In this document: positions 1 through 64,000 of the stretch, piece by piece
Layout of the letters: every line of letters begins with the position of its first letter
Numbering within the stretch: position 1 is the first letter of the stretch
NCBI GenBank assembly: GCA_029008095.1
Contig: JAQXJB010000006.1
Span: 3,135-67,134 of the forward strand
Source: Clostridiales bacterium
GTDB lineage: Bacteria; Bacillota; Clostridia; Oscillospirales; Oscillospiraceae
Direction of reading: 5' to 3'
DNA: 64,000 bases
Made by a program: the position numbers and the translations under genes
Notes under the pieces: model-generated
Databases searched by the model: none
What the model saw: the letters and a program-made list of their open reading frames with translations, nothing else
Told to the model about the DNA's origin: nothing

Positions 1-152
1 GTACCCGCGCCGAGGATGCCGGCGTATTCAGACACCAGCGTATTGAGAAAATTCTGGGAAAAGCATAGTAGAGCATTGGCTATGAAAGCGCATATGTAGC
101 CTCTGTTCCACATGGTCGTATACTGTGTTTCCGTAACAAACATCTCCATCAT
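1..152 (-). CDS. 5' end of a CDS running off the left edge (hydrophobic N-terminus, possibly a transporter)
   Basis: Minus-strand ATGATG at 147-152 opens a stop-free frame to position 1 (MMEMFVTETQYTTMWNRGYICAFIANALLCFSQNFLNTLVSEYAGILGAG...). It is too short for the ORF track. The product guess rests only on hydrophobic character. Confidence 0.3.
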   Translation of the reverse strand, partial: MMEMFVTETQYTTMWNRGYICAFIANALLCFSQNFLNTLVSEYAGILGAG

Positions 153-241
153 TCAGTTTTTATAATCATACCATGCACAGCCAAACAAGTCAAGCGGTTA
201 TCCATTTCCACAGGCATTTAAGCTGCAACACCGGATAATGA

Positions 242-270
242 TTGCATTTTACAGTAAAGTAATGTATAAT
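242..270 (+). promoter_or_regulatory. sigmaA-type promoter upstream of asnA
   Basis: TTGCAT (242-247), 17-bp spacer, TATAAT (265-270), about 40 bp upstream of the asnA ATG. Confidence 0.5.
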
Positions 271-310
271 TACCAATCATAAGCAAACATTCCATTTAAG
301 GAGAATCAAT

Positions 311-1324
311 ATGCAGCAAAACATTCTGCCGGCGGGCTATGCTCCCCTGCTTTCCATTTATGAAACACAGAAGGCCATCGGCCTGCTCAAGCGTCTTTTC
401 GAGGATGAGCTTTCCGGCGCTCTGCGTCTGCACCGCGTATCCGCTCCCCTCTTTGTATCCGCCGCTTCCGGCCTGAATGACGACCTCAACGGAGTAGAGC
501 GCCCCGTCGCCTTCGATGTGAACGGCGTTAAGGACACGGCTCAGGTAGTCCACTCCCTTGCAAAATGGAAACGCCTTGCGCTCAAGCGCTATCAATTCAA
601 GGTCGGCGAGGGTCTTTACACCGACATGAACGCTATCCGCCGGGACGAGGAGCTGGACAGCCTCCACTCCGCCTACGTTGACCAGTGGGACTGGGAAAAG
701 GTCATCACCGCCGAGCAGCGCAACATAGCGTATCTGCAGGAGACCGTGCGCTCCATTGTCACCGCGCTGGTGGACACTCAGCGCTTCCTTTGCAGCGTAT
801 TCCCCCAGCTTTCCGTTCTCCCCAGAATTCCCAACGAAGTCACATTTATAAGCAGCCAGGAGCTTGAGGATCTCTATCCCGGCCTTGACAGCAAGGCTCG
901 GGAAAACGCCTTTGTAAAGGATCATCCCGTCACCTTCCTCATGGGGATCGGCGGTAAGCTCCGCTCCGGCAAGCCCCATGACGGACGAGCCCCGGACTAT
1001 GACGACTGGGCACTCAACGGCGACCTCCTTGTATGGGACAGCGTGGGGCAGCGGGCTATGGAGCTATCCTCTATGGGCATCCGCGTAGACCCAGAGAGTC
1101 TCGACCGCCAGCTTACCATCTCCGGCTGCGACGACCGCCGCAGGCTGCCCTTCCACAAAATGCTCCTTAACGGAGAGCTGCCGCTTACTATGGGTGGTGG
1201 TATCGGCCAGTCCCGCGTGTCCATGCTTCTGCTGGGCAAAGCGCATATAGGCGAGGTTCAGTCCTCCCTTTGGGACGAGGAAAACACTGCCGCCTGCGAG
1301 GCAGCGGGCATTATCCTGCTATAA
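311..1324 (+). CDS. asnA: aspartate--ammonia ligase (asparagine synthetase A)
   Basis: 337 aa with full-length AsnA-like sequence (YETQKAIGLLKRLFEDELS..., SSMGIRVD). AAGGAG SD lies upstream of the ATG. Confidence 0.9.
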   Translation: MQQNILPAGYAPLLSIYETQKAIGLLKRLFEDELSGALRLHRVSAPLFVSAASGLNDDLNGVERPVAFDVNGVKDTAQVVHSLAKWKRLALKRYQFKVGEGLYTDMNAIRRDEELDSLHSAYVDQWDWEKVITAEQRNIAYLQETVRSIVTALVDTQRFLCSVFPQLSVLPRIPNEVTFISSQELEDLYPGLDSKARENAFVKDHPVTFLMGIGGKLRSGKPHDGRAPDYDDWALNGDLLVWDSVGQRAMELSSMGIRVDPESLDRQLTISGCDDRRRLPFHKMLLNGELPLTMGGGIGQSRVSMLLLGKAHIGEVQSSLWDEENTAACEAAGIILL

Positions 1325-1358
1325 ACTTCACCGTGCAAACATCCCCCAATATGCGTAT

Positions 1359-1392
1359 CGGACAGTCAGCGTTCAGCCGACTGTCCGTTTTT
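1359..1392 (+). terminator. intrinsic terminator after asnA
   Basis: CGGACAGTC - 11-nt loop - GACTGTCCG followed by TTTTT. Confidence 0.7.
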
Positions 1393-1477
1393 CATTCTCA
1401 GGGTCTGTATTTTGGTGTATAAAACTAAGCTTTTTCTGTGAAATACATGATATTTTGCAGACTTGCCACGCCAACAG

Positions 1478-1506
1478 TTGCCTTTAGGCTGTAACTATGA
1501 TATAGT
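1478..1506 (+). promoter_or_regulatory. possible promoter of prmA operon
   Basis: TTGCCT, 17-bp spacer, TATAGT. Confidence 0.3.
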
Positions 1507-1544
1507 TTTTTAAATTAAGATTTATTCATTCGGAGGTCTGCATT

Positions 1545-2489
1545 ATGGAATGGCTGGAAGTCAGCATAGAGGCTCATAAGGGCACGGACGCCCTTTCCGA
1601 GCTTCTGGAGGGCATGGGCGTTTCCGGACTGGTGATAGAGGACGGAAACGATTTTGAAAGGTTCATGGACGAAAACCGTCAATACTGGGATTACGTGGAC
1701 GAGGAGCTCAGCCGGAAAATGCAGGGCCGAAGTCTGGTAAAGTTCTATCTTTCCGCCGACGAGGAGGGCGAGGCTCAGCTTGCCGGGCTTACCGGCGAGT
1801 TGGAGCCCAGAGGCTACTCCCCCGCCGTCCGCCGCGTCCGCGACGAGGATTGGGAGAACAACAGGAAGCAGTATTACAATCCCATGCAGGTGGGCAATAA
1901 GCTGCTGATAGTCCCCGAATGGGAGGAAGCTCCCGATGCGGAGGGACGCAGCGTACTGCGCCTTAATCCCGGCCTTATCTTCGGCACCGGCTCTCACCCC
2001 ACCACCCGCATGTGCCTTGAGCGCCTTGAGAACTACGCGCCCACGGCTGAGTCCGTGCTCGACCTCGGCTGCGGCAGCGGCATACTTTCCATTGCCGCTC
2101 TCTGCCTCGGAGCGAAGATGGCCGTAGGCTGCGACATTGACGACAAGGCACCCGACACCGCAATGGAAAACGCCGCGCTCAACGGCGTGACCTCCGATAC
2201 CTACACCGTTTACGCCGGCGACATCATAAACGACGCCGCGCTTCGCGTAAAAATCGGCCTGCGCAAATATGACCTGGTTCTGGCGAACATCGTTTCCGAC
2301 GTTATCATCGCGCTTGTGAAGGATGCCGCCAAGTGGGTCAAGCCGGACGGTAAATTCATCTGCTCCGGCATAATCGACGGCCGCGAGGACGAGGTGCGCG
2401 CCGCCGTGGAGTCCGCGGGCTTTGAGATGCTCGACCACGGTCACGTTGAGGACTGGCACTGCTACATGGCGCAGCTTAGAAAGGGGTAA
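1545..2489 (+). CDS. prmA: ribosomal protein L11 methyltransferase
   Basis: 314 aa with PrmA motifs GTGSHPTTRMCLE and DLGCGSGILSIAA. Confidence 0.9.
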   Translation: MEWLEVSIEAHKGTDALSELLEGMGVSGLVIEDGNDFERFMDENRQYWDYVDEELSRKMQGRSLVKFYLSADEEGEAQLAGLTGELEPRGYSPAVRRVRDEDWENNRKQYYNPMQVGNKLLIVPEWEEAPDAEGRSVLRLNPGLIFGTGSHPTTRMCLERLENYAPTAESVLDLGCGSGILSIAALCLGAKMAVGCDIDDKAPDTAMENAALNGVTSDTYTVYAGDIINDAALRVKIGLRKYDLVLANIVSDVIIALVKDAAKWVKPDGKFICSGIIDGREDEVRAAVESAGFEMLDHGHVEDWHCYMAQLRKG

Positions 2490-2493
2490 AACG

Positions 2494-3600
2494 ATGAAGC
2501 TTTGTGTTCCCTGTCTTTTCGGGCTTGAGGGTCTGGCGGCGGACGAGCTGAAGTACATGGGTATGAGCGGCGTTGCCGCCGAGACCGGCCGTGTACTCTT
2601 CGACGGCGAGGCTGCCGACATCGCCAAAGCAAACATCCGTCTGCGCACCGGCGAGCGCGTGCAGATACTCATGGGCGAATTTGACGCCCGTGAATTCAAC
2701 GACTTTTTTGAGGGCGTTTACGCTCTGCCCTGGGAAGATTTTATTCCCAGGGACGGTGAATTTCCCGTAAAGGGTCACTGCCTGAACAGCACTCTTATGT
2801 CCGTCCCCACCTGCCAGGGAATGATAAAAAAGGCTGTGGCCAAGCGGCTGGGCGGAAAATACGGCATCAGCCAGCTTCCCGAGACCGGCAGCCGCTATCA
2901 GATACGCTTCTCCATAATGAACGACCGTGCATCCATTTATCTGGACACCAGCGGCGCAGCCCTGCATAAGCGCGGCTACCGCCCCAACGCCAATCTCGCG
3001 CCCCTTCGCGAAACTCTGGCGGCGGCGATGGTGAAGCTATCCCGCTTTAAGGGACGCGATATTTTCTGCGACCCCTTCTGCGGCAGCGGCACCATAGCCA
3101 TTGAAGCCGCGCTGGCTGCCATAAACCGCGCACCCGGCGTAAACCGCCGCTTTACCGCTGAAAGCTGGAGCTGCTTTGACCGTAGTATATGGAAGGACGC
3201 CCGCGACGAAGCCAGAGCCGCCGAGTTCCGGGGCAATTACCGCATTTTCGCCTCCGATATCGACCCGGCCTGCATAGATATTGCCAGAGAAAACGCCCGC
3301 CGGGCCGGAGTTTCCGAATTTATCCTTTTCTCCTGCGCGGATGCGCTGGCCTTTACTCCGCCCGCAAGCGGCAGGGGCATTATCATGGCAAATCCACCCT
3401 ACGGCGAACGCCTTATGGACGTGAAACAGGCTGAGGAGCTTTACCGCTCTCTTGGCCGCACCTGGCGCAAGCTGGACGACTGGAGCTTTTATATTCTCAC
3501 TTCTGACCTTGATTTTGAAAAATGCTTCGGGAAGAAGGCTGACAAGCGCCGCAAGGTCTATAACGGCATGATACAATGTCAGCTTTACATGTATAAATAA
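2494..3600 (+). CDS. THUMP-domain class I SAM-dependent RNA methyltransferase
   Basis: Start moved to the internal ATG at 2494 (MKLCVPCLFGLEG...), 4 nt after the prmA stop. THUMP-like N-terminus, then DPFCGSGT and the NPPYG catalytic motif. Confidence 0.8.
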   Translation: MKLCVPCLFGLEGLAADELKYMGMSGVAAETGRVLFDGEAADIAKANIRLRTGERVQILMGEFDAREFNDFFEGVYALPWEDFIPRDGEFPVKGHCLNSTLMSVPTCQGMIKKAVAKRLGGKYGISQLPETGSRYQIRFSIMNDRASIYLDTSGAALHKRGYRPNANLAPLRETLAAAMVKLSRFKGRDIFCDPFCGSGTIAIEAALAAINRAPGVNRRFTAESWSCFDRSIWKDARDEARAAEFRGNYRIFASDIDPACIDIARENARRAGVSEFILFSCADALAFTPPASGRGIIMANPPYGERLMDVKQAEELYRSLGRTWRKLDDWSFYILTSDLDFEKCFGKKADKRRKVYNGMIQCQLYMYK

Positions 3601-3620
3601 TAAGAATAGACGGGTAAGAT

Positions 3621-4541
3621 ATGAAACATCTTTTTATCATAAACCCCACAGCCGGGAAGAATAATTATCCTGAGAAACTCAGCAGCAGAATACGTGAGGC
3701 CATGACCGACATCACCGACGAGTTTGAAATATATTTGACTAAAGCCCCTATGGACGCTGCAGAAAAGGTTCGCTCCGAGGCGGCGAGCGGCCATCCCCTA
3801 AGAGTATACGCCTGCGGCGGAGACGGCACCCTCAACGAATGTGCCAACGGCGCGGTCGGCTCACCCAACGTTGCCATCACCCACTATGCCTGCGGCTCAG
3901 GCAATGATTTTCTGCGCATGTTCGGCGAGGACGCCGCGCTTTTCTCTGACTTGAAGGCTCTCATAAACGGTAAGCCTTACCCAATAGACCTTATCAATGT
4001 ATGCGGCCGCAGATCCATAAACATCTGCTCCCTTGGTTTTGACGCCCGGGTGGGTATCGGCGTTCACAAATACACGAAAAACGCTTTCATTTCCGGCACT
4101 CTCGCTTATGTGATCTCCTTGCTGGTACAATTCGTAAAGGGCATAAACCGTCCGCTCAGGATAAAGCTTAATGGACAGGAGCTAAACGGCGAATTTGCCC
4201 TTGTCTGCGCATGCAACGGCCGCTATTACGGCGGCGGCTTCAACCCCGTGCCCGATGCGGAGCCTGACGACGGACTTATGGACGTACTCGTTGTAAAAAA
4301 AGTCAGCCGTCTGAGATTTCTGACGCTGATCGGCAAATACTCCACAGGCCGCTACGCCGAGCTTAGCTCCCATGTCAGTCACTACCGCTGTACCGAAATA
4401 TCCTTTGAGAGTGCAGACGATCTGTCCATAAATGTAGACGGAGAGGCGGTTTTCTCCAGAACTCCCAGCTTCCGTATCGAGCCGGGCGCTGTGAGCTTCA
4501 TATTTCCGGAAAACTCCGCTTTTCTCGCATCCCGGCAGTAA
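3621..4541 (+). CDS. diacylglycerol/lipid kinase family protein (YegS/BmrU-like)
   Basis: 306 aa with the DAGK catalytic-domain motif ACGGDGTLNE. Confidence 0.8.
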   Translation: MKHLFIINPTAGKNNYPEKLSSRIREAMTDITDEFEIYLTKAPMDAAEKVRSEAASGHPLRVYACGGDGTLNECANGAVGSPNVAITHYACGSGNDFLRMFGEDAALFSDLKALINGKPYPIDLINVCGRRSINICSLGFDARVGIGVHKYTKNAFISGTLAYVISLLVQFVKGINRPLRIKLNGQELNGEFALVCACNGRYYGGGFNPVPDAEPDDGLMDVLVVKKVSRLRFLTLIGKYSTGRYAELSSHVSHYRCTEISFESADDLSINVDGEAVFSRTPSFRIEPGAVSFIFPENSAFLASRQ

Positions 4542-4586
4542 GCGGGAATGTTCACAAAAAATTCTTACTTTTTTTCTAAAAGGGTC

Positions 4587-4615
4587 TTGCATATTCCGAT
4601 AACATGGATTATTAT
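4587..4615 (+). promoter_or_regulatory. groESL promoter
   Basis: TTGCAT, 17-bp spacer, TATTAT(AAT), immediately upstream of CIRCE. Confidence 0.55.
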
Positions 4616-4623
4616 AATACTCG

Positions 4624-4650
4624 TTAGCACTCCTCCACTTTGAGTGCTAA
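4624..4650 (+). promoter_or_regulatory. CIRCE operator (HrcA binding site)
   Basis: Perfect consensus TTAGCACTC-N9-GAGTGCTAA, 83 bp upstream of groES. Confidence 0.95.
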
Positions 4651-4732
4651 CGAGTAAATTAGTAAACCACGAAATCCAAACGGGAATTTTACCGGCGCGT
4701 ATTTCGGATTATTATTCAGGAGGTAAAATATT

Positions 4733-5017
4733 ATGAAACTCATTCCTTTAGCTGACAGAGTCATCGTCAAGCAGGTAGAGGCTGAGGAAACCACCAAGGG
4801 CGGCATCATTCTCACCAGCGCCGCTCAGGAGAAGCCCCAGATCTTTGAAGTCATCGCAGTAGGCCCCGGCGGCTTCATCGACGGCAACGAGGTCGAGATG
4901 ACCGTAGAGCCCGGCGACAAGGTTATTACCGGCAAGTACAGCGGTACTCAGGTGAAGATAGACGGCGTTGAGCTCACCATCGTCCGCCAGCAGGACATTC
5001 TCGCTATCGTAGAGTAA
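4733..5017 (+). CDS. groES: co-chaperonin GroES
   Basis: 94 aa, MKLIPLADRVIVKQVEAEETTKGGIIL... Confidence 0.97.
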   Translation: MKLIPLADRVIVKQVEAEETTKGGIILTSAAQEKPQIFEVIAVGPGGFIDGNEVEMTVEPGDKVITGKYSGTQVKIDGVELTIVRQQDILAIVE

Positions 5018-6667
<1,650 letters not shown>

Positions 6668-6726
6668 TTCAAGCCCCGGGCTGTCGCAGCGAGCAAAAAC
6701 AAAAAGCATTGAAATATGTGAAAAGG

Positions 6727-6763
6727 CCTCTTCCCCTGTTCAGTGGGGAAGGGGTCTTTCTGT
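6727..6763 (+). terminator. intrinsic terminator after groEL
   Basis: CCTCTTCCCC - 8-nt loop - GGGGAAGGGG followed by TCTTTCTGT. Confidence 0.6.
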
Positions 6764-7023
6764 AACTTCTTGTTGTGGATATTATACTGCGCTTATGATA
6801 AAATTTATCACGTTCTATACATCGCTTTTTTCGGCGTAATTTAAGCGTATGACATACGTCCTGTAAAGTATATATCAAATTTCAACACATAAATATTGAA
6901 TATAAAGTGAAACCTTTTGCAGATTTTTTCGTCTGTATATATAGAACTGCAATTTTCATAAGACAGATATAAACCTTGCGAAAGCGGGTTTTGGCACGAT
7001 GAATCTAAAAGGAGCATACATAC

Positions 7024-7917
7024 ATGGCACAAGCTTCTACGCAAAGACCTCACGAACACGAAACGGAGAACCGGTCTTCGGAATATTACGTCGTCTCTCG
7101 CCGCAGGAGGCGCAGACGGCGCAGCCGCAGCCATCCCTTCATTTATCTTTTTCTTGCTTTGCTGCTGTTTTTCGGCGGCTTTCTGCTGGGCAGGCACAGT
7201 TCCGCCACGAGCGAAACAGACCCTCCCGAGCCGTCCGCGCCCTCTCTCAGCCTCCCCAGCCCGGATATAGACGAAACAGCTTCTCCCCAGCAGCCTGATG
7301 AAACCGTTCCTCCGGAGCAGTCAAATGAGCCGGTTGCCACCGAAAGGCCGTGGAATCTCGTTTTGGTCAACAAAGACAATTCGCTGGCCGAAGACTTTCA
7401 GGTTCCGGAGCTGACCCAGCTTCAAAACGGCCACGCCATAGACAGCCGCGCTTACCCGGCGCTGCAAAGCATGATGGACGCCGCACGCGCCGAGGGGCTG
7501 CAGCCGGTCATCTGTTCCTCCTTCCGCACCTGGGACAAGCAGGACGAGCTGTTTTACAGAAAGGTTCCGTATTATCTGGATCAGGGCTATTCACAGGAGG
7601 AAGCAGAAGAAAAAGCCGCTTTTTGGGTGGCTCGTCCCGGCACCAGCGAGCATCAGCTTGGGCTCGCTGTGGATATAGTGGACATCAACTATCAACTGCT
7701 GGATGAGAATCAGGAATCCACAGCCGTTCAGCAGTGGCTGATGAATCATTGCATGGAATACGGCTTTATACTTCGGTACCCGACCAGCAAGAGCGAGATT
7801 ACAGGCGTTGGCTACGAGCCCTGGCACTACCGCTATGTGGGAATTGAGGCCGCAAAAGAAATCAGCGAGCAGGGGCTTTGCCTTGAAGAATATCTTCAGG
7901 CTGTTCCGTGCAGTTGA
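7024..7917 (+). CDS. membrane-anchored M15-family D-alanyl-D-alanine carboxypeptidase (VanY-like)
   Basis: 297 aa. N-terminal poly-Arg plus a TM segment. C-terminal VanY motifs SEHQLGLAVD and EPWHYRYVG. Confidence 0.8.
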   Translation: MAQASTQRPHEHETENRSSEYYVVSRRRRRRRRSRSHPFIYLFLALLLFFGGFLLGRHSSATSETDPPEPSAPSLSLPSPDIDETASPQQPDETVPPEQSNEPVATERPWNLVLVNKDNSLAEDFQVPELTQLQNGHAIDSRAYPALQSMMDAARAEGLQPVICSSFRTWDKQDELFYRKVPYYLDQGYSQEEAEEKAAFWVARPGTSEHQLGLAVDIVDINYQLLDENQESTAVQQWLMNHCMEYGFILRYPTSKSEITGVGYEPWHYRYVGIEAAKEISEQGLCLEEYLQAVPCS

Positions 7918-7937
7918 GCAATATTTATTATGAAAAC

Positions 7938-7980
7938 AGTCCCTGCCGTGAAAATCTCACAGCAGGGACTTATCTTTTTT
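7938..7980. terminator. bidirectional terminator between convergent genes
   Basis: AGTCCCTGC - loop - GCAGGGACT, with a T-run on the + side and GTTTTCAT on the - side. Confidence 0.6.
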
Positions 7981-9886
7981 ACAGTCTCATTGCCGTATCA
8001 AAGGCAAGCTGTATGGTTTTCCAGAGAGTGCCGCCCCGGTAGGAGCTGTCTCCGACTATATAGCTTTCGCCAACGCAGCCGGCCAGCTTTTCGGCGGTTT
8101 CCCGGTCGGGACGCACGCCAAGGGAGAGCACCACATTGTCGCAGGGAATGGTACGCTTTCCGTCAGCGCCGGATATGACCGCGCCCTCATCATTCACATC
8201 TTCCAGCTTGACAGAGCATACGAACTTAACGTTCTCCTTAGCCAGAAGCTGCTTGAGGCATATCATGCTGATGGTGATGCCGTCAGTGCCTATCTTCTCC
8301 TCGGGCAGCATATCGATAACGGTGACCTCCCTGCCGCTCCGGGCAAGGGTGAGAGCCATTTCCAGACCGGTGAAGCCCGCGCCCGCTATGACCACACGCT
8401 GTCCCACCTCGGCCTTGCCCAGCTCAACATCGCCCACCCAGACGGTCTTGCCGCTCTTATCCGAGGGCATCGGGATGATGATGGGCTTCGCGCCCACGGC
8501 GACGATGAGCGCGTCGGGAGCCTCCGCCGCGATATTCTCGGGAGTGGCAGCGCAGTTCAGGCGCACTTCAATATTGGGGTCCTCCATAACGCTGCGGATG
8601 GACCAGTCCAGATAATTTCTCATATCCTTTTTGAACTCTGCGGCGCTCGCCATGATAAGCGCGCCGCCCAATCGCTCAGCCTTCTCCATGAGCACGACCC
8701 TATGGCCGCGGGAGGATGCTGTTCTGGCAGCTTCAAGGCCGCCGGGTCCGCCGCCAACCACCAGCAGCTTCTTGGGCTTCAGGCGGGGCGAGCGGTCAAT
8801 ATAGAGAGCCTCGCGTCCAATGAGAGGATTGACCGCGCAGCGTATGGGCAGACGGTTTGAATGGGTGCTGTGGATGCAGCTATTGCAGCGCACGCAGGGA
8901 CGGATGGTATCCGCTCTTCCCCGCCGGGCCTTTTCCACGCAATCGGTATCGGCAAGGATATTGCGCACCATTGCGACCATATCCGTCTGACCGGCGGCAA
9001 CAGCCGCCTCGGCATGCTCAAGGTCGAAGCCGCCTATCACGTTCACGGGGATGTGCAAAGCCTTTTTGAACTCAATGGCAGCATCCAGATTTATGGCGCG
9101 GGGCAGGTACGTTGGCGGGAACATGGGCGGCAGCAATTCATCCACCTCAAGAAGACTTCTGCTGATATGTATGAGATCTATCTTATCCTGAATGAGCTTG
9201 GCAAACTCGATGGTTTCCGGCATCTCCGCACCGCCCGGGAACAGTTCCTCGGCGCTGATACGGTATTCTATCGCCAGCTGATCGCCAACCCGGTCACGGA
9301 TAGCGTCCAGCAGTTCGATCGCAAAGCGGCTGCGGTTGTCAAAGGAGCCGCCGTACTTATCGGTGCGCTTGTTATGCAGGGGCGAAAAGAACATGGAGGG
9401 CACATTGCCGTGGCCGCCGTGTATCATTATCATGTCAAAGCCCGCCTTAACGCAGCGCTCCGCCGCGTCGGCAAAGAGGCGGAATATCTCCTCTATATCT
9501 TCCACGCTTGTTTCATTGACGACCTCATGGGGAGGCGAGAGCATATAGCGGCTATGGACAAGCTCGATGCTTGCCAGCGCATCCTTCAGATGTATCAGAT
9601 CCGTTATCTCGCTCAGATCATGTATAAAGCTATCGTGCCCCGCATTGAGTATACGGCTGCTCCCTCCGGGGCCGAAATAGTCCACGGAGCTGACTCCCAT
9701 AGTGATTATGCCCGCTCCGCTGTTTGCGAGCCCCTTGACATATTCCATGAATTGCACGGAGTTGCGGCTGCCCGGCGCGGTGAGAAAGCATCCGGCAGGC
9801 CCCATCTCGATGCGGTTTTTGCATAGCTTTGTGCCTATTTTAATAGGAGAAAATATCGCGCTGTGGTGGTCAAGCTTAACACTCAT
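7979..9886 (-). CDS. NADH:flavin oxidoreductase, enoate-reductase/2,4-dienoyl-CoA-reductase family (OYE domain + Fe-S + FAD/NAD domain)
   Basis: 635 aa. OYE-like N-terminus (IHGGHGNV), Cys motif CVRCNSC...CAVNP and dinucleotide fold VVGGGPGGLEAA. Confidence 0.85.
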   Translation of the reverse strand: MSVKLDHHSAIFSPIKIGTKLCKNRIEMGPAGCFLTAPGSRNSVQFMEYVKGLANSGAGIITMGVSSVDYFGPGGSSRILNAGHDSFIHDLSEITDLIHLKDALASIELVHSRYMLSPPHEVVNETSVEDIEEIFRLFADAAERCVKAGFDMIMIHGGHGNVPSMFFSPLHNKRTDKYGGSFDNRSRFAIELLDAIRDRVGDQLAIEYRISAEELFPGGAEMPETIEFAKLIQDKIDLIHISRSLLEVDELLPPMFPPTYLPRAINLDAAIEFKKALHIPVNVIGGFDLEHAEAAVAAGQTDMVAMVRNILADTDCVEKARRGRADTIRPCVRCNSCIHSTHSNRLPIRCAVNPLIGREALYIDRSPRLKPKKLLVVGGGPGGLEAARTASSRGHRVVLMEKAERLGGALIMASAAEFKKDMRNYLDWSIRSVMEDPNIEVRLNCAATPENIAAEAPDALIVAVGAKPIIIPMPSDKSGKTVWVGDVELGKAEVGQRVVIAGAGFTGLEMALTLARSGREVTVIDMLPEEKIGTDGITISMICLKQLLAKENVKFVCSVKLEDVNDEGAVISGADGKRTIPCDNVVLSLGVRPDRETAEKLAGCVGESYIVGDSSYRGGTLWKTIQLAFDTAMRL

Positions 9887-9890
9887 TTTA

Positions 9891-10024
9891 ATCCTCCATG
9901 CGGCAGCACCGCAAAATAGTTATTAAAAATCCCCACGCATGGAGGATTTTTGCCATCATCTGCGGTTGCCGCGAAACAGCGAGCAGATGGACTTTTCATG
10001 ATATAGTGTGATTTTTCACACTAT
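9891..10024 (-). repeat. structured intergenic repeat, copy A (5' leader of 7979-9886)
   Basis: Contains ATCCTCCATGCG...CGCATGGAGGAT, CATCTGC...GCAGATG and AGTGTGATTTTTCACACT. GGAGG lies 6 nt from the ATG at 9886. Confidence 0.85.
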
Positions 10025-10050
10025 TCATCCTTCCACTTATCTTCCTTAAG

Positions 10051-10075
10051 GCAGCGGAATACGACTTCCGCTGCT
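10051..10075 (-). terminator. hairpin directly after the 10076-10720 stop (weak terminator candidate)
   Basis: GCAGCGGAA - 6 nt - TTCCGCTGC with a poor U-tract on the minus strand. Confidence 0.3.
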
Positions 10076-10720
10076 TTAGTTTATATGACTCAAAGCCTCA
10101 CGAGCCTTAGCCAGCAGTTCCTCATGCTCCGCCACATATTCCAGATATACATCATCCAGGAACTCCTGCGAATAATCGGCATACTCCGGGGACTCTGCGT
10201 CAAGAGGCTTTACCGGGGAATCATTTGTCGTGCAATAAAGGCCGGGCATGGCGCTGACCGCCACGGCATCCGCAAAATATCCCAGTTCGGAAAAGATATG
10301 ATAATTTTCTTCGTCCAGAATATAGATCATGGTATTCTGGTCATTAAGATGGCTGTAAAGGAGGTTTTCACCATAGCTTTCCATCACGCCTCCGTCGCGG
10401 CTCAGTTCAACGACTTCCACATCCACACGACGGTTTTTACCGGTCTCGGGCAGCAGACTCTCCATCAGCTCCCGTATCTCCTCCGCCCTGGCACTGTCGG
10501 CAGCTCCGTTATGGGCATATACCACAGTCCAATCATAGCTGACAGACGTGACCAAACCTACGGCAGCCATTATCAGCAGCGACAGCAGAAAAACGCCAAT
10601 GATAAAATACCATTTATAGTGAAACCAGAAGGTATTGGTAAGCCAATTCTCTATTTTCTCCATTCTTCCGAGTTCATCATTGGAGTTGTTTACCGGGGAC
10701 ATATCTTTTTCGTTATCCAT
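10076..10720 (-). CDS. hypothetical single-pass membrane protein
   Basis: Start set at the internal ATG (MDNEKDMSP...) 6 nt after the GGAGG of repeat copy B. One TM segment (YFIIGVFLLSLLIMAAVGLV). No family recognised. Confidence 0.6.
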   Translation of the reverse strand: MDNEKDMSPVNNSNDELGRMEKIENWLTNTFWFHYKWYFIIGVFLLSLLIMAAVGLVTSVSYDWTVVYAHNGAADSARAEEIRELMESLLPETGKNRRVDVEVVELSRDGGVMESYGENLLYSHLNDQNTMIYILDEENYHIFSELGYFADAVAVSAMPGLYCTTNDSPVKPLDAESPEYADYSQEFLDDVYLEYVAEHEELLAKAREALSHIN

Positions 10721-10724
10721 ATTA

Positions 10725-10859
10725 ATCCTCCATGCGGCAGCACCGCACAAATAGTCATTATAAATCTTCCTCCGCATGGAGGATTTTCGCCATCATCGCC
10801 GGTTGCCCAACGGGCGAGGCGATGGGCTTTTTATAATATAGTGTGATTTTTCACACTAT
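10725..10859 (-). repeat. structured intergenic repeat, copy B
   Basis: Full unit. GGAGG lies 6 nt from the ATG at 10720. Confidence 0.85.
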
Positions 10860-29674: not shown

Positions 29675-30661
29675 TCAGAACATTTCCTTGCTCATGCGGG
29701 CGATCTGTCTGGAGACCTCCTCATAGACGCCGGGATAAGTGCTGCCGGGTCCGCCGGCAGTACAGCAGGGAATGAAATATTTGTTTCCGCAGGCGCGGCA
29801 CATCTTCTCAACATAGGCTCCGACCTTCTCAGGGGTCCAGTCATGGGTATCCACAACACCGTTGTTGATGCCGCCCATGAAGGATATCTGTCCGCCGTAC
29901 TTCTCGATCAGCTCTGGAATATTGTTGGTGTCCAGACAACCCTGGAAAATATCGATGCCCATTTCTATCATATACGGCACAAGTGTGGCGGCGTATGAGT
30001 CGCTGTGGTGAACGATGACCTCAACGCCATGCTCCTTATAGTAACCGTATATCTTCTTATAGGCGGGAAGGATAAATTCCTCAAACATCTCCGGAGACAG
30101 GAAGGTAGACTTCTGGCTGCCCCAGTCGTCATGATGCAGTATAGCGTCAGGATGCTGATTTTCGCAGATGACGCGGGCATATTCCAGTTCCCAGTCGGTT
30201 ATGTAGTCGATAAGCTCATGCATAGCCTCGGGCTCAAGGTAGAAGTTGATGAGGCAGTCATCCATGCCCATGAGGTAATGGAGCTGCTCGAAAACGCCGG
30301 GAGCGACCATTGCTGTGGCAAAATACTCGCTGCGGTCAACAGCGTCTACCGCGGGCTGAAACTCCGCCCATTCCTCCTTGCTGAACTCAAGATTAGGAGC
30401 ATGGACAGTCTCGCGCCACTTGGTGATGTTCTTGACGACCTTGTGCTCCTCGTCATGCACAGGGAAGGGGCCGGGAGTGTTCTCCTTGAACTGGATGGTC
30501 ACGCCCCAGGAATTCACTACGGTGTTGCCGGTACGAACGCCGAAGTTTGCCTTCATATAGGGGTTGCCCATGATGAGTACAAAGGGCTCGTACTGGTCTA
30601 CAAATCTGTCGGGCCTGCCGCCCTTGATTGTCTCGATAAGGTTCTGGCGTTTGGTAAGCAT
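29675..30661 (-). CDS. uroporphyrinogen decarboxylase (URO-D) family protein, methyltransferase-like
   Basis: 328 aa. Length and overall sequence resemble URO-D/MtaA-like proteins, from memory. Confidence 0.7.
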   Translation of the reverse strand: MLTKRQNLIETIKGGRPDRFVDQYEPFVLIMGNPYMKANFGVRTGNTVVNSWGVTIQFKENTPGPFPVHDEEHKVVKNITKWRETVHAPNLEFSKEEWAEFQPAVDAVDRSEYFATAMVAPGVFEQLHYLMGMDDCLINFYLEPEAMHELIDYITDWELEYARVICENQHPDAILHHDDWGSQKSTFLSPEMFEEFILPAYKKIYGYYKEHGVEVIVHHSDSYAATLVPYMIEMGIDIFQGCLDTNNIPELIEKYGGQISFMGGINNGVVDTHDWTPEKVGAYVEKMCRACGNKYFIPCCTAGGPGSTYPGVYEEVSRQIARMSKEMF

Positions 30662-30702
30662 GTCTGTTCCACCTTTCTTTTTTCGGGCTTTATTATTTTG
30701 TT

Positions 30703-31359
30703 TTATTGCATGTCATAACCTGTTTTCGGCTCTATCCCCGCAGCCTGAGCGATGCGCATTACGCCCACATCGGCGATGGTGACAGTGCTCTCCACATGGA
30801 TGAAATCCGTGGCGCTCCTGTCAAAGAGGATATTGGCCTGAGCCTCGAATTCGTCGTCCGCGTCCCAGAAAATGACGCGCATTGGTATGCACTCAAAGGC
30901 TTTCAGCTCATAACCAACGTCACCCACATTCAGTCTCACTCCGCCCATCGCCTCGCAGCCCCTGGCCAGGGCTTCAGGTCTGCCGGAGAACATACGGGCG
31001 AAGGGTTCAAGATTTCCTTTCTTAAAGGCCGGACCAAATACAGCGGCATCCTTCAGGTCGGCAAAGGCAACCCATTCGCCGCTGAGTGAGGCATCCGGCT
31101 TGGCGTAAGCAAAAAGGGTGAAAATATTAAATATTTCTCCTATACTCAATGCAGCCGTTGGCTCGTCCAAATCGCGGATCATTCCCGTTTTCAGGCTTAC
31201 GGCGCAGCGGCGGCCAAAGTGAGTTATCTTTAAATCGCCGTTTTCTATGGCTATCTCCGGCAAACGCCGGCACAGCTCCGCAATGTCCATCCGCAGAAAC
31301 CGCCGCTGCCATTCCTCCACCTGGAGTTCATAATTGGAGGGGCGCTTTTTGGTTTCCAT
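30703..31359 (-). CDS. DUF3786-like protein
   Basis: 218 aa. Resembles the DUF3786 family, from memory. Adjacent to the URO-D-family gene. Confidence 0.55.
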   Translation of the reverse strand: METKKRPSNYELQVEEWQRRFLRMDIAELCRRLPEIAIENGDLKITHFGRRCAVSLKTGMIRDLDEPTAALSIGEIFNIFTLFAYAKPDASLSGEWVAFADLKDAAVFGPAFKKGNLEPFARMFSGRPEALARGCEAMGGVRLNVGDVGYELKAFECIPMRVIFWDADDEFEAQANILFDRSATDFIHVESTVTIADVGVMRIAQAAGIEPKTGYDMQ

Positions 31360-32006
31360 TACTCCACGGCCTCCTCCCTGCTGATTTCAACCGCCCGGTA
31401 CTCCTGCCCCAGCACCAGCAGCTCCACGCTGCCCGCGCTGATATCGGCAAGGCGAATATTCACCTCTCCGGAGGTTCCCGAGGGCAAGAACGCTTCAATG
31501 GTAATGTCCGCTCCGTAGTCCACGTTTTCTATCACGGCGCCGGCGGCTTCAAGCTCACGGCGCACGCGCTCATAAAGGCTATACGGACATGCCGTGACCG
31601 TACTCTCCCAAATATCCATGCGGCTTACGCCGGCCGCCTCCAACGCCAGCTTTGCCGCCTGAGAATAAGCCCGGACAAGTCCGCCCGTGCCAAGCAGAAT
31701 ACCCCCGAAATAGCGGGTGACCACACAGCAGACGTTGAATATCTCCCCCGCTCGAAACACATTCAGCGTTGGCATGCCTGATGTCCCACCGGGCTCTCCG
31801 TCATCGGAATAACGCATTGCTCCGCCCTCGCGTATTATGTAGGCGTACACGTTATGGGTGGCATCCCAATGCTTTTCACGCATTTCCTTGATATGCGCCA
31901 CCGCTTCCTCTTCGTTTTCGACCGGCCAGACCCGTCCGATAAAGCGGCTTCGTTTTTCAACGAACTCCGCTTCGCCGAATCTTGCGGGCACAAGGTAGCC
32001 GCTCAT
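31359..32006 (-). CDS. yigZ: YigZ/IMPACT-family protein
   Basis: Start at the ATG forming an ATGA overlap with the hflX stop. Motifs KRSRFIGRVWPV and HNVYAY...SDDGEPGGTSG. Confidence 0.8.
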   Translation of the reverse strand: MSGYLVPARFGEAEFVEKRSRFIGRVWPVENEEEAVAHIKEMREKHWDATHNVYAYIIREGGAMRYSDDGEPGGTSGMPTLNVFRAGEIFNVCCVVTRYFGGILLGTGGLVRAYSQAAKLALEAAGVSRMDIWESTVTACPYSLYERVRRELEAAGAVIENVDYGADITIEAFLPSGTSGEVNIRLADISAGSVELLVLGQEYRAVEISREEAVE

Positions 32007-33298
32007 ACAACGTACTCCCTTATCTTGCCGTAAACGCCTGCCGGGCAAACAGCCTTTACAGCCACGCCGGTATCGGTATATTCGCTTTGCAGCACCTTGC
32101 ATTCCTTGTGCAGCACATCCAGCAGGCCGCCTTTATCATATGGTATCATAAGATCAAGGGTCTTTACTCCGGCGCTGAGAATATCAAATATCTTCTTTTT
32201 CAGCTCGTCCAGGCCCTCGCCGGTGATAGCGGAGACCTTAACCGCTCCGTCCTTGGCAAATATGCCTGCCGCTCCGGGCTTATCGCACTTATTATAGACC
32301 TCCACTCTGGGCGTCTCCGAAGCACCGAGTTCGGCGATGAGCTTATCCACCACCTCAGCCTGCTTCTCCCACTCGGGATTGGAAACATCAATGACGTGGA
32401 CTATGACATCGGCAAACTGCAGTTCCTCAAGAGTTGCCTTAAAGGCTTCCACGAGCTGATGGGGCAGCTTTCTGATGAAGCCGACGGTATCCGAGAGCAG
32501 GACCTCAAGGGTATCATCCAGGCGCATACGGCGCGTTGTGGTATCAAGGGTATCGAAAAGGCGGTCGCCGGTCTGAATATCGGAATCGGTCAGGGCATTG
32601 AGCAATGTTGACTTACCCGCGTTGGTGTAGCCTACCAGCGCCACGGTGCTGACGGAATTTTTCTCCCGCAGGCGGCGCTGGGTAGCACGCACGCGGCGCA
32701 CCTCGCTCAATTCTTCCTCAAGAGCGTTTATCTTGCGGTGGATATGCCGTCTGTCGCTTTCAAGCTGGGTCTCACCGGGGCCGCGCGTACCTATCCTGCT
32801 GCCGCCGGAGGCCGTCTGACGCACGAGGTGGGACCACATACCCACAAGGCGGGGCAGCAGATACTTATACTGTGCCAGTTCCACCTGCAGACGTCCCTCG
32901 CGGGTCTTGGCGCGTCCGGCAAAGATATCGAGAATAAGTCCGCTGCGGTCAAGCACCTTAACGCCCAGCTCCTCGGATAGAACACGCATCTGGGAGGGTG
33001 AAAGTTCATTATCAAATACAACAAGGTCGCATCCGTTTGCCTCCACCGCTTCCTTGACCTCCTTCACCTTACCCGCCCCGATAAAGCTTCCGGGGTCGGG
33101 TGTGGGACGGTGCTGAAGCGTCACACCGCAGGTCACGCCGCCGGCGGTCTCCAGCAGAGCCTCCAGCTCCGCCATTGTGACCTCGTCCGAGCGTTCGTCA
33201 GGCTCAAGCGCGTCGGAATTGAGTCCCACTAAAATTGCCTTTTCCGGCGCGCGGTTCATTGTTTCATATTTGCTGCCAAAGCCCTGTACTACATCCAT
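32003..33298 (-). CDS. hflX: GTPase HflX
   Basis: 431 aa with G1 GYTNAGKSTL and G3 DTVGFI. Confidence 0.9.
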   Translation of the reverse strand: MDVVQGFGSKYETMNRAPEKAILVGLNSDALEPDERSDEVTMAELEALLETAGGVTCGVTLQHRPTPDPGSFIGAGKVKEVKEAVEANGCDLVVFDNELSPSQMRVLSEELGVKVLDRSGLILDIFAGRAKTREGRLQVELAQYKYLLPRLVGMWSHLVRQTASGGSRIGTRGPGETQLESDRRHIHRKINALEEELSEVRRVRATQRRLREKNSVSTVALVGYTNAGKSTLLNALTDSDIQTGDRLFDTLDTTTRRMRLDDTLEVLLSDTVGFIRKLPHQLVEAFKATLEELQFADVIVHVIDVSNPEWEKQAEVVDKLIAELGASETPRVEVYNKCDKPGAAGIFAKDGAVKVSAITGEGLDELKKKIFDILSAGVKTLDLMIPYDKGGLLDVLHKECKVLQSEYTDTGVAVKAVCPAGVYGKIREYVV

Positions 33299-33667
33299 AC
33301 TTCTTATCTCCGTGTGAGTTTTTGATTATTATGTGCGGTATTTCCAATTATACACGTATTTAAATAAAGTATAAAGCCTCCCTCCACCGCTGTCAACAGC
33401 AAGGGAAGGCAGTTATCTATTCCGGTCTCAAGCTTCCGGTCATAGCCCGGCAAATTCCACAACAACGTCTCTTGCATTTCATGCACATTTACTGGCACAT
33501 GACCTTGATTTTATGCTCTCAATAGTCTAAAATCATCTCGGGAAAGTGAATAAGCTATAGAGTATTGAGAGGCTGCAGCCCGCTTCGCCTCCCATAATGC
33601 TGTGCTTCTTTCGCTTTTCTATCAACCGTCCGATGGACAACTAAAAAAGAAAGAAAGGATATCCAAC

Positions 33668-34621
33668 ATGAAAAAACTCACATCACTGTTCCTCGCGCTC
33701 GTCCTTTGCATTGGTCTGACTGTTCCCGCCCTTGCAACCGGAGAGCAGTACAAAGAGCTCAAGATCAGCACTATGACAGACTCCATCATCACCTTTGAAG
33801 CGGCTTACAAGACAAACACCACTATAAATATTATCTATGGTGAGGAACCCCTTGAGCAGAACGTACAACTCATAGTTGTTAAGCCCGGCAGCAAGATTAC
33901 TGTAAAAACCATCGGCGGTGATGAGACTTTCTACGATGCTTTCGCTATTGTATATGAAGAAGAGTATGGCTGCTACTGCGATAGCGGAGCGGTCGTTGAG
34001 CTGTACAGCGGCACTGCAGAAGAAATCTTCTGCTTTGAATCGGATACTTTGCTTATGATGCCCGATTTCGAATATTTCATCAAGCTTGGTGAAGGGGCTG
34101 CCGCCGCACCCACCTTTACCGATGTAAAAGCCGACGAATACTATGCCGTTCCCGTGGCATGGGCCGTTAAAAAGAGTATAACTGACGGAACCTCCGACAC
34201 TACCTTCTCCCCCAACGTCACCTGTTCCAACGCTCAGATTCTGACCTTTATGTGGCGTGCCGCCGGTTCTCCTGAGTCCACCGCTGCCAACCCCTTTACC
34301 AACCTGACCGGCAGCGAATATTACGCCAAGGCCGCCGTGTGGGCATATGAGAACGGTATGGTCTCCGGCACCTCCTTTGACGCCGACAAGGACTGCACCC
34401 GCTCCATGACTGTGGAATATTTCTGGAAGCAGGCCGGAAGCCCCACAACAACCGTCTCCGACATGTTTACCGATGTAGCTGCCGGTTCTTCCTACGCTCA
34501 GGCTGTGGCATGGGCCGTTGAGAACGGTATAACCGATGGAACCTCCGACACCACCTTCTCTCCCGCCGACACCTGCACCCGTGGGCAAATCGTTACCTTC
34601 CTGTACCGCGCACTGGCGTGA
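33668..34621 (+). CDS. secreted protein with three C-terminal SLH-like repeats
   Basis: Start at the ATG at 33668 with a signal peptide (MKKLTSLFLALVLCIGLTVPALA). Three FTDV...YYA.AVAWAV..GIT.GTSDTTFSP repeats. Confidence 0.75.
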   Translation: MKKLTSLFLALVLCIGLTVPALATGEQYKELKISTMTDSIITFEAAYKTNTTINIIYGEEPLEQNVQLIVVKPGSKITVKTIGGDETFYDAFAIVYEEEYGCYCDSGAVVELYSGTAEEIFCFESDTLLMMPDFEYFIKLGEGAAAAPTFTDVKADEYYAVPVAWAVKKSITDGTSDTTFSPNVTCSNAQILTFMWRAAGSPESTAANPFTNLTGSEYYAKAAVWAYENGMVSGTSFDADKDCTRSMTVEYFWKQAGSPTTTVSDMFTDVAAGSSYAQAVAWAVENGITDGTSDTTFSPADTCTRGQIVTFLYRALA

Positions 34622-34660
34622 GCGGAGAGCACGCAGCTTATATCAATTGGGCAAGCCAAA

Positions 34661-34704
34661 AGCACTGTGCGGTGGGACTCCATCGCACAAGTGCTTTTGT
34701 TTTT
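34661..34704 (+). terminator. intrinsic terminator after the SLH gene
   Basis: AGCACTGTGCG - loop - CGCACAAGTGCT followed by a T-run. Confidence 0.65.
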
Positions 34705-34729
34705 ATAAAATCGCGGCGTAGCACGGAAA

Positions 34730-34760
34730 ATGGGCACAGCGGAATATCCGCCGTGCCCAT
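34730..34760 (-). terminator. intrinsic terminator after the SDR gene
   Basis: ATGGGCACAGCGG-AATAT-CCGCCGTGCCCAT flanked by A/T runs. Confidence 0.65.
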
Positions 34761-34786
34761 TTTGATTCAGATATGTAGGAACGGAT

Positions 34787-35806
34787 TTATCTCTTGATCC
34801 AATCCAAATCCTTACGCGCCTGGCCGAAAGCCTCGCCGCCTTCGGGAACAGCCCAACCCATCGCGGGAGGCTCCTTGCCCTCAGCCTTCATCTTTTCCAT
34901 CATTTCCTGCATAGCCTTCATCTTCTCGGCCTGGATAGCGTCACGCTCAGCCTGAGTGAGGGTGTAGTTCTCAATGGTCTCGTTCAGGCCGCGGAGCTGG
35001 GGAGCCCAGGTGCTGGGATCGGGATTGGGCATGGCAATGATACGGCCTGTCTCAATGGCTTCCTTGAGTATTTCTGCGAGCTCAATGGGATCCTGACCGG
35101 TAGCATGTACGGAACGGAGGTGCATCATGGTGCCCTCAGAAACATGATAGCCGGTGTTTCTCAAATTTGCGGGACGATACTTCTCGGCGTTGCCGATGTT
35201 GGAGTTGATATTTGCGGGGCAGAGAACAGTTGCGCCTGCGCCATATTTTCTCAGAGTATCGGCATAGGAATACATGAGGTTATTAACAGCGGCCTTGGCA
35301 GCGCCATAAGGACCGCAGCCGGAATTGCCCATAAACGCGCCCATAGAGGAGGTGGTGGCGACATGGAACTCAGTCTTGCCGGCATAAGCCTTGATCATTC
35401 TGGGAACGAAGATAAGCAGGCCGTTTACAACGTGGTTGAAGCAGACGCCTACGACCCAGTCAAAATCGTCAAAGGTAGAAGCCTCAACGGGACCGAAGGA
35501 GTTAACGCCCGCGGTCTGGATGAGGAGGTGGGGAGGACCACCGAAGGTCTCTTCAACCTTATCGGCAGCAGCGGTATACTCTTCGCGGTTGGTCAGATCT
35601 ACCTTGATGGCAAGAACATCGCTCTCGGGGCAGCCGGCATAAGCCACGATTTCCTTCACGGCATTTTCAAGAGCATCCTCACGAACGTCCGCGATAGCGA
35701 CCTTCATGCCGCTCTTGGCAAAAACCTTAGCCTGGCCGAGACCAGCGCCGGACGCGCCGCCGGATATGAAACAAATCTTACCTGCAAAATCTTTCACTTT
35801 GTGCAC
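34787..35806 (-). CDS. short-chain dehydrogenase/reductase (SDR) with extended C-terminus
   Basis: 339 aa with ISGGASGAGLG and YGAAK. The GTG start at 35806 is only 1 nt from the SD, so the GTG at 35797 is an equally plausible start. Confidence 0.8.
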   Translation of the reverse strand: MHKVKDFAGKICFISGGASGAGLGQAKVFAKSGMKVAIADVREDALENAVKEIVAYAGCPESDVLAIKVDLTNREEYTAAADKVEETFGGPPHLLIQTAGVNSFGPVEASTFDDFDWVVGVCFNHVVNGLLIFVPRMIKAYAGKTEFHVATTSSMGAFMGNSGCGPYGAAKAAVNNLMYSYADTLRKYGAGATVLCPANINSNIGNAEKYRPANLRNTGYHVSEGTMMHLRSVHATGQDPIELAEILKEAIETGRIIAMPNPDPSTWAPQLRGLNETIENYTLTQAERDAIQAEKMKAMQEMMEKMKAEGKEPPAMGWAVPEGGEAFGQARKDLDWIKR

Positions 35807-36169
35807 GCTCCTTAAAATTTATTTAAACTTTTGCTAAACAAATTCACGGAAAGAGTTTAGGTTCAAACACTTTCTATCGCTTATCATAACCGCATACATA
35901 TAGCATTGTCAAGCGCTTTTTGATATTTTGAACCGTTTTTTCTTTTGTTGAAGACCTACCAAAAGGGCAAGATGATTTCTATATAAATATACGGTTTTCA
36001 CTAGATTTTATATTCAAGCGAGGCCATTGTTTTTTCTTATATCCTAACAAAGAATATTTGATTTTTTATAATCGCAGTATTTTGTGCTGATTTTGTTTAT
36101 TTTCTTACATTTTGCTCCCGATGTGCCAAAATTTTTTCTTTTTTATTGAAAACTTCTCCGTAACAAACG

Positions 36170-36198
36170 TTGACAAAATTACGTGCTTAACTTAATAT
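36170..36198 (+). promoter_or_regulatory. promoter of the Mo-hydroxylase operon
   Basis: TTGACA, 17-bp spacer, TAATAT, within a 470-bp AT-rich spacer. Confidence 0.5.
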
Positions 36199-36279
36199 AT
36201 TAATATCATTAGATGTTTCTAATTGTGGAGCAGTTTGCCCTGCGGCAGCTTTGCTCCAGCTTTTTAAGGAGGTAATGAA

Positions 36280-36945
36280 ATGACAGACGCAAAGGATATG
36301 ACCTTCACTCTCGAAACCGCTCACGTTAAGGTTTCCGAGATGATCGGTGCTATCCCCACAACGCTCTCCGAATACCGCTGCCCGCTGTGCGGCAAGATAT
36401 TCGGAAGCTATGCAGACATCAAGCAGCACTACGCAGTAGAGCATGTCGGCGCTATCCCCCCCACTACCGTTGTACTTAACCTCAATGGCAAGAACTGCGA
36501 GGTCCTCATCGAACCCCACTGGACTCTCAAGCGCACTCTGCAGTTCCGCCTCGGCCTCACCGGCGCAAAGCACATGTGCGACAAGGGCGTCTGCGGCTCC
36601 TGCACCGTTATCATGGACGGCCGCGCAGTCCTCTCCTGCCAGATGCTCGCCGTAGAATGCGAGGGACACGCGATCCAGACCGTAGAAGGCATTGCCGCCG
36701 ATCCCAAGTGGAAGCCCCTGGTGGATGCTTACTGCCGCTGGGACGCTATGCAGTGCGGTTACTGCACCCCCGGCTTCCTGGTATCCGCCAAGGCTCTCCT
36801 GGACAAGAATCCCAACCCCACGGAACAGGAGATCAAGGAAGCTCTCTCGGGCAACATCTGCATCTGCGGTACTTATCCCCGCCACGCCCAGGCTATCCTG
36901 GAGGCGGTAGAAAGAATGTCGGAAGGAGCGGTAACAAATGGCTGA
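36280..36945 (+). CDS. molybdenum hydroxylase [2Fe-2S] small subunit with N-terminal C2H2 zinc-finger extension
   Basis: 221 aa with CDKGVCGSCTV and QCGYCTPGF cluster motifs. N-terminal YRCPLCGKIFGSYADIKQHYAVEH. Confidence 0.85.
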   Translation: MTDAKDMTFTLETAHVKVSEMIGAIPTTLSEYRCPLCGKIFGSYADIKQHYAVEHVGAIPPTTVVLNLNGKNCEVLIEPHWTLKRTLQFRLGLTGAKHMCDKGVCGSCTVIMDGRAVLSCQMLAVECEGHAIQTVEGIAADPKWKPLVDAYCRWDAMQCGYCTPGFLVSAKALLDKNPNPTEQEIKEALSGNICICGTYPRHAQAILEAVERMSEGAVTNG

Positions 36946-39283
36946 TATAGTAGGCGTAAACGGTCAAAGAGAAGATTTCCGAGTAGTCGGCAAGCACAAC
37001 CTTCCCGGCAAGCTTTCCTATGCTCTGGCTACCGGTATCGCTAAGTTCGGTATGGACTATGTTCTGCCCAACATGCTTCATGCCAAGTTTCTTCGCTGCC
37101 CCTATGCCAACGCGAAGATAGTCAAGCTGGACACCACCAAGGCCCGCGCTCTCCCCGGCGTTGTTGACATCGTCACCTGGGAAGACGAGGACATCAAGAA
37201 GCTCGGCCAGAACCCCTTCGGACCTCCCTCCCGTCCTTATCTGGATAATTGGGGCGATCAGGAAGGCGCCGAGGTCGGCTGCATCGTTGTCGCAGAGGAC
37301 GAGGATATCTGCGAAGAGGCTCTTCGTCTGCTGGATATCGAATGGGAAGTTCTCGGCCACGTTGTTGACACTCTTAAGGGCCGCGAGGACGATGCTCCCG
37401 TAGTCCGCCAGGTTCAGGAGCCCAAGGACATGTTCTCTCCCCCTCCCGCAAAGGAGAAGAAGGGCAACGTTTCCTACGCCGTCACCACTCAGGGCGACAT
37501 TGAGAAGGGCTTTGCCGAGGCTGACCACATCATCGAGTATAAGCTGATGCTCCCCGCATTCGCATCTCATATGCCCAATCCCCCCGCATCCGTCGCATGG
37601 TGGGAGAAGAACCCCTACCACGGCGAAGAGCCCGACCTTCACATCGAAGGCGCTGTCCAGAGACGTGAGAACATCGGCCGGATGTACGGCGTTTCCAACG
37701 AAAAGACCATCCAGGAAGGCCTCTTCCAGGGCGGTAAGTACTGCGACTGGGGTATGCGTAAGTCTCAGGAGATCACGCCCCTGCTGGCTAAGCGCACCGG
37801 CCGCCCCGTTCGCTGCGCAAACACTCGTGAGGAAACCTTCGACTTCCTCATGAACGAGCGCTTCATGTACCTCAAGGTTGGCTTTACCAAGGACGGTCTC
37901 ATAACCGCTATCGACGACTTCTCCGTTGCTGACAACGGCGTTTACGGTTCTTCCTCCTTCGGTGCCGCCAATGACCAGGGTTATGGCCCCTACTACACCT
38001 TCAAGTGCCCCAACATCCGTCAGCAGATGGACGTTGTCGACACCAACCGCGGCAAGATGTACCTCTCCGGCCAGCACTGCCCCTTTAACTGGGACTCCGG
38101 CACAATGGCCATCTACCTCATCGCGGAAAAGCTGGGCAAGGATCCCATCGATATTGCTCTACTGAACGTTCACGGTCCCGATTCTCAGGAAGACAACACC
38201 GTCACCCCCAGCTTCGCCGCCTGCATTGAGGCCGGTAAGAAGATGATGAACTGGAATTGGCACCCTGCCGGTACCAAAAAGCTTGAAGACGGCCGCATGC
38301 ACGGCGCCAGCTTCCGCTATCAGATTTGCCCCCGTCACGCATTCTCCGGCTATGACTGCAAGCTTGAGCTTAGAAACGGCGTAGTTCACCTGCCCACTCA
38401 GGGTCCCTGCACCGGTATCTTCGCAGTCGAGTGCAACGCAATGGTCGTTGCCGAAGAGCTTGGTCTGGAATACGAGGACATCGCCATCGATTTCGACTTC
38501 CGTGAGAAGTTCACCCCCGTCGGCGGCGGTTCTGACGGCTCCACCGCTTCCTCCTGGGCAATGAAGGAGTGCGCCAACATTCTGAAGCAGAAGATTCTCG
38601 AGTCCGCTATCAAGCAGGCAGACAATCCGCCTCCTCCGGGCATGTTCGGCTTTGGTGGTCCCAAGAAGGAAAATCCTCTCAAGGGTCACAAGCCCGAAGA
38701 TCTGGATATTATCAACGGCAACGTATGCCTGAAGGATGATCCCAGCCAGGGTATCCCCCTCGCGGAGGCCACCAGCGAGAATATCTTTGCCACTTACTCC
38801 GGCCGTCCCCCCGCGGCTATCTGGACTCTCGGCATGGGCAAGAAACTCGATACCATGAACACCGTTTACTGCGAAGTCGCTGTCGACACCGATACCGGCG
38901 AGGTCGAAATTCTTCGCTTCGGCGCTGTTGCCGACCCCGGTAAGGTTCTGCGTCCCACCTCTCTTGAAAGCCAGATCGATCAGGTTCTGTACTTCTCTCA
39001 GGGCTGCCAGCTCCTCGAAGAGTTCGTCTACGATGAAAAGACCGGCGTCCGCCTGAACAACAACATGATCGATTACAAGAAGCCTACCACGCTGGACGTT
39101 CCTCATATCGACAAGCAGTATCTTGAGACCCGTGCCGGTAACGCAGCTTACGGCGCAAGCGGTATCAGCCACTCTATGGCTAACACCCACGCTGTTATCA
39201 TCGCTATCCACAACGCTATCGGCGTTTGGGTAGATCCCCCTGCCACCCCGGACAAGATCCTCAAAGCTTTAGGAAAGGCATAA
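36938..39283 (+). CDS. xanthine dehydrogenase/aldehyde oxidase-family molybdopterin-binding large subunit
   Basis: 781 aa. 8-nt overlap with the small subunit. N-terminal a/b-hammerhead-like region and a C-terminal ...IIAIHNAIG segment typical of the family. Confidence 0.85.
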   Translation: MADIVGVNGQREDFRVVGKHNLPGKLSYALATGIAKFGMDYVLPNMLHAKFLRCPYANAKIVKLDTTKARALPGVVDIVTWEDEDIKKLGQNPFGPPSRPYLDNWGDQEGAEVGCIVVAEDEDICEEALRLLDIEWEVLGHVVDTLKGREDDAPVVRQVQEPKDMFSPPPAKEKKGNVSYAVTTQGDIEKGFAEADHIIEYKLMLPAFASHMPNPPASVAWWEKNPYHGEEPDLHIEGAVQRRENIGRMYGVSNEKTIQEGLFQGGKYCDWGMRKSQEITPLLAKRTGRPVRCANTREETFDFLMNERFMYLKVGFTKDGLITAIDDFSVADNGVYGSSSFGAANDQGYGPYYTFKCPNIRQQMDVVDTNRGKMYLSGQHCPFNWDSGTMAIYLIAEKLGKDPIDIALLNVHGPDSQEDNTVTPSFAACIEAGKKMMNWNWHPAGTKKLEDGRMHGASFRYQICPRHAFSGYDCKLELRNGVVHLPTQGPCTGIFAVECNAMVVAEELGLEYEDIAIDFDFREKFTPVGGGSDGSTASSWAMKECANILKQKILESAIKQADNPPPPGMFGFGGPKKENPLKGHKPEDLDIINGNVCLKDDPSQGIPLAEATSENIFATYSGRPPAAIWTLGMGKKLDTMNTVYCEVAVDTDTGEVEILRFGAVADPGKVLRPTSLESQIDQVLYFSQGCQLLEEFVYDEKTGVRLNNNMIDYKKPTTLDVPHIDKQYLETRAGNAAYGASGISHSMANTHAVIIAIHNAIGVWVDPPATPDKILKALGKA

Positions 39284-39292
39284 GGTGATAGA

Positions 39293-41632
39293 ATGAGACC
39301 TTTTAATCATACAAATGCCAAGACCCTGGAAGAGGCTTCAAAGGCTCTTGAACAGGGCAAGGCTGCTCTTATCGCCGGAGGTACTGATCTTCTCGGCACT
39401 CTGAAGGACAACATCCTTCGTGAATACCCCGAAAACGTTGTTAACATCAAGACCATACCCGGTCTGGATTACATCAAGGAAGAGGACGGCATGCTCAAGA
39501 TCGGCGCTCTGACCCGTCTGGCAGACATCGCCGAGTGCGCCGCCATCAAAGAGAAGTACACCGCACTGGCTCAGGCAGCCAAGGCCGTTGCTTCTCCCCA
39601 TCTGCGCGATATGGGTACCATCGCCGGCAATATCTCTCAGTTTCCCCGCTGCTGGTACTACCGCAAGGCCGAGAACCGCTTCGACTGTCTGCGTAAGGGC
39701 GGCACCGAGTGCTTCGCCCATACCGGCCAAAACCGTTTCCATTCCATCATGGGCGGCGCAAAGGTTCGCGCCACCTCCTGCCAGCAGGAGTGTCCTGCCG
39801 GCACCAACATCCCCGCTTACAATGACCGCATCCGTAAGGGTGATTGGGACGGCGCAGCCGAGATCATCATGCAGGTCAATCCCATGCCCATGATCACCGG
39901 CCGTGTCTGCGCCCACACCTGCCAGCAGCACTGCAACCGCTGCACCAGCGAATGTGACAGCGTTTACATCAACGGCGTAGAGCGCACTCTGGGCGACTAC
40001 ATACTCGACCACGCAGATAAGTTCTATAAGGCCCCCGAGGTCGAGACCGGCAAGTCTGTCGCCATCGTCGGCGGCGGCCCCGCTGGCCTTTCCGCAGCCT
40101 TCTATCTTCGCAAGGCAGGCAACAAGGTCACAGTTTACGACGTCAAGGACGAGGCCGGCGGCATGCTCATGTACGCCATCCCCGCTTACCGTCTGCCCAA
40201 GGATGTTGTCCGCAAGCTTATCAACGCTCTCAAGAGCATGGGCATTGAGTTCAAGACCGGCGTTCGCATCGGTGTCGACGTTGAGCCTTTGGAGCTTGAA
40301 AAGCAGTATGACAGCGTTTGCTACTCCACCGGTACCTGGAAGCGTCCCGTTGCCGGTCTGGCCGGTGAAGAGCTGACCCACTTCGGTCTGGACTTCCTGG
40401 TTGGCGTTGAGAAGTGGATGGAAGGCAAGATCGGTTCCGAGGTCATCGTAACCGGCGGCGGCAACGTTGCTATGGACGTTGCTATCACCGCAAAGCGTCT
40501 CGGCGCCAAGAAGGTCACTATGGCCTGCCTTGAGACCCGCGAGACCATGCCCGCCAGCAAGGAAGAGATCGCCCGTGCGGAAGAGGAAGGCGTTATCATC
40601 ATGCCCTCCTGGGGCCTCTCCAGAGTCGTTGAAGAGAACGGCATAGTCAAGGGTCTCGAGCTCAAGCGCTGCGTATCCACCCGCGATGCTGACGGCCGCT
40701 TCAACCCCAAGTACGACGAGAGTGAAAAGACCGTCATTGCCGCTGAGAACATCCTCATGGCTATCGGTCAGACGGTTGACCTCTCCTTCCTCGATGAGAA
40801 ATATCAGGTTCAGCTCAGCGCCCGCGGTCTGATAGATATTGACAATGAGGCTATGACCTCCCGTCCCGGTATCTATGCAGCCGGCGACGCTACCACCGGC
40901 CCGGGTACCGTTATCCGCGCCATTGCCAACGGTCACAAGGCTGCCAACGGTATGAACAAGTACCTCGGCGTTGCCGTTGCATCCGCTGACAATAAGCTTT
41001 ATCTCACCAAGCCCGCCGATGACGCTCCTTCCCGCACCAAGCAGATGAAGCTGCGCGAGGTCGCTCTTGAGGAGCGTTCCCTCAATGTTGAGGACGCTTT
41101 CACTGCTACTCCGGAAGAGGCCATTGAGGAAGCCAAGCGCTGCCTGAGCTGCAGCTGCTACGCCGTTCATCCCTCTGACGTAGCTCCCGCTCTCATCGCT
41201 CTTGACGCCAAGGTAATCACCAATAAGCGTGAGCTGGATATCAACGAATTCTTCACCGTTAAGGTTCCCTCCAGCACCGTTCTGATGCCCGGCGAGATCA
41301 TCACCGAAATTCAGATTCCCACCCCCAAGCCCGGCGTAAAGACTGCCTTCATAAAGTTTGCATACCGCAAGTCCATCGACTTCCCCGTAGTAAACTGCGC
41401 AGTTGCCGTTGGCGGCGAATCTCCCCGCGTATGTCTTAACGCCATTGCTCCCGTACCTTACCGTGCCCGCAAGGCTGAAGAGCTGCTCAGGGGCCAGGAA
41501 ATCACCGAAGCTCTGGCAGAAGCCGCAGGCGAGGCTGCCGTTATCGGCGCTCAGCCCGACGAAGACAACCGCTTCAAGGTTCAGATCTCCAAGGTCATGG
41601 TAAAGAGAGTCCTCCTCTCCACCCTGAAGTAA
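39293..41632 (+). CDS. Mo-hydroxylase FAD-binding subunit interrupted by a GltD-like NAD(P)H:FAD/Fe-S module
   Basis: 779 aa. CoxM/XdhB-like residues 1-156 and 623-779. The insert carries CPAGTNIP...GRVCAHTCQQHC and VAIVGGGPAGLSAA. Confidence 0.8.
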   Translation: MRPFNHTNAKTLEEASKALEQGKAALIAGGTDLLGTLKDNILREYPENVVNIKTIPGLDYIKEEDGMLKIGALTRLADIAECAAIKEKYTALAQAAKAVASPHLRDMGTIAGNISQFPRCWYYRKAENRFDCLRKGGTECFAHTGQNRFHSIMGGAKVRATSCQQECPAGTNIPAYNDRIRKGDWDGAAEIIMQVNPMPMITGRVCAHTCQQHCNRCTSECDSVYINGVERTLGDYILDHADKFYKAPEVETGKSVAIVGGGPAGLSAAFYLRKAGNKVTVYDVKDEAGGMLMYAIPAYRLPKDVVRKLINALKSMGIEFKTGVRIGVDVEPLELEKQYDSVCYSTGTWKRPVAGLAGEELTHFGLDFLVGVEKWMEGKIGSEVIVTGGGNVAMDVAITAKRLGAKKVTMACLETRETMPASKEEIARAEEEGVIIMPSWGLSRVVEENGIVKGLELKRCVSTRDADGRFNPKYDESEKTVIAAENILMAIGQTVDLSFLDEKYQVQLSARGLIDIDNEAMTSRPGIYAAGDATTGPGTVIRAIANGHKAANGMNKYLGVAVASADNKLYLTKPADDAPSRTKQMKLREVALEERSLNVEDAFTATPEEAIEEAKRCLSCSCYAVHPSDVAPALIALDAKVITNKRELDINEFFTVKVPSSTVLMPGEIITEIQIPTPKPGVKTAFIKFAYRKSIDFPVVNCAVAVGGESPRVCLNAIAPVPYRARKAEELLRGQEITEALAEAAGEAAVIGAQPDEDNRFKVQISKVMVKRVLLSTLK

Positions 41633-41654
41633 GCTGCAAACAACCAACAAATTA

Positions 41655-41694
41655 CCCCCGTTCCTCTCGCTTGAGAGAAACGGGGGTTTGTTTG
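41655..41694. terminator. intrinsic terminator between convergent operons
   Basis: CCCCCGTTCCTCTC-GCTT-GAGAGAAACGGGGG followed by TTTGTTTG. Confidence 0.8.
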
Positions 41695-41706
41695 TATATA
41701 GCTATA

Positions 41707-43257
41707 TCAGAATTCCATTTCCTTCAGATCGTCCGCGACCTCTACATTGAATGGCAGAAGGTCAAGTATCTGGGTTTGCAGGTCTATGCCGGGAGCCACC
41801 TCGGTAAGGACAAGTCCGTTTGGCCCAAGACGGAATACGCATCGCTCGGTAACATAAAGTATCTCCTGCTTATTGGCATATGCGTTCTTCACGCTGAAGC
41901 TGAAGCTGCCCACATTCTCTACGAATTTGCGTATCTGTCCCTCTTTGGTGATGGTGACGGTCTTGCCGTCAAAGCTGCCGTCAATGCCTTTACTGGTAAA
42001 GGTAAAGCAGAACACAACCTTCTTAGTGGTCTGGGAAATATTCGCGAAGCCGCCGATTCCGCTGAGCTTGCCCTTGGTATAGTGCCCGTTTACGTTGCCG
42101 TATCCATCCACCTCGAGTGCGCCGATAAAGCATAGGTCAAGGCCGCCGCCTTCATAGAAATCAAACTGCCGCGCCATATCCATCATGGAATCGGGACCGA
42201 TGGCTACGCCGAAGGCCTGTCCACCCAATGGCAGTCCGCCCGTATGGCCGGACTCAACGCTGAGGTGCACATCCTCCAGCATGTTGCGCTCAAGAACGGC
42301 AGCGGCGACCAGCTCAGGTATGCCGATACCGATATTCACGATCTGATCCTTCTCTATCTCATGAACCGCGCGAGCTGCAATAGCCTTATGGAGCTCGTTA
42401 CGCTTGGAGGTCGCGCCGATAACCTCGCTTATTTCTTCCTTGCAGGCCTTGAGGATGTTTCCCGTGGGAACATACTTGCCGCAAATATAGTCATAAAATC
42501 CATCCACATTGGTGAGTTGCTGCTGGTGCGGGCAGACGACCACCGCGTCCACAAGAGCCGCCGGCACATTCACAGTTCTGGGCGGCATATGGTTATTGAC
42601 TATGCGTGCCACCTGTACGATGACCTTGCCTCCGTTGCGGTGGGTCGCCTGTGCGACGCTGAGAGCGTCGATGGAGGCGCACTCATTTTCAAAGGTGATG
42701 TTTCCCCTCTCGTCGGCATAGCTCGCCTTAAGCAAGGCAATATCCACCCGTGGGATATCGTAAAGCAATCCCAGCTCACCTTTTTCCTCAGCAAGATGGA
42801 CAAGCTCCAGCTTGGAACGCTCATTGAGCTGATACTGATGACCAAGGCGGGGGTCTACAAAGAGGTTCAGACCTATCTTGGAAAACAGCGAGGATGCGCC
42901 GCAGGCCGATGCGCGTATCATATGGGACATGATTCCGCCCGGGAGGTTGTACCCTTCTATCTTATTATCCATTATGGCCTGGCAGGTGTTTGTCAAGCTG
43001 CCGAAGAAGCCGATAACAGCTCTATCCACCGCTCCCTCGCATATATAGCCTTCCACATCGCTGTTCTTCTTCCAATCGCTGAAGCTGAAGGAGCTGTAAA
43101 TCGAAAGGTTCTTCGGGTGTCCTGTTTTTCTAAAGCGGTAGGTTATACCCTTATTCAGGTCTACCGGGGAGGCGCAGGCGGCAAAAGCGTTGACCCATAT
43201 GGTGTCTCCGTCCTTTATAAGATCAATGGCTTCCTCGAGGGTGACAACTTTGCTCAT
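41707..43257 (-). CDS. family I acyl-CoA:carboxylate CoA-transferase (fused alpha/beta, YdiF/Pct-like)
   Basis: Start at the internal ATG (MSKVVTLEEAIDLIKDGDTIW...) 6 nt after the GGAGG of repeat copy D. Motifs VESGHTGG and SGIGGF. Confidence 0.85.
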   Translation of the reverse strand: MSKVVTLEEAIDLIKDGDTIWVNAFAACASPVDLNKGITYRFRKTGHPKNLSIYSSFSFSDWKKNSDVEGYICEGAVDRAVIGFFGSLTNTCQAIMDNKIEGYNLPGGIMSHMIRASACGASSLFSKIGLNLFVDPRLGHQYQLNERSKLELVHLAEEKGELGLLYDIPRVDIALLKASYADERGNITFENECASIDALSVAQATHRNGGKVIVQVARIVNNHMPPRTVNVPAALVDAVVVCPHQQQLTNVDGFYDYICGKYVPTGNILKACKEEISEVIGATSKRNELHKAIAARAVHEIEKDQIVNIGIGIPELVAAAVLERNMLEDVHLSVESGHTGGLPLGGQAFGVAIGPDSMMDMARQFDFYEGGGLDLCFIGALEVDGYGNVNGHYTKGKLSGIGGFANISQTTKKVVFCFTFTSKGIDGSFDGKTVTITKEGQIRKFVENVGSFSFSVKNAYANKQEILYVTERCVFRLGPNGLVLTEVAPGIDLQTQILDLLPFNVEVADDLKEMEF

Positions 43258-43261
43258 GTAA

Positions 43262-43389
43262 TTCCTCCATTCCGCCGCTGTAAGCGGCATAAATAGAAAT
43301 GAAACGCTCCCCCGGCGAAATGGGGGATTATTGCCATCATCTGCAGTCGCCCCGGAGCGGCGAGCGGATGGGCTTTTCATCATATATAG
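43262..43389 (-). repeat. structured intergenic repeat, divergent copy D
   Basis: Arms CCCCCATTTCGCC / GGCGGAATGGAGG and hairpin 2 CCCATCCGC...GCAGATGATGG. No hairpin 3. Confidence 0.7.
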
Positions 43390-43391
43390 CT

Positions 43392-44753
43392 TTACTGCGC
43401 GTAAATGGCTTCATTGCGGGCATACGCTTTCTTTCTTATAGCGAAGTAACAAACGTAATGGGCCGCGGCAGTTATAGTCCAAGTTATGGGATAGGAAATA
43501 TACAGCATAAACAGGGTCGGCACCGCGGCAAAAACAGTGTATATCCATATTATTCTGAAAGCGCAGGCGCCGATAAGGGAAACTATAGTTGGCAGCATGG
43601 AATAGCCAAGTCCGCGGTTGACGCCGCCCATCATATTCATAAGGCCGGCGGTAAAATATATGGGGCAGAGCACCAGCAGACGGTATACGCCGTGCTCGAT
43701 CACCTCGGCCTCTCCGGAATAGATGCTTATAAGGGGCTGGCGGAATATCGTGGCGATGAGCCCCACCGCAGCACCCATAAGAGTGGTGATTATGGTGCAG
43801 TAAAGCACGACCTTTTCGGCGCGCTTATAGTCACGGGCCCCCATGTTCTGGCTTATCGCGGAGGTGGCGGTCTGGTTGAAGGAGTCAACCGTGCAGAACA
43901 TAAAGCCGTCAATGCTTGCGGCGGCTGTATTGCCGGATATAACAGCCGAACCAAAGGTATTGATAGAGGACTGAATTATAACATTGGAGAAAGAGAACAC
44001 ACAGCCCTGCAATCCGGCGGGGATGCCCAGACGGAGGAGCTGGAACAGTTTATCCTTATATATTCTCAGTTTCTTTACTTCCAGGCGGTAAAAGCCCTCG
44101 CTTTTCATAAGGCAACGTACTACCAGCACCATGGAAAGTGCCTGAGAGAGTGTGGTCGCTATGGCAACGCCGGCAACAGCCAGCTTACACACAATGACGA
44201 AAAAGAGATTGAGCAGCACATTCAAAATGCCGGCGGCCATTAGAAAATACATGGGACGTCGGGTATCTCCAACGGCGCGAAGAATAGCCGCGCCGTAGTT
44301 ATAAACAGCAGAAACGGGCGCTCCGACGAACACGATCCGCATATAGAGCACAGCGCCGTCCAGAATATCCTCCGGTGTACCCATCATGGTAAGCAGCGGG
44401 CGGGCAAAGGCCACGCCGATGACCCCAATGAGCGTACCGCCAACAACGGCCAGCACCATTGTGGTATGTACGGTCTCACTGATGCCGCGCTCGTCCTTCG
44501 CACCGAAATAACGGGCAAGGGTTACATTTGTGCCTATCGCAAGTCCGACAAGCAGATTGATGATCAGATTTATTATAGCAGTTGTCGCGCCCACCTGAGC
44601 CAGCGCGATGCTTCCCGCAAACTTTCCGACGACCACCAGGTCGGCAGCGTTAAAAAGAAGCTGCAAAAGACCCGAGAGCATGACAGGTATCGAGAACATG
44701 AACAGCTTCGGCAGCAGAGAGCCGGTGCTCATGTCTATTTCATGAGACTTCAT
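43392..44753 (-). CDS. MATE-family efflux transporter
   Basis: 453 aa, polytopic, with a MATE-like N-terminus (LLPKLFMFSIPVMLSGLLQLLFNAADLVVVG). Confidence 0.9.
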   Translation of the reverse strand: MKSHEIDMSTGSLLPKLFMFSIPVMLSGLLQLLFNAADLVVVGKFAGSIALAQVGATTAIINLIINLLVGLAIGTNVTLARYFGAKDERGISETVHTTMVLAVVGGTLIGVIGVAFARPLLTMMGTPEDILDGAVLYMRIVFVGAPVSAVYNYGAAILRAVGDTRRPMYFLMAAGILNVLLNLFFVIVCKLAVAGVAIATTLSQALSMVLVVRCLMKSEGFYRLEVKKLRIYKDKLFQLLRLGIPAGLQGCVFSFSNVIIQSSINTFGSAVISGNTAAASIDGFMFCTVDSFNQTATSAISQNMGARDYKRAEKVVLYCTIITTLMGAAVGLIATIFRQPLISIYSGEAEVIEHGVYRLLVLCPIYFTAGLMNMMGGVNRGLGYSMLPTIVSLIGACAFRIIWIYTVFAAVPTLFMLYISYPITWTITAAAHYVCYFAIRKKAYARNEAIYAQ

Positions 44754-44784
44754 TCTTTATTTCACCCTATTTGTCATATATTTG

Positions 44785-45645
44785 TTATTTTACATCGCAA
44801 TTCAAGCTTTGGCAATAGCCTGTCTCAAGTTGGGAGATACTGTATCTCAGCAGGCAGACCTCCAGCTCCGTTTCAATACGATCCAGTGCGTCAAGCTTGG
44901 CCTGATCGGCCGCCGATGTCTTATAATAATACGGTGTCATAGAAAACAGACGCTTCACGTCCATGCCCTCCACCTTTATCCGTGTTCTGATATCCACCCG
45001 CTCGCTTAGTTCAAAGCCCTCCAGCTCCGTTTCAGGCTCACCGTTTTCGTAGGGTACATCATACACGGCAGCCTTCAGGCTCCATAGATGCTTCGGCAGC
45101 ACTACAGCGCGGATAAGACTTCCGCCCGGATTCAGCACCCGCCGAAACTCAGCAGTTTCAAGCGGAGAGAATAAATTCAGCAGCATATCGCAGCCTCCGT
45201 CCACCACGGGCAGATGCGCCGAGCTGGACACAGCATGCTCCGCACCGGGTAATCGCCTTGCCGCATAGCGCAGGGCGTCCTTTGAGATGTCTGAGCAAGC
45301 CACGGCTATATCCAATCCCCCGGCCTTGGCGCTACTGTAAAGAGCGGCGGTATACCAGCCCTCGCCGCAGCCCGCGTCCAGCACACGGCTGCCGTTTTGA
45401 AGGCAAGGCAGAGCCATCTCAAGCAGAGCATCACGAATGGGAGAGTAATGCCCCGCATCCAGAAAATCCCGCCGGGCCTCCACCATGAGCCGGTCGTCCC
45501 CGTGCCGCTTGGCCGAGGACTGATTGGACATCAGCAGATTCACATATCCGTACTTTGAAATATCGTAACAGTGTCCGTTGGGGCAGAAAAGACTCTTCTC
45601 CCTTTTCTCCAGCGCCCCCTTGCAAACAGGACAGCAAAATATCAT
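44785..45645 (-). CDS. rlmA: 23S rRNA (guanine-N1)-methyltransferase RlmA-family
   Basis: 286 aa. Zn-ribbon CPVCKGAL...CPNGHCYDISKYGYVNLL and SAM motif VLDAGCGEGWY. Confidence 0.8.
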   Translation of the reverse strand: MIFCCPVCKGALEKREKSLFCPNGHCYDISKYGYVNLLMSNQSSAKRHGDDRLMVEARRDFLDAGHYSPIRDALLEMALPCLQNGSRVLDAGCGEGWYTAALYSSAKAGGLDIAVACSDISKDALRYAARRLPGAEHAVSSSAHLPVVDGGCDMLLNLFSPLETAEFRRVLNPGGSLIRAVVLPKHLWSLKAAVYDVPYENGEPETELEGFELSERVDIRTRIKVEGMDVKRLFSMTPYYYKTSAADQAKLDALDRIETELEVCLLRYSISQLETGYCQSLNCDVK

Positions 45646-45876
45646 CTGATCACCCCTGTTAATCTCGCAGAATGTATCTTACCATATCTGAAAGAATGTG
45701 CAACCTATAATTTGAACAAAAAAAGCCTCTGGAAGGTGTCATTCATATATATTATTTTAAGAAAGCGCTTTTCTTTTCCATCTATTTGTGATACAATATT
45801 ATTACACAATTTTAATTTAAAAAGAATCCGCTTTGTTCAAAAATGTCAATTATTAACTGAAAAGGAGATATAACAC

Positions 45877-46980
45877 ATGGGCAGATATGACGATCTGGTA
45901 TTTAAGATCCCTAAGGAATTCCACAACTGGTACGGCTTCGCCTCTCCCCGCGGCTTCTTCCGCGGCACCACTATGATGGAGAAGGCAAAGGTCTACATGG
46001 ACTTCACCTCCGTTACCAAGCCCCTCCCTATGGAGGTTCCCCACACTCACCACTGTGCTGACGAGTATCTCGTTTTCACCGGCGCCGACATGAACAACTT
46101 CTTTGAGTTCGACGCCGAGGTCGACGTATGGATAGGAGAGGATCCCAACAACCTGGAGATGTACACCCTCACCCAGCCCACAATCATCCGTGTGCCCCCC
46201 AAGATGTACCACTGTCCCGTACACTTCCGTGTAATCAACAAGCCTATCGTTTTCTCCGCCGTTTATCTGGACGGCGACTGGTCAAAGATAAACCGCAATC
46301 TGGACGAGAATGGCCGCGAATTCTTCACCTATGACGGCGCGGGCGTTCGCCGCTGCGTGCGCGACACCAGCAAGGAGTGCATATACTGCGGAAGCTGCTT
46401 CTCCGAGGCAATGAAGGCCAGAGAGGATGCAAAGCCTGAAGAAAAGGCTGACGATACTCCCAATACCAACCTCCTCGCTCCCTACTATGAGATGGCTGAA
46501 AAGACCAAGGGTCAGCGTAAGTACGCAAAATATGTTTATGCCTATCAGCCCGAGGAGCACAGCGATGACCGCTTCCTCAGCCCTCGCGCCGGATTCCGTG
46601 GCGTAAGCGAGATGGAGGGTTCCCGCCTGTGCTACCTCTATAACATTGTGCAGAAGGCCTGCGTATTCGGCGATACTCACATGCACCACGCGGTTGAGGA
46701 ATACATATTCTTCACTGGCGCCGACATCACCAATTTCTTTGATTTTGACGCGGAGATAGAGATTCAGATCGGTGAAACTCCCGATGATATGGATACCTAT
46801 ACCATCACCGAGCCCACCGTGGTGCGCATTCCCGCCGGAATGTGGCATGGCCCCATCAACTTCAAGCGCATCGGTGCGCCCATCAACTTCGAGCCCTTCT
46901 ATCCCTCCGGAAACTACGGCAAGGTAATTTGCAAGGATGGCCAGTATATCTATGAAGGCACCGATCTCCCCAAGAAATAA
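45877..46980 (+). CDS. hypothetical bicupin protein with central Cys cluster
   Basis: 367 aa. Internal duplication (aa 55-127 and 266-339), each half with an HxHH...E motif. C-x7-C-x2-C-x2-C linker. Confidence 0.6.
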   Translation: MGRYDDLVFKIPKEFHNWYGFASPRGFFRGTTMMEKAKVYMDFTSVTKPLPMEVPHTHHCADEYLVFTGADMNNFFEFDAEVDVWIGEDPNNLEMYTLTQPTIIRVPPKMYHCPVHFRVINKPIVFSAVYLDGDWSKINRNLDENGREFFTYDGAGVRRCVRDTSKECIYCGSCFSEAMKAREDAKPEEKADDTPNTNLLAPYYEMAEKTKGQRKYAKYVYAYQPEEHSDDRFLSPRAGFRGVSEMEGSRLCYLYNIVQKACVFGDTHMHHAVEEYIFFTGADITNFFDFDAEIEIQIGETPDDMDTYTITEPTVVRIPAGMWHGPINFKRIGAPINFEPFYPSGNYGKVICKDGQYIYEGTDLPKK

Positions 46981-47020
46981 TAGCTGAAATACACAGCAGC
47001 CATGTGCCGCTAACGTAAGC

Positions 47021-47068
47021 AGGTGCAGGAAGCCTTGAATGATACGGCTTCCTGCACCTCGTTTATTT
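47021..47068 (+). terminator. intrinsic terminator after the bicupin gene
   Basis: AGGTGCAGGAAGCC - loop - GGCTTCCTGCACCT followed by CGTTTATTT. Confidence 0.7.
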
Positions 47069-47083
47069 ACATTGAGTGAAAAT

Positions 47084-47133
47084 ATCCGCTTTCTGAGTCC
47101 ACCTTTTTGCCGGCGGACTTTCAGAAAGCGGAT
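47084..47133 (-). terminator. terminator at the end of the hem/cbi operon
   Basis: ATCCGCTTTCTGAGTCC...GGACTTTCAGAAAGCGGAT followed on the minus strand by ATTTTC. Confidence 0.6.
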
Positions 47134-47140
47134 CGTATTA

Positions 47141-48403
47141 TCAGAATATTTCCCGTGCGGCACGAATGATCTGTTCCACTTCCCCATCGGTATGGGCGGC
47201 GGAAAGGAACATGGCCTCGAACTGACTGGGCGCGGCGTAAACACCCCGCTGAAGCAGGCCGCGATACCAAACCGCAAAGCGCGCCAAATCCGAAGATTTG
47301 GCCTGCTCGTAGCCTGTGACAGGCTGCGCTGTGAAGAACACTGTGAGAAGAGAGCCGACACGATTTACCTGCGCCGGAATACCTGACAGAGCCTCTTTCA
47401 GTCCCTCCTGCAGCATTGCGCCTCTTCTCTCCAGTTCCGAATAAATCTCGGGGGAGCTCTGAAGGATACGCAGTTGGGCAAGGCCGGCTGCCATAGCCAC
47501 GGGATTACCGGACAGCGTTCCGGCCTGATACACCGGTCCAAGAGGAGCTACCAGCTCCATCAGCTTTCTGCTGCCGCCATAAGCGCCCACCGGCATGCCG
47601 CCGCCAATTATCTTGCCGTAGGTGGCCAGATCCGCACGGACGCCGTAATACTCCTGCGCACCGCCGGGAGCAAGACGGAAGCCGGTGATGACCTCGTCAA
47701 ATATCAGCAGGCTGCCATGCTCGTCACACAGGCTGCGCAGTCCTTCCAGGAAGCCAGGCTGCGGCGGTACCACGCCCATATTGGCAGCCACCGGCTCTAC
47801 TATAATGGCAGCTATCTGGCCGGGGTTGGCCTGAAGCAGACGGCGCACACTGTCAAGGTCATTGTAATCCGCCGTCAGCGTATCGCCAGCCATCTCTGCC
47901 GGAACTCCGGCAGAGTCCGGCGCGCCGCCGGTCAGCGCGCCCGAACCGGCCTTGACCAGCATGGAGTCGGAGTGTCCATGATAGCAGCCGGCAAATTTGA
48001 TGATTTTGCTGCGTCCGGTCGCGCCTCTCGCAAGGCGCAGCGCGGACATGACCGCCTCTGTACCGGAATTGACCATGCGAACCATTTCCATCCCGGTCAT
48101 AGAGCAGACCAGCTCCGCCATCTCCACCTCTATGGCCGTAGGAGCGCCAAAGCTGAGTCCCTTCTTTATAGCAGTCTGAACCGCCTGCTCCACCGCCTCA
48201 TTGCAGTGTCCCAAAATCAGAGGCCCCCAGGAGCAGATCAGGTCTATGTACTCCGCGCCATCCACGTCCCAGACGCGGCTGCCGCAGCCCTTTTCCAGAA
48301 AACGCGGGTATGTTCCCACAGCGCGGCAAGCCCGCACAGGGGAGTTGACGCCGCCGGGCAGCACCTTTTGAGCTGCGCCAAACAGTTCTTCGGAGCGTGT
48401 CAT
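47141..48403 (-). CDS. hemL: glutamate-1-semialdehyde 2,1-aminomutase
   Basis: Start at the ATG forming an ATGA overlap with the hemB stop. Motif LPGGVNSPVRA. Confidence 0.92.
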   Translation of the reverse strand: MTRSEELFGAAQKVLPGGVNSPVRACRAVGTYPRFLEKGCGSRVWDVDGAEYIDLICSWGPLILGHCNEAVEQAVQTAIKKGLSFGAPTAIEVEMAELVCSMTGMEMVRMVNSGTEAVMSALRLARGATGRSKIIKFAGCYHGHSDSMLVKAGSGALTGGAPDSAGVPAEMAGDTLTADYNDLDSVRRLLQANPGQIAAIIVEPVAANMGVVPPQPGFLEGLRSLCDEHGSLLIFDEVITGFRLAPGGAQEYYGVRADLATYGKIIGGGMPVGAYGGSRKLMELVAPLGPVYQAGTLSGNPVAMAAGLAQLRILQSSPEIYSELERRGAMLQEGLKEALSGIPAQVNRVGSLLTVFFTAQPVTGYEQAKSSDLARFAVWYRGLLQRGVYAAPSQFEAMFLSAAHTDGEVEQIIRAAREIF

Positions 48404-58795: not shown

Positions 58796-60168
58796 TTTTC
58801 TACTCCTTCTCCGTCTTTTTCTTTGAAGAGCATGGCTTTTTCCAGAAAACGTCCGGCCGCCTCCGGTTTGGAGGCAAAGTGGAAGTGGGGAAACCCGGCG
58901 TACAGGCTTTCCGTGGCAATACCGGCCTTCCAGTGCCGCGCCGACTGCGGCTTTCTGGCGGTAAAGCTCTGTCCCGGCTCCGTGCTGTCCCAATAATGAA
59001 ACTCATGAGCCGGCATCGTATCGCCTGCGTGAAACAGGAGACTGTCCGTTTCCGCAGTCAGCGTCACATACCCAAAGCGGCTGAGCTTTCCCGTGGGGAA
59101 CGCATCCGCATCCAGAACTCCGACCATTGGCCAGGGCATTCCGTCACCATCCCGCAGAGTCTTATGCAGGTACATGAAGCCGCCGCATTCGGCAATGGTG
59201 GGAAGTCCTTCGGATACCGCTCTGTAAATGGAGCAGCGCATAGCTTCGTTCTCCGCAAGCTGTCGGGCATATAGCTCCGGGTAGCCTCCTCCCAGATAGA
59301 GTCCATGCACGTTCTCCGGCAGCGCGCTGTCGGTCAGAGGAGAAAAATCCACAAGCTCCGCTCCCATATCCCTCAGGATTTGAAGCGAAGCCTCATAATA
59401 AAAGCAAAAGGCCTTATCCCGAGCAACGGCGATCCTCACCTTTTTCGCTTCAGACACCTTTGTAGGGAGCTTAGTCTCCAGCTCAGGCGCCTGCTGAGCC
59501 AGAGCCAGCAGGCCGTCCAGATCCAATGTCTTTTCCGCCTGCTCCGCCAGCCTGTCCAGCTTCTGCTGCAGATCGGATATTTCCGCAGCCGTCACCAGCC
59601 CCAGATGGCGGCTCTCAATGGAACAGTCCTCCATCACCGGCAGATAGCCCATCACCGGCAGGCCGGTTTCCCGGGAAATGGTCTCAGCCAAACGGGGATA
59701 CAGCATCGGGGACACACGGTTCAAAATAACACCGGCTATCCGGCTGGGCTGCCGGAAGCTTTGAAAGCCCTGAACCTCGGCTGCCGCGGAAATGGCTCTG
59801 CCCCTGCCGTCCACAACCAGCACTGCCGGAGTTTCCGTTGCCTCCGCAAGGGCGTAGGCAGAAGCATCCACGCTCATGGCAATGCCGTCGTAATAGCCCA
59901 TAGCGCCTTCCAGAATCGTCACATCCGCCTGACGGGAACATTCCTCAAGCAGATTTCTGGTCGTGGCGCGGGAAAAAAAGAACATATCCAGATTGCAGCT
60001 CCGGGTACCCAGAACCTGGCTGTGGAACATGGGGTCGATATAATCCGGCCCGGATTTGCAGGCCATCGGCATCAGTCCGCGCCTGAGCAGCGCGCGCAGC
60101 ACCGCGCAGGTCACCGTGGTCTTACCGCTGCCGGAGGCTGGGGCGCAGAACATGAGACGCGGCGTCAT
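58792..60168 (-). CDS. cbiA: cobyrinate a,c-diamide synthase
   Basis: Start at the ATG forming an ATGA overlap with the cbiET stop. Motifs ASGSGKTTVT and ECGGFMYL. Confidence 0.9.
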   Translation of the reverse strand: MTPRLMFCAPASGSGKTTVTCAVLRALLRRGLMPMACKSGPDYIDPMFHSQVLGTRSCNLDMFFFSRATTRNLLEECSRQADVTILEGAMGYYDGIAMSVDASAYALAEATETPAVLVVDGRGRAISAAAEVQGFQSFRQPSRIAGVILNRVSPMLYPRLAETISRETGLPVMGYLPVMEDCSIESRHLGLVTAAEISDLQQKLDRLAEQAEKTLDLDGLLALAQQAPELETKLPTKVSEAKKVRIAVARDKAFCFYYEASLQILRDMGAELVDFSPLTDSALPENVHGLYLGGGYPELYARQLAENEAMRCSIYRAVSEGLPTIAECGGFMYLHKTLRDGDGMPWPMVGVLDADAFPTGKLSRFGYVTLTAETDSLLFHAGDTMPAHEFHYWDSTEPGQSFTARKPQSARHWKAGIATESLYAGFPHFHFASKPEAAGRFLEKAMLFKEKDGEGVEK

Positions 60169-61367
60169 TGCCTTCCCTCCCCGGATATGATCCATACGGG
60201 ATTCTGCCCCATCATCATGTGGTACTGACCCAGAGTCTTTGCCTGTGCCGCCGATATCTGCGTCACGTCAACATTCGCCAGTTCAAACTGCTTCATGCAG
60301 TTCAGGGCATCGGTGAGGCTCTCCAAGCTGACCGCCGTAACGCATATCCGCGCCGCGGGATTCTTCTCAAGAACCACTTTGAATATCCCTGCCATTGAGC
60401 CGGAGGAGCCGCCTATGAACACGCAGTCCGGACGGGGCAGCTCATCCAGCGTTTCCGGCGCTTTGCCCTCTATCACCCGCAGATTCCACAGCCCAAGCGC
60501 TTCCCGGTTCTGACGTATCAGCTCCAGCGCCTCCGTTTCCTTCTCCACCGCCCATACCTGACCCTGCCAGGCCGCCATAGCGCAGGCGGCGGACACAGAG
60601 CCGGTACCGGCGCCAACGTCCCAAACCACACTGTCCGGCTTTACTTCCAGCCGGGCAACCGCCAGCAGGCGGATATTTTCCTTGGTCATAGGCGTCTTGC
60701 CCCGGATAAGCTGGTCATCCCAAAGGCAGGGCGCTCCCTGTTTCCAGCCGGTGGGTGCGGGATTTACTGCCAGAACCACTGACAAATCGTCAAATTTCTC
60801 ACCGGCCAGCTCCGCCGCCGTGCCAGAAACAATGCTCTCGTCAGGATATGACAGACGCTGACCCACGTGAATCTGCACCTGTCCCAGGCCGGCATCGGTT
60901 AGCTGGGCGCACAGCTCCGCCGCCGTGCAGTTGCTTCCGGTCAGCAGAAAGGTCTTGCCGTGGGATTGTATCTCGCCCACGGCGTTGGCTGTACGGCCAT
61001 GAACGGAAACCAGCCGCGCATCCTGCCAACTGGTATGAAGCCGGGCACAGAAATAGTTAAGGGAGGATATACCGGGGATGGTTTCCACCCGCAGACCATC
61101 CAGCATGTCATAGAGCCGGAAAGCTCCGCTGTAAAAGCCGGGGTCGCCGGAAAGCAGCACGGCGCTGTCGCCTTCATAGGCTTTTACAGCCTCCGCGATA
61201 TCCTCCGCACGGATCAGCGCAAGCTTACGCCCCGGATGCTCCGGAAATGCGTCCAGCATTCTCCGGGCGCCGATCAGCAGCCCGCATTCCCCAATACGCC
61301 GGGCAGCGCCCTGGGTCAGGGTGTCCGGGTTTCCCATGCCTATGCCAATGAGATAACAGGTTTTCAT
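60165..61367 (-). CDS. cobalt-precorrin-6B/7 methyltransferase CbiE-CbiT fusion
   Basis: Start at the ATG 6 nt after the GGAGG of repeat copy E (MKTCYLIGIGMGNPDTLT). C-terminal DVGAGTGSVS. Confidence 0.88.
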   Translation of the reverse strand: MKTCYLIGIGMGNPDTLTQGAARRIGECGLLIGARRMLDAFPEHPGRKLALIRAEDIAEAVKAYEGDSAVLLSGDPGFYSGAFRLYDMLDGLRVETIPGISSLNYFCARLHTSWQDARLVSVHGRTANAVGEIQSHGKTFLLTGSNCTAAELCAQLTDAGLGQVQIHVGQRLSYPDESIVSGTAAELAGEKFDDLSVVLAVNPAPTGWKQGAPCLWDDQLIRGKTPMTKENIRLLAVARLEVKPDSVVWDVGAGTGSVSAACAMAAWQGQVWAVEKETEALELIRQNREALGLWNLRVIEGKAPETLDELPRPDCVFIGGSSGSMAGIFKVVLEKNPAARICVTAVSLESLTDALNCMKQFELANVDVTQISAAQAKTLGQYHMMMGQNPVWIISGEGRQ

Positions 61368-61371
61368 TATA

Positions 61372-61504
61372 ATCCTCCATGCGGCAACACCGCACAAATA
61401 ATCTTTAAGAATCTCCCCCGCATGGAGGATTTTTGCCATCATCGCCGCTTACCCGAAGGGGCGAGGCGATGGGCTTTAAATAATATAGTGTGATTTTCAC
61501 ACGA
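61372..61504 (-). repeat. structured intergenic repeat, copy E (entire cbiJ-cbiET spacer)
   Basis: Full unit. The cbiJ TGA stop (61497-61499) lies within the GTGTGA arm of hairpin 3. Confidence 0.85.
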
Positions 61505-62243
61505 TATCCTCGGTGAGTTTTTTCAAAAGTGCTTCAAGCTCCAGACCCGTTTCCGTGGTGGGACGCCGAATTACCAGCAGCTTAGCGCCAACTGCCTGCG
61601 CCGCCTCCGCTTTTTCTCCGAAGCCTCCGGCACGTCCCGTGTCCTTTGTTACGAGAACGGCGCCGTCAATATCCTGAAGCGTCGCTATGTTCATCTGCTT
61701 TGAAAAGGGTCCCTGCATACATATAATGTGAGACGCAGGGTATCCCAACTCAAGAGCGCAGCTCAGGCTCTCCAGACTCGGCAGGACACGAACCCATATC
61801 CGCTTCTGGAAATCCGGTACTGAGGCAAAAACCGCAAGATCCTTGCTCCCGGTAGTCAGCAGAACATTGCCCGGCATATCCGCCAGCAGCTCCGCAGCCT
61901 CAGCCGAACTTTCCGCCGTTATCACATTTTCAGCGGCTTCGCTCGGTCTCAGCAGACGCTCATAGTGAAGTCCGGCGGTTTGCGCCGCTGCCCGAATATT
62001 CTCACTGACCAGAGCGGCATAGGGATGGGTGGCGTCCACCACGCAGTCATAGCCGCGGTCCATCTCCCGGATCATGGCATCCTTATCCATGCGCCCCGTG
62101 AGTACCGTGAGGCCACTTTGAGGTTCCAGCAGATCGCGTCCGTACTCCGTGGCAACACAGCAGGTCACTGAATGTCCCGCCTCTGCCAGCCGGCACGCCA
62201 GGGCATGTCCCTCCGTCGTGCCGCCGAACAAAAGCACCTTCAT
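61497..62243 (-). CDS. cbiJ: cobalt-precorrin-6A reductase
   Basis: 248 aa, MKVLLFGGTTEG... Confidence 0.85.
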   Translation of the reverse strand: MKVLLFGGTTEGHALACRLAEAGHSVTCCVATEYGRDLLEPQSGLTVLTGRMDKDAMIREMDRGYDCVVDATHPYAALVSENIRAAAQTAGLHYERLLRPSEAAENVITAESSAEAAELLADMPGNVLLTTGSKDLAVFASVPDFQKRIWVRVLPSLESLSCALELGYPASHIICMQGPFSKQMNIATLQDIDGAVLVTKDTGRAGGFGEKAEAAQAVGAKLLVIRRPTTETGLELEALLKKLTEDIV

Positions 62244-62971
62244 CGCTGCAGATACCCCCTGGGCGTAACCATATGGCCGCCGATCACCTGAGTCTGGGAG
62301 TTTCCGACAAACACGGTTGTAAACATATCGACCTGAGCCTCACGAAGTTCTTTCAGGCTCAGAATGGTGTAGCTCTCTCCCTCACGGCCTATCTGGCTTA
62401 CATAGCCGCAGATCGTCTGAGGGTCTTTCGTTTCCAGCAGGATATCGCAGGCCTTTTGCAGGTAATCCTTTCTCTTGTGGCTGGAGGGGTTATAGAGACA
62501 GAGGACAAAGTCCGCCTGAGCCGCTGCCCGAAGCCGAGCCTCTATCTTTTCCCATGGCGTCATCAGATCCGAAAGGGAAACAAGACAAAAATCGTGCATC
62601 AGCGGTGCGCCCAGCACGGAAGCGCCGCCGCAGGCCGCCGTGATGCCGGGGATAACCTCAAGCTCAACCTGGGGCCATTGGGTGGACAATTCATAGCACA
62701 GCCCCGCCATACCGTATACGCCGGGGTCGCCGGAGCAGACCATAGCCACGGTCTTGCCGGAGTCCGCCATTTCAAGCGCCATCTGGCAGCGCTCGGTCTC
62801 TTTTCTCATGGGTGTGGAAAGCAGCTCTTTATGGGAATAGGCCTGTCTGATAAGGTCTATGTATACGGTGTATCCGACGATCACGTCGGAAGCCTCCAGC
62901 GCCTCCGCCGCACGGCCGGTCAAGTCACGCCCACCGCCGGGGCCAAGTCCAATGATATACAGTTTCTTCAT
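62240..62971 (-). CDS. cbiH: cobalt-precorrin-3B C17-methyltransferase
   Basis: Start at the ATG 6 nt after the GGAGG of repeat copy F (MKKLYIIGLGPGG). Motif VCSGDPGVYGMA. Confidence 0.9.
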   Translation of the reverse strand: MKKLYIIGLGPGGGRDLTGRAAEALEASDVIVGYTVYIDLIRQAYSHKELLSTPMRKETERCQMALEMADSGKTVAMVCSGDPGVYGMAGLCYELSTQWPQVELEVIPGITAACGGASVLGAPLMHDFCLVSLSDLMTPWEKIEARLRAAAQADFVLCLYNPSSHKRKDYLQKACDILLETKDPQTICGYVSQIGREGESYTILSLKELREAQVDMFTTVFVGNSQTQVIGGHMVTPRGYLQR

Positions 62972-62975
62972 AAAA

Positions 62976-63110
62976 ATCCTCCATGCGGCAGAACCGCACC
63001 AAATATTCATTAAAAATCCCCCTGCATGGAGGATTTTTGCCATCATCGCCGGTTGCCCGAAGGGCGAGGCGATGGGCTTTTTAATAATATTGTGTGATTT
63101 TTCACACTAT
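62976..63110 (-). repeat. structured intergenic repeat, copy F
   Basis: Full unit between cbiG and cbiH. Confidence 0.85.
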
Positions 63111-63156
63111 CCTCCATGCGGCAGAACCGCACCAAATAGTTATCGAAAATCTCCCC
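63111..63156 (-). repeat. structured intergenic repeat, partial copy G (first 46 nt only)
   Basis: CCTCCATGCGGCAGAACCGCACCAAATAGTTATCGAAAATCTCCCC. Overlaps the last codons and stop of cbiG. Confidence 0.75.
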
Positions 63157-64000
63157 AATTCAGTTCCACCTGCCCCATAGCCGCGGCAAATGTCGCGCCC
63201 TGACAGACGGTCTTGGGGATAATGATATGTCCGCCTGCCCGCTGGGCGGCTCTCTGGCACACATTGTCTACGCCGGTGGTTCGCTCCACAAAGGGAGACG
63301 CCGGAAAATCTCCGGTTTCCGAAGCCAGCTCCCCGGCGGTAAAAAACGTGATAGGCCAGCCGTGGGCGTTCGCCAAAGCCAGCAGCCCCGGCTCATCCTG
63401 CTTAAGGTCAACGGAAGCAAGTCCGCGTACGGCCTTCTCCGGAATGGCATGTCCACTCAGGAACTCCTTCAGCGCAGCCTCCAGCCTCGCCTGCTCGGTT
63501 CCGCGCCGGCATCCGATACCCAGCGTAATCGCTCCCGGCACCAGATGCAGCGTCTGCGGGCAAAAGCTTTCCGCCGCGGTGGGGCCGATGCATATTCCTA
63601 TCTCGGCAGCCTCCGAGCAAAGTCCGGCAGGCATCTTTCCCGCAATGGGATACGCGGAGCGAACCGCCACCGGCCTGCCTTCCAGCAGCGCCGCCGATAC
63701 GGCTTTGGCCTGAGCCCGCTCGCACAGCACCAGTCCCTGCTCCTTTGCCCACTGGTCTACGGCAAACATGCCGTTTACGTCCGTGGCCGTGGATACCACC
63801 GCCCGTCCGCCGGTGAGCGCCGCGACACGGCGCGCCAGATCGTTGGCTCCGCCCACATGCCCTGAGAGCAGAGGAACGGCAAACTCTCCCGCCTCATCCA
63901 CGGAGATGACAGCGGGATCGGTAAATTTATCCTTCACAAAGGGAGCAATCGAACGAACGGCAATTCCCGAAGCGGAAATAAACACCAGCGCCCGGCTGTC
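63140..64000 (-). CDS. cbiG: cobalt-precorrin-5A hydrolase CbiG (5' end beyond the window)
   Basis: The frame stays open to position 64000 (...DSRALVFISASGIAVRSIAPFVKDKFTDPAV). Motif LLSGHVGGANDLAR. Confidence 0.85.
   Translation of the reverse strand, partial: DSRALVFISASGIAVRSIAPFVKDKFTDPAVISVDEAGEFAVPLLSGHVGGANDLARRVAALTGGRAVVSTATDVNGMFAVDQWAKEQGLVLCERAQAKAVSAALLEGRPVAVRSAYPIAGKMPAGLCSEAAEIGICIGPTAAESFCPQTLHLVPGAITLGIGCRRGTEQARLEAALKEFLSGHAIPEKAVRGLASVDLKQDEPGLLALANAHGWPITFFTAGELASETGDFPASPFVERTTGVDNVCQRAAQRAGGHIIIPKTVCQGATFAAAMGQVELNWGDFR

Follow-up and report, generated by a model that had tools for sequence, protein, structure and literature searches.

The 64-kb window, by which we mean the whole stretch of DNA analyzed here, raises the question of why a structured repeat of ~135 nt should recur directly in front of genes that share no functional theme. 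The answer we favor, with moderate confidence, is a non-autonomous mobile element of the Oscillospirales (Clostridia) that integrates in one direction into the spacer between a Shine-Dalgarno sequence (SD) and its ATG, and that would then serve as a bistable leader.

Repeat search, alignment, blastn and a covariance model recover all seven units (copies A–G) that an initial annotation of this DNA had reported, in one shared orientation (minus, or gene, strand); the units are less alike than the "near-identical" of that annotation implies, with pairwise identities of 84–91% among A–E and ~60–76% between copy G and the others. The covariance model, which had been proposed there as a check, finds 35 copies at E<1e-4 in the window, Oscillospirales MAGs and metagenomes; the relatives were gathered with a pattern that fixes both long-helix arms, so that the invariance of the long helix among these 35 copies is partly an artefact. 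An 18-mer of hairpin 3 occurs 4 times vs. 0.02 expected by chance, and GCATGGAGGAT occurs 14 times vs. 1.8 expected. The nearest relatives of the window copies are other window copies and no copy is found in 68 kb from close relatives, which points to a probable lineage-specific amplification. The window copies and their parts are as follows, with element boundaries good to within 1–2 nt.

9891..10024, minus strand: copy A, full length, upstream of the OYE/enoate-reductase-like gene 7979-9886 (ATG 9886-9884)
9893-9897, minus strand: new SD (GGAGG) of copy A, 6 nt to the ATG
9899-9913, minus strand: small hairpin of copy A
9925-9934, minus strand: decoy SD of copy A
9937-9951, minus strand: anti-SD arm of copy A
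9952-9992, minus strand: hairpin 2 of copy A
10003-10024, minus strand: hairpin 3 of copy A
10028..10034, minus strand: fossil of the host's original SD (GGAAGGA), directly 5' of copy A
10725..10859, minus strand: copy B, full length, gene-proximal tandem member, upstream of the unknown 214-aa gene 10076-10720
10727-10731, minus strand: SD of copy B, 6 nt to the ATG (10720-10718)
10725-10738, minus strand: 3' arm of copy B
10733-10747, minus strand: small hairpin of copy B
10760-10773, minus strand: decoy of copy B
10772-10788, minus strand: anti-SD arm of copy B
10789-10827, minus strand: hairpin 2 of copy B
10828-10837, minus strand: AU-rich linker of copy B
10838-10859, minus strand: hairpin 3 of copy B
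10860..10990, minus strand: copy C, distal, older tandem partner of copy B
10991..10996, minus strand: fossil host SD (GAGGAA), 5' of copy C
11029..11057, minus strand: promoter-like site (TTGACG-17-TAGAAT with a TG extension), upstream of the C+B tandem, a consensus match only
43258..43389, minus strand: copy G, divergent, with its SD 6 nt from the ATG of the CoA-transferase gene 41707-43257
61372..61504, minus strand: copy D, in the CbiJ/CbiET junction, with its new SD 6 nt from the CbiET ATG (61367)
61507..61511, minus strand: fossil host SD (GAGGA), within the 3' end of cbiJ
62976..63110, minus strand: copy E, gene-proximal tandem member in the CbiG/CbiH junction, with its SD 6 nt from the CbiH ATG (62971)
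63109..63156, minus strand: copy F, older, 5'-truncated (decoy SD to 3' end only)

The previously noted spacing of exactly 6 nt between GGAGG and ATG holds in copies A, B, D, E and G, and family-wide a start codon follows GGAGG by 4–11 nt (mode 6) in 31 of 35 copies, leading in each into an ORF of >100 aa or one cut by a contig end. The 3' end GCATGGAGGAT(T), invariant and element-owned, thus provides a new SD at canonical spacing. Copy G, from which the 5' arm of hairpin 3 (the first ~17 nt) is missing, retains the long helix through a different sequence (CCAUUUCGCCG/CGGCGGAAUGG) and has CCCCC as its anti-SD and GGGGG as its decoy, while hairpin 3 of copy C is degenerate (TGATTGA...TCACACTA). 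The promoter-like site upstream of the C+B tandem places both copies, by consensus match, in the putative 5' UTR of gene 10076-10720; a promoter scan finds no sense-strand match within any window copy.

The repeat matches no Rfam family at the gathering score anywhere in the window, and a permissive threshold applied to 9800-11100 returns noise only (E>1); we therefore reject a known RNA family, in line with the view that the unit is not a described one. A phage or plasmid origin is likewise rejected, since neither a pattern scan of IMG/VR nor blastn against PLSDB and INPHARED gives a match. Full-text literature searches return no repeat described as targeting the SD spacer, the nearest being REP2/CREN. 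The downstream genes are varied, largely housekeeping and without a common theme (fmt, lgt and dut are among them), as had been observed, and a metabolite riboswitch or regulon is rejected on this ground.

Empty sites are found at three of the window loci in orthologous operons of relatives (73–92% protein identity). At the CbiJ/CbiET junction of four relatives (L034, L036, L037 and L038, CbiJ 73–81% identical to that of the window) the genes overlap by 4 nt (ATGA) and cbiJ contains a GGAGG, vs. 133 nt between GAGGATAT and ATAATG in the window; CbiG and CbiH are 9–18 nt apart in L034–L037 vs. copies E and F in the window; and the MatE/CoA-transferase spacer is 23–25 nt in L043 and L044 (92% and 88% identity) vs. 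copy G in the window. The copy D junction is seen again in L042, from an independent sequencing run, and when locus D is rebuilt on the assumption of no duplication, stop and start overlap sensibly as TAATG. At filled sites, the ATG and the codons of the N-terminus are orthologous to those of element-free relatives and are thus host-owned. These comparisons show that each copy is inserted, with respect to orthologous loci, between host SD and ATG, and it is from this empty/filled pattern only that we infer mobility. A dispersed, structured and transcribed repeat, or portable translation-initiation leader, had been preferred to a metabolite riboswitch, a preference that the unrelated downstream genes and the lack of an Rfam family support; the leader stands, but its nature as an insertion was overlooked, and the empty sites make the repeat primarily a mobile element.

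The host's old SD is left as a fossil at the 5' edge of the element. Of 26 independent insertions, 20 have an SD core within the 14 nt that precede them, vs. 12% of random 14-mers (p about 2e-14), and the fossil GAGGA at 61507..61511 is orthologous to the GGAGG of the relatives' empty sites. The fossil SD lies at a variable distance from the element (0–7 nt) and the ATG at a more uniform one, so that the pattern could owe as much to selection for an SD at a functional spacing as to the choice of target. Host SDs of differing sequence form the 5' flanks (GAGGTGAAAT, AAGGAGAT, GGAAGGATGAAT and others), their last three bases also vary (GAA, GAT, AAT, TGA and others), and the 5' end TAGTGTGAAAAATCAC bears no similarity to the reverse-complemented 3' end AATCCTCCATGCGGC; with dissimilar ends, and a variable host SD vs. 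an invariant element SD, the repeat has no terminal inverted repeats and, by flank comparison, no target duplication.

At the other border, the 5' end TAGTGTGA presents stop codons in two frames (TAG at nt 1–3 in 26 of 33 copies, TGA at nt 6–8 in 31 of 33), so that an upstream gene that formerly overlapped the junction still terminates. The upstream ORF ends within the first 11 nt of the element in about 15 copies; CbiJ (61497-62243) now terminates at the hairpin-3 TGA of copy D (61499-61497), and CbiG (63140-63985) at a TAA within copy F. Survival in the SD–ATG spacer would follow because the element carries both this stop-codon cap and a replacement SD. The old host SD 5' of the copies, the decoy hairpin and the 5' stop codons had not been remarked on in the initial annotation.

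The 3' end of a resident copy is itself a target: copy B is inserted at the 3' GGAGGAT of copy C, and the distal copy is the degenerate one in both window tandems (B/C, E/F) and in the L004 remnant, so that tandems grow on the gene-proximal side. All 35 copies were scored as co-oriented with the adjacent gene, and two precede no gene. One, in L014, sits before a terminator; the other, the orphan L007a, sits upstream of a promoter, 5 kb from a second L007 copy of opposite orientation that lies directly before a same-strand gene. A retro-element, suggested by the 5' truncation of copies F and G, is unsupported, as the truncations are explained by deletions (in G a secondary one that also took the host SD, in F one between host SD and decoy), and the copy at L021:5943 is 3'-truncated.

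Each window copy folds into the three parts described earlier (hairpin 3, hairpin 2 and a long helix), with z-scores of -2.5 to -6.9. The compensatory change in hairpin 2 of copy A, from which selection on structure had been argued, is real and one of many, with 23 of 37 pairs changed on both sides among the 35 copies. Paired cells amount to 95.7% in these copies vs. 30–47% with partners slid, and none of 500 shuffles reaches the observed covariation values, which bears out conservation of the structure by compensatory change. Four hairpins covary strongly, namely hairpin 3, both hairpin-2 stems and the small hairpin, and hairpins 2 and 3 keep a conserved AU bulge, a UC/AACC internal loop and a GUGA...UCAC top.

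Sequestration of the SD by an 11–13-bp helix, the role first assigned to the long helix, holds in part. This helix exists as one fold, and the SD-blocking fold is that of minimum energy in most copies, but the anti-SD arm AAAAUCCUCC has two partners, the real SD and a proximal decoy, GAGGAUUUU, conserved directly 3' of the arm. The anti-SD:decoy helix is 86% paired vs. 66% or less when slid, carries double changes in L007b, L009 and copy G, and is the fold of truncated transcripts in nearly all copies, with ON and OFF folds differing by 0–8 kcal/mol in most. Because the arm has two partners, the SD is predicted to be switchable rather than simply sequestered, and it would not be permanently blocked, since genes of essential type (fmt, lgt, dut) sit behind copies.

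Other functions for these structures were considered. A CRP- or Rex-type operator in hairpin 3 is rejected, since the TGTGA/TCACA half-sites are 3–4 nt apart, not 6, and is further disfavored in that the outer positions covary rather than being conserved. A conserved leader peptide is rejected as well: copies B, D and E do have ATGs, in hairpin 2 or the anti-SD arm, that share the frame of the gene, but start and frame are not constant from copy to copy and these ATGs have no SD before them. A sense-strand terminator is judged unlikely, given short stems and operon genes downstream; a terminator scan makes weak terminator-like calls at the proximal hairpin with its U-run and at hairpin 3.

In the mechanism that we propose, the element would integrate in one orientation into a short SD–ATG spacer. 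In the mRNA, the anti-SD would pair first with the adjacent decoy, leaving the real SD free, and refolding to the more stable anti-SD:SD long helix would then block initiation, such that the bistable leader may set or tune translation of whichever gene lies behind the insertion. Hairpins 2 and 3 are most likely recognition sites of a putative mobilizing enzyme and may additionally, or instead, act in RNA processing or the protection of RNA ends; the internal anti-SD may match the element to SD-like targets. A stronger form of this last idea, which we regard as speculative, is that the element homes to ribosome-binding sites by base pairing and then leaves behind a host-selected bistable switch. 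The anti-SD would be a mimic of the 16S rRNA 3' end and a built-in guide: cleavage would depend on its pairing with the GGAGGAT at the element's 3' end, and integration on its pairing with the SD of any gene.

A regulatory role for the RNA is what a purely selfish reading, which we consider doubtful, would deny. The hairpins would then be single-stranded DNA recognition sites for a trans-acting HUH/Y1 enzyme (IS200/IS605-, RAYT-like) or other site-specific recombinase, the anti-SD/decoy/SD triplet would serve target matching and cleavage, and the 3' SD would merely make insertions tolerable. The lack of inverted termini and of target duplication, the strict orientation, the tandems and the use of the element's 3' end as target all suit this reading, as do the imperfections of hairpin 2, where bulge and internal loop are conserved across subfamilies with different stems. 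Hairpin 3 is decayed in L032 and copy C, and in L024 its loop is inverted, a palindrome event at the level of DNA. Strand counts of G.U vs. A.C are 36 vs. 19 in four helices and 13 vs. 17 in the proximal helix, with no overall preference for RNA (combined p = 0.15), and it could be as single-stranded DNA, not as RNA, that the hairpins are important.

Against it stand orthologous filled sites, where identity between copies far exceeds that of synonymous sites and differences are confined to loops. Between L006 and L017 the element is identical at 132 of 140 positions, with all 8 differences in loops or linkers, vs. 67% identity at third codon positions of the downstream gene; between L002 and L032 it is 89% identical (3' half 97%) vs. 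57% at third positions, and locus-specific variants are kept. Element identity of 89–94% vs. 57–67% at third positions argues, from these two orthologous pairs only, that the element is probably constrained after insertion. Compensatory changes in the decoy helix, and U.G pairs at CCUCC:GGGGG in 7 copies, also count against the purely selfish reading. Nor does the flank look as such an enzyme would have it: in IS608 sequence separates the 5' flank from the first hairpin, unlike here, where the flank abuts hairpin 3 with nothing between, and IS200/IS605 elements insert 3' of a fixed 4–5-nt word, of which the present 5' flanks show no clear counterpart: they are SD-like in 20 of 26 insertions, but with the SD 0–7 nt away and with variable last bases. 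The 64-kb window holds no cognate transposase or recombinase, no RAYT (Y1 transposase) gene and no longer master element, and in the roughly 330 kb of fetched loci (1–21 kb each) no cognate transposase is seen, nor solo element ends, nor a longer element such as a TnpA/TnpB element with the same ends would be; within these stretches there is no candidate for a master or autonomous copy.

Among mobile repeats, the likeness to MITEs and MITE-like repeats (Correia/NEMIS, ERIC, RUP, BOX, Chunjie) is that of small, multi-copy, non-coding and highly structured units that are co-transcribed with neighbors, can be operon-internal and show empty/filled polymorphism between relatives. Terminal inverted repeats and target-site duplications define MITEs, however, and neither is present here, which rejects a classical MITE; nor are MITEs tied to one orientation or to the SD–ATG spacer. 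With REP/BIME/REPIN (RAYT) and PATE sequences the element shares imperfect hairpins with conserved extrahelical bases, ends free of inverted repeats and duplications, a single insertion orientation and tandem arrays. REPs are mostly 3' of genes and bear a GTAG or CGTC tag, whereas GTAG precedes hairpin 3 in 2 of 33 copies only (L014 and L024; ATAG or TTAG in most), and REP/BIME is rejected accordingly. Of the traits of PATEs, subterminal hairpins without inverted termini or target duplication and a single orientation are present; hairpin 3 lies at the 5' edge and the small hairpin 9 nt from the 3' edge. An integron attC site is rejected, as neither end has a GTTRRRY/RYYYAAC core; the cbiH–cbiJ order is the same in element-free relatives.

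The leader half of our favored reading, an inserted element that becomes a bistable leader, also has parallels. The left end of IS200 carries a terminator hairpin and then a stem that occludes the tnpA ribosome-binding site, so that both are mobile-element leaders with an upstream hairpin and an SD-sequestering helix; the ORF there is IS200's own transposase, whereas the present element encodes nothing and precedes host ORFs. Translational riboswitches, RNA thermometers and attenuators similarly use exclusive anti-SD pairings to decide whether the SD is free, unlike this dispersed, multi-copy element without ligand-binding core or Rfam family, which precedes unrelated genes and whose "anti-anti-SD" repeats the SD sequence.

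The repeat might instead be a host regulatory leader that defines a regulon, with a trans factor binding the hairpins, flipping the SD switch and co-regulating the tagged genes, and with spread secondary; candidate factors include an RNA-binding protein such as CsrA on two GGA sites, a small RNA, temperature or a ligand. We consider this improbable. Strong covariation, conservation of motifs that stay unpaired (UC/AACC loop, AU bulge and ACUAUUUGUGC), fixed loci under purifying selection and bistable energetics would all be expected of it, but the downstream genes have no functional theme, presence is polymorphic between close relatives (with none in their 68 kb), tandem and truncated copies occur and Rfam gives no match. 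A precedent is Neisseria REP2/CREN, which marks a co-regulated gene set (PMC3184786) and is, by published description, the closest analogue of the element. REP2/CREN is 120–150 bp long, present in tens of copies and similar to inverted-repeat (IR) sequences of Borrelia plasmids (Delihas 2011, PMC3184786); REP2 has no terminal inverted repeats, contains internal stem-loops and an RBS and lies directly upstream of unrelated ORFs as part of their 5' UTR (PMC3184786). Size, copy number, lack of inverted repeats, stem-loops, RBS and gene-oriented position are thus alike, a likeness by description between families whose hosts belong to different phyla. REP2 is also described as carrying a promoter and an ATG (PMC3184786), whereas the present element has no predicted internal promoter and leaves ATG and N-terminus to the host; the present family further has the insertion point between old SD and ATG, the 5' stops, the anti-SD/decoy/SD triplet and frequent operon-internal sites.

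An operon insulator or processing module that uncouples stability and translation of neighboring cistrons is quite unlikely: the upstream cistron would have its 3' end shielded by hairpin 3, an endonuclease would cut in the AU-rich linker, and hairpin 2 would stabilize the 5' end of the downstream cistron and, on the opposite strand, stop antisense transcription as an intrinsic terminator. Roughly half of the copies do lie in tight intercistronic junctions, the linker is always AU-rich though variable in sequence, and hairpin 2 is followed by a T-run on the plus strand (GGCGATGGGCTTTTT) and by AAAAAUCC on the gene strand, so that sense transcription would not stop. However, the T-run is only 3–7 long and not strictly kept, the terminator scan did not call hairpin 2, and the anti-SD/decoy/SD triplet is left unexplained. 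MIRUs are reportedly intercistronic, operon-oriented and tandem too, with ends that overlap the flanking stop and start codons; their minisatellite-like 46–101-bp units lack the hairpin architecture and SD/anti-SD switch of the present element.

The usual picture of small interspersed repeats is one of insertion into "safe" intergenic DNA; this family instead occupies the SD–ATG spacer, the few bases where a gene is most sensitive. It would be a transposable "translation-initiation cassette" that rewrites the leaders of unrelated genes, essential ones included, and that would break translational coupling within operons such as cbi. If anti-SD:SD pairing selects the target, the principle of targeting would be new and of evident use for engineering and, should the homing idea prove true, this would be the first mobile element to target the Shine-Dalgarno sequence itself. 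The family also presents an annotation problem in MAGs of gut Clostridia, in the form of contig breaks, wrong start codons and altered C-termini, and N-terminal extensions through the element do appear among the listed ORFs. It would offer, finally, an evolutionary system in which to follow a selfish insertion as it turns into constrained host sequence.

All seven units of the repeat that the initial annotation had placed in one orientation are found in the window, each on the minus strand.

Copies of the repeat element in the window
9891-10024, minus strand: copy A
10725-10859, minus strand: copy B
10860-10990, minus strand: copy C
43258-43389, minus strand: copy G, divergent unit
61372-61504, minus strand: copy D
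62976-63110, minus strand: copy E
63109-63156, minus strand: copy F, partial unit

The three-part fold proposed for these units (hairpin 3, hairpin 2 and a long helix around a small hairpin) is supported on the gene strand by z-scores of -2.5 to -6.9, and GGAGG does lie 6 nt from the ATG in 5/5 gene-proximal copies, whose downstream genes are indeed unrelated, encoding an OYE/enoate-reductase-like protein, an unknown 214-aa protein, a CoA-transferase, CbiET and CbiH. The hairpin-3 18-mer occurs 4 times versus 0.02 expected, and GCATGGAGGAT 14 times versus 1.8 expected. No promoter is predicted inside the window copies, and no transposase or integrase is encoded within the window; a minus-strand promoter-like site (11057-11029) precedes the B/C tandem, and Spo0A is encoded on the source contig. 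Divergent from that site and pointing away from the tandem is a 12/12 sigma-70-type promoter match (11129-11156, plus strand; TTGACA-16-TATAAT with TG). Two paralogous enoate-reductase-like genes (OYE plus pyridine-nucleotide-disulphide oxidoreductase; 7979-9886 and 11617-13569, minus strand) flank the A/B/C cluster and ORFs for the unknown 214-aa protein and a 148-aa product. Copy A and the stop of gene 10076-10720 are separated by a 14-bp hairpin (10046-10079) that has a T-run after it on the plus strand only, antisense to the genes; this is the same "reverse terminator" orientation as in the element's hairpin 2. Elsewhere in the window, a 146-nt direct repeat (34115-34260 and 34466-34611, plus strand; 71% identity) in an S-layer-homology-domain protein (33602-34621) most likely reflects duplicated protein domains, with no relation to the element. 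Positions 44785-64000 hold a long cobalamin-biosynthesis gene cluster; no cobalamin riboswitch or other Rfam family reaches threshold across the 64 kb, and the leader of the cobalamin operon may lie outside the window.

We find that the copies are insertions between the host's own Shine-Dalgarno (SD) sequence and ATG. An SD-like purine run lies directly 5' of nearly every copy on inspection of the flanks (ccGGAGGAT/TAGTGTGA, AAGGAGGTCAT/, AAGGAGAT/ and GAGGTGAAAT/, for example, the slash marking the element's 5' edge), and an SD core falls within 14 nt upstream of 20 of the 26 independent insertions, versus 12% of random 14-mers (p ~2e-14). Orthologous loci were collected through flanking proteins. 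At the CbiJ/CbiET junction of relatives (73-81% CbiJ identity) the two genes overlap by 4 nt (ATGA) and GGAGG falls within cbiJ; the junction reads TTCACCGGAGGGAAACTATGAGCACTTGTTATCTC in the fetched locus L038, and in the window CTCACCGAGGATAT, then 133 nt, then ATAATGAAAACCTGTTATCTC. Taking out copy D, with no duplication assumed, leaves ACC GAG GAT ATA TAA TG, an ordinary TAATG stop/start overlap. Similarly, the CbiG/CbiH junction measures 9-18 nt in four relatives, whereas the window carries copies E and F, and the MatE/CoA-transferase spacer of 23-25 nt in relatives (CoA-transferase 92% and 88% identical) is occupied in the window by copy G. Locus L042, from an independent sequencing run, has a D junction identical to the window's, so the insertion is not an assembly artefact.

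In related genomes, different and unrelated GC-rich insertions of ~130-150 nt, with common motifs that include CTTCTCGCGCC and a repeated AATGGA(C), occur at copy D's junction in L035:3284-3417 (CbiJ/CbiET) and at copy E's junction in L039:1623-1772 and L040:151-300 (CbiG/CbiH). More than one repeat family seems to have landed repeatedly at operon junctions in this clade.

Several features of the element make it tolerable in the SD-ATG spacer. In 31/35 copies GGAGG is followed 4-11 nt on (mode 6) by a start codon, and this in turn by an ORF that exceeds 100 aa or is truncated at the contig end. In ~15 copies an upstream ORF reads into the element and meets a stop codon in the first 11 nt, where the sequence TAGTGTGA at the 5' end offers TAG in one frame in 26/33 copies and TGA in another in 31/33. 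In the window, CbiJ terminates at the TGA of hairpin 3 (copy D) and CbiG inside copy F. Neither inverted termini nor a target duplication is found at the element ends. In the tandems (both in the window, plus L004) the gene-nearest copy is intact and the distal copy degenerate or truncated, from which it follows that new insertions enter the currently active SD-ATG spacer, even that of an earlier copy. These comparisons establish a copy-and-insert element that lies between SD and ATG in the same direction as the gene, closes the upstream reading frame and substitutes its own SD. The two copies at locus L007 are 5 kb from each other and point in opposite directions, L007b directly preceding a gene on its own strand; exceptions are L007a, an orphan copy upstream of a promoter, L014, a copy lying 3' of a gene and ahead of a terminator, and L021:5943, with hairpins 3 and 2 only, between convergent genes. 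In-frame ATGs in hairpin 2 or the anti-SD arm, with no stop after them, account for ORF calls extended 19-42 codons into the element at 10721-10777 (B), 61368-61442 (D), 62972-63046 (E) and 43258-43383 (G); gene callers may give tagged genes wrong N-termini.

Scanning one genome per species with an exact-arm pattern gives ~17 true copies in Oscillospirales MAGs, with the uncultured Oscillospiraceae MAG CAYYLZ01 the source of 11 copy-bearing contigs and RGIG6375, Candidatus Limivicinus, a Butyricicoccaceae bacterium and UMGS887 also bearing copies; a metagenome scan adds 12 loci. A covariance model built from 21 copies and run on the window and fetched loci (~210 kb) finds 35 copies at E<1e-4, divergent subfamilies among them. 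Rfam returns no match, nor do IMG/VR, PLSDB or INPHARED, and neither solo ends nor longer relatives occur in ~330 kb of fetched DNA. The covariance model detects no further copy in 68 kb from the relatives compared at the cbi and CoA-transferase loci, and the window copies are one another's nearest neighbours, which argues for lineage-internal amplification. Locus L019 ends, and L015:1-42 begins, in one and the same copy, and the L042 contig end falls inside copy D; such breaks are consistent with a high-copy repeat and are a practical problem for MAG assembly. In one metagenome, two contigs (L029:1199-1384 and L030:1295-1480) have the same 45-nt sequence 5' of the element and almost the same 5' half, but differ in the 3' half and in the downstream gene (a HAD hydrolase versus fmt), which suggests recombination between copies or else a chimeric assembly at the repeat.

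The four helices predicted independently by RNAalifold are the same as those in the 35-copy alignment, where two-sided changes affect 7/8 pairs of hairpin 3, 9/10 of the outer and 4/4 of the inner stem of hairpin 2, and 3/6 of the small hairpin. Paired cells make up 95.7% overall versus 30-47% with slid partners, and 0/500 shuffles reach the observed values. An AU bulge and a UC/AACC internal loop persist in hairpin 2 even between subfamilies with wholly different stems, a pattern suggestive of a hairpin recognised by a protein. The hairpin 3 loop is flipped at L024:233-253 (TAGTGTGATTTTTCACACTA in place of ...AAAAA...), the signature of DNA-level palindrome inversion or template switch; an extra ~10-nt linker insertion at L019:6738-6752 (ATCACACCAATGTGAT) forms a second small hairpin, reusing hairpin-3 arm sequence.

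The long helix had been taken to sequester the SD, and in most cases the blocking fold has the lowest energy, but the anti-SD arm has a second partner that this reading missed. The arm, AAAAUCCUC(C), is followed directly 3' by a decoy, GAGGAUUUU, and this proximal helix is 86% paired versus <=66% when slid, with double changes in L007b (AAAGAUCCUC/GAGGAUCUUU), L009 (GAAAAUCCUC/GAGGAUUUUC) and G (CCCCC/GGGGG). The long helix itself is invariant in the collected set, which is uninformative either way because relatives were gathered with a pattern fixing both arms; copy G, found independently of that pattern, has CCCCC opposite GGAGG. Almost every copy is predicted to form the proximal helix in transcripts cut before the 3' arm (-6 to -15 kcal/mol), and in full leaders the predicted SD-freeing and SD-blocking folds differ by 0-8 kcal/mol in most copies. 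A folding-strand test counts 36 G.U versus 19 A.C in four helices but the reverse order, 13 versus 17, for the proximal helix. On the mRNA, pairing of the anti-SD with the decoy would come first, leaving the SD free and translatable, and the anti-SD could then refold onto the real SD to give an off state, so that the element would set or tune translation; from these modelled folds we regard such a switch as a tentative proposal, at or just short of even probability. Because its own 3' end and the flank on its 5' side are sequences of one kind, the anti-SD may also serve to match the element with SD-like targets.

Among described repeats, Neisseria REP2/CREN and the similar Borrelia IR sequences come closest. 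REP2/CREN span 120-150 bp without inverted termini, contain internal stem-loops, carry an RBS, lie immediately upstream of ORFs, and are described as also bearing a promoter and ATG (PMC3184786). The Oscillospirales element, in contrast, has no promoter or ATG of its own, and beyond REP2/CREN has a proven insertion point, stop-codon capping and an anti-SD/decoy/SD triplet. It shares the general hallmarks of an IS200/IS605-derived element, but neither a fixed target word in the 5' flanks nor, within the window, a cognate transposase was found. Hairpins 2 and 3 resemble single-strand substrates of the IS200/IS605 or REP type and could, by analogy, be recognition sites for a putative recombinase, which we consider less probable than the RNA switch. 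The defining features of a MITE, a REP and an attC site were each tested for and are absent.

The element could instead be purely selfish DNA. Constraint after insertion was compared at two orthologous filled sites, a small sample.

Identity at two orthologous filled sites
L006 versus L017: element 132/140 (94%); downstream third codon positions 67%, first and second ~95%
L002 versus L032: element 89% (3' half 97%); downstream third codon positions 57%, first and second 90-96%

All element differences between L006 and L017 (8/8) fall in loops or linkers, and hairpin 3 has decayed in L032. Each pair has locus-specific variants in common (e.g., a GAGCAGC-UAU-GCUGC small hairpin), which makes homogenisation by other copies unlikely. 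An operon insulator or processing module is a further alternative; hairpin 2 is terminator-like only when read on the opposite strand. A regulon leader is an unlikely alternative; the downstream genes have no common theme (fmt, lgt, dut, rdgB, both transketolase subunits, ABC and MFS transporters, RlmL and others). Some of these functions are essential, which rules out a permanently blocked SD. The constraint at the two filled sites, few as they are, argues that the leader matters to the host gene once inserted, and its SD module most of all.

Follow-up and report, generated by a model that had tools for sequence, protein, structure and literature searches.

The window analysed here, a stretch of 64,000 nucleotides from the genome of a Clostridiales bacterium of the family Oscillospiraceae, encodes on its forward strand a three-subunit molybdenum hydroxylase whose small [2Fe-2S] subunit appears to begin with a zinc finger. 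The classical C2H2 finger, with its beta-beta-alpha fold, is among the hallmarks of transcription factors in eukaryotes, whereas bacteria rarely have it. The locus raises the question of whether the finger is genuine, whether it belongs to the mature enzyme, and what it might do there. A sequence-only reading of this DNA had pointed to a textbook C2H2 motif in residues 32-55, placed it in an N-terminal extension of about 60 residues that subunits of the CoxS/XdhC/IorA type lack, and offered three roles for it, namely a structural zinc site, a docking module or a nucleic-acid-binding moonlighting domain.

The small-subunit gene (36280..36945, forward strand) was delimited with the open reading frame list and with Pfam and PDB matches, and encodes a protein of 221 aa consisting of an N-terminal helix, the C2H2 finger and a core with two [2Fe-2S] clusters. 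A Shine-Dalgarno sequence, AAGGAGG, lies 6 nt 5' of the ATG (36267..36273, forward strand) and is invariant when the upstream regions of related loci are aligned. The core (36466..36942, forward strand) is that of a canonical Mo-hydroxylase small subunit according to Pfam, alignment and Foldseek. Fer2_2, Fer2_3 and Fer2 match within residues 67-206 (Fer2_2 with an E value of 5e-25), all eight cluster cysteines (C100, C105, C108, C120; C159, C162, C194, C196) are invariant in the alignment, and the modelled core superimposes on the small subunits of NDH, 4-HBCR and CODH with target-normalised TM-scores of 0.85-0.90.

The stop codon of this gene overlaps the start of the molybdopterin-binding large subunit (ATGGCTGA), a protein of 781 aa (36938..39283, forward strand) with the Pfam domains Ald_Xan_dh_C, MoCoBD_1 and MoCoBD_2 that is remote from all solved structures, the best match being 1t3q_B at an E value of 5e-32. 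The FAD subunit follows (39293..41632, forward strand; 779 aa) and is, according to Pfam and NCBIfam, split by a GltD-like NAD(P)H module. Its Pfam domains are FAD_binding_5 (residues 4-115), Fer4_20, Pyr_redox_2 (255-547) and CO_deh_flav_C (687-776), and it matches NCBIfam PRK12771 with an E value of 9e-126. With Fer2 and Fer2_2, all eight cluster cysteines, and MoCoBD and FAD_binding_5 subunits encoded next to it, the host protein of the finger is a bona fide [2Fe-2S] small subunit of the xanthine oxidase family.

The extension ahead of the core was likewise borne out. All solved small subunits that were matched in the PDB, including glyceraldehyde oxidoreductase (4zoh_C), nicotinate dehydrogenase (3hrd_D), CODH, quinoline oxidoreductase, 4-HBCR (1rm6_C) and PaoA (5g5g_A), align only from query residue 62-67 onwards, with a best E value of 3e-41. 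This confirms the N-terminal extension of about 62 aa, which in the PDB search was absent from every solved Mo-hydroxylase small subunit. Foldseek searches with the full-length model also aligned about 155-160 columns, that is, the core only. A true start codon downstream of the motif would have removed the finger from the protein. Ahead of the core, ATG codons are confined to those of M1, M7 and M21, all of them 5' of the finger, and a sequence scan of the interval between finger and core found no ATG, GTG or TTG; the finger is consequently translated whenever the core is. Within the extension, an alpha-helix is predicted for residues 11-23 (36310..36348, forward strand; AlphaFold2 DSSP assignment, pLDDT 68-83), where the consensus FTQESxxxxAAxxIxAIP is conserved. 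The finger itself (36373..36444, forward strand), delimited by Pfam, alignment and AlphaFold2, is joined by the linker VGAIPPT (36445..36465, forward strand) to the first beta-strand of the ferredoxin-like domain. In alignment A1, which defines this linker, P61 is invariant, and residues 50-70, from the finger through the linker, are modelled with a pLDDT of about 95 in the full-length AlphaFold2 model.

The motif, YRCPLCGKIFGSYADIKQHYAVEH, fits the classical pattern (F/Y)-x-C-x2-4-C-x3-F-x5-L-x2-H-x3-5-H at all positions. Its ligand spacing is C-x2-C-x12-H-x4-H, and the ligand codons lie at 36379-36381 (C34), 36388-36390 (C37), 36427-36429 (H50) and 36442-36444 (H55). The profile searches proposed in the sequence-only reading returned both zf-C2H2_4 (PF13894; E 1.2e-4, 22.9 bits) and zf-C2H2 (PF00096; E 4e-4, 21.1 bits) over the whole length of the models, at scores below the Pfam gathering scores of 27 and 25.2, respectively, as is usual for a lone finger. 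By E value these matches are significant. When 47 family members were scanned singly, 37 matched zf-C2H2_4 (the best at 2.9e-6) and 30 matched zf-C2H2 at E values of at most 1e-3. With phmmer against the PDB, the segment aligned with consensus fingers of both designed and natural origin, among them Aart (2i13) and 1mey. A profile of the N-terminal module, searched against 1.84 billion representative sequences, retrieved 38,822 proteins with E values down to 1e-174; the best 150 matches were dominated by finger arrays, with 8-72 matched stretches per protein at the top. Since multi-finger proteins fill these matches, the search confirms the C2H2 identity and does not inform on other bacterial contexts.

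The predicted structure is in good agreement with the sequence matches. In an AlphaFold2 model of the full chain, built on an alignment of 76 sequences, the segment forms the beta-beta-alpha fold (strands 32-33 and 40-41, helix 44-54; pLDDT about 95), with helix 11-23 ahead of it. Folded alone, the module is predicted to have the same secondary elements at a pLDDT of about 83. Nearly all of the top 50 PDB matches of the isolated 56-aa model in Foldseek were C2H2 fingers, but every E value exceeded 0.1, so that this support is qualitative; 3iuf superimposed on it with 1.8 Å across 26 columns. By its sequence and its predicted beta-beta-alpha fold, the segment is best read as a genuine classical-type Cys2His2 finger. 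A chance origin is excluded by a scan of the 2.27-Mb genome in six frames, covering every open frame from 100 aa upwards (1.57 million residues), in which the strict pattern [FY]xCxxCxxx[FYLIVM]x5[LIVMF]xxHx3-5H occurred once, at the finger site, as compared with 0.0 occurrences in 20 shuffles.

Conservation of the finger was followed in the 120 best homologues, which have 68-96% identity and lengths of 199-260 aa and nearly all of which span the extension. The spacing C-x2-C-x12-H-x4-H was retained in 117 of them. C34, H50 and H55 were invariant in alignment A1 and C37 was conserved in at least 90% of the sequences. The sole ligand replacement was C37 to Asp, which is also a metal ligand; it was found in one Oscillospiraceae lineage (loci L030 and L044) and separately in an Acidobacteriota locus (L079). 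Compared with the three closest loci, residues 1-62 had a dN/dS of 0.07-0.11 and the core one of 0.04-0.14, and the finger differed by 9-11 synonymous and 1-2 non-synonymous substitutions. Purifying selection on the finger is thus as strong as on the catalytic core.

A survey of one-genome-per-species collections (GTDB) found relatives encoded on 387 stretches, and homologues in metagenomes number 7,975. The best 80 of these 387 came from five phyla: Bacillota (Oscillospiraceae including Sporobacter termitidis DSM 10068 and Papillibacter, Clostridiales, Peptococcaceae), Acidobacteriota, Thermodesulfobacteriota (Desulfatiglans, Desulfobacteraceae), Spirochaetota and Planctomycetota (Sedimentisphaerales). 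The enzyme occurs in anaerobes of gut, rumen, termite gut, digesters and sediments, among them Sporobacter, Papillibacter and Desulfatiglans, isolates or lineages known for the degradation of aromatic compounds. The cultured isolate S. termitidis DSM 10068 has at least two copies (L037, L071). In the bacterial family of the window itself, the finger-type subunit was present in 15 of 201 genomes, some of them with two or three copies; the genome of the window has one copy and, in addition, a fused paralogue of 966 aa without a finger.

The edge of this group is sharp. Finger-bearing matches have identities of 59% or more, and their alignments begin at residue 6-16; for the next matches beyond the edge, identity is 50% or less and the alignment begins at residue 61-68. 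The large subunits of the nearest finger-less relatives are only 24-29% identical, as compared with at least 56% inside the finger clade, so that these relatives are parts of enzymes of quite another sort. No fusion of the small and large subunits of the finger clade was found, the best fused proteins being at most 53% identical and matching the core only. The finger is a marker of a discrete, uncharacterised clade of molybdenum enzymes resembling HcrABC and PaoABC.

The rarity in bacteria that had been claimed also held, with PF13894 matched in 4 of 301 Bacillota genomes. The family-specific profile of the module found 2 of 401 Bacillota genomes, in both cases in frames of small-subunit size, and no other protein context of the module was found in the genomes scanned. 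As far as the samples show, the finger is rare in bacteria and confined to one enzyme clade. P0288, a distant fused enzyme, has finger-like repeats from which the His ligands have been lost, an observation that would suit a finger that is a functionless relic or a chance motif in our enzyme as well. Such a reading is hardly credible for the finger studied here, given ligands that are invariant in five phyla, a dN/dS of about 0.1 and the uniqueness of the motif in the genome.

Comparison of the 80 related loci revealed two forms of the enzyme, the correlation between Tat signal and FAD-subunit insert being counted only where the FAD gene was visible. In the cytoplasmic form, found in Bacillota and Spirochaetota, the small subunit has no Tat signal and the FAD subunit carries the GltD insert (41 of 41 loci with a visible FAD gene). 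In the exported form, found in Acidobacteriota, Thermodesulfobacteriota (Desulfatiglans, Desulfobacteraceae) and Sedimentisphaerales, a canonical twin-arginine signal (e.g. RRNFLKNAGVIIGGSALGAAG and NRRNFLKNAGVIIGGSALGAAG) stands directly ahead of the helix and finger, and the FAD subunit is a plain one of about 315 aa without the insert (11 of 11 loci). The enzyme of the window, with its NAD(P)H module in the FAD subunit and no Tat signal, is of the cytoplasmic form. The 13 Tat-type loci included in a tree of small plus large subunits formed one well-supported clade (SH-aLRT 97). Within the finger-bearing enzymes as a whole there has been a switch between two forms, one cytoplasmic and NAD(P)H-linked, the other exported by Tat. 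In one Tat-type locus a gene for a multihaem cytochrome c adjoins the operon; a partner gene common to all of the related loci compared was not found.

The finger is retained in both forms. Moreover, the Bacillota proteins begin where the mature Tat-type proteins would begin (FTQES / TLRPE), and the helix of residues 11-23 has its counterpart at the very start of the mature Tat-exported homologues. From these two observations it follows that the finger belongs to the mature enzyme, and its presence in both forms means that its role is independent of the NAD(P)H module and of the route of electron entry. The idea that the finger is a docking site for the GltD-like insert of the FAD subunit was rejected, as Tat-type members without the insert keep the finger. 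That the finger marks an entire clade across phyla, that a Tat signal stands ahead of it in many members and that it is independent of the GltD insert had gone unnoticed in the sequence-only reading.

We consider it rather probable that the finger is a structural zinc mini-domain for protein-protein contact, with no role in nucleic-acid binding, catalysis or electron transfer. Judged from its sequence, with ligands that are nearly invariant and Asp for Cys as their sole replacement, the Cys2His2 site would bind one structural Zn(II) and make the finger a rigid protein-protein module. Together with helix 11-23, it would rest against the small subunit's N-terminal ferredoxin-like domain and, probably, against a neighbouring core subunit, and this packing may stabilise the heterotrimer or help to assemble it. 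The surface of the finger is conserved at positions outside the canonical finger core. Among 121 sequences, Arg precedes the first Cys in 114, Pro follows it in 109, helix position +1 is Y, H or F in 108, Y or F follows the first His in 117, and Glu or Asp precedes the second His in 96. Conservation at such positions is as would be expected for an interface. The gain in pLDDT from about 83 for the module alone to about 95 in the full chain hints, as soft evidence, that the finger packs on the core. In the CODH and 4-HBCR structures, the small subunit turns its N-terminal domain towards the FAD subunit, and by analogy with these homologues the interface between small and FAD subunit would be the likeliest neighbourhood of the finger.

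The same surface aromatics and Arg would suit a transient partner equally well, and the finger could thus be an outward-facing docking site for an external electron carrier or for a maturation or export factor. Its retention in both cellular forms and the multihaem cytochrome c gene beside one Tat-type operon are compatible with such a site. We regard this as an unlikely reading, though one to be reckoned with. Electrons must reach the two forms from different partners and by completely different routes, one form having a fused NAD(P)H module and the other lying in the periplasm, and conservation of the finger surface nevertheless extends to both; nor do the loci compared share a conserved partner gene. 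HcrABC and PaoABC function without such a module, and why it should be necessary here is unexplained by the structural role. A support function for a [4Fe-4S] loop as in HcrB and PaoB was considered too. The FAD subunits of 4-HBCR and PaoABC carry this loop while their small subunits have no finger; such a loop does not in general need a finger, and the proposal is weakened.

The three roles suggested in the sequence-only reading did not fare alike: a structural zinc site or docking module is favoured by our data, whereas nucleic-acid binding is disfavoured. The finger is single in each subunit and has no basic flanks, the net charge of the module averages -1.9 over 121 sequences with the finger alone being neutral, and small or acidic residues (mostly Ser, Ala, Asp and Gly) prevail where the recognition helix would contact bases, with mainly S at position -1, A/D/E at +2 and D/G/E at +3. 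Tat-type homologues, moreover, leave the cytoplasm with the finger attached. These features have to be set against the closeness of the finger to the DNA-binding consensus fingers 1mey and Aart, and against a hairpin in the operon leader that shows compensatory changes within the genus but is conserved only there. There is a slim chance that nucleic-acid binding is a moonlighting activity, for instance of an unassembled small subunit that autoregulates through the operon promoter or the leader hairpin. It would be a long shot to assume that this activity is an ancestral one that was kept, with the free small subunit binding the operon leader or promoter and so tying synthesis to assembly; if this were true, a subunit of a bacterial metabolic enzyme would double as a eukaryote-style zinc-finger regulator.

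Finally, the Cys2His2 site lies at the N-terminus of the domain that bears [2Fe-2S] cluster II, and in the solved CODH and 4-HBCR structures this cluster adjoins the FAD. If the site held Fe or another metal with a redox or regulatory function, or worked as a thiol-based redox switch, it could extend or gate electron transfer from this position. We hold this to be very improbable: the ligand spacing and the predicted fold are those of a mononuclear structural zinc site, the Cys-to-Asp variants suit a structural metal better than a thiol switch, and the solved homologues transfer electrons without such a site.

What is new here is the addition of a classical zinc-finger module, probably with a structural role, to the small subunit of a Mo-hydroxylase. 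In five bacterial phyla a redox enzyme contains a eukaryote-type finger as an integral element under strong conservation. This provides a clean natural example of the C2H2 fold being used, most likely, as a protein-protein module, and bears on the origin of the fold. As a single motif it marks a large uncharacterised clade of molybdenum enzymes, and the probable zinc site in the mature subunit matters for the expression, purification and modelling of these enzymes. No description of a zinc finger on the Mo-hydroxylase family was found in the literature searched, in line with the earlier claim that no case was known and with the solved small subunits. Some database entries carry automatic PF13894 or PF00096 matches beside Fer2_2; the combination of finger and Fer2_2 is visible in database annotation, yet unremarked in the literature searched.

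[quoted passage not shown] HcrC, however, lacks the N-terminal extension and aligns from query residue 65, and the large subunit studied here is remote from HcrA (E 1e-27, partial alignment). The small subunit did not reach the equivalog cut-off for HcrC (TIGR03193; 139.2 bits against 257.8), nor did the large subunit reach its own (182 against 994). PaoABC, the periplasmic aldehyde oxidoreductase of E. coli (5G5G), has a Tat signal on the [2Fe-2S] subunit and a plain FAD subunit, as in the exported members of the clade, whereas in PaoA the core follows directly after the signal peptide without a helix-plus-finger module. The PaoA equivalog (NF008514) was scored at 125.3 bits with a cut-off of 322, and in the scan of the enzyme's subunits the cut-offs for PaoC, XdhC and other named enzymes were also missed.

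The Ucd and Uxd urolithin dehydroxylases are three-subunit enzymes of the xanthine oxidase family from gut anaerobes (PMC11760930, PMC12658268), and Uxd, which has been expressed in Clostridium sporogenes (PMC12658268), shares the gene order F-O-C with the operon described here. UcdF and UxdF are alike in length, and only two 2Fe-2S domains are named for them in the urolithin dehydroxylase literature; the papers on these enzymes, including PMC11760930 and PMC12658268, make no mention of zinc or of a finger.

As for bacterial Cys2His2 zinc sites, the Ros finger is part of a 58-residue DNA-binding domain of alpha-proteobacteria with a beta-beta-beta-alpha-alpha arrangement and a shorter ligand spacing (PMC9779718, PMC7283297). 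Ros/MucR proteins and the small subunit both have a Cys2His2 zinc site, putative in the latter. An assignment of the present finger to the Ros/MucR type was ruled out by the x12 spacing, the predicted beta-beta-alpha fold and the absence of any ROS_MUCR Pfam match to the small subunit even at E values up to 10. With fingers of the TFIIIA/Krueppel type, in contrast, it shares the ligand spacing and the predicted beta-beta-alpha fold; the HMMs of this type match over their full length at E values of about 1e-4, with scores that stay under the Pfam gathering scores. It differs from them in occurring as a single acidic to neutral copy in a bacterial redox enzyme, and not as a basic array in a transcription factor, and in carrying the family-specific Arg before the first Cys, an aromatic residue at helix position +1 and Tyr after the first His.

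When loci with a visible gene for the FAD subunit were compared across the clade, the finger-bearing small subunit carried a canonical Tat signal in Gram-negative lineages and the FAD subunit was without the GltD-like NAD(P)H module (11/11), whereas in Bacillota and Spirochaetota the small subunit had no Tat signal and the FAD subunit contained the GltD insert (41/41). The Tat-type small-subunit genes lie near position 7000 of their loci (L027, L029, L031, L057, L058, L061-L063, L066-L070, L072-L077, L079 and L080). One enzyme clade has apparently switched compartment, with one form in the periplasm and another, linked to NAD(P)H, in the cytoplasm. Next to one Tat-type operon (L085:8632-12877), genes were found for a 400-aa multihaem cytochrome c, a tungsten/molybdenum AOR-family oxidoreductase and a polyferredoxin, which could serve as electron partners in the periplasm.

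The clade is present in two or three copies per genome in G136, G002, G007, G140 and Sporobacter termitidis. At L021, which is part of a 4.2-Mb metagenome chromosome, two finger-bearing small-subunit genes (7001-7633 and near 10020-10700) flank one large-subunit gene. The finger region of a second small-subunit copy at L027 (11554-12297) is out of frame, with IPLPHCGKNLATFAELKNHFATAH following an unrelated upstream reading; either this copy is a pseudogene with a frameshift, or the assembly is in error at this point.

Asp stands in place of Cys37, the second of the zinc ligands, in one lineage of Oscillospiraceae and also, as a separate case, in a locus from Acidobacteriota. These variants read RCPLDG or RCPIDG and keep all remaining zinc ligands; the sites are L030:7001-7156, L044 near 7001-7156 and L079 near 7001-7114, and the same replacement was seen in the homologous proteins P0069, P0094 and P0099.

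Upstream of the small-subunit gene, a leader hairpin (window 36226-36258) follows a conserved promoter (TTGACA ... TAATAT) and precedes the Shine-Dalgarno sequence. Compensatory changes were observed in the genus relatives L001-L003 (GGAGCAG/GCTCC versus GGGGGCAG/CCCC); the folding z-score was only -1.5, and the hairpin sequence was not conserved in the related loci L004 and L010. Within the coding sequence, members of the window genus show a short protein-level direct repeat on both sides of the finger, namely IGAIPTT (residues 22-28, window 36343-36363, DNA ggtgctatcccc) and VGAIPPTT (residues 56-63, window 36445-36468, DNA ggcgctatcccc). The repeat is weaker in other clade members (AIPxxL / AVxPVT) and may be due to chance.

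Finger-like motifs were also found in P0288, a 1013-aa fusion of small and large subunits from a Dehalococcoidia MAG, where two of them (residues 55-110) stand in tandem after a Tat-like leader, both without His ligands: first YICPYDGKAFDTFEQLTQYISDNYP, then FMSPYDNREFSSLQELKAYLDSMF. The first matched the finger profile with an hhalign E-value of 1.6e-4 (probability 51%), and the motif may represent a zinc-less relative of the finger module in a different Mo-enzyme clade.

Follow-up and report, generated by a model that had tools for sequence, protein, structure and literature searches.

A three-gene operon in the genome of a Clostridiales bacterium raises the question of why the FAD subunit of a molybdenum enzyme should be interrupted by a second redox module, and what that module would do there. 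The stretch that we analyzed, hereafter the window, comprises 64,000 nucleotides. In it, the first-pass annotation had singled out positions 39,761-41,152, which encode residues 157-620 of a 779-aa ORF (39,293-41,632, forward strand), as a GltD-like NAD(P)H module that splits the FAD subunit and appears circularly permuted. The motifs that it quoted were all found where it had placed them. The explanation that we favor as a whole, at a probability of roughly two in three, is that the module would provide a molybdoenzyme with an NADH port, connected through a predicted wire of three clusters and running in the reductive direction.

The gene stands third in an operon of an anaerobic gut-type Clostridia bacterium, in the order small, large (molybdopterin) and fused subunit (Table 1). 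Genes for a small subunit with two [2Fe-2S] domains and for a molybdopterin large subunit adjoin it, and its product carries FAD_binding_5 followed by CO_deh_flav_C, the composition of the XDH/CODH family. The small- and large-subunit genes overlap by 8 nt, and the fused-subunit gene has a ribosome-binding site (AAGGTGA) 6 nt upstream of its ATG. Judged by its sequence, the operon is predicted to encode a molybdoenzyme of the xanthine dehydrogenase family with a pyridine-nucleotide port built into its FAD subunit. An antisense ORF (39,338-41,650, reverse strand, 770 aa) was set aside, as all homology lies on the forward-strand ORF. HydABC hydrogenase genes lie nearby in the window, and the context is that of a strict anaerobe.

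Table 1. Coordinates of the operon genes and of the parts of the fused subunit within the window.
Feature	Coordinates	Strand	Evidence
Small subunit gene, 221 aa	36280..36945	+	Pfam Fer2_2/Fer2_3/Fer2
Molybdopterin (large, catalytic) subunit gene, 781 aa	36938..39283	+	Pfam Ald_Xan_dh_C, MoCoBD_1, MoCoBD_2
Fused FAD / Fe-S / NAD(H) subunit, 779 aa	39293..41632 (including stop codon)	+	ORF, Pfam, NCBIfam
Host N-terminal half, residues 1-159	39293..39769	+	FAD_binding_5, first part; Pfam 4-115
Host loop, predicted ligands C120, C132, C140	39650..39712	+	Alignment with loop Cys of PaoB 5g5g_B
Permuted GltD/NfnL-like module, residues 160-621	39770..41155	+	NCBIfam PRK12771, 9bov_A, 8oh5_C, Foldseek
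Insert Fe-S domain, residues 161-238	39773..40006	+	Fer4_20, profile positions 30-109 of 113 only
FAD Rossmann fold with embedded NAD(P)H Rossmann fold, residues 255-547	40055..40933	+	Pyr_redox_2, 2-291 of 291
Displaced lead-in helix with Cys1/Cys2, residues 604-620 (TPEEAIEEAKRC617LSC620)	41102..41152	+	Transplant test, invariant Cys
Host C-terminal half, residues 622-779	41156..41629	+	C622, rest of FAD_binding_5, CO_deh_flav_C 687-776

Pfam scans of the fused subunit returned FAD_binding_5 (residues 4-115 and a second stretch), Fer4_20 (161-238), Pyr_redox_2 (255-547) and CO_deh_flav_C (687-776), an order that bears out the proposed splitting of the FAD subunit by a GltD-like NAD(P)H module. 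When residues 160-619 were deleted in silico, a single FAD_binding_5 match resulted (profile 3-169 of 170, 134.8 bits), and the de-inserted construct aligned end to end with PaoB (5g5g_B, 1-314 to 1-311), 5y6q_B and HcrB (1rm6_B). The borders shift slightly: the halves had been given as residues 1-156 and 623-779 around some 465 aa, and we place the insert at residues 160-621 (462 aa). An AF2 model of the fused subunit (pLDDT 82.6, pTM 0.80; 80-91 in the junction segments) had NfnA and StnC structures as its top Foldseek hits (9bov_A, 8oh5_C, 9n5u_A), and matched NfnI-L, NfnB, GltD and DPD with a probability of 1.00.

A homologue search, which the first-pass annotation had suggested, found the split in at least 120 protein clusters (all of the best 120; 61-100% identity, ~780 aa), also in about 30 clusters at 50% identity, and at 211 loci among GTDB species genomes. 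The small-large-fused operon is present in more than 200 species genomes, and its order is kept in about 72 of 82 loci. Carriers include Enterocloster and Lachnospiraceae loci (51-55% identity to the window protein) and the isolate genomes of Sporobacter termitidis DSM 10068, Acetobacterium tundrae and Sporomusa sp. KB1. Such conservation argues against a chance finding and refutes the notion of an assembly or annotation artefact, or of a decaying fusion, to which we give practically no weight: nothing was found in its favor, the ORF is intact with its ribosome-binding site, and the junctions are identical and the ligands invariant in 79 sequences from many assemblies, isolates included. The FAD subunit split by a spliced-in NAD(P)H module is a real and widespread architecture.

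The two host halves had been regarded as a normal CoxM-type subunit, and here the alignments told otherwise. The N-terminal half aligns with residues 1-155 of PaoB, 5y6q_B and HcrB, and is 52-57% identical to uninserted relatives of 313-326 aa (P0171, P0174, P0188, P0256). Residues C120, C132, C140 and C622 are all invariant (the first three in every one of 79 family members); they align with the four loop cysteines of PaoB, and C120, C140 and C622 also with cysteines of HcrB. C622, to which the first pass had assigned no role, is by alignment the fourth cysteine of this loop, opposite the Cys of "EAC-IATHPSD" in PaoB, "RC-YATYHGD" in HcrB and "GGC-FAVHPSD" in the uninserted relatives. On this alignment, the host is a PaoB/HcrB-subtype FAD subunit with its own predicted [4Fe-4S] loop. 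The loop segment reached a pLDDT of only 54-70 in the AF2 model, which is unsurprising where a cluster-binding loop is predicted in the absence of the cluster. Both host halves can be aligned from end to end, the additional Cys loop beside the FAD included, with HcrB (1RM6), the beta subunit of 4-hydroxybenzoyl-CoA reductase (4-HBCR), and with E. coli PaoB (5G5G). In these two proteins the loop is an uninterrupted stretch of ~40 residues and the redox partner is separate, whereas here a 462-aa NAD(H)-FAD-2x[4Fe-4S] module precedes the fourth cysteine. Where the uninserted relatives (52-57% identity) read "HSIFGGSVSGG-C-FAVHPSD", the window protein reads HSIMGGAKVRATS, then the insert, then "C-S-C-YAVHPSD". 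As aligned, the insertion point is inside the host loop, between its third and fourth cysteines, one residue before C622.

The insert itself was matched by NCBIfam PRK12771 (residues 159-624, profile 46-516) at 420.7 bits, below the curated cut-off of 516; the ends of the model (1-45 and 517-566) have no counterpart in a module that lies within a host. Residues 162-623 match PDB 9bov_A (103-569) and 8oh5_C (103-568). The combination of Fer4_20 with FAD and NAD(P)H Rossmann folds (Pyr_redox_2) identifies a GltD/NfnB/DPD-type module, and the likeness to these canonical proteins extends to the fold family, seven cysteines plus an acidic or amide ligand (Glu, as in NfnB) and two nested Rossmann folds. 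The canonical proteins have the lead-in and C1-x2-C2-x4-C3-x3-C4P in one contiguous piece, whereas here C1 and C2 come after the Rossmann folds: the insert starts with C-x3-CP and finishes with EEAKRC-x2-C. No contiguous N-terminal C-x2-C-x4-C-x3-CP was present, and the domain scan suggested at first pass found no complete, unpermuted Fe-S motif anywhere in the insert, the Fer4_20 match starting at profile position 30. The same profile matches E. coli GltD in a single piece (2-112). The full order of C3-x3-C4P, Rossmann folds, linker and EAxRC1-x2-C2, which is that of the permuted GltD-like subfamily (NCBIfam PRK12771/PRK12814), was found over a matching span in dozens of representatives.

Moving the lead-in (LNVED...EEAKRCLSC) in front of C163 raised the Fer4_20 score from 63.7 to 89.3-90.3 bits (profile 11-109). 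Three scrambled lead-ins gave 64.0-69.3 bits and a reversed one 63.3 bits, so the gain of ~26 bits is order-specific. Both the profile match and this transplant uphold the claim that the GltD N-terminal motif is cut in two, the insert opening with the second half and ending with the lead-in and the first half. A rival view would make the C-terminal "EEAKRCLSC" what is left of a ferredoxin-like domain downstream, of the kind seen in YgfK or PRK12814 proteins, with other residues completing the distal cluster. An RCxxC motif does precede a two-cluster ferredoxin domain in YgfK, P0190, P0211 and P0187, and YgfK retains a Cys where canonical Cys2 would be, ahead of Cys3, its Fer4_20 match running from profile position 25. 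The free-standing P0267, however, stops exactly at "...EADRCFQC" with nothing downstream, has only five Cys and a Lys in its N-terminal Fe-S domain, and on de-permutation yields a full Fer4_20 match (profile 5-111, 98.7 bits). Together with the order-specific gain in the fused subunit, and with no other invariant ligand candidates there (C217 and C221 vary), this makes a ferredoxin remnant highly improbable, and we retain the permuted module.

The permutation had been presented as what brings the ends of the insert together in the host. It is no device of the fusion; it is standard in a large subfamily that includes StnC (8oh5_C) and the NfnA of NfnABC, both solved by cryo-EM, as well as YgfK and free-standing proteins. 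The lead-in and RCxxC segment occupies the same place in 9bov_A, 9n5u_A and 8oh5_C, and the permuted order recurs in NfnA (9bov_A and 9n5u_A), YgfK, and the free-standing P0190 and P0267. StnC and the Bfu-type NfnA (8OH5, 9BOV, 9N5U) are the best sequence and fold matches of the insert and share its order; both they ("RCLECGC") and the window protein ("RCLSCSC") have a further Cys two residues past the last Cys of the module. They differ in a NuoG/Fdh-like host, against the Mo-hydroxylase FAD subunit here, and in a Lys proximal ligand, a YRR motif and a HydBC-type bifurcating partner, against Glu, CLE and no such partner. The fused subunit has no NuoG-like domain and its operon no HydBC-like gene, which sets it apart from the Bfu-type NfnA/StnC proteins. 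The latter also have their NfnL-like module inserted in a host, a NuoG/HydA-like subunit, between residues 101 and 566 (PMC10482914). In the literature searched, we found no description of a circular permutation of GltD, NfnB or DPD, nor of a fusion between an FAD subunit and glutamate synthase. YgfK, which carries a post-Rossmann RCLEC motif, was considered as the unfused partner of YgfM-XdhD in E. coli and rejected, being a DPD-like reductase itself.

Across 79 sequences of 50-100% identity, exactly 11 cysteines and E230 never vary. Twelve invariant ligands would suffice for three four-ligand [4Fe-4S] clusters, which we predict. C217 and C221, which vary across the family, were rejected as additional ligands. 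Equivalences were drawn from the 9bov_A alignment in combination with the A7 ligands that experiment has assigned in Csac NfnA (C108/C147/C151/K170; PMC11829005) and the ligands of T. maritima NfnB (distal C39/C42/C47/C100, proximal C51/C90/C96/E117; PMC7596348). The split into distal and proximal sets was taken from canonical NfnB; the main texts of the Stn and Nfn papers name proximal-cluster ligands only. The analysis points to C167, C206, C210 and E230 as the proximal cluster and to C163, C214, C617 and C620 as the distal one, at the junction. C163 corresponds to canonical Cys3, and the invariant C617 and C620 to Cys1 and Cys2; the invariant E230 aligns with K170 of NfnA. The idea of a cluster rebuilt across the junction is thus borne out by ligand bookkeeping, with the amendment that C167, previously counted in, would belong to the proximal cluster, and that C214 would complete the junction cluster.

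These assignments suggest how such a protein may have arisen and how it may work. A ready-made, circularly permuted GltD/NfnL-like cassette, whose N and C termini would meet at its own distal [4Fe-4S] cluster, may have been inserted in a PaoB/HcrB-type surface loop beside the host FAD, a loop that takes part in the inverted, reductive electron flow of 4-HBCR. Electrons would pass from NAD(H) to the insert FAD, the proximal cluster, the distal cluster, the loop cluster (C120, C132, C140, C622) and the host FAD, and from there through the two [2Fe-2S] clusters of the small subunit to the Mo-pterin of the large subunit. C620 and C622, one residue apart, would serve neighbouring clusters. Cluster occupancy and the distances along this wire are predicted.

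The sequence C412-L-E414 lies opposite the YRR of StnC and NfnA (9bov_A and 8oh5_C alignment), which in NfnB is an NADPH-specific motif (PMC7596348). All 79 members keep E414, and the replacement of YRR by CLE suggests a preference for NADH. The coupling to pyridine nucleotides and the reductive role that had been proposed are plausible. The accompanying suggestion of bifurcation found no support; the operon encodes no second electron exit. Were the insert a flavin-based bifurcating or confurcating site, pairing NAD(P)H with ferredoxin or another second donor or acceptor to drive a low-potential reduction, its invariant Glu ligand (E230) would fit, being shared with the bifurcating NfnL/NfnB where the non-bifurcating StnC and NfnA have Lys (PMC12018979, PMC7596348); the HydABC genes elsewhere in the window likewise indicate ferredoxin-linked metabolism. 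NfnL, however, can bifurcate only with a second exit, provided in NfnSL by the [2Fe-2S] cluster and a-FAD of NfnS, and neither the operon nor its conserved neighbourhood has a gene or domain for an NfnS-like [2Fe-2S]/FAD subunit. The single cluster chain is the only visible path from the insert FAD, and the conserved Arg R300 does not discriminate, since it occurs in bifurcating and non-bifurcating relatives alike (PMC10482914). We consider bifurcation very unlikely and keep to the linear wire.

The closest known system is the urolithin 10-position dehydroxylase UxdFOC of Enterocloster spp., whose UxdC has the same domain set and gene order (PMC12658268, 2025). Its long subunit comprises XDH-FAD, 4Fe-4S and FAD/NAD(P) domains, the genes for the 2Fe-2S, Mo and coenzyme-binding subunits follow one another as in the window operon, and AF3 predicted two FADs at opposite ends (PMC12658268). 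Compared with this published description, the window operon shows the same F-O-C order and a long C subunit. The architecture had thus been noted in print in 2025 for UxdC; the insertion point, the third cluster and the permutation are not described in the parts of that paper covered here. UcdC (ucdCFO) was rejected as a known equivalent, having a short FAD subunit without the Fe-S loop.

The physiological direction would most likely be reductive, an NADH-driven reduction or dehydroxylation of an aromatic or heterocyclic substrate, because the relatives 4-HBCR, Ucd, Uxd and XdhD-YgfM are reductive. Dehydroxylation by Ucd and Uxd is stimulated by NAD(P)H (PMC11760930, PMC12658268), XdhD-YgfM reduces urate (PMC12507026), and 4-HBCR has an inverted electron flow and a beta subunit with a [4Fe-4S] loop (PMC11760930). 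The same wiring could run the opposite way, the substrate being oxidised at Mo and the electrons delivered to NAD(P)+ at the insert. Counting against the reductive direction, most characterised XDH-family members are hydroxylases, and GltD/NfnL-type modules are reversible in the Nfn and Stn transhydrogenases (PMC10482914). On the other hand, NAD+-reducing XDH-type enzymes use the host FAD directly, without an extra module; the [4Fe-4S]-loop type includes 4-HBCR with its inverted flow; Uxd, the only characterised enzyme with such a fused subunit, is a reductive dehydroxylase (PMC12658268); and the general-base Glu of hydroxylation is a His in the clade of the window enzyme. We regard oxidation as an unlikely alternative that nevertheless carries appreciable weight, and proceed with the reductive reading.

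In the large subunit, His745 lies opposite the Glu of Qor, CoxL and HcrA in our alignments, and His occupies this catalytic position in all 59 large subunits of the clade; all NCBIfam equivalogs scored far below their cut-offs. HcrA is reductive and yet keeps the catalytic Glu, so the substitution alone is no mark of reductive chemistry. The window large subunit is 24-36% identical to those of the Enterocloster and Lachnospiraceae loci, which keep the Glu. Orthology to UxdO appears unlikely on the grounds of this identity and of Glu versus His, as judged from the large subunits of those loci and not from the UxdO sequence. A further difference from Uxd is a C2H2-like N-terminal extension of the small subunit (~60 aa; C34-x2-C37-x12-H50-x4-H55; a weak zf-C2H2 match at 32-55), a motif kept in 47 related loci. 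By these sequence features, there is a large clade with a His-for-Glu catalytic subunit, distinct from the Uxd-type clade, and it may matter for polyphenol or heterocycle turnover in guts.

The fused subunit would explain how a group of anaerobic Mo enzymes can take electrons directly from NADH and not from ferredoxin. [quoted passage not shown] The 12 invariant ligands and the NADH-type motif offer targets for mutagenesis, and treating the cassette as one reusable unit should aid annotation, where current labels read "glutamate synthase beta chain" or "FAD binding domain-containing protein". A broader proposal, which we put forward tentatively and consider doubtful as a whole, is that the permuted GltD/NfnL-like unit is a general "plug-in" NAD(P)H port and also drives a Mo enzyme of new chemistry in this clade. 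Termini that meet at the distal cluster would allow splicing into the Fe-S loops of unrelated hosts, such as the NuoG-like StnC/NfnA, the PaoB/HcrB loop here and flavoproteins such as P0229 and P0240; the chemistry might be a hitherto undescribed reduction or dehydroxylation, with NADH as donor, by which Oscillospiraceae of termite guts and the rumen act on an aromatic or heterocyclic compound from plants. Among 82 loci, SDR genes were neighbours in only 11 and CoA-transferase genes in only 8.

The fused FAD subunit is encoded by a single 779-aa ORF, preceded by a ribosome-binding site. It contains the whole region flagged by the first-pass annotation, and every motif quoted there was found in place. 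Its Pfam matches run in the order FAD_binding_5 (residues 4-115 and a second stretch), Fer4_20 (161-238), Pyr_redox_2 (255-547) and CO_deh_flav_C (687-776). When residues 160-619 were removed in silico, a single FAD_binding_5 match was obtained (profile 3-169 of 170, 134.8 bits), and the de-inserted host could be aligned over its full length with E. coli PaoB (5g5g_B), the medium subunit of Methylobacillus aldehyde oxidase (5y6q_B) and HcrB of 4-hydroxybenzoyl-CoA reductase (4-HBCR; 1rm6_B). Uninserted FAD subunits in the representative library (P0171, P0174, P0188, P0195 and P0256; 313-326 aa) share 52-57% identity with the two halves, and their loop reads 'HSIFGG-SVSGG-C-FAVHPSD' where the window protein has 'HSIMGG-AKVRATS-[insert]-C-YAVHPSD'. 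The domain order, the continuous match and the uninserted relatives together bear out the claim that a GltD-like module splits this subunit.

Features of the operon and its surroundings in the window
Feature	Position	Strand	Remark
HydC-HydB-HydA	24844-28977	+	Thioredoxin-like 2Fe-2S protein, NuoF-like protein, [FeFe]-hydrogenase
URO-D-family/DUF3786 pair	29675-31359	-	URO-D member has MtaA-like methyltransferase fold; the two are adjacent
SDR, 339 aa	34787-35806	-	Neighbour; divergent, directly upstream of operon
2x[2Fe-2S] small subunit	36280-36945	+	First gene of tight three-gene operon
C2H2 zinc-finger-like motif	36379-36444	+	Residues 34-55, CPLCGKIFGSYADIKQHYAVEH; weak Pfam zf-C2H2 match
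Molybdopterin large subunit	36938-39283	+	8-nt overlap with small-subunit gene
His745	39170-39172		Motif 'GASGISHS'
FAD subunit, 779 aa	39293-41632	+	Third and last operon gene; 9 nt past large-subunit stop
Flagged region	39761-41152		Residues 157-620 of FAD subunit
Family-I CoA-transferase	41707-43383	-	Neighbour; convergent, directly downstream of operon
MATE efflux transporter	43392-44753	-	Near operon
367-aa ORF	45877-46980	+	No Pfam match

The host had been described as a normal CoxM/XdhB FAD subunit, which overlooked an extra Cys loop: the closest structural relatives of its halves are exactly the XDH-family FAD subunits that carry one. In PaoB, this loop binds a [4Fe-4S] cluster. HcrB likewise has a [4Fe-4S] cluster in this loop, according to PMC11760930 and to the title of a 2004 paper by Unciuleac et al. 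that it cites. The four loop Cys of PaoB align with C120, C132, C140 and C622 of the fused subunit, which locates the insert between the third and fourth host-cluster ligands, its C-terminal end lying one residue short of the fourth (C620-S-C622). As read from the sequence, the host is a PaoB/HcrB-type subunit with the insert within its Fe-S loop.

We then considered the order of the insert itself. In the canonical E. coli GltD, Fer4_20 matches in one stretch (profile 2-112), with C1-x2-C2-x4-C3-x3-C4P near the N terminus. In the fused subunit, the match covers profile positions 30-109 of 113, with C163 as C3 and C167 as C4. Placing residues 597-620 (LNVED...EEAKRC617LSC620) before residue 159 restored the canonical spacing, extended the match to profile 11-109 and raised its score from 63.7 to 89.3-90.3 bits, compared with 69.3, 64.0 and 64.7 bits for three scrambled segments and 63.3 bits for the reversed one. 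This gain over the controls indicates that the C-terminal segment is homologous to the canonical N-terminal lead-in and, with the late start of Fer4_20, upholds the proposal that the GltD Fe-S motif is divided, its first half standing at the insert's end.

The permutation is not a product of the FAD-subunit fusion, however, since the same order recurs elsewhere. The top PDB matches to the insert, Csac NfnA (9bov_A, 103-569), T. sibiricus NfnA (9n5u_A) and S. ovata StnC (8oh5_C, 103-568), all have 'PC-x3-CP' first and 'EA..EA.RCL.C' past the Rossmann folds, where E. coli YgfK likewise has 'EAARCLEC'. Similarly, the free-standing P0190 begins ...IPTC16SQAC20P and carries EEAKRCLNC past the Rossmann folds, and P0267 (485 aa) begins ...PPC18QAGC22P and finishes with ...EADRCFQC; once de-permuted, P0267 matches Fer4_20 in full (profile 5-111, 98.7 bits). 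These two show the pure permutant in free-standing form. Dozens of proteins of 485-1500 aa in the representative search match the query span from ~160 to 622, and these shared boundaries mark the cassette as an old, reused unit. In StnC, too, it is an insertion, bounded by residues 101 and 566 of a NuoG/HydA-like subunit (PMC10482914). By these comparisons, the window enzyme's insert is a known permuted NfnL-like cassette; in the literature searched, we found no paper describing it as a circular permutation, and such a paper may still exist. P0229 (820 aa) and P0240 (782 aa) carry the same permuted cassette from ~residue 158, after an N-terminal FAD_oxidored/GIDA-type dinucleotide-binding motif, which suggests that it is embedded in further flavoprotein hosts. 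In P0135 (1730 aa), the split FAD subunit is fused to the Mo large subunit as one polypeptide.

Ligand conservation was assessed across 56 close homologues and across 79 sequences at 50-100% identity. The invariant Cys of the Fe-S-binding segments are C120, C132, C140, C163, C167, C206, C210, C214, C617, C620 and C622; E230 is also invariant, and C217 and C221 vary. T. maritima NfnB binds its distal cluster through C39, C42, C47 and C100 and its proximal one through C51, C90, C96 and E117 (PMC7596348). The ligands of the proximal A7 cluster of Csac NfnA (C108, C147, C151 and K170; PMC11829005) correspond in our alignment to C167, C206, C210 and E230. Since C617 and C620 are the only invariant pair left, the predicted distal cluster comprises C163, C214, C617 and C620; C622 would complete the host loop cluster. 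The idea of a cluster rebuilt across the junction thus stands for C163/C214 with C617/C620, but C167, which had been placed in it, belongs to the proximal cluster. Electrons would then pass from NAD(H) through the insert FAD, the proximal, distal and loop clusters and the host FAD to the two [2Fe-2S] clusters and Mo. An AF2 model of the fused subunit built on the 56-sequence alignment (pLDDT 82.6, pTM 0.80) has junction segments at pLDDT 80-91 and a low-scoring Cys loop, unsurprising in a model that lacks the cluster; a Foldseek search with it ranked NfnA and StnC first. The Glu ligand of the proximal cluster resembles that of NfnL, but the operon lacks a gene for a second electron exit, and the bifurcating-type reaction hinted at earlier finds no support. 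Overall, the original observation is confirmed and its interpretation partly supported.

The YRR motif of NfnB holds the 2'-phosphate of NADPH (PMC7596348). In the fused subunits, the YRR of NfnB, StnC and NfnA is replaced by C412-L-E414, in which Glu414 is invariant, and CLE also occurs in the closest free-standing relatives; this points to NADH as the nucleotide. P0190, P0267 and P0181 are among the free-standing CLE-type relatives. The physiological direction is probably reductive, judging from precedents: 4-HBCR has inverted electron flow and a [4Fe-4S] loop on its beta subunit, Ucd lysates require NAD(P)H (PMC11760930), XdhD-YgfM reduces urate (PMC12507026), and the urolithin 10-dehydroxylase Uxd, the one studied enzyme known to have such a subunit, is a dehydroxylase (PMC12658268). 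An oxidative direction is less likely.

The published uxdFOC operon (PMC12658268) has the gene order and domain content of the window operon, and the architecture is thus already known at the domain level; Uxd itself has been expressed in Clostridium sporogenes. The text consulted does not describe the insertion point, the third cluster or the permuted cassette. What the present analysis adds is the anatomy, namely the exact insertion in the PaoB/HcrB [4Fe-4S] loop and the C620-x-C622 junction, together with the predicted three-cluster wire and the NADH-type motif. The best 120 clusters of the homology search are all ~780 aa with an identical Pfam set, under generic names ('FAD binding domain-containing protein', 'NADPH-dependent glutamate synthase beta chain'); JGI uses 'glutamate synthase beta subunit-like oxidoreductase/CO/xanthine dehydrogenase FAD-binding subunit'. 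Clustered at 50% identity, the full-length matches number ~30. A pattern scan across the species genomes of GTDB yielded 211 relatives. Most belong to MAGs of Oscillospiraceae (termite gut, rumen, digesters) and to Sporobacter termitidis, which has two loci; the rest include members of Papillibacter, Acetobacterium tundrae, Desulfosporosinus, Sporomusa, Synergistaceae, Coriobacteriales, Enterocloster and Lachnospiraceae. The order small-large-fused is kept in ~72 of 82 loci.

Examining the catalytic subunits revealed two clades. Fused subunits of at least 57% identity accompany large subunits 60-88% identical to the window's; those of 50-56% (Enterocloster, Lachnospiraceae, Acetobacterium and others) accompany large subunits only 24-36% identical. 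Junctions and ligands are identical in both clades (79 sequences), which suggests one insertion event and later recruitment to different catalytic subunits. The general base of the xanthine oxidase family is a universally conserved catalytic Glu. Opposite this residue of Qor, CoxL and HcrA aligns His745, present in 59/59 large subunits of the window's clade; 19 of 20 in the other clade have Glu ('GxGE'). The small subunit of the window's clade has a ~60-aa N-terminal extension with C-x2-C-x12-H-x4-H (47 loci), absent from the other clade. On this evidence, the window enzyme is assigned to a distinct catalytic clade of Uxd-like, NAD(P)H-linked XDH-family enzymes.

SDR relatives flank the operon in 11/82 loci and CoA-transferase relatives do so in 8/82, a possible hint that the substrate is an acyl-CoA or a hydroxylated ring. 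The Enterocloster/Lachnospiraceae-type locus L081 (2108-13877) reads TetR, small, large, fused, MFS transporter, AMP-dependent (CoA) ligase, CoA-transferase and 4HBT thioesterase, as do L076, L078, L080 and L082. The layout of these loci is similar to that of a pathway for aryl-CoA reduction of the 4-HBCR kind and hints at acyl-CoA substrates there. The URO-D-family/DUF3786 pairing often accompanies corrinoid-dependent methyl transfer or O-demethylation, and its presence would fit a metabolism of methoxylated aromatics like that of Sporobacter. HydC-HydB-HydA corresponds in its subunits to an electron-bifurcating hydrogenase and identifies the organism as strictly anaerobic, with a metabolism linked to ferredoxin. 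The MATE transporter has a 75% identical copy in locus L005; in Enterocloster, MATE transporters have also been reported to be induced together with the ucd dehydroxylase operon (PMC11760930). For the 367-aa ORF, L005 has an 88% identical copy close to its operon and L018 a partial match (41%). The ORF is seemingly internally duplicated, each half containing H-H...EY-[LI]-[VF]FTGAD...NFF-[ED]FDAE.

Follow-up and report, generated by a model that had tools for sequence, protein, structure and literature searches.

A probable insertion of a structured interspersed repeat between the Shine-Dalgarno sequence and the start codon of cbiET in a clostridial cobalamin operon

The spacer that separates cbiJ from cbiET in the cobalamin operon of a Clostridiales bacterium is very probably an inserted copy of an interspersed repeat of ~134 nt, non-coding and orientation-specific. 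The repeat would have landed between the Shine-Dalgarno (SD) sequence of cbiET, situated within the last part of cbiJ, and the ATG of cbiET, splitting an ancestral ATGA overlap. This conclusion is grounded in observed features of the spacer: its membership of a family with a high copy number in the genome, the position of the copies at start codons, the overlap retained by related operons, and a three-hairpin fold with compensatory changes. In the mechanism that we propose, the landing of the element between SD and ATG would separate the overlapping stop and start codons, its 5' end would stop the upstream reading frame, and its 3' end would bring a new GGAGG 6 nt before the ATG. Such insertions would be tolerated because the element carries stop codons at its 5' end and an SD at its 3' end. 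The new SD would nevertheless be clamped by the element's own anti-SD in a 14-bp helix, and cbiET would then need de novo initiation.

The window analyzed here, a stretch of 64,000 nucleotides of contig JAQXJB010000006.1, carries its hem and cbi genes on the minus strand, identified with NCBIfam models as cbiG, cbiH, cbiJ, cbiET, cbiA, cbiB, cobD, cbiP, cbiC, cbiKL, hemA/sirC, hemC, cobA/hemD, hemB and hemL. A cobalamin riboswitch (RF00174, 102 bits; L081 5246-5451, minus strand, equivalent to G000:C6:72245-72450) is located 5' of cbiM-cbiQ-cbiO-cbiD, and the whole cbi/hem cluster, ~25 kb, looks like one B12-controlled operon behind this riboswitch. Between positions 49393 and 54678 (minus strand), three genes are fusions according to NCBIfam domain matches: cobA-hemD (491 aa), a hemA of 473 aa that carries a siroheme-synthase N-terminal (SirC-like) domain, and cbiK-cbiL (~488-503 aa).

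Gene junctions within the operon are tight. All eight ATGA overlaps proposed by the sequence-only reading were found (at 48403, 51749, 53167, 56772, 57821, 58792, 60165 and 62240), and the remaining junctions stay, as it had stated, within 16 nt: overlaps of 16 and 10 nt and gaps of 6 and 4 nt, the 4-nt value holding with the cbiKL ATG at 54633, while the longest ORF gives a 41-nt overlap instead. The only long spacers in the hem/cbi operon of the window are those of cbiJ-cbiET (129 nt) and cbiG-cbiH (168 nt), and their assignment to a repeat was also confirmed, nhmmer placing units at 61371-61503 and 62975-63156.

The cbiJ-cbiET spacer is filled by a full unit of variant A (61371..61503, minus strand; nhmmer C6:64505-64637, model positions 2-134, E=1.2e-37), with 92% identity to the family consensus. 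It lies between cbiJ, encoding a cobalt-precorrin-6A reductase (61497..62243, minus strand; 248 aa; TIGR00715, 182.7 bits; junction alignment), and cbiET, encoding a fused CbiE/CbiT methyltransferase (60165..61367, minus strand; 400 aa; TIGR02467 and TIGR02469). The cbiJ stop codon TGA (61497-61499) is the final triplet of the GTGTGA arm (61497-61502) of hairpin 1, and the GGAGG at 61374-61378 stands 6 nt 5' of the cbiET ATG (61365-61367); at this junction, the element gives cbiJ its stop and cbiET its ribosome binding site (RBS), in line with the initial reading. Within the 3' end of cbiJ, comparison with relatives identified GAGGAT (61506..61511, minus strand) as the relic of the native cbiET SD, now parted from the ATG by the element.

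Two further junctions of the operon carry copies. The 168-nt cbiG-cbiH spacer, delimited by the cbiG stop (63140-63142) and the cbiH start (62969-62971), corresponds by nhmmer and sequence inspection to the repeat at 62975..63156 (minus strand), composed of a full unit (62975-63109) and a 47-nt partial 3' module (63109-63156), the latter providing the four C-terminal codons of cbiG (GDFR) together with its TAA stop (63140-63142). The third copy, a variant B with a degenerate hairpin 1, is located just past the right end of the window in the 108-nt cbiD-cbiF spacer (L081 1050-1190; G000:C6:68049-68189), with the cbiD TGA in its hairpin 1 region and a GGGGG 6 nt before the cbiF GTG.

The N-terminus of cbiET aligns with its relatives from residue 1 and, because these begin with MKTCYLIGIGMGNP, the start was placed at the ATG at 61365-61367. 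An alternative start at ATG 61442, providing a 25-codon in-frame extension, was rejected: relatives start downstream, no SD precedes this codon, and it is embedded in the stem of hairpin 2. As the frame is open over these 25 codons (61368-61442), ORF finders lengthen cbiET to 425 aa, and cbiH is likewise over-extended, to 268 aa from the ATG at 63046. Gene callers are prone to extending ORFs into copies of the repeat, cbiET and cbiH both receiving spurious upstream ATGs.

The sequence-only reading had taken the spacer for an insertion that replaced an ancestral overlap, and proposed a comparison of orthologous junctions. This comparison supports it: a 4-nt overlap was found in 16 of the 20 closest relatives, and an ATGA at cbiJ/cbiET with the SD lying within cbiJ was identified in eight related operons (L001, L002, L003, L005, L006, L008, L009 and L017), the ancestral state being deduced from operons that share just 57-75% identity in CbiJ and up to 84% in CbiET. 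The junction of these relatives reads CTCACC-GGAGG-N6-ATGA, with the GGAGG within the 3' end of cbiJ (e.g. CTCACC-GGAGG-GGTAGT-ATGA), and that of the window reads CTCACC-GAGGATAT-[CGTGTGA...GGAGGATT]-ATA-ATGA. The distance from CTCACC to the ATG is 11 nt in relatives, and also 11 nt in the window once the element is removed. The length of CbiJ is kept, with a C-terminus in ...KLTEDIV instead of the ...KLTGGVV of relatives (GGVV to EDIV). Searching 80 related cbi loci with nhmmer retrieved no copy of the element, and the relatives' cbiG-cbiH junction is similarly short, formed either by a TAG within the SD plus 7 nt or by an ATGA overlap.

That the spacer might instead be ancestral to the operon, its similarity to other copies reflecting convergence or a shared leader, is scarcely credible. 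A conspecific contig with an empty cbiJ-cbiET junction was not retrieved from metagenomes, where the best match was 75% identical, a negative that would agree with this reading. It is nonetheless contradicted by the overlap in the eight related operons, by the 92% identity of the copy to a 76-member family located before unrelated genes, and by the pairs of empty and filled orthologous sites known for other copies. The congeners that carry the element (G002, G003 and G005) are without cbiJ.

Different inserts were observed at the same cbiJ-cbiET junction in two other lineages. In an uncultured Clostridia MAG (CAMEIU010000001.1; L004 3236-3378), the junction carries a different modular repeat of ~143 nt, whose 5' part has an inverted copy near the 3' end, with a UUCG hairpin and an end in GGAGGTATCT-ATG; modules of this repeat have at least 66 matches in that genome. 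In a Flavonifractor sp. MAG (L023 ~3225-3325), an 88-nt insert forms one long near-perfect hairpin (-66 kcal/mol including flanks), followed by GAAGGAGGATGCGT-GTG.

Copies of the element were sought by BLAST and iterated nhmmer in the whole assembly (2.27 Mb, 55 contigs, 53% G+C). This approach recovered 76 copies of the ~134-nt unit, among which 52 are full length, with E-values down to 1e-42. Of the 76 copies, 49 place a GGAGG or GGGGG at a distance of exactly 6 nt from the start codon (ATG or GTG) of a long ORF, and those off this register are mostly upstream units of tandem pairs; both the copy number and the 6-nt register are far beyond chance. The family is orientation-specific and positioned between the SD and the start codon of ~55 unrelated genes. 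On its left side, GTGTGA is usually preceded at once by AT(A/C) and, before that, by a run of purines resembling an SD (purines enriched at -9 to -4, T at -2 and A/C at -1), and on its right side, the 3 nt before the ATG, as well as the ATG itself, are host sequence that varies across copies. The resemblance of this left flank, a purine run plus AT, to the GGAGGAT of the element's 3' end suggests recombination or template switching anchored on the SD.

The supply of stop codons also recurs in the family. The 5' end of the family, TAGTGTGA, provides stop codons in two of the three frames within 8 nt (TAG / GTG-TGA). An upstream ORF of at least 100 codons on the same strand ends between -15 and +25 nt of the element start in 22 copies, and in ~11 of these the element's own TAG or TGA is used as the upstream stop; the joint supply of stop and RBS is therefore recurrent and not peculiar to cbiJ-cbiET. 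Ten sampled downstream genes have unrelated functions (AEC transporter, MoeA, SodC, RsmB, Crp-like regulator, Opp ATPase, CoaD, RapZ, HIT and DegV), which argues against a regulon.

Shorter forms of the element occur as well. Two deletion derivatives of ~60 nt (G000:C4:11288, minus strand, and G000:C33:12946, plus strand) have hairpin 1 joined directly to the last local hairpin and the SD; devoid of hairpin 2 and of the anti-SD arm, they still abut the start codon. A preference of variant B, with its CCCCC anti-SD, for GGGGG targets was considered and rejected, since the left flanks of variant B copies resemble, by eye, ordinary SDs of the GGAGG type.

Each folded copy adopts three hairpins, with minimum free energies (MFE) between -56 and -68 kcal/mol and z-scores between -4.8 and -5.9 (-55.6 kcal/mol and z = -4.8 for the cbiJ-cbiET copy). 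In the latter, hairpin 1 (GTGTGA-AAA-TCACAC; 61488..61502, minus strand; sequence and MFE fold) has a 5' arm that ends in the cbiJ TGA, helix 1 being 92.6% paired in the pair counts; hairpin 2 (61435..61474, minus strand; MFE fold and compensatory changes) consists of a GC-rich stem with a UUCG cap (GCCCAUCGCC...GGCGAUGAUGGC). Helix 3 joins the internal anti-SD arm AAUCCUCCAUGCGG (61418..61431, minus strand) to the SD arm CCGCAUGGAGGAUU (61371..61384, minus strand), which contains the GGAGG, through 14 bp that are present in both the MFE and centroid structures. In variant B, helix 3 is preserved through another sequence (AAUCCCCCGUUUCGCCG / CGGCGGAAUGGGGGAUU).

Over 61 copies, 94.1% of cells are paired, versus 29-50% in slid controls, and 11 pairs display two-sided changes. 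Compensatory changes were observed in hairpin 2 (GC to UA and vice versa 16 times, CG to GC 16 times, UA to AU 6 times) and in helix 3 (UA to CG 17 times, coupling the U/C of the anti-SD to the A/G of the SD), most of them separating just two or three sublineages. Variant B has a systematic U-G wobble, a sign that it is the sense strand that folds, and the existence of chimeric copies shows that the modules evolve separately. At gathering score, Rfam returned no match in the window, the sole nearby match being the upstream cobalamin riboswitch. No consensus sigma-70-like promoter was detected on the sense strand of the copies scanned; terminator-like matches on this strand were limited to two weak short stems (hairpin 1 and the anti-SD/decoy stem), and hairpin 2 was not flagged as a terminator of the antisense strand.

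The predicted consequence of this fold was estimated as the cost, over the structural ensemble, of making positions -13 to +2 around the start codon accessible. This RBS opening cost reaches 10.6 kcal/mol for cbiET in the window, close to the median of all element-bearing genes (10.4 kcal/mol), compared with a median of 5.7 kcal/mol for 194 native GGAGG genes of this genome and with 3.1-8.0 kcal/mol at the cbiET sites of relatives. With the cbiJ stop now 129 nt before the cbiET start, termination-reinitiation coupling between the two genes is presumably broken, and cbiET would be initiated de novo at a clamped SD, predicting a lower or differently controlled translation. Since neither a consensus promoter nor a strong terminator was found on the sense strand of the element, riboswitch control and transcriptional read-through are expected to persist. 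The same clamp precedes the housekeeping genes coaD, rsmB and rapZ, implying either efficient opening of the clamp in vivo or an effect smaller than the thermodynamic estimate suggests.

An alternative local hairpin, UGCGG-UGUUG-CCGCA (61380..61394, minus strand), can be read from the sequence and might compete with the base of helix 3; its equivalent in variant B is formed by another sequence, GCCGC-UCAUU-GCGGC. A translational switch would be another reading of the element: the anti-SD would alternate between a neighboring G-run decoy, in which case the SD is free, and the SD, which is then masked, the element acting on ~55 genes as a riboregulator dependent on temperature, factors or kinetics. 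Variants A and B each have the two alternative pairings, in their own letters (CCUCC/GGGGAG plus UGCGG/CCGCA for A, CCCCCG/CGGGGG plus GCCGC/GCGGC for B), the decoy pairing of congeners is a 7-bp AAUCCUC/GAGGAUU stem, and the net opening cost is moderate (~10 kcal/mol), below the energy of the full helix. We nevertheless consider a switch improbable, as all copies folded have the masked form as their MFE and centroid structures, no Rfam family and no conserved core resembling a ligand-binding site were found, and the downstream genes have no common function. Moreover, copies are 82-96% identical over their full length, which is typical of a recent spread and not of an old regulon.

Domestication of the element as an intercistronic stabilizer or processing site, although more plausible than a switch, is doubtful too. 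Its hairpins would then shield the upstream cbiM-cbiJ mRNA from 3' exonucleases, or offer an RNase site, leading to unequal expression on either side, and this role would be compatible with an origin by insertion. The presence of copies at three junctions of one riboswitch-controlled operon (cbiD-cbiF, cbiG-cbiH and cbiJ-cbiET), the high stability of the hairpins (-56 to -68 kcal/mol per unit) and the co-transcription of the units expected from their lack of a consensus sense promoter and of a strong terminator are all consistent with it, and such activity is known for REP and ERIC (PMC3184786). By contrast, the element is found as often in 5' leaders after divergent promoters as within operons, its position is conserved relative to start codons and not to the 3' ends of genes, and three sites in 25 kb only mildly exceed the genome-wide density.

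BLAST detected the element only within the genus, in 4 of its 7 genomes, and a covariance model built from 61 copies revealed relatives in at least 28 of 151 genomes of the family and at least 24 of 134 genera, counts that are lower bounds, 22 candidates having been scored per genome. These remote copies preserve the same layout. No match to the element was obtained in plasmid and phage collections.

Several orthologous sites are filled in the congener G005 and empty in this genome. Others differ between species in the variant or partial module that they carry, suggesting that the same gene starts were hit repeatedly or underwent conversion. At three sites (G000:C52:148868-148939, G000:C28:6472-6605 and G000:C19:149262-149503), the congeners G003, G005 or G002 have a full variant A, and this genome has a 5'-truncated variant B fragment, the 3' module only, or a tandem pair.

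Target-site duplications (TSD) were sought over 39 copies by comparing the left flank with the 3 nt that precede the ATG; matches of 2-4 nt occur as often as expected from shuffling, and no TSD is therefore apparent. Terminal inverted repeats (TIRs) are absent, the ends TAGTGTGA... and ...GCATGGAGGATT not being mutual inverted copies, and an inverted repeat of 13-14 bp is internal to the 3' module and not terminal. Since the 3 nt between the element and the ATG are unlike those of empty sites, and the left junction varies from "SD plus 2-4 nt" to "directly before the ATG", the events bear more resemblance to replacement or copying, with SD/ATG microhomology as the anchor, than to cut-and-paste.

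No candidate mobilizer emerged from the genome. A longer copy with an internal ORF, as expected for an autonomous partner, was not found among these genomes, which are incomplete MAGs, and PF01548, the signature of IS110-type genes, had no match in the genome. The only Y1/RAYT-like gene (G000:C10:469-843, minus strand; 164-aa ORF; PF01797, 28 bits, full length) was rejected as the mobilizer, being flanked by different GTAG-tagged REPs (GGCGGAGGCGCGCCTCCGCC / GTAGGGCAGGGGCGCGCCCCTGCC units) and not by this element. Arrays of GTAG-tagged GC-rich REP palindromes (GTAGGGCAGGGGCGCGCCCCTGCC and GGCGGAGGCACGCCTCCGCC) occupy the flanks of this ORF on contig C10, to ~1400.

Among known bacterial repeats, the closest functional analogues appear to be the Neisseria REP2 and Borrelia IR repeats, with MIRUs also close. 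REP2 and Borrelia IR-A/IR-B are RBS-carrying repeats without TIRs, located directly upstream of ORFs (Parkhill 2000; Morelle 2003; PMC3184786). The present element shares with them a size of 120-150 bp, the absence of TIRs, internal stem-loops, tens of copies per genome and the supply of an RBS to an ORF. REP2, however, carries a promoter and an ATG, while the element has no consensus promoter and ends 3 nt before the host ATG; unlike REP2, it also combines an anti-SD:SD clamp, a location inside operons and upstream stop codons, the likeness being a functional one. MIRUs are short intercistronic repeats of polycistronic operons, whose ends overlap the flanking stop and start signals (Supply 1997; PMC3184786). 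As with MIRUs, the element is intercistronic in operons, has empty sites in relatives and is sometimes found in tandem. MIRUs are nonetheless shorter (40-100 bp), with tetranucleotide direct repeats and short ORFs that keep translational coupling, whereas the element has no conserved ORF, no TSD and leaves a 129-nt untranslated gap. A coupling ORF of the MIRU type was not found at this junction, as cbiJ stops in hairpin 1 and the 25-codon in-frame stretch is devoid of an SD and not conserved among copies. Compared with MIRU ends, the stop is supplied by the element here and in ~10 other copies, and it is an SD, not a start codon, that the element brings.

Like Correia/NEMIS, ERIC, BOX, RUP and REP/BIME sequences, the element is small, structured, non-autonomous and co-transcribed, modular with partial units and mixed variants, and would be able to alter mRNA stability or translation. 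Correia and RUP elements have TIRs and TSDs, and REPs are short GC-rich palindromes mobilized by RAYTs. To our knowledge, none of these families is positioned at a fixed 6-nt SD-to-ATG register in one orientation. In contrast to REP/BIME (a 20-40-nt GC-rich palindrome with a GTAG/CGTC tag and a flanking RAYT), the element spans 134 nt and comprises three different hairpins. It resembles the PATEs derived from IS200/IS605 through its subterminal hairpins, its strand specificity and the absence of both TIR and TSD, but differs by the lack of a conserved 4-5-nt target at the left end, where flanks are SD-like and variable, and a TnpA with matching ends was not found. With neither TIRs nor TSD, it also departs from a classical MITE. 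The fixed 6-nt register, the anti-SD clamp, the 5' stop codons and the absence of promoter, ATG, internal ORF and TSD set the element apart from REP2 and MIRU, and a full-text literature search found no description of such an element in Clostridia.

Beyond the insertion itself, we put forward tentatively, as an unlikely scenario, that the family could be a homing repeat recognizing the window between SD and start codon, either through SD/ATG microhomology or through pairing by its own anti-SD. It would then replace native initiation regions with a portable cassette made of a stop and a clamped SD, bringing ~55 genes, including three steps of the B12 operon, under one damped or condition-dependent mode of initiation, and uncoupling junctions so that their genes are initiated independently.

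In long biosynthetic operons, the stoichiometry of the enzymes is believed to be set by translational coupling at ATGA overlaps. Here, a selfish repeat would break this coupling at three junctions of a tightly coupled, riboswitch-controlled cobalamin operon, with no gene inactivated, offering a natural experiment on the importance of translational coupling. Bearing its stop codons on the 5' side and its SD on the 3' side, the element appears pre-adapted to land harmlessly at gene starts, of which it provides a clean example. Together with the unrelated hairpin repeats found at the same junction in two other lineages, this family points to the interval between SD and start codon as a recurrent point of entry for repeats in gut Clostridia.
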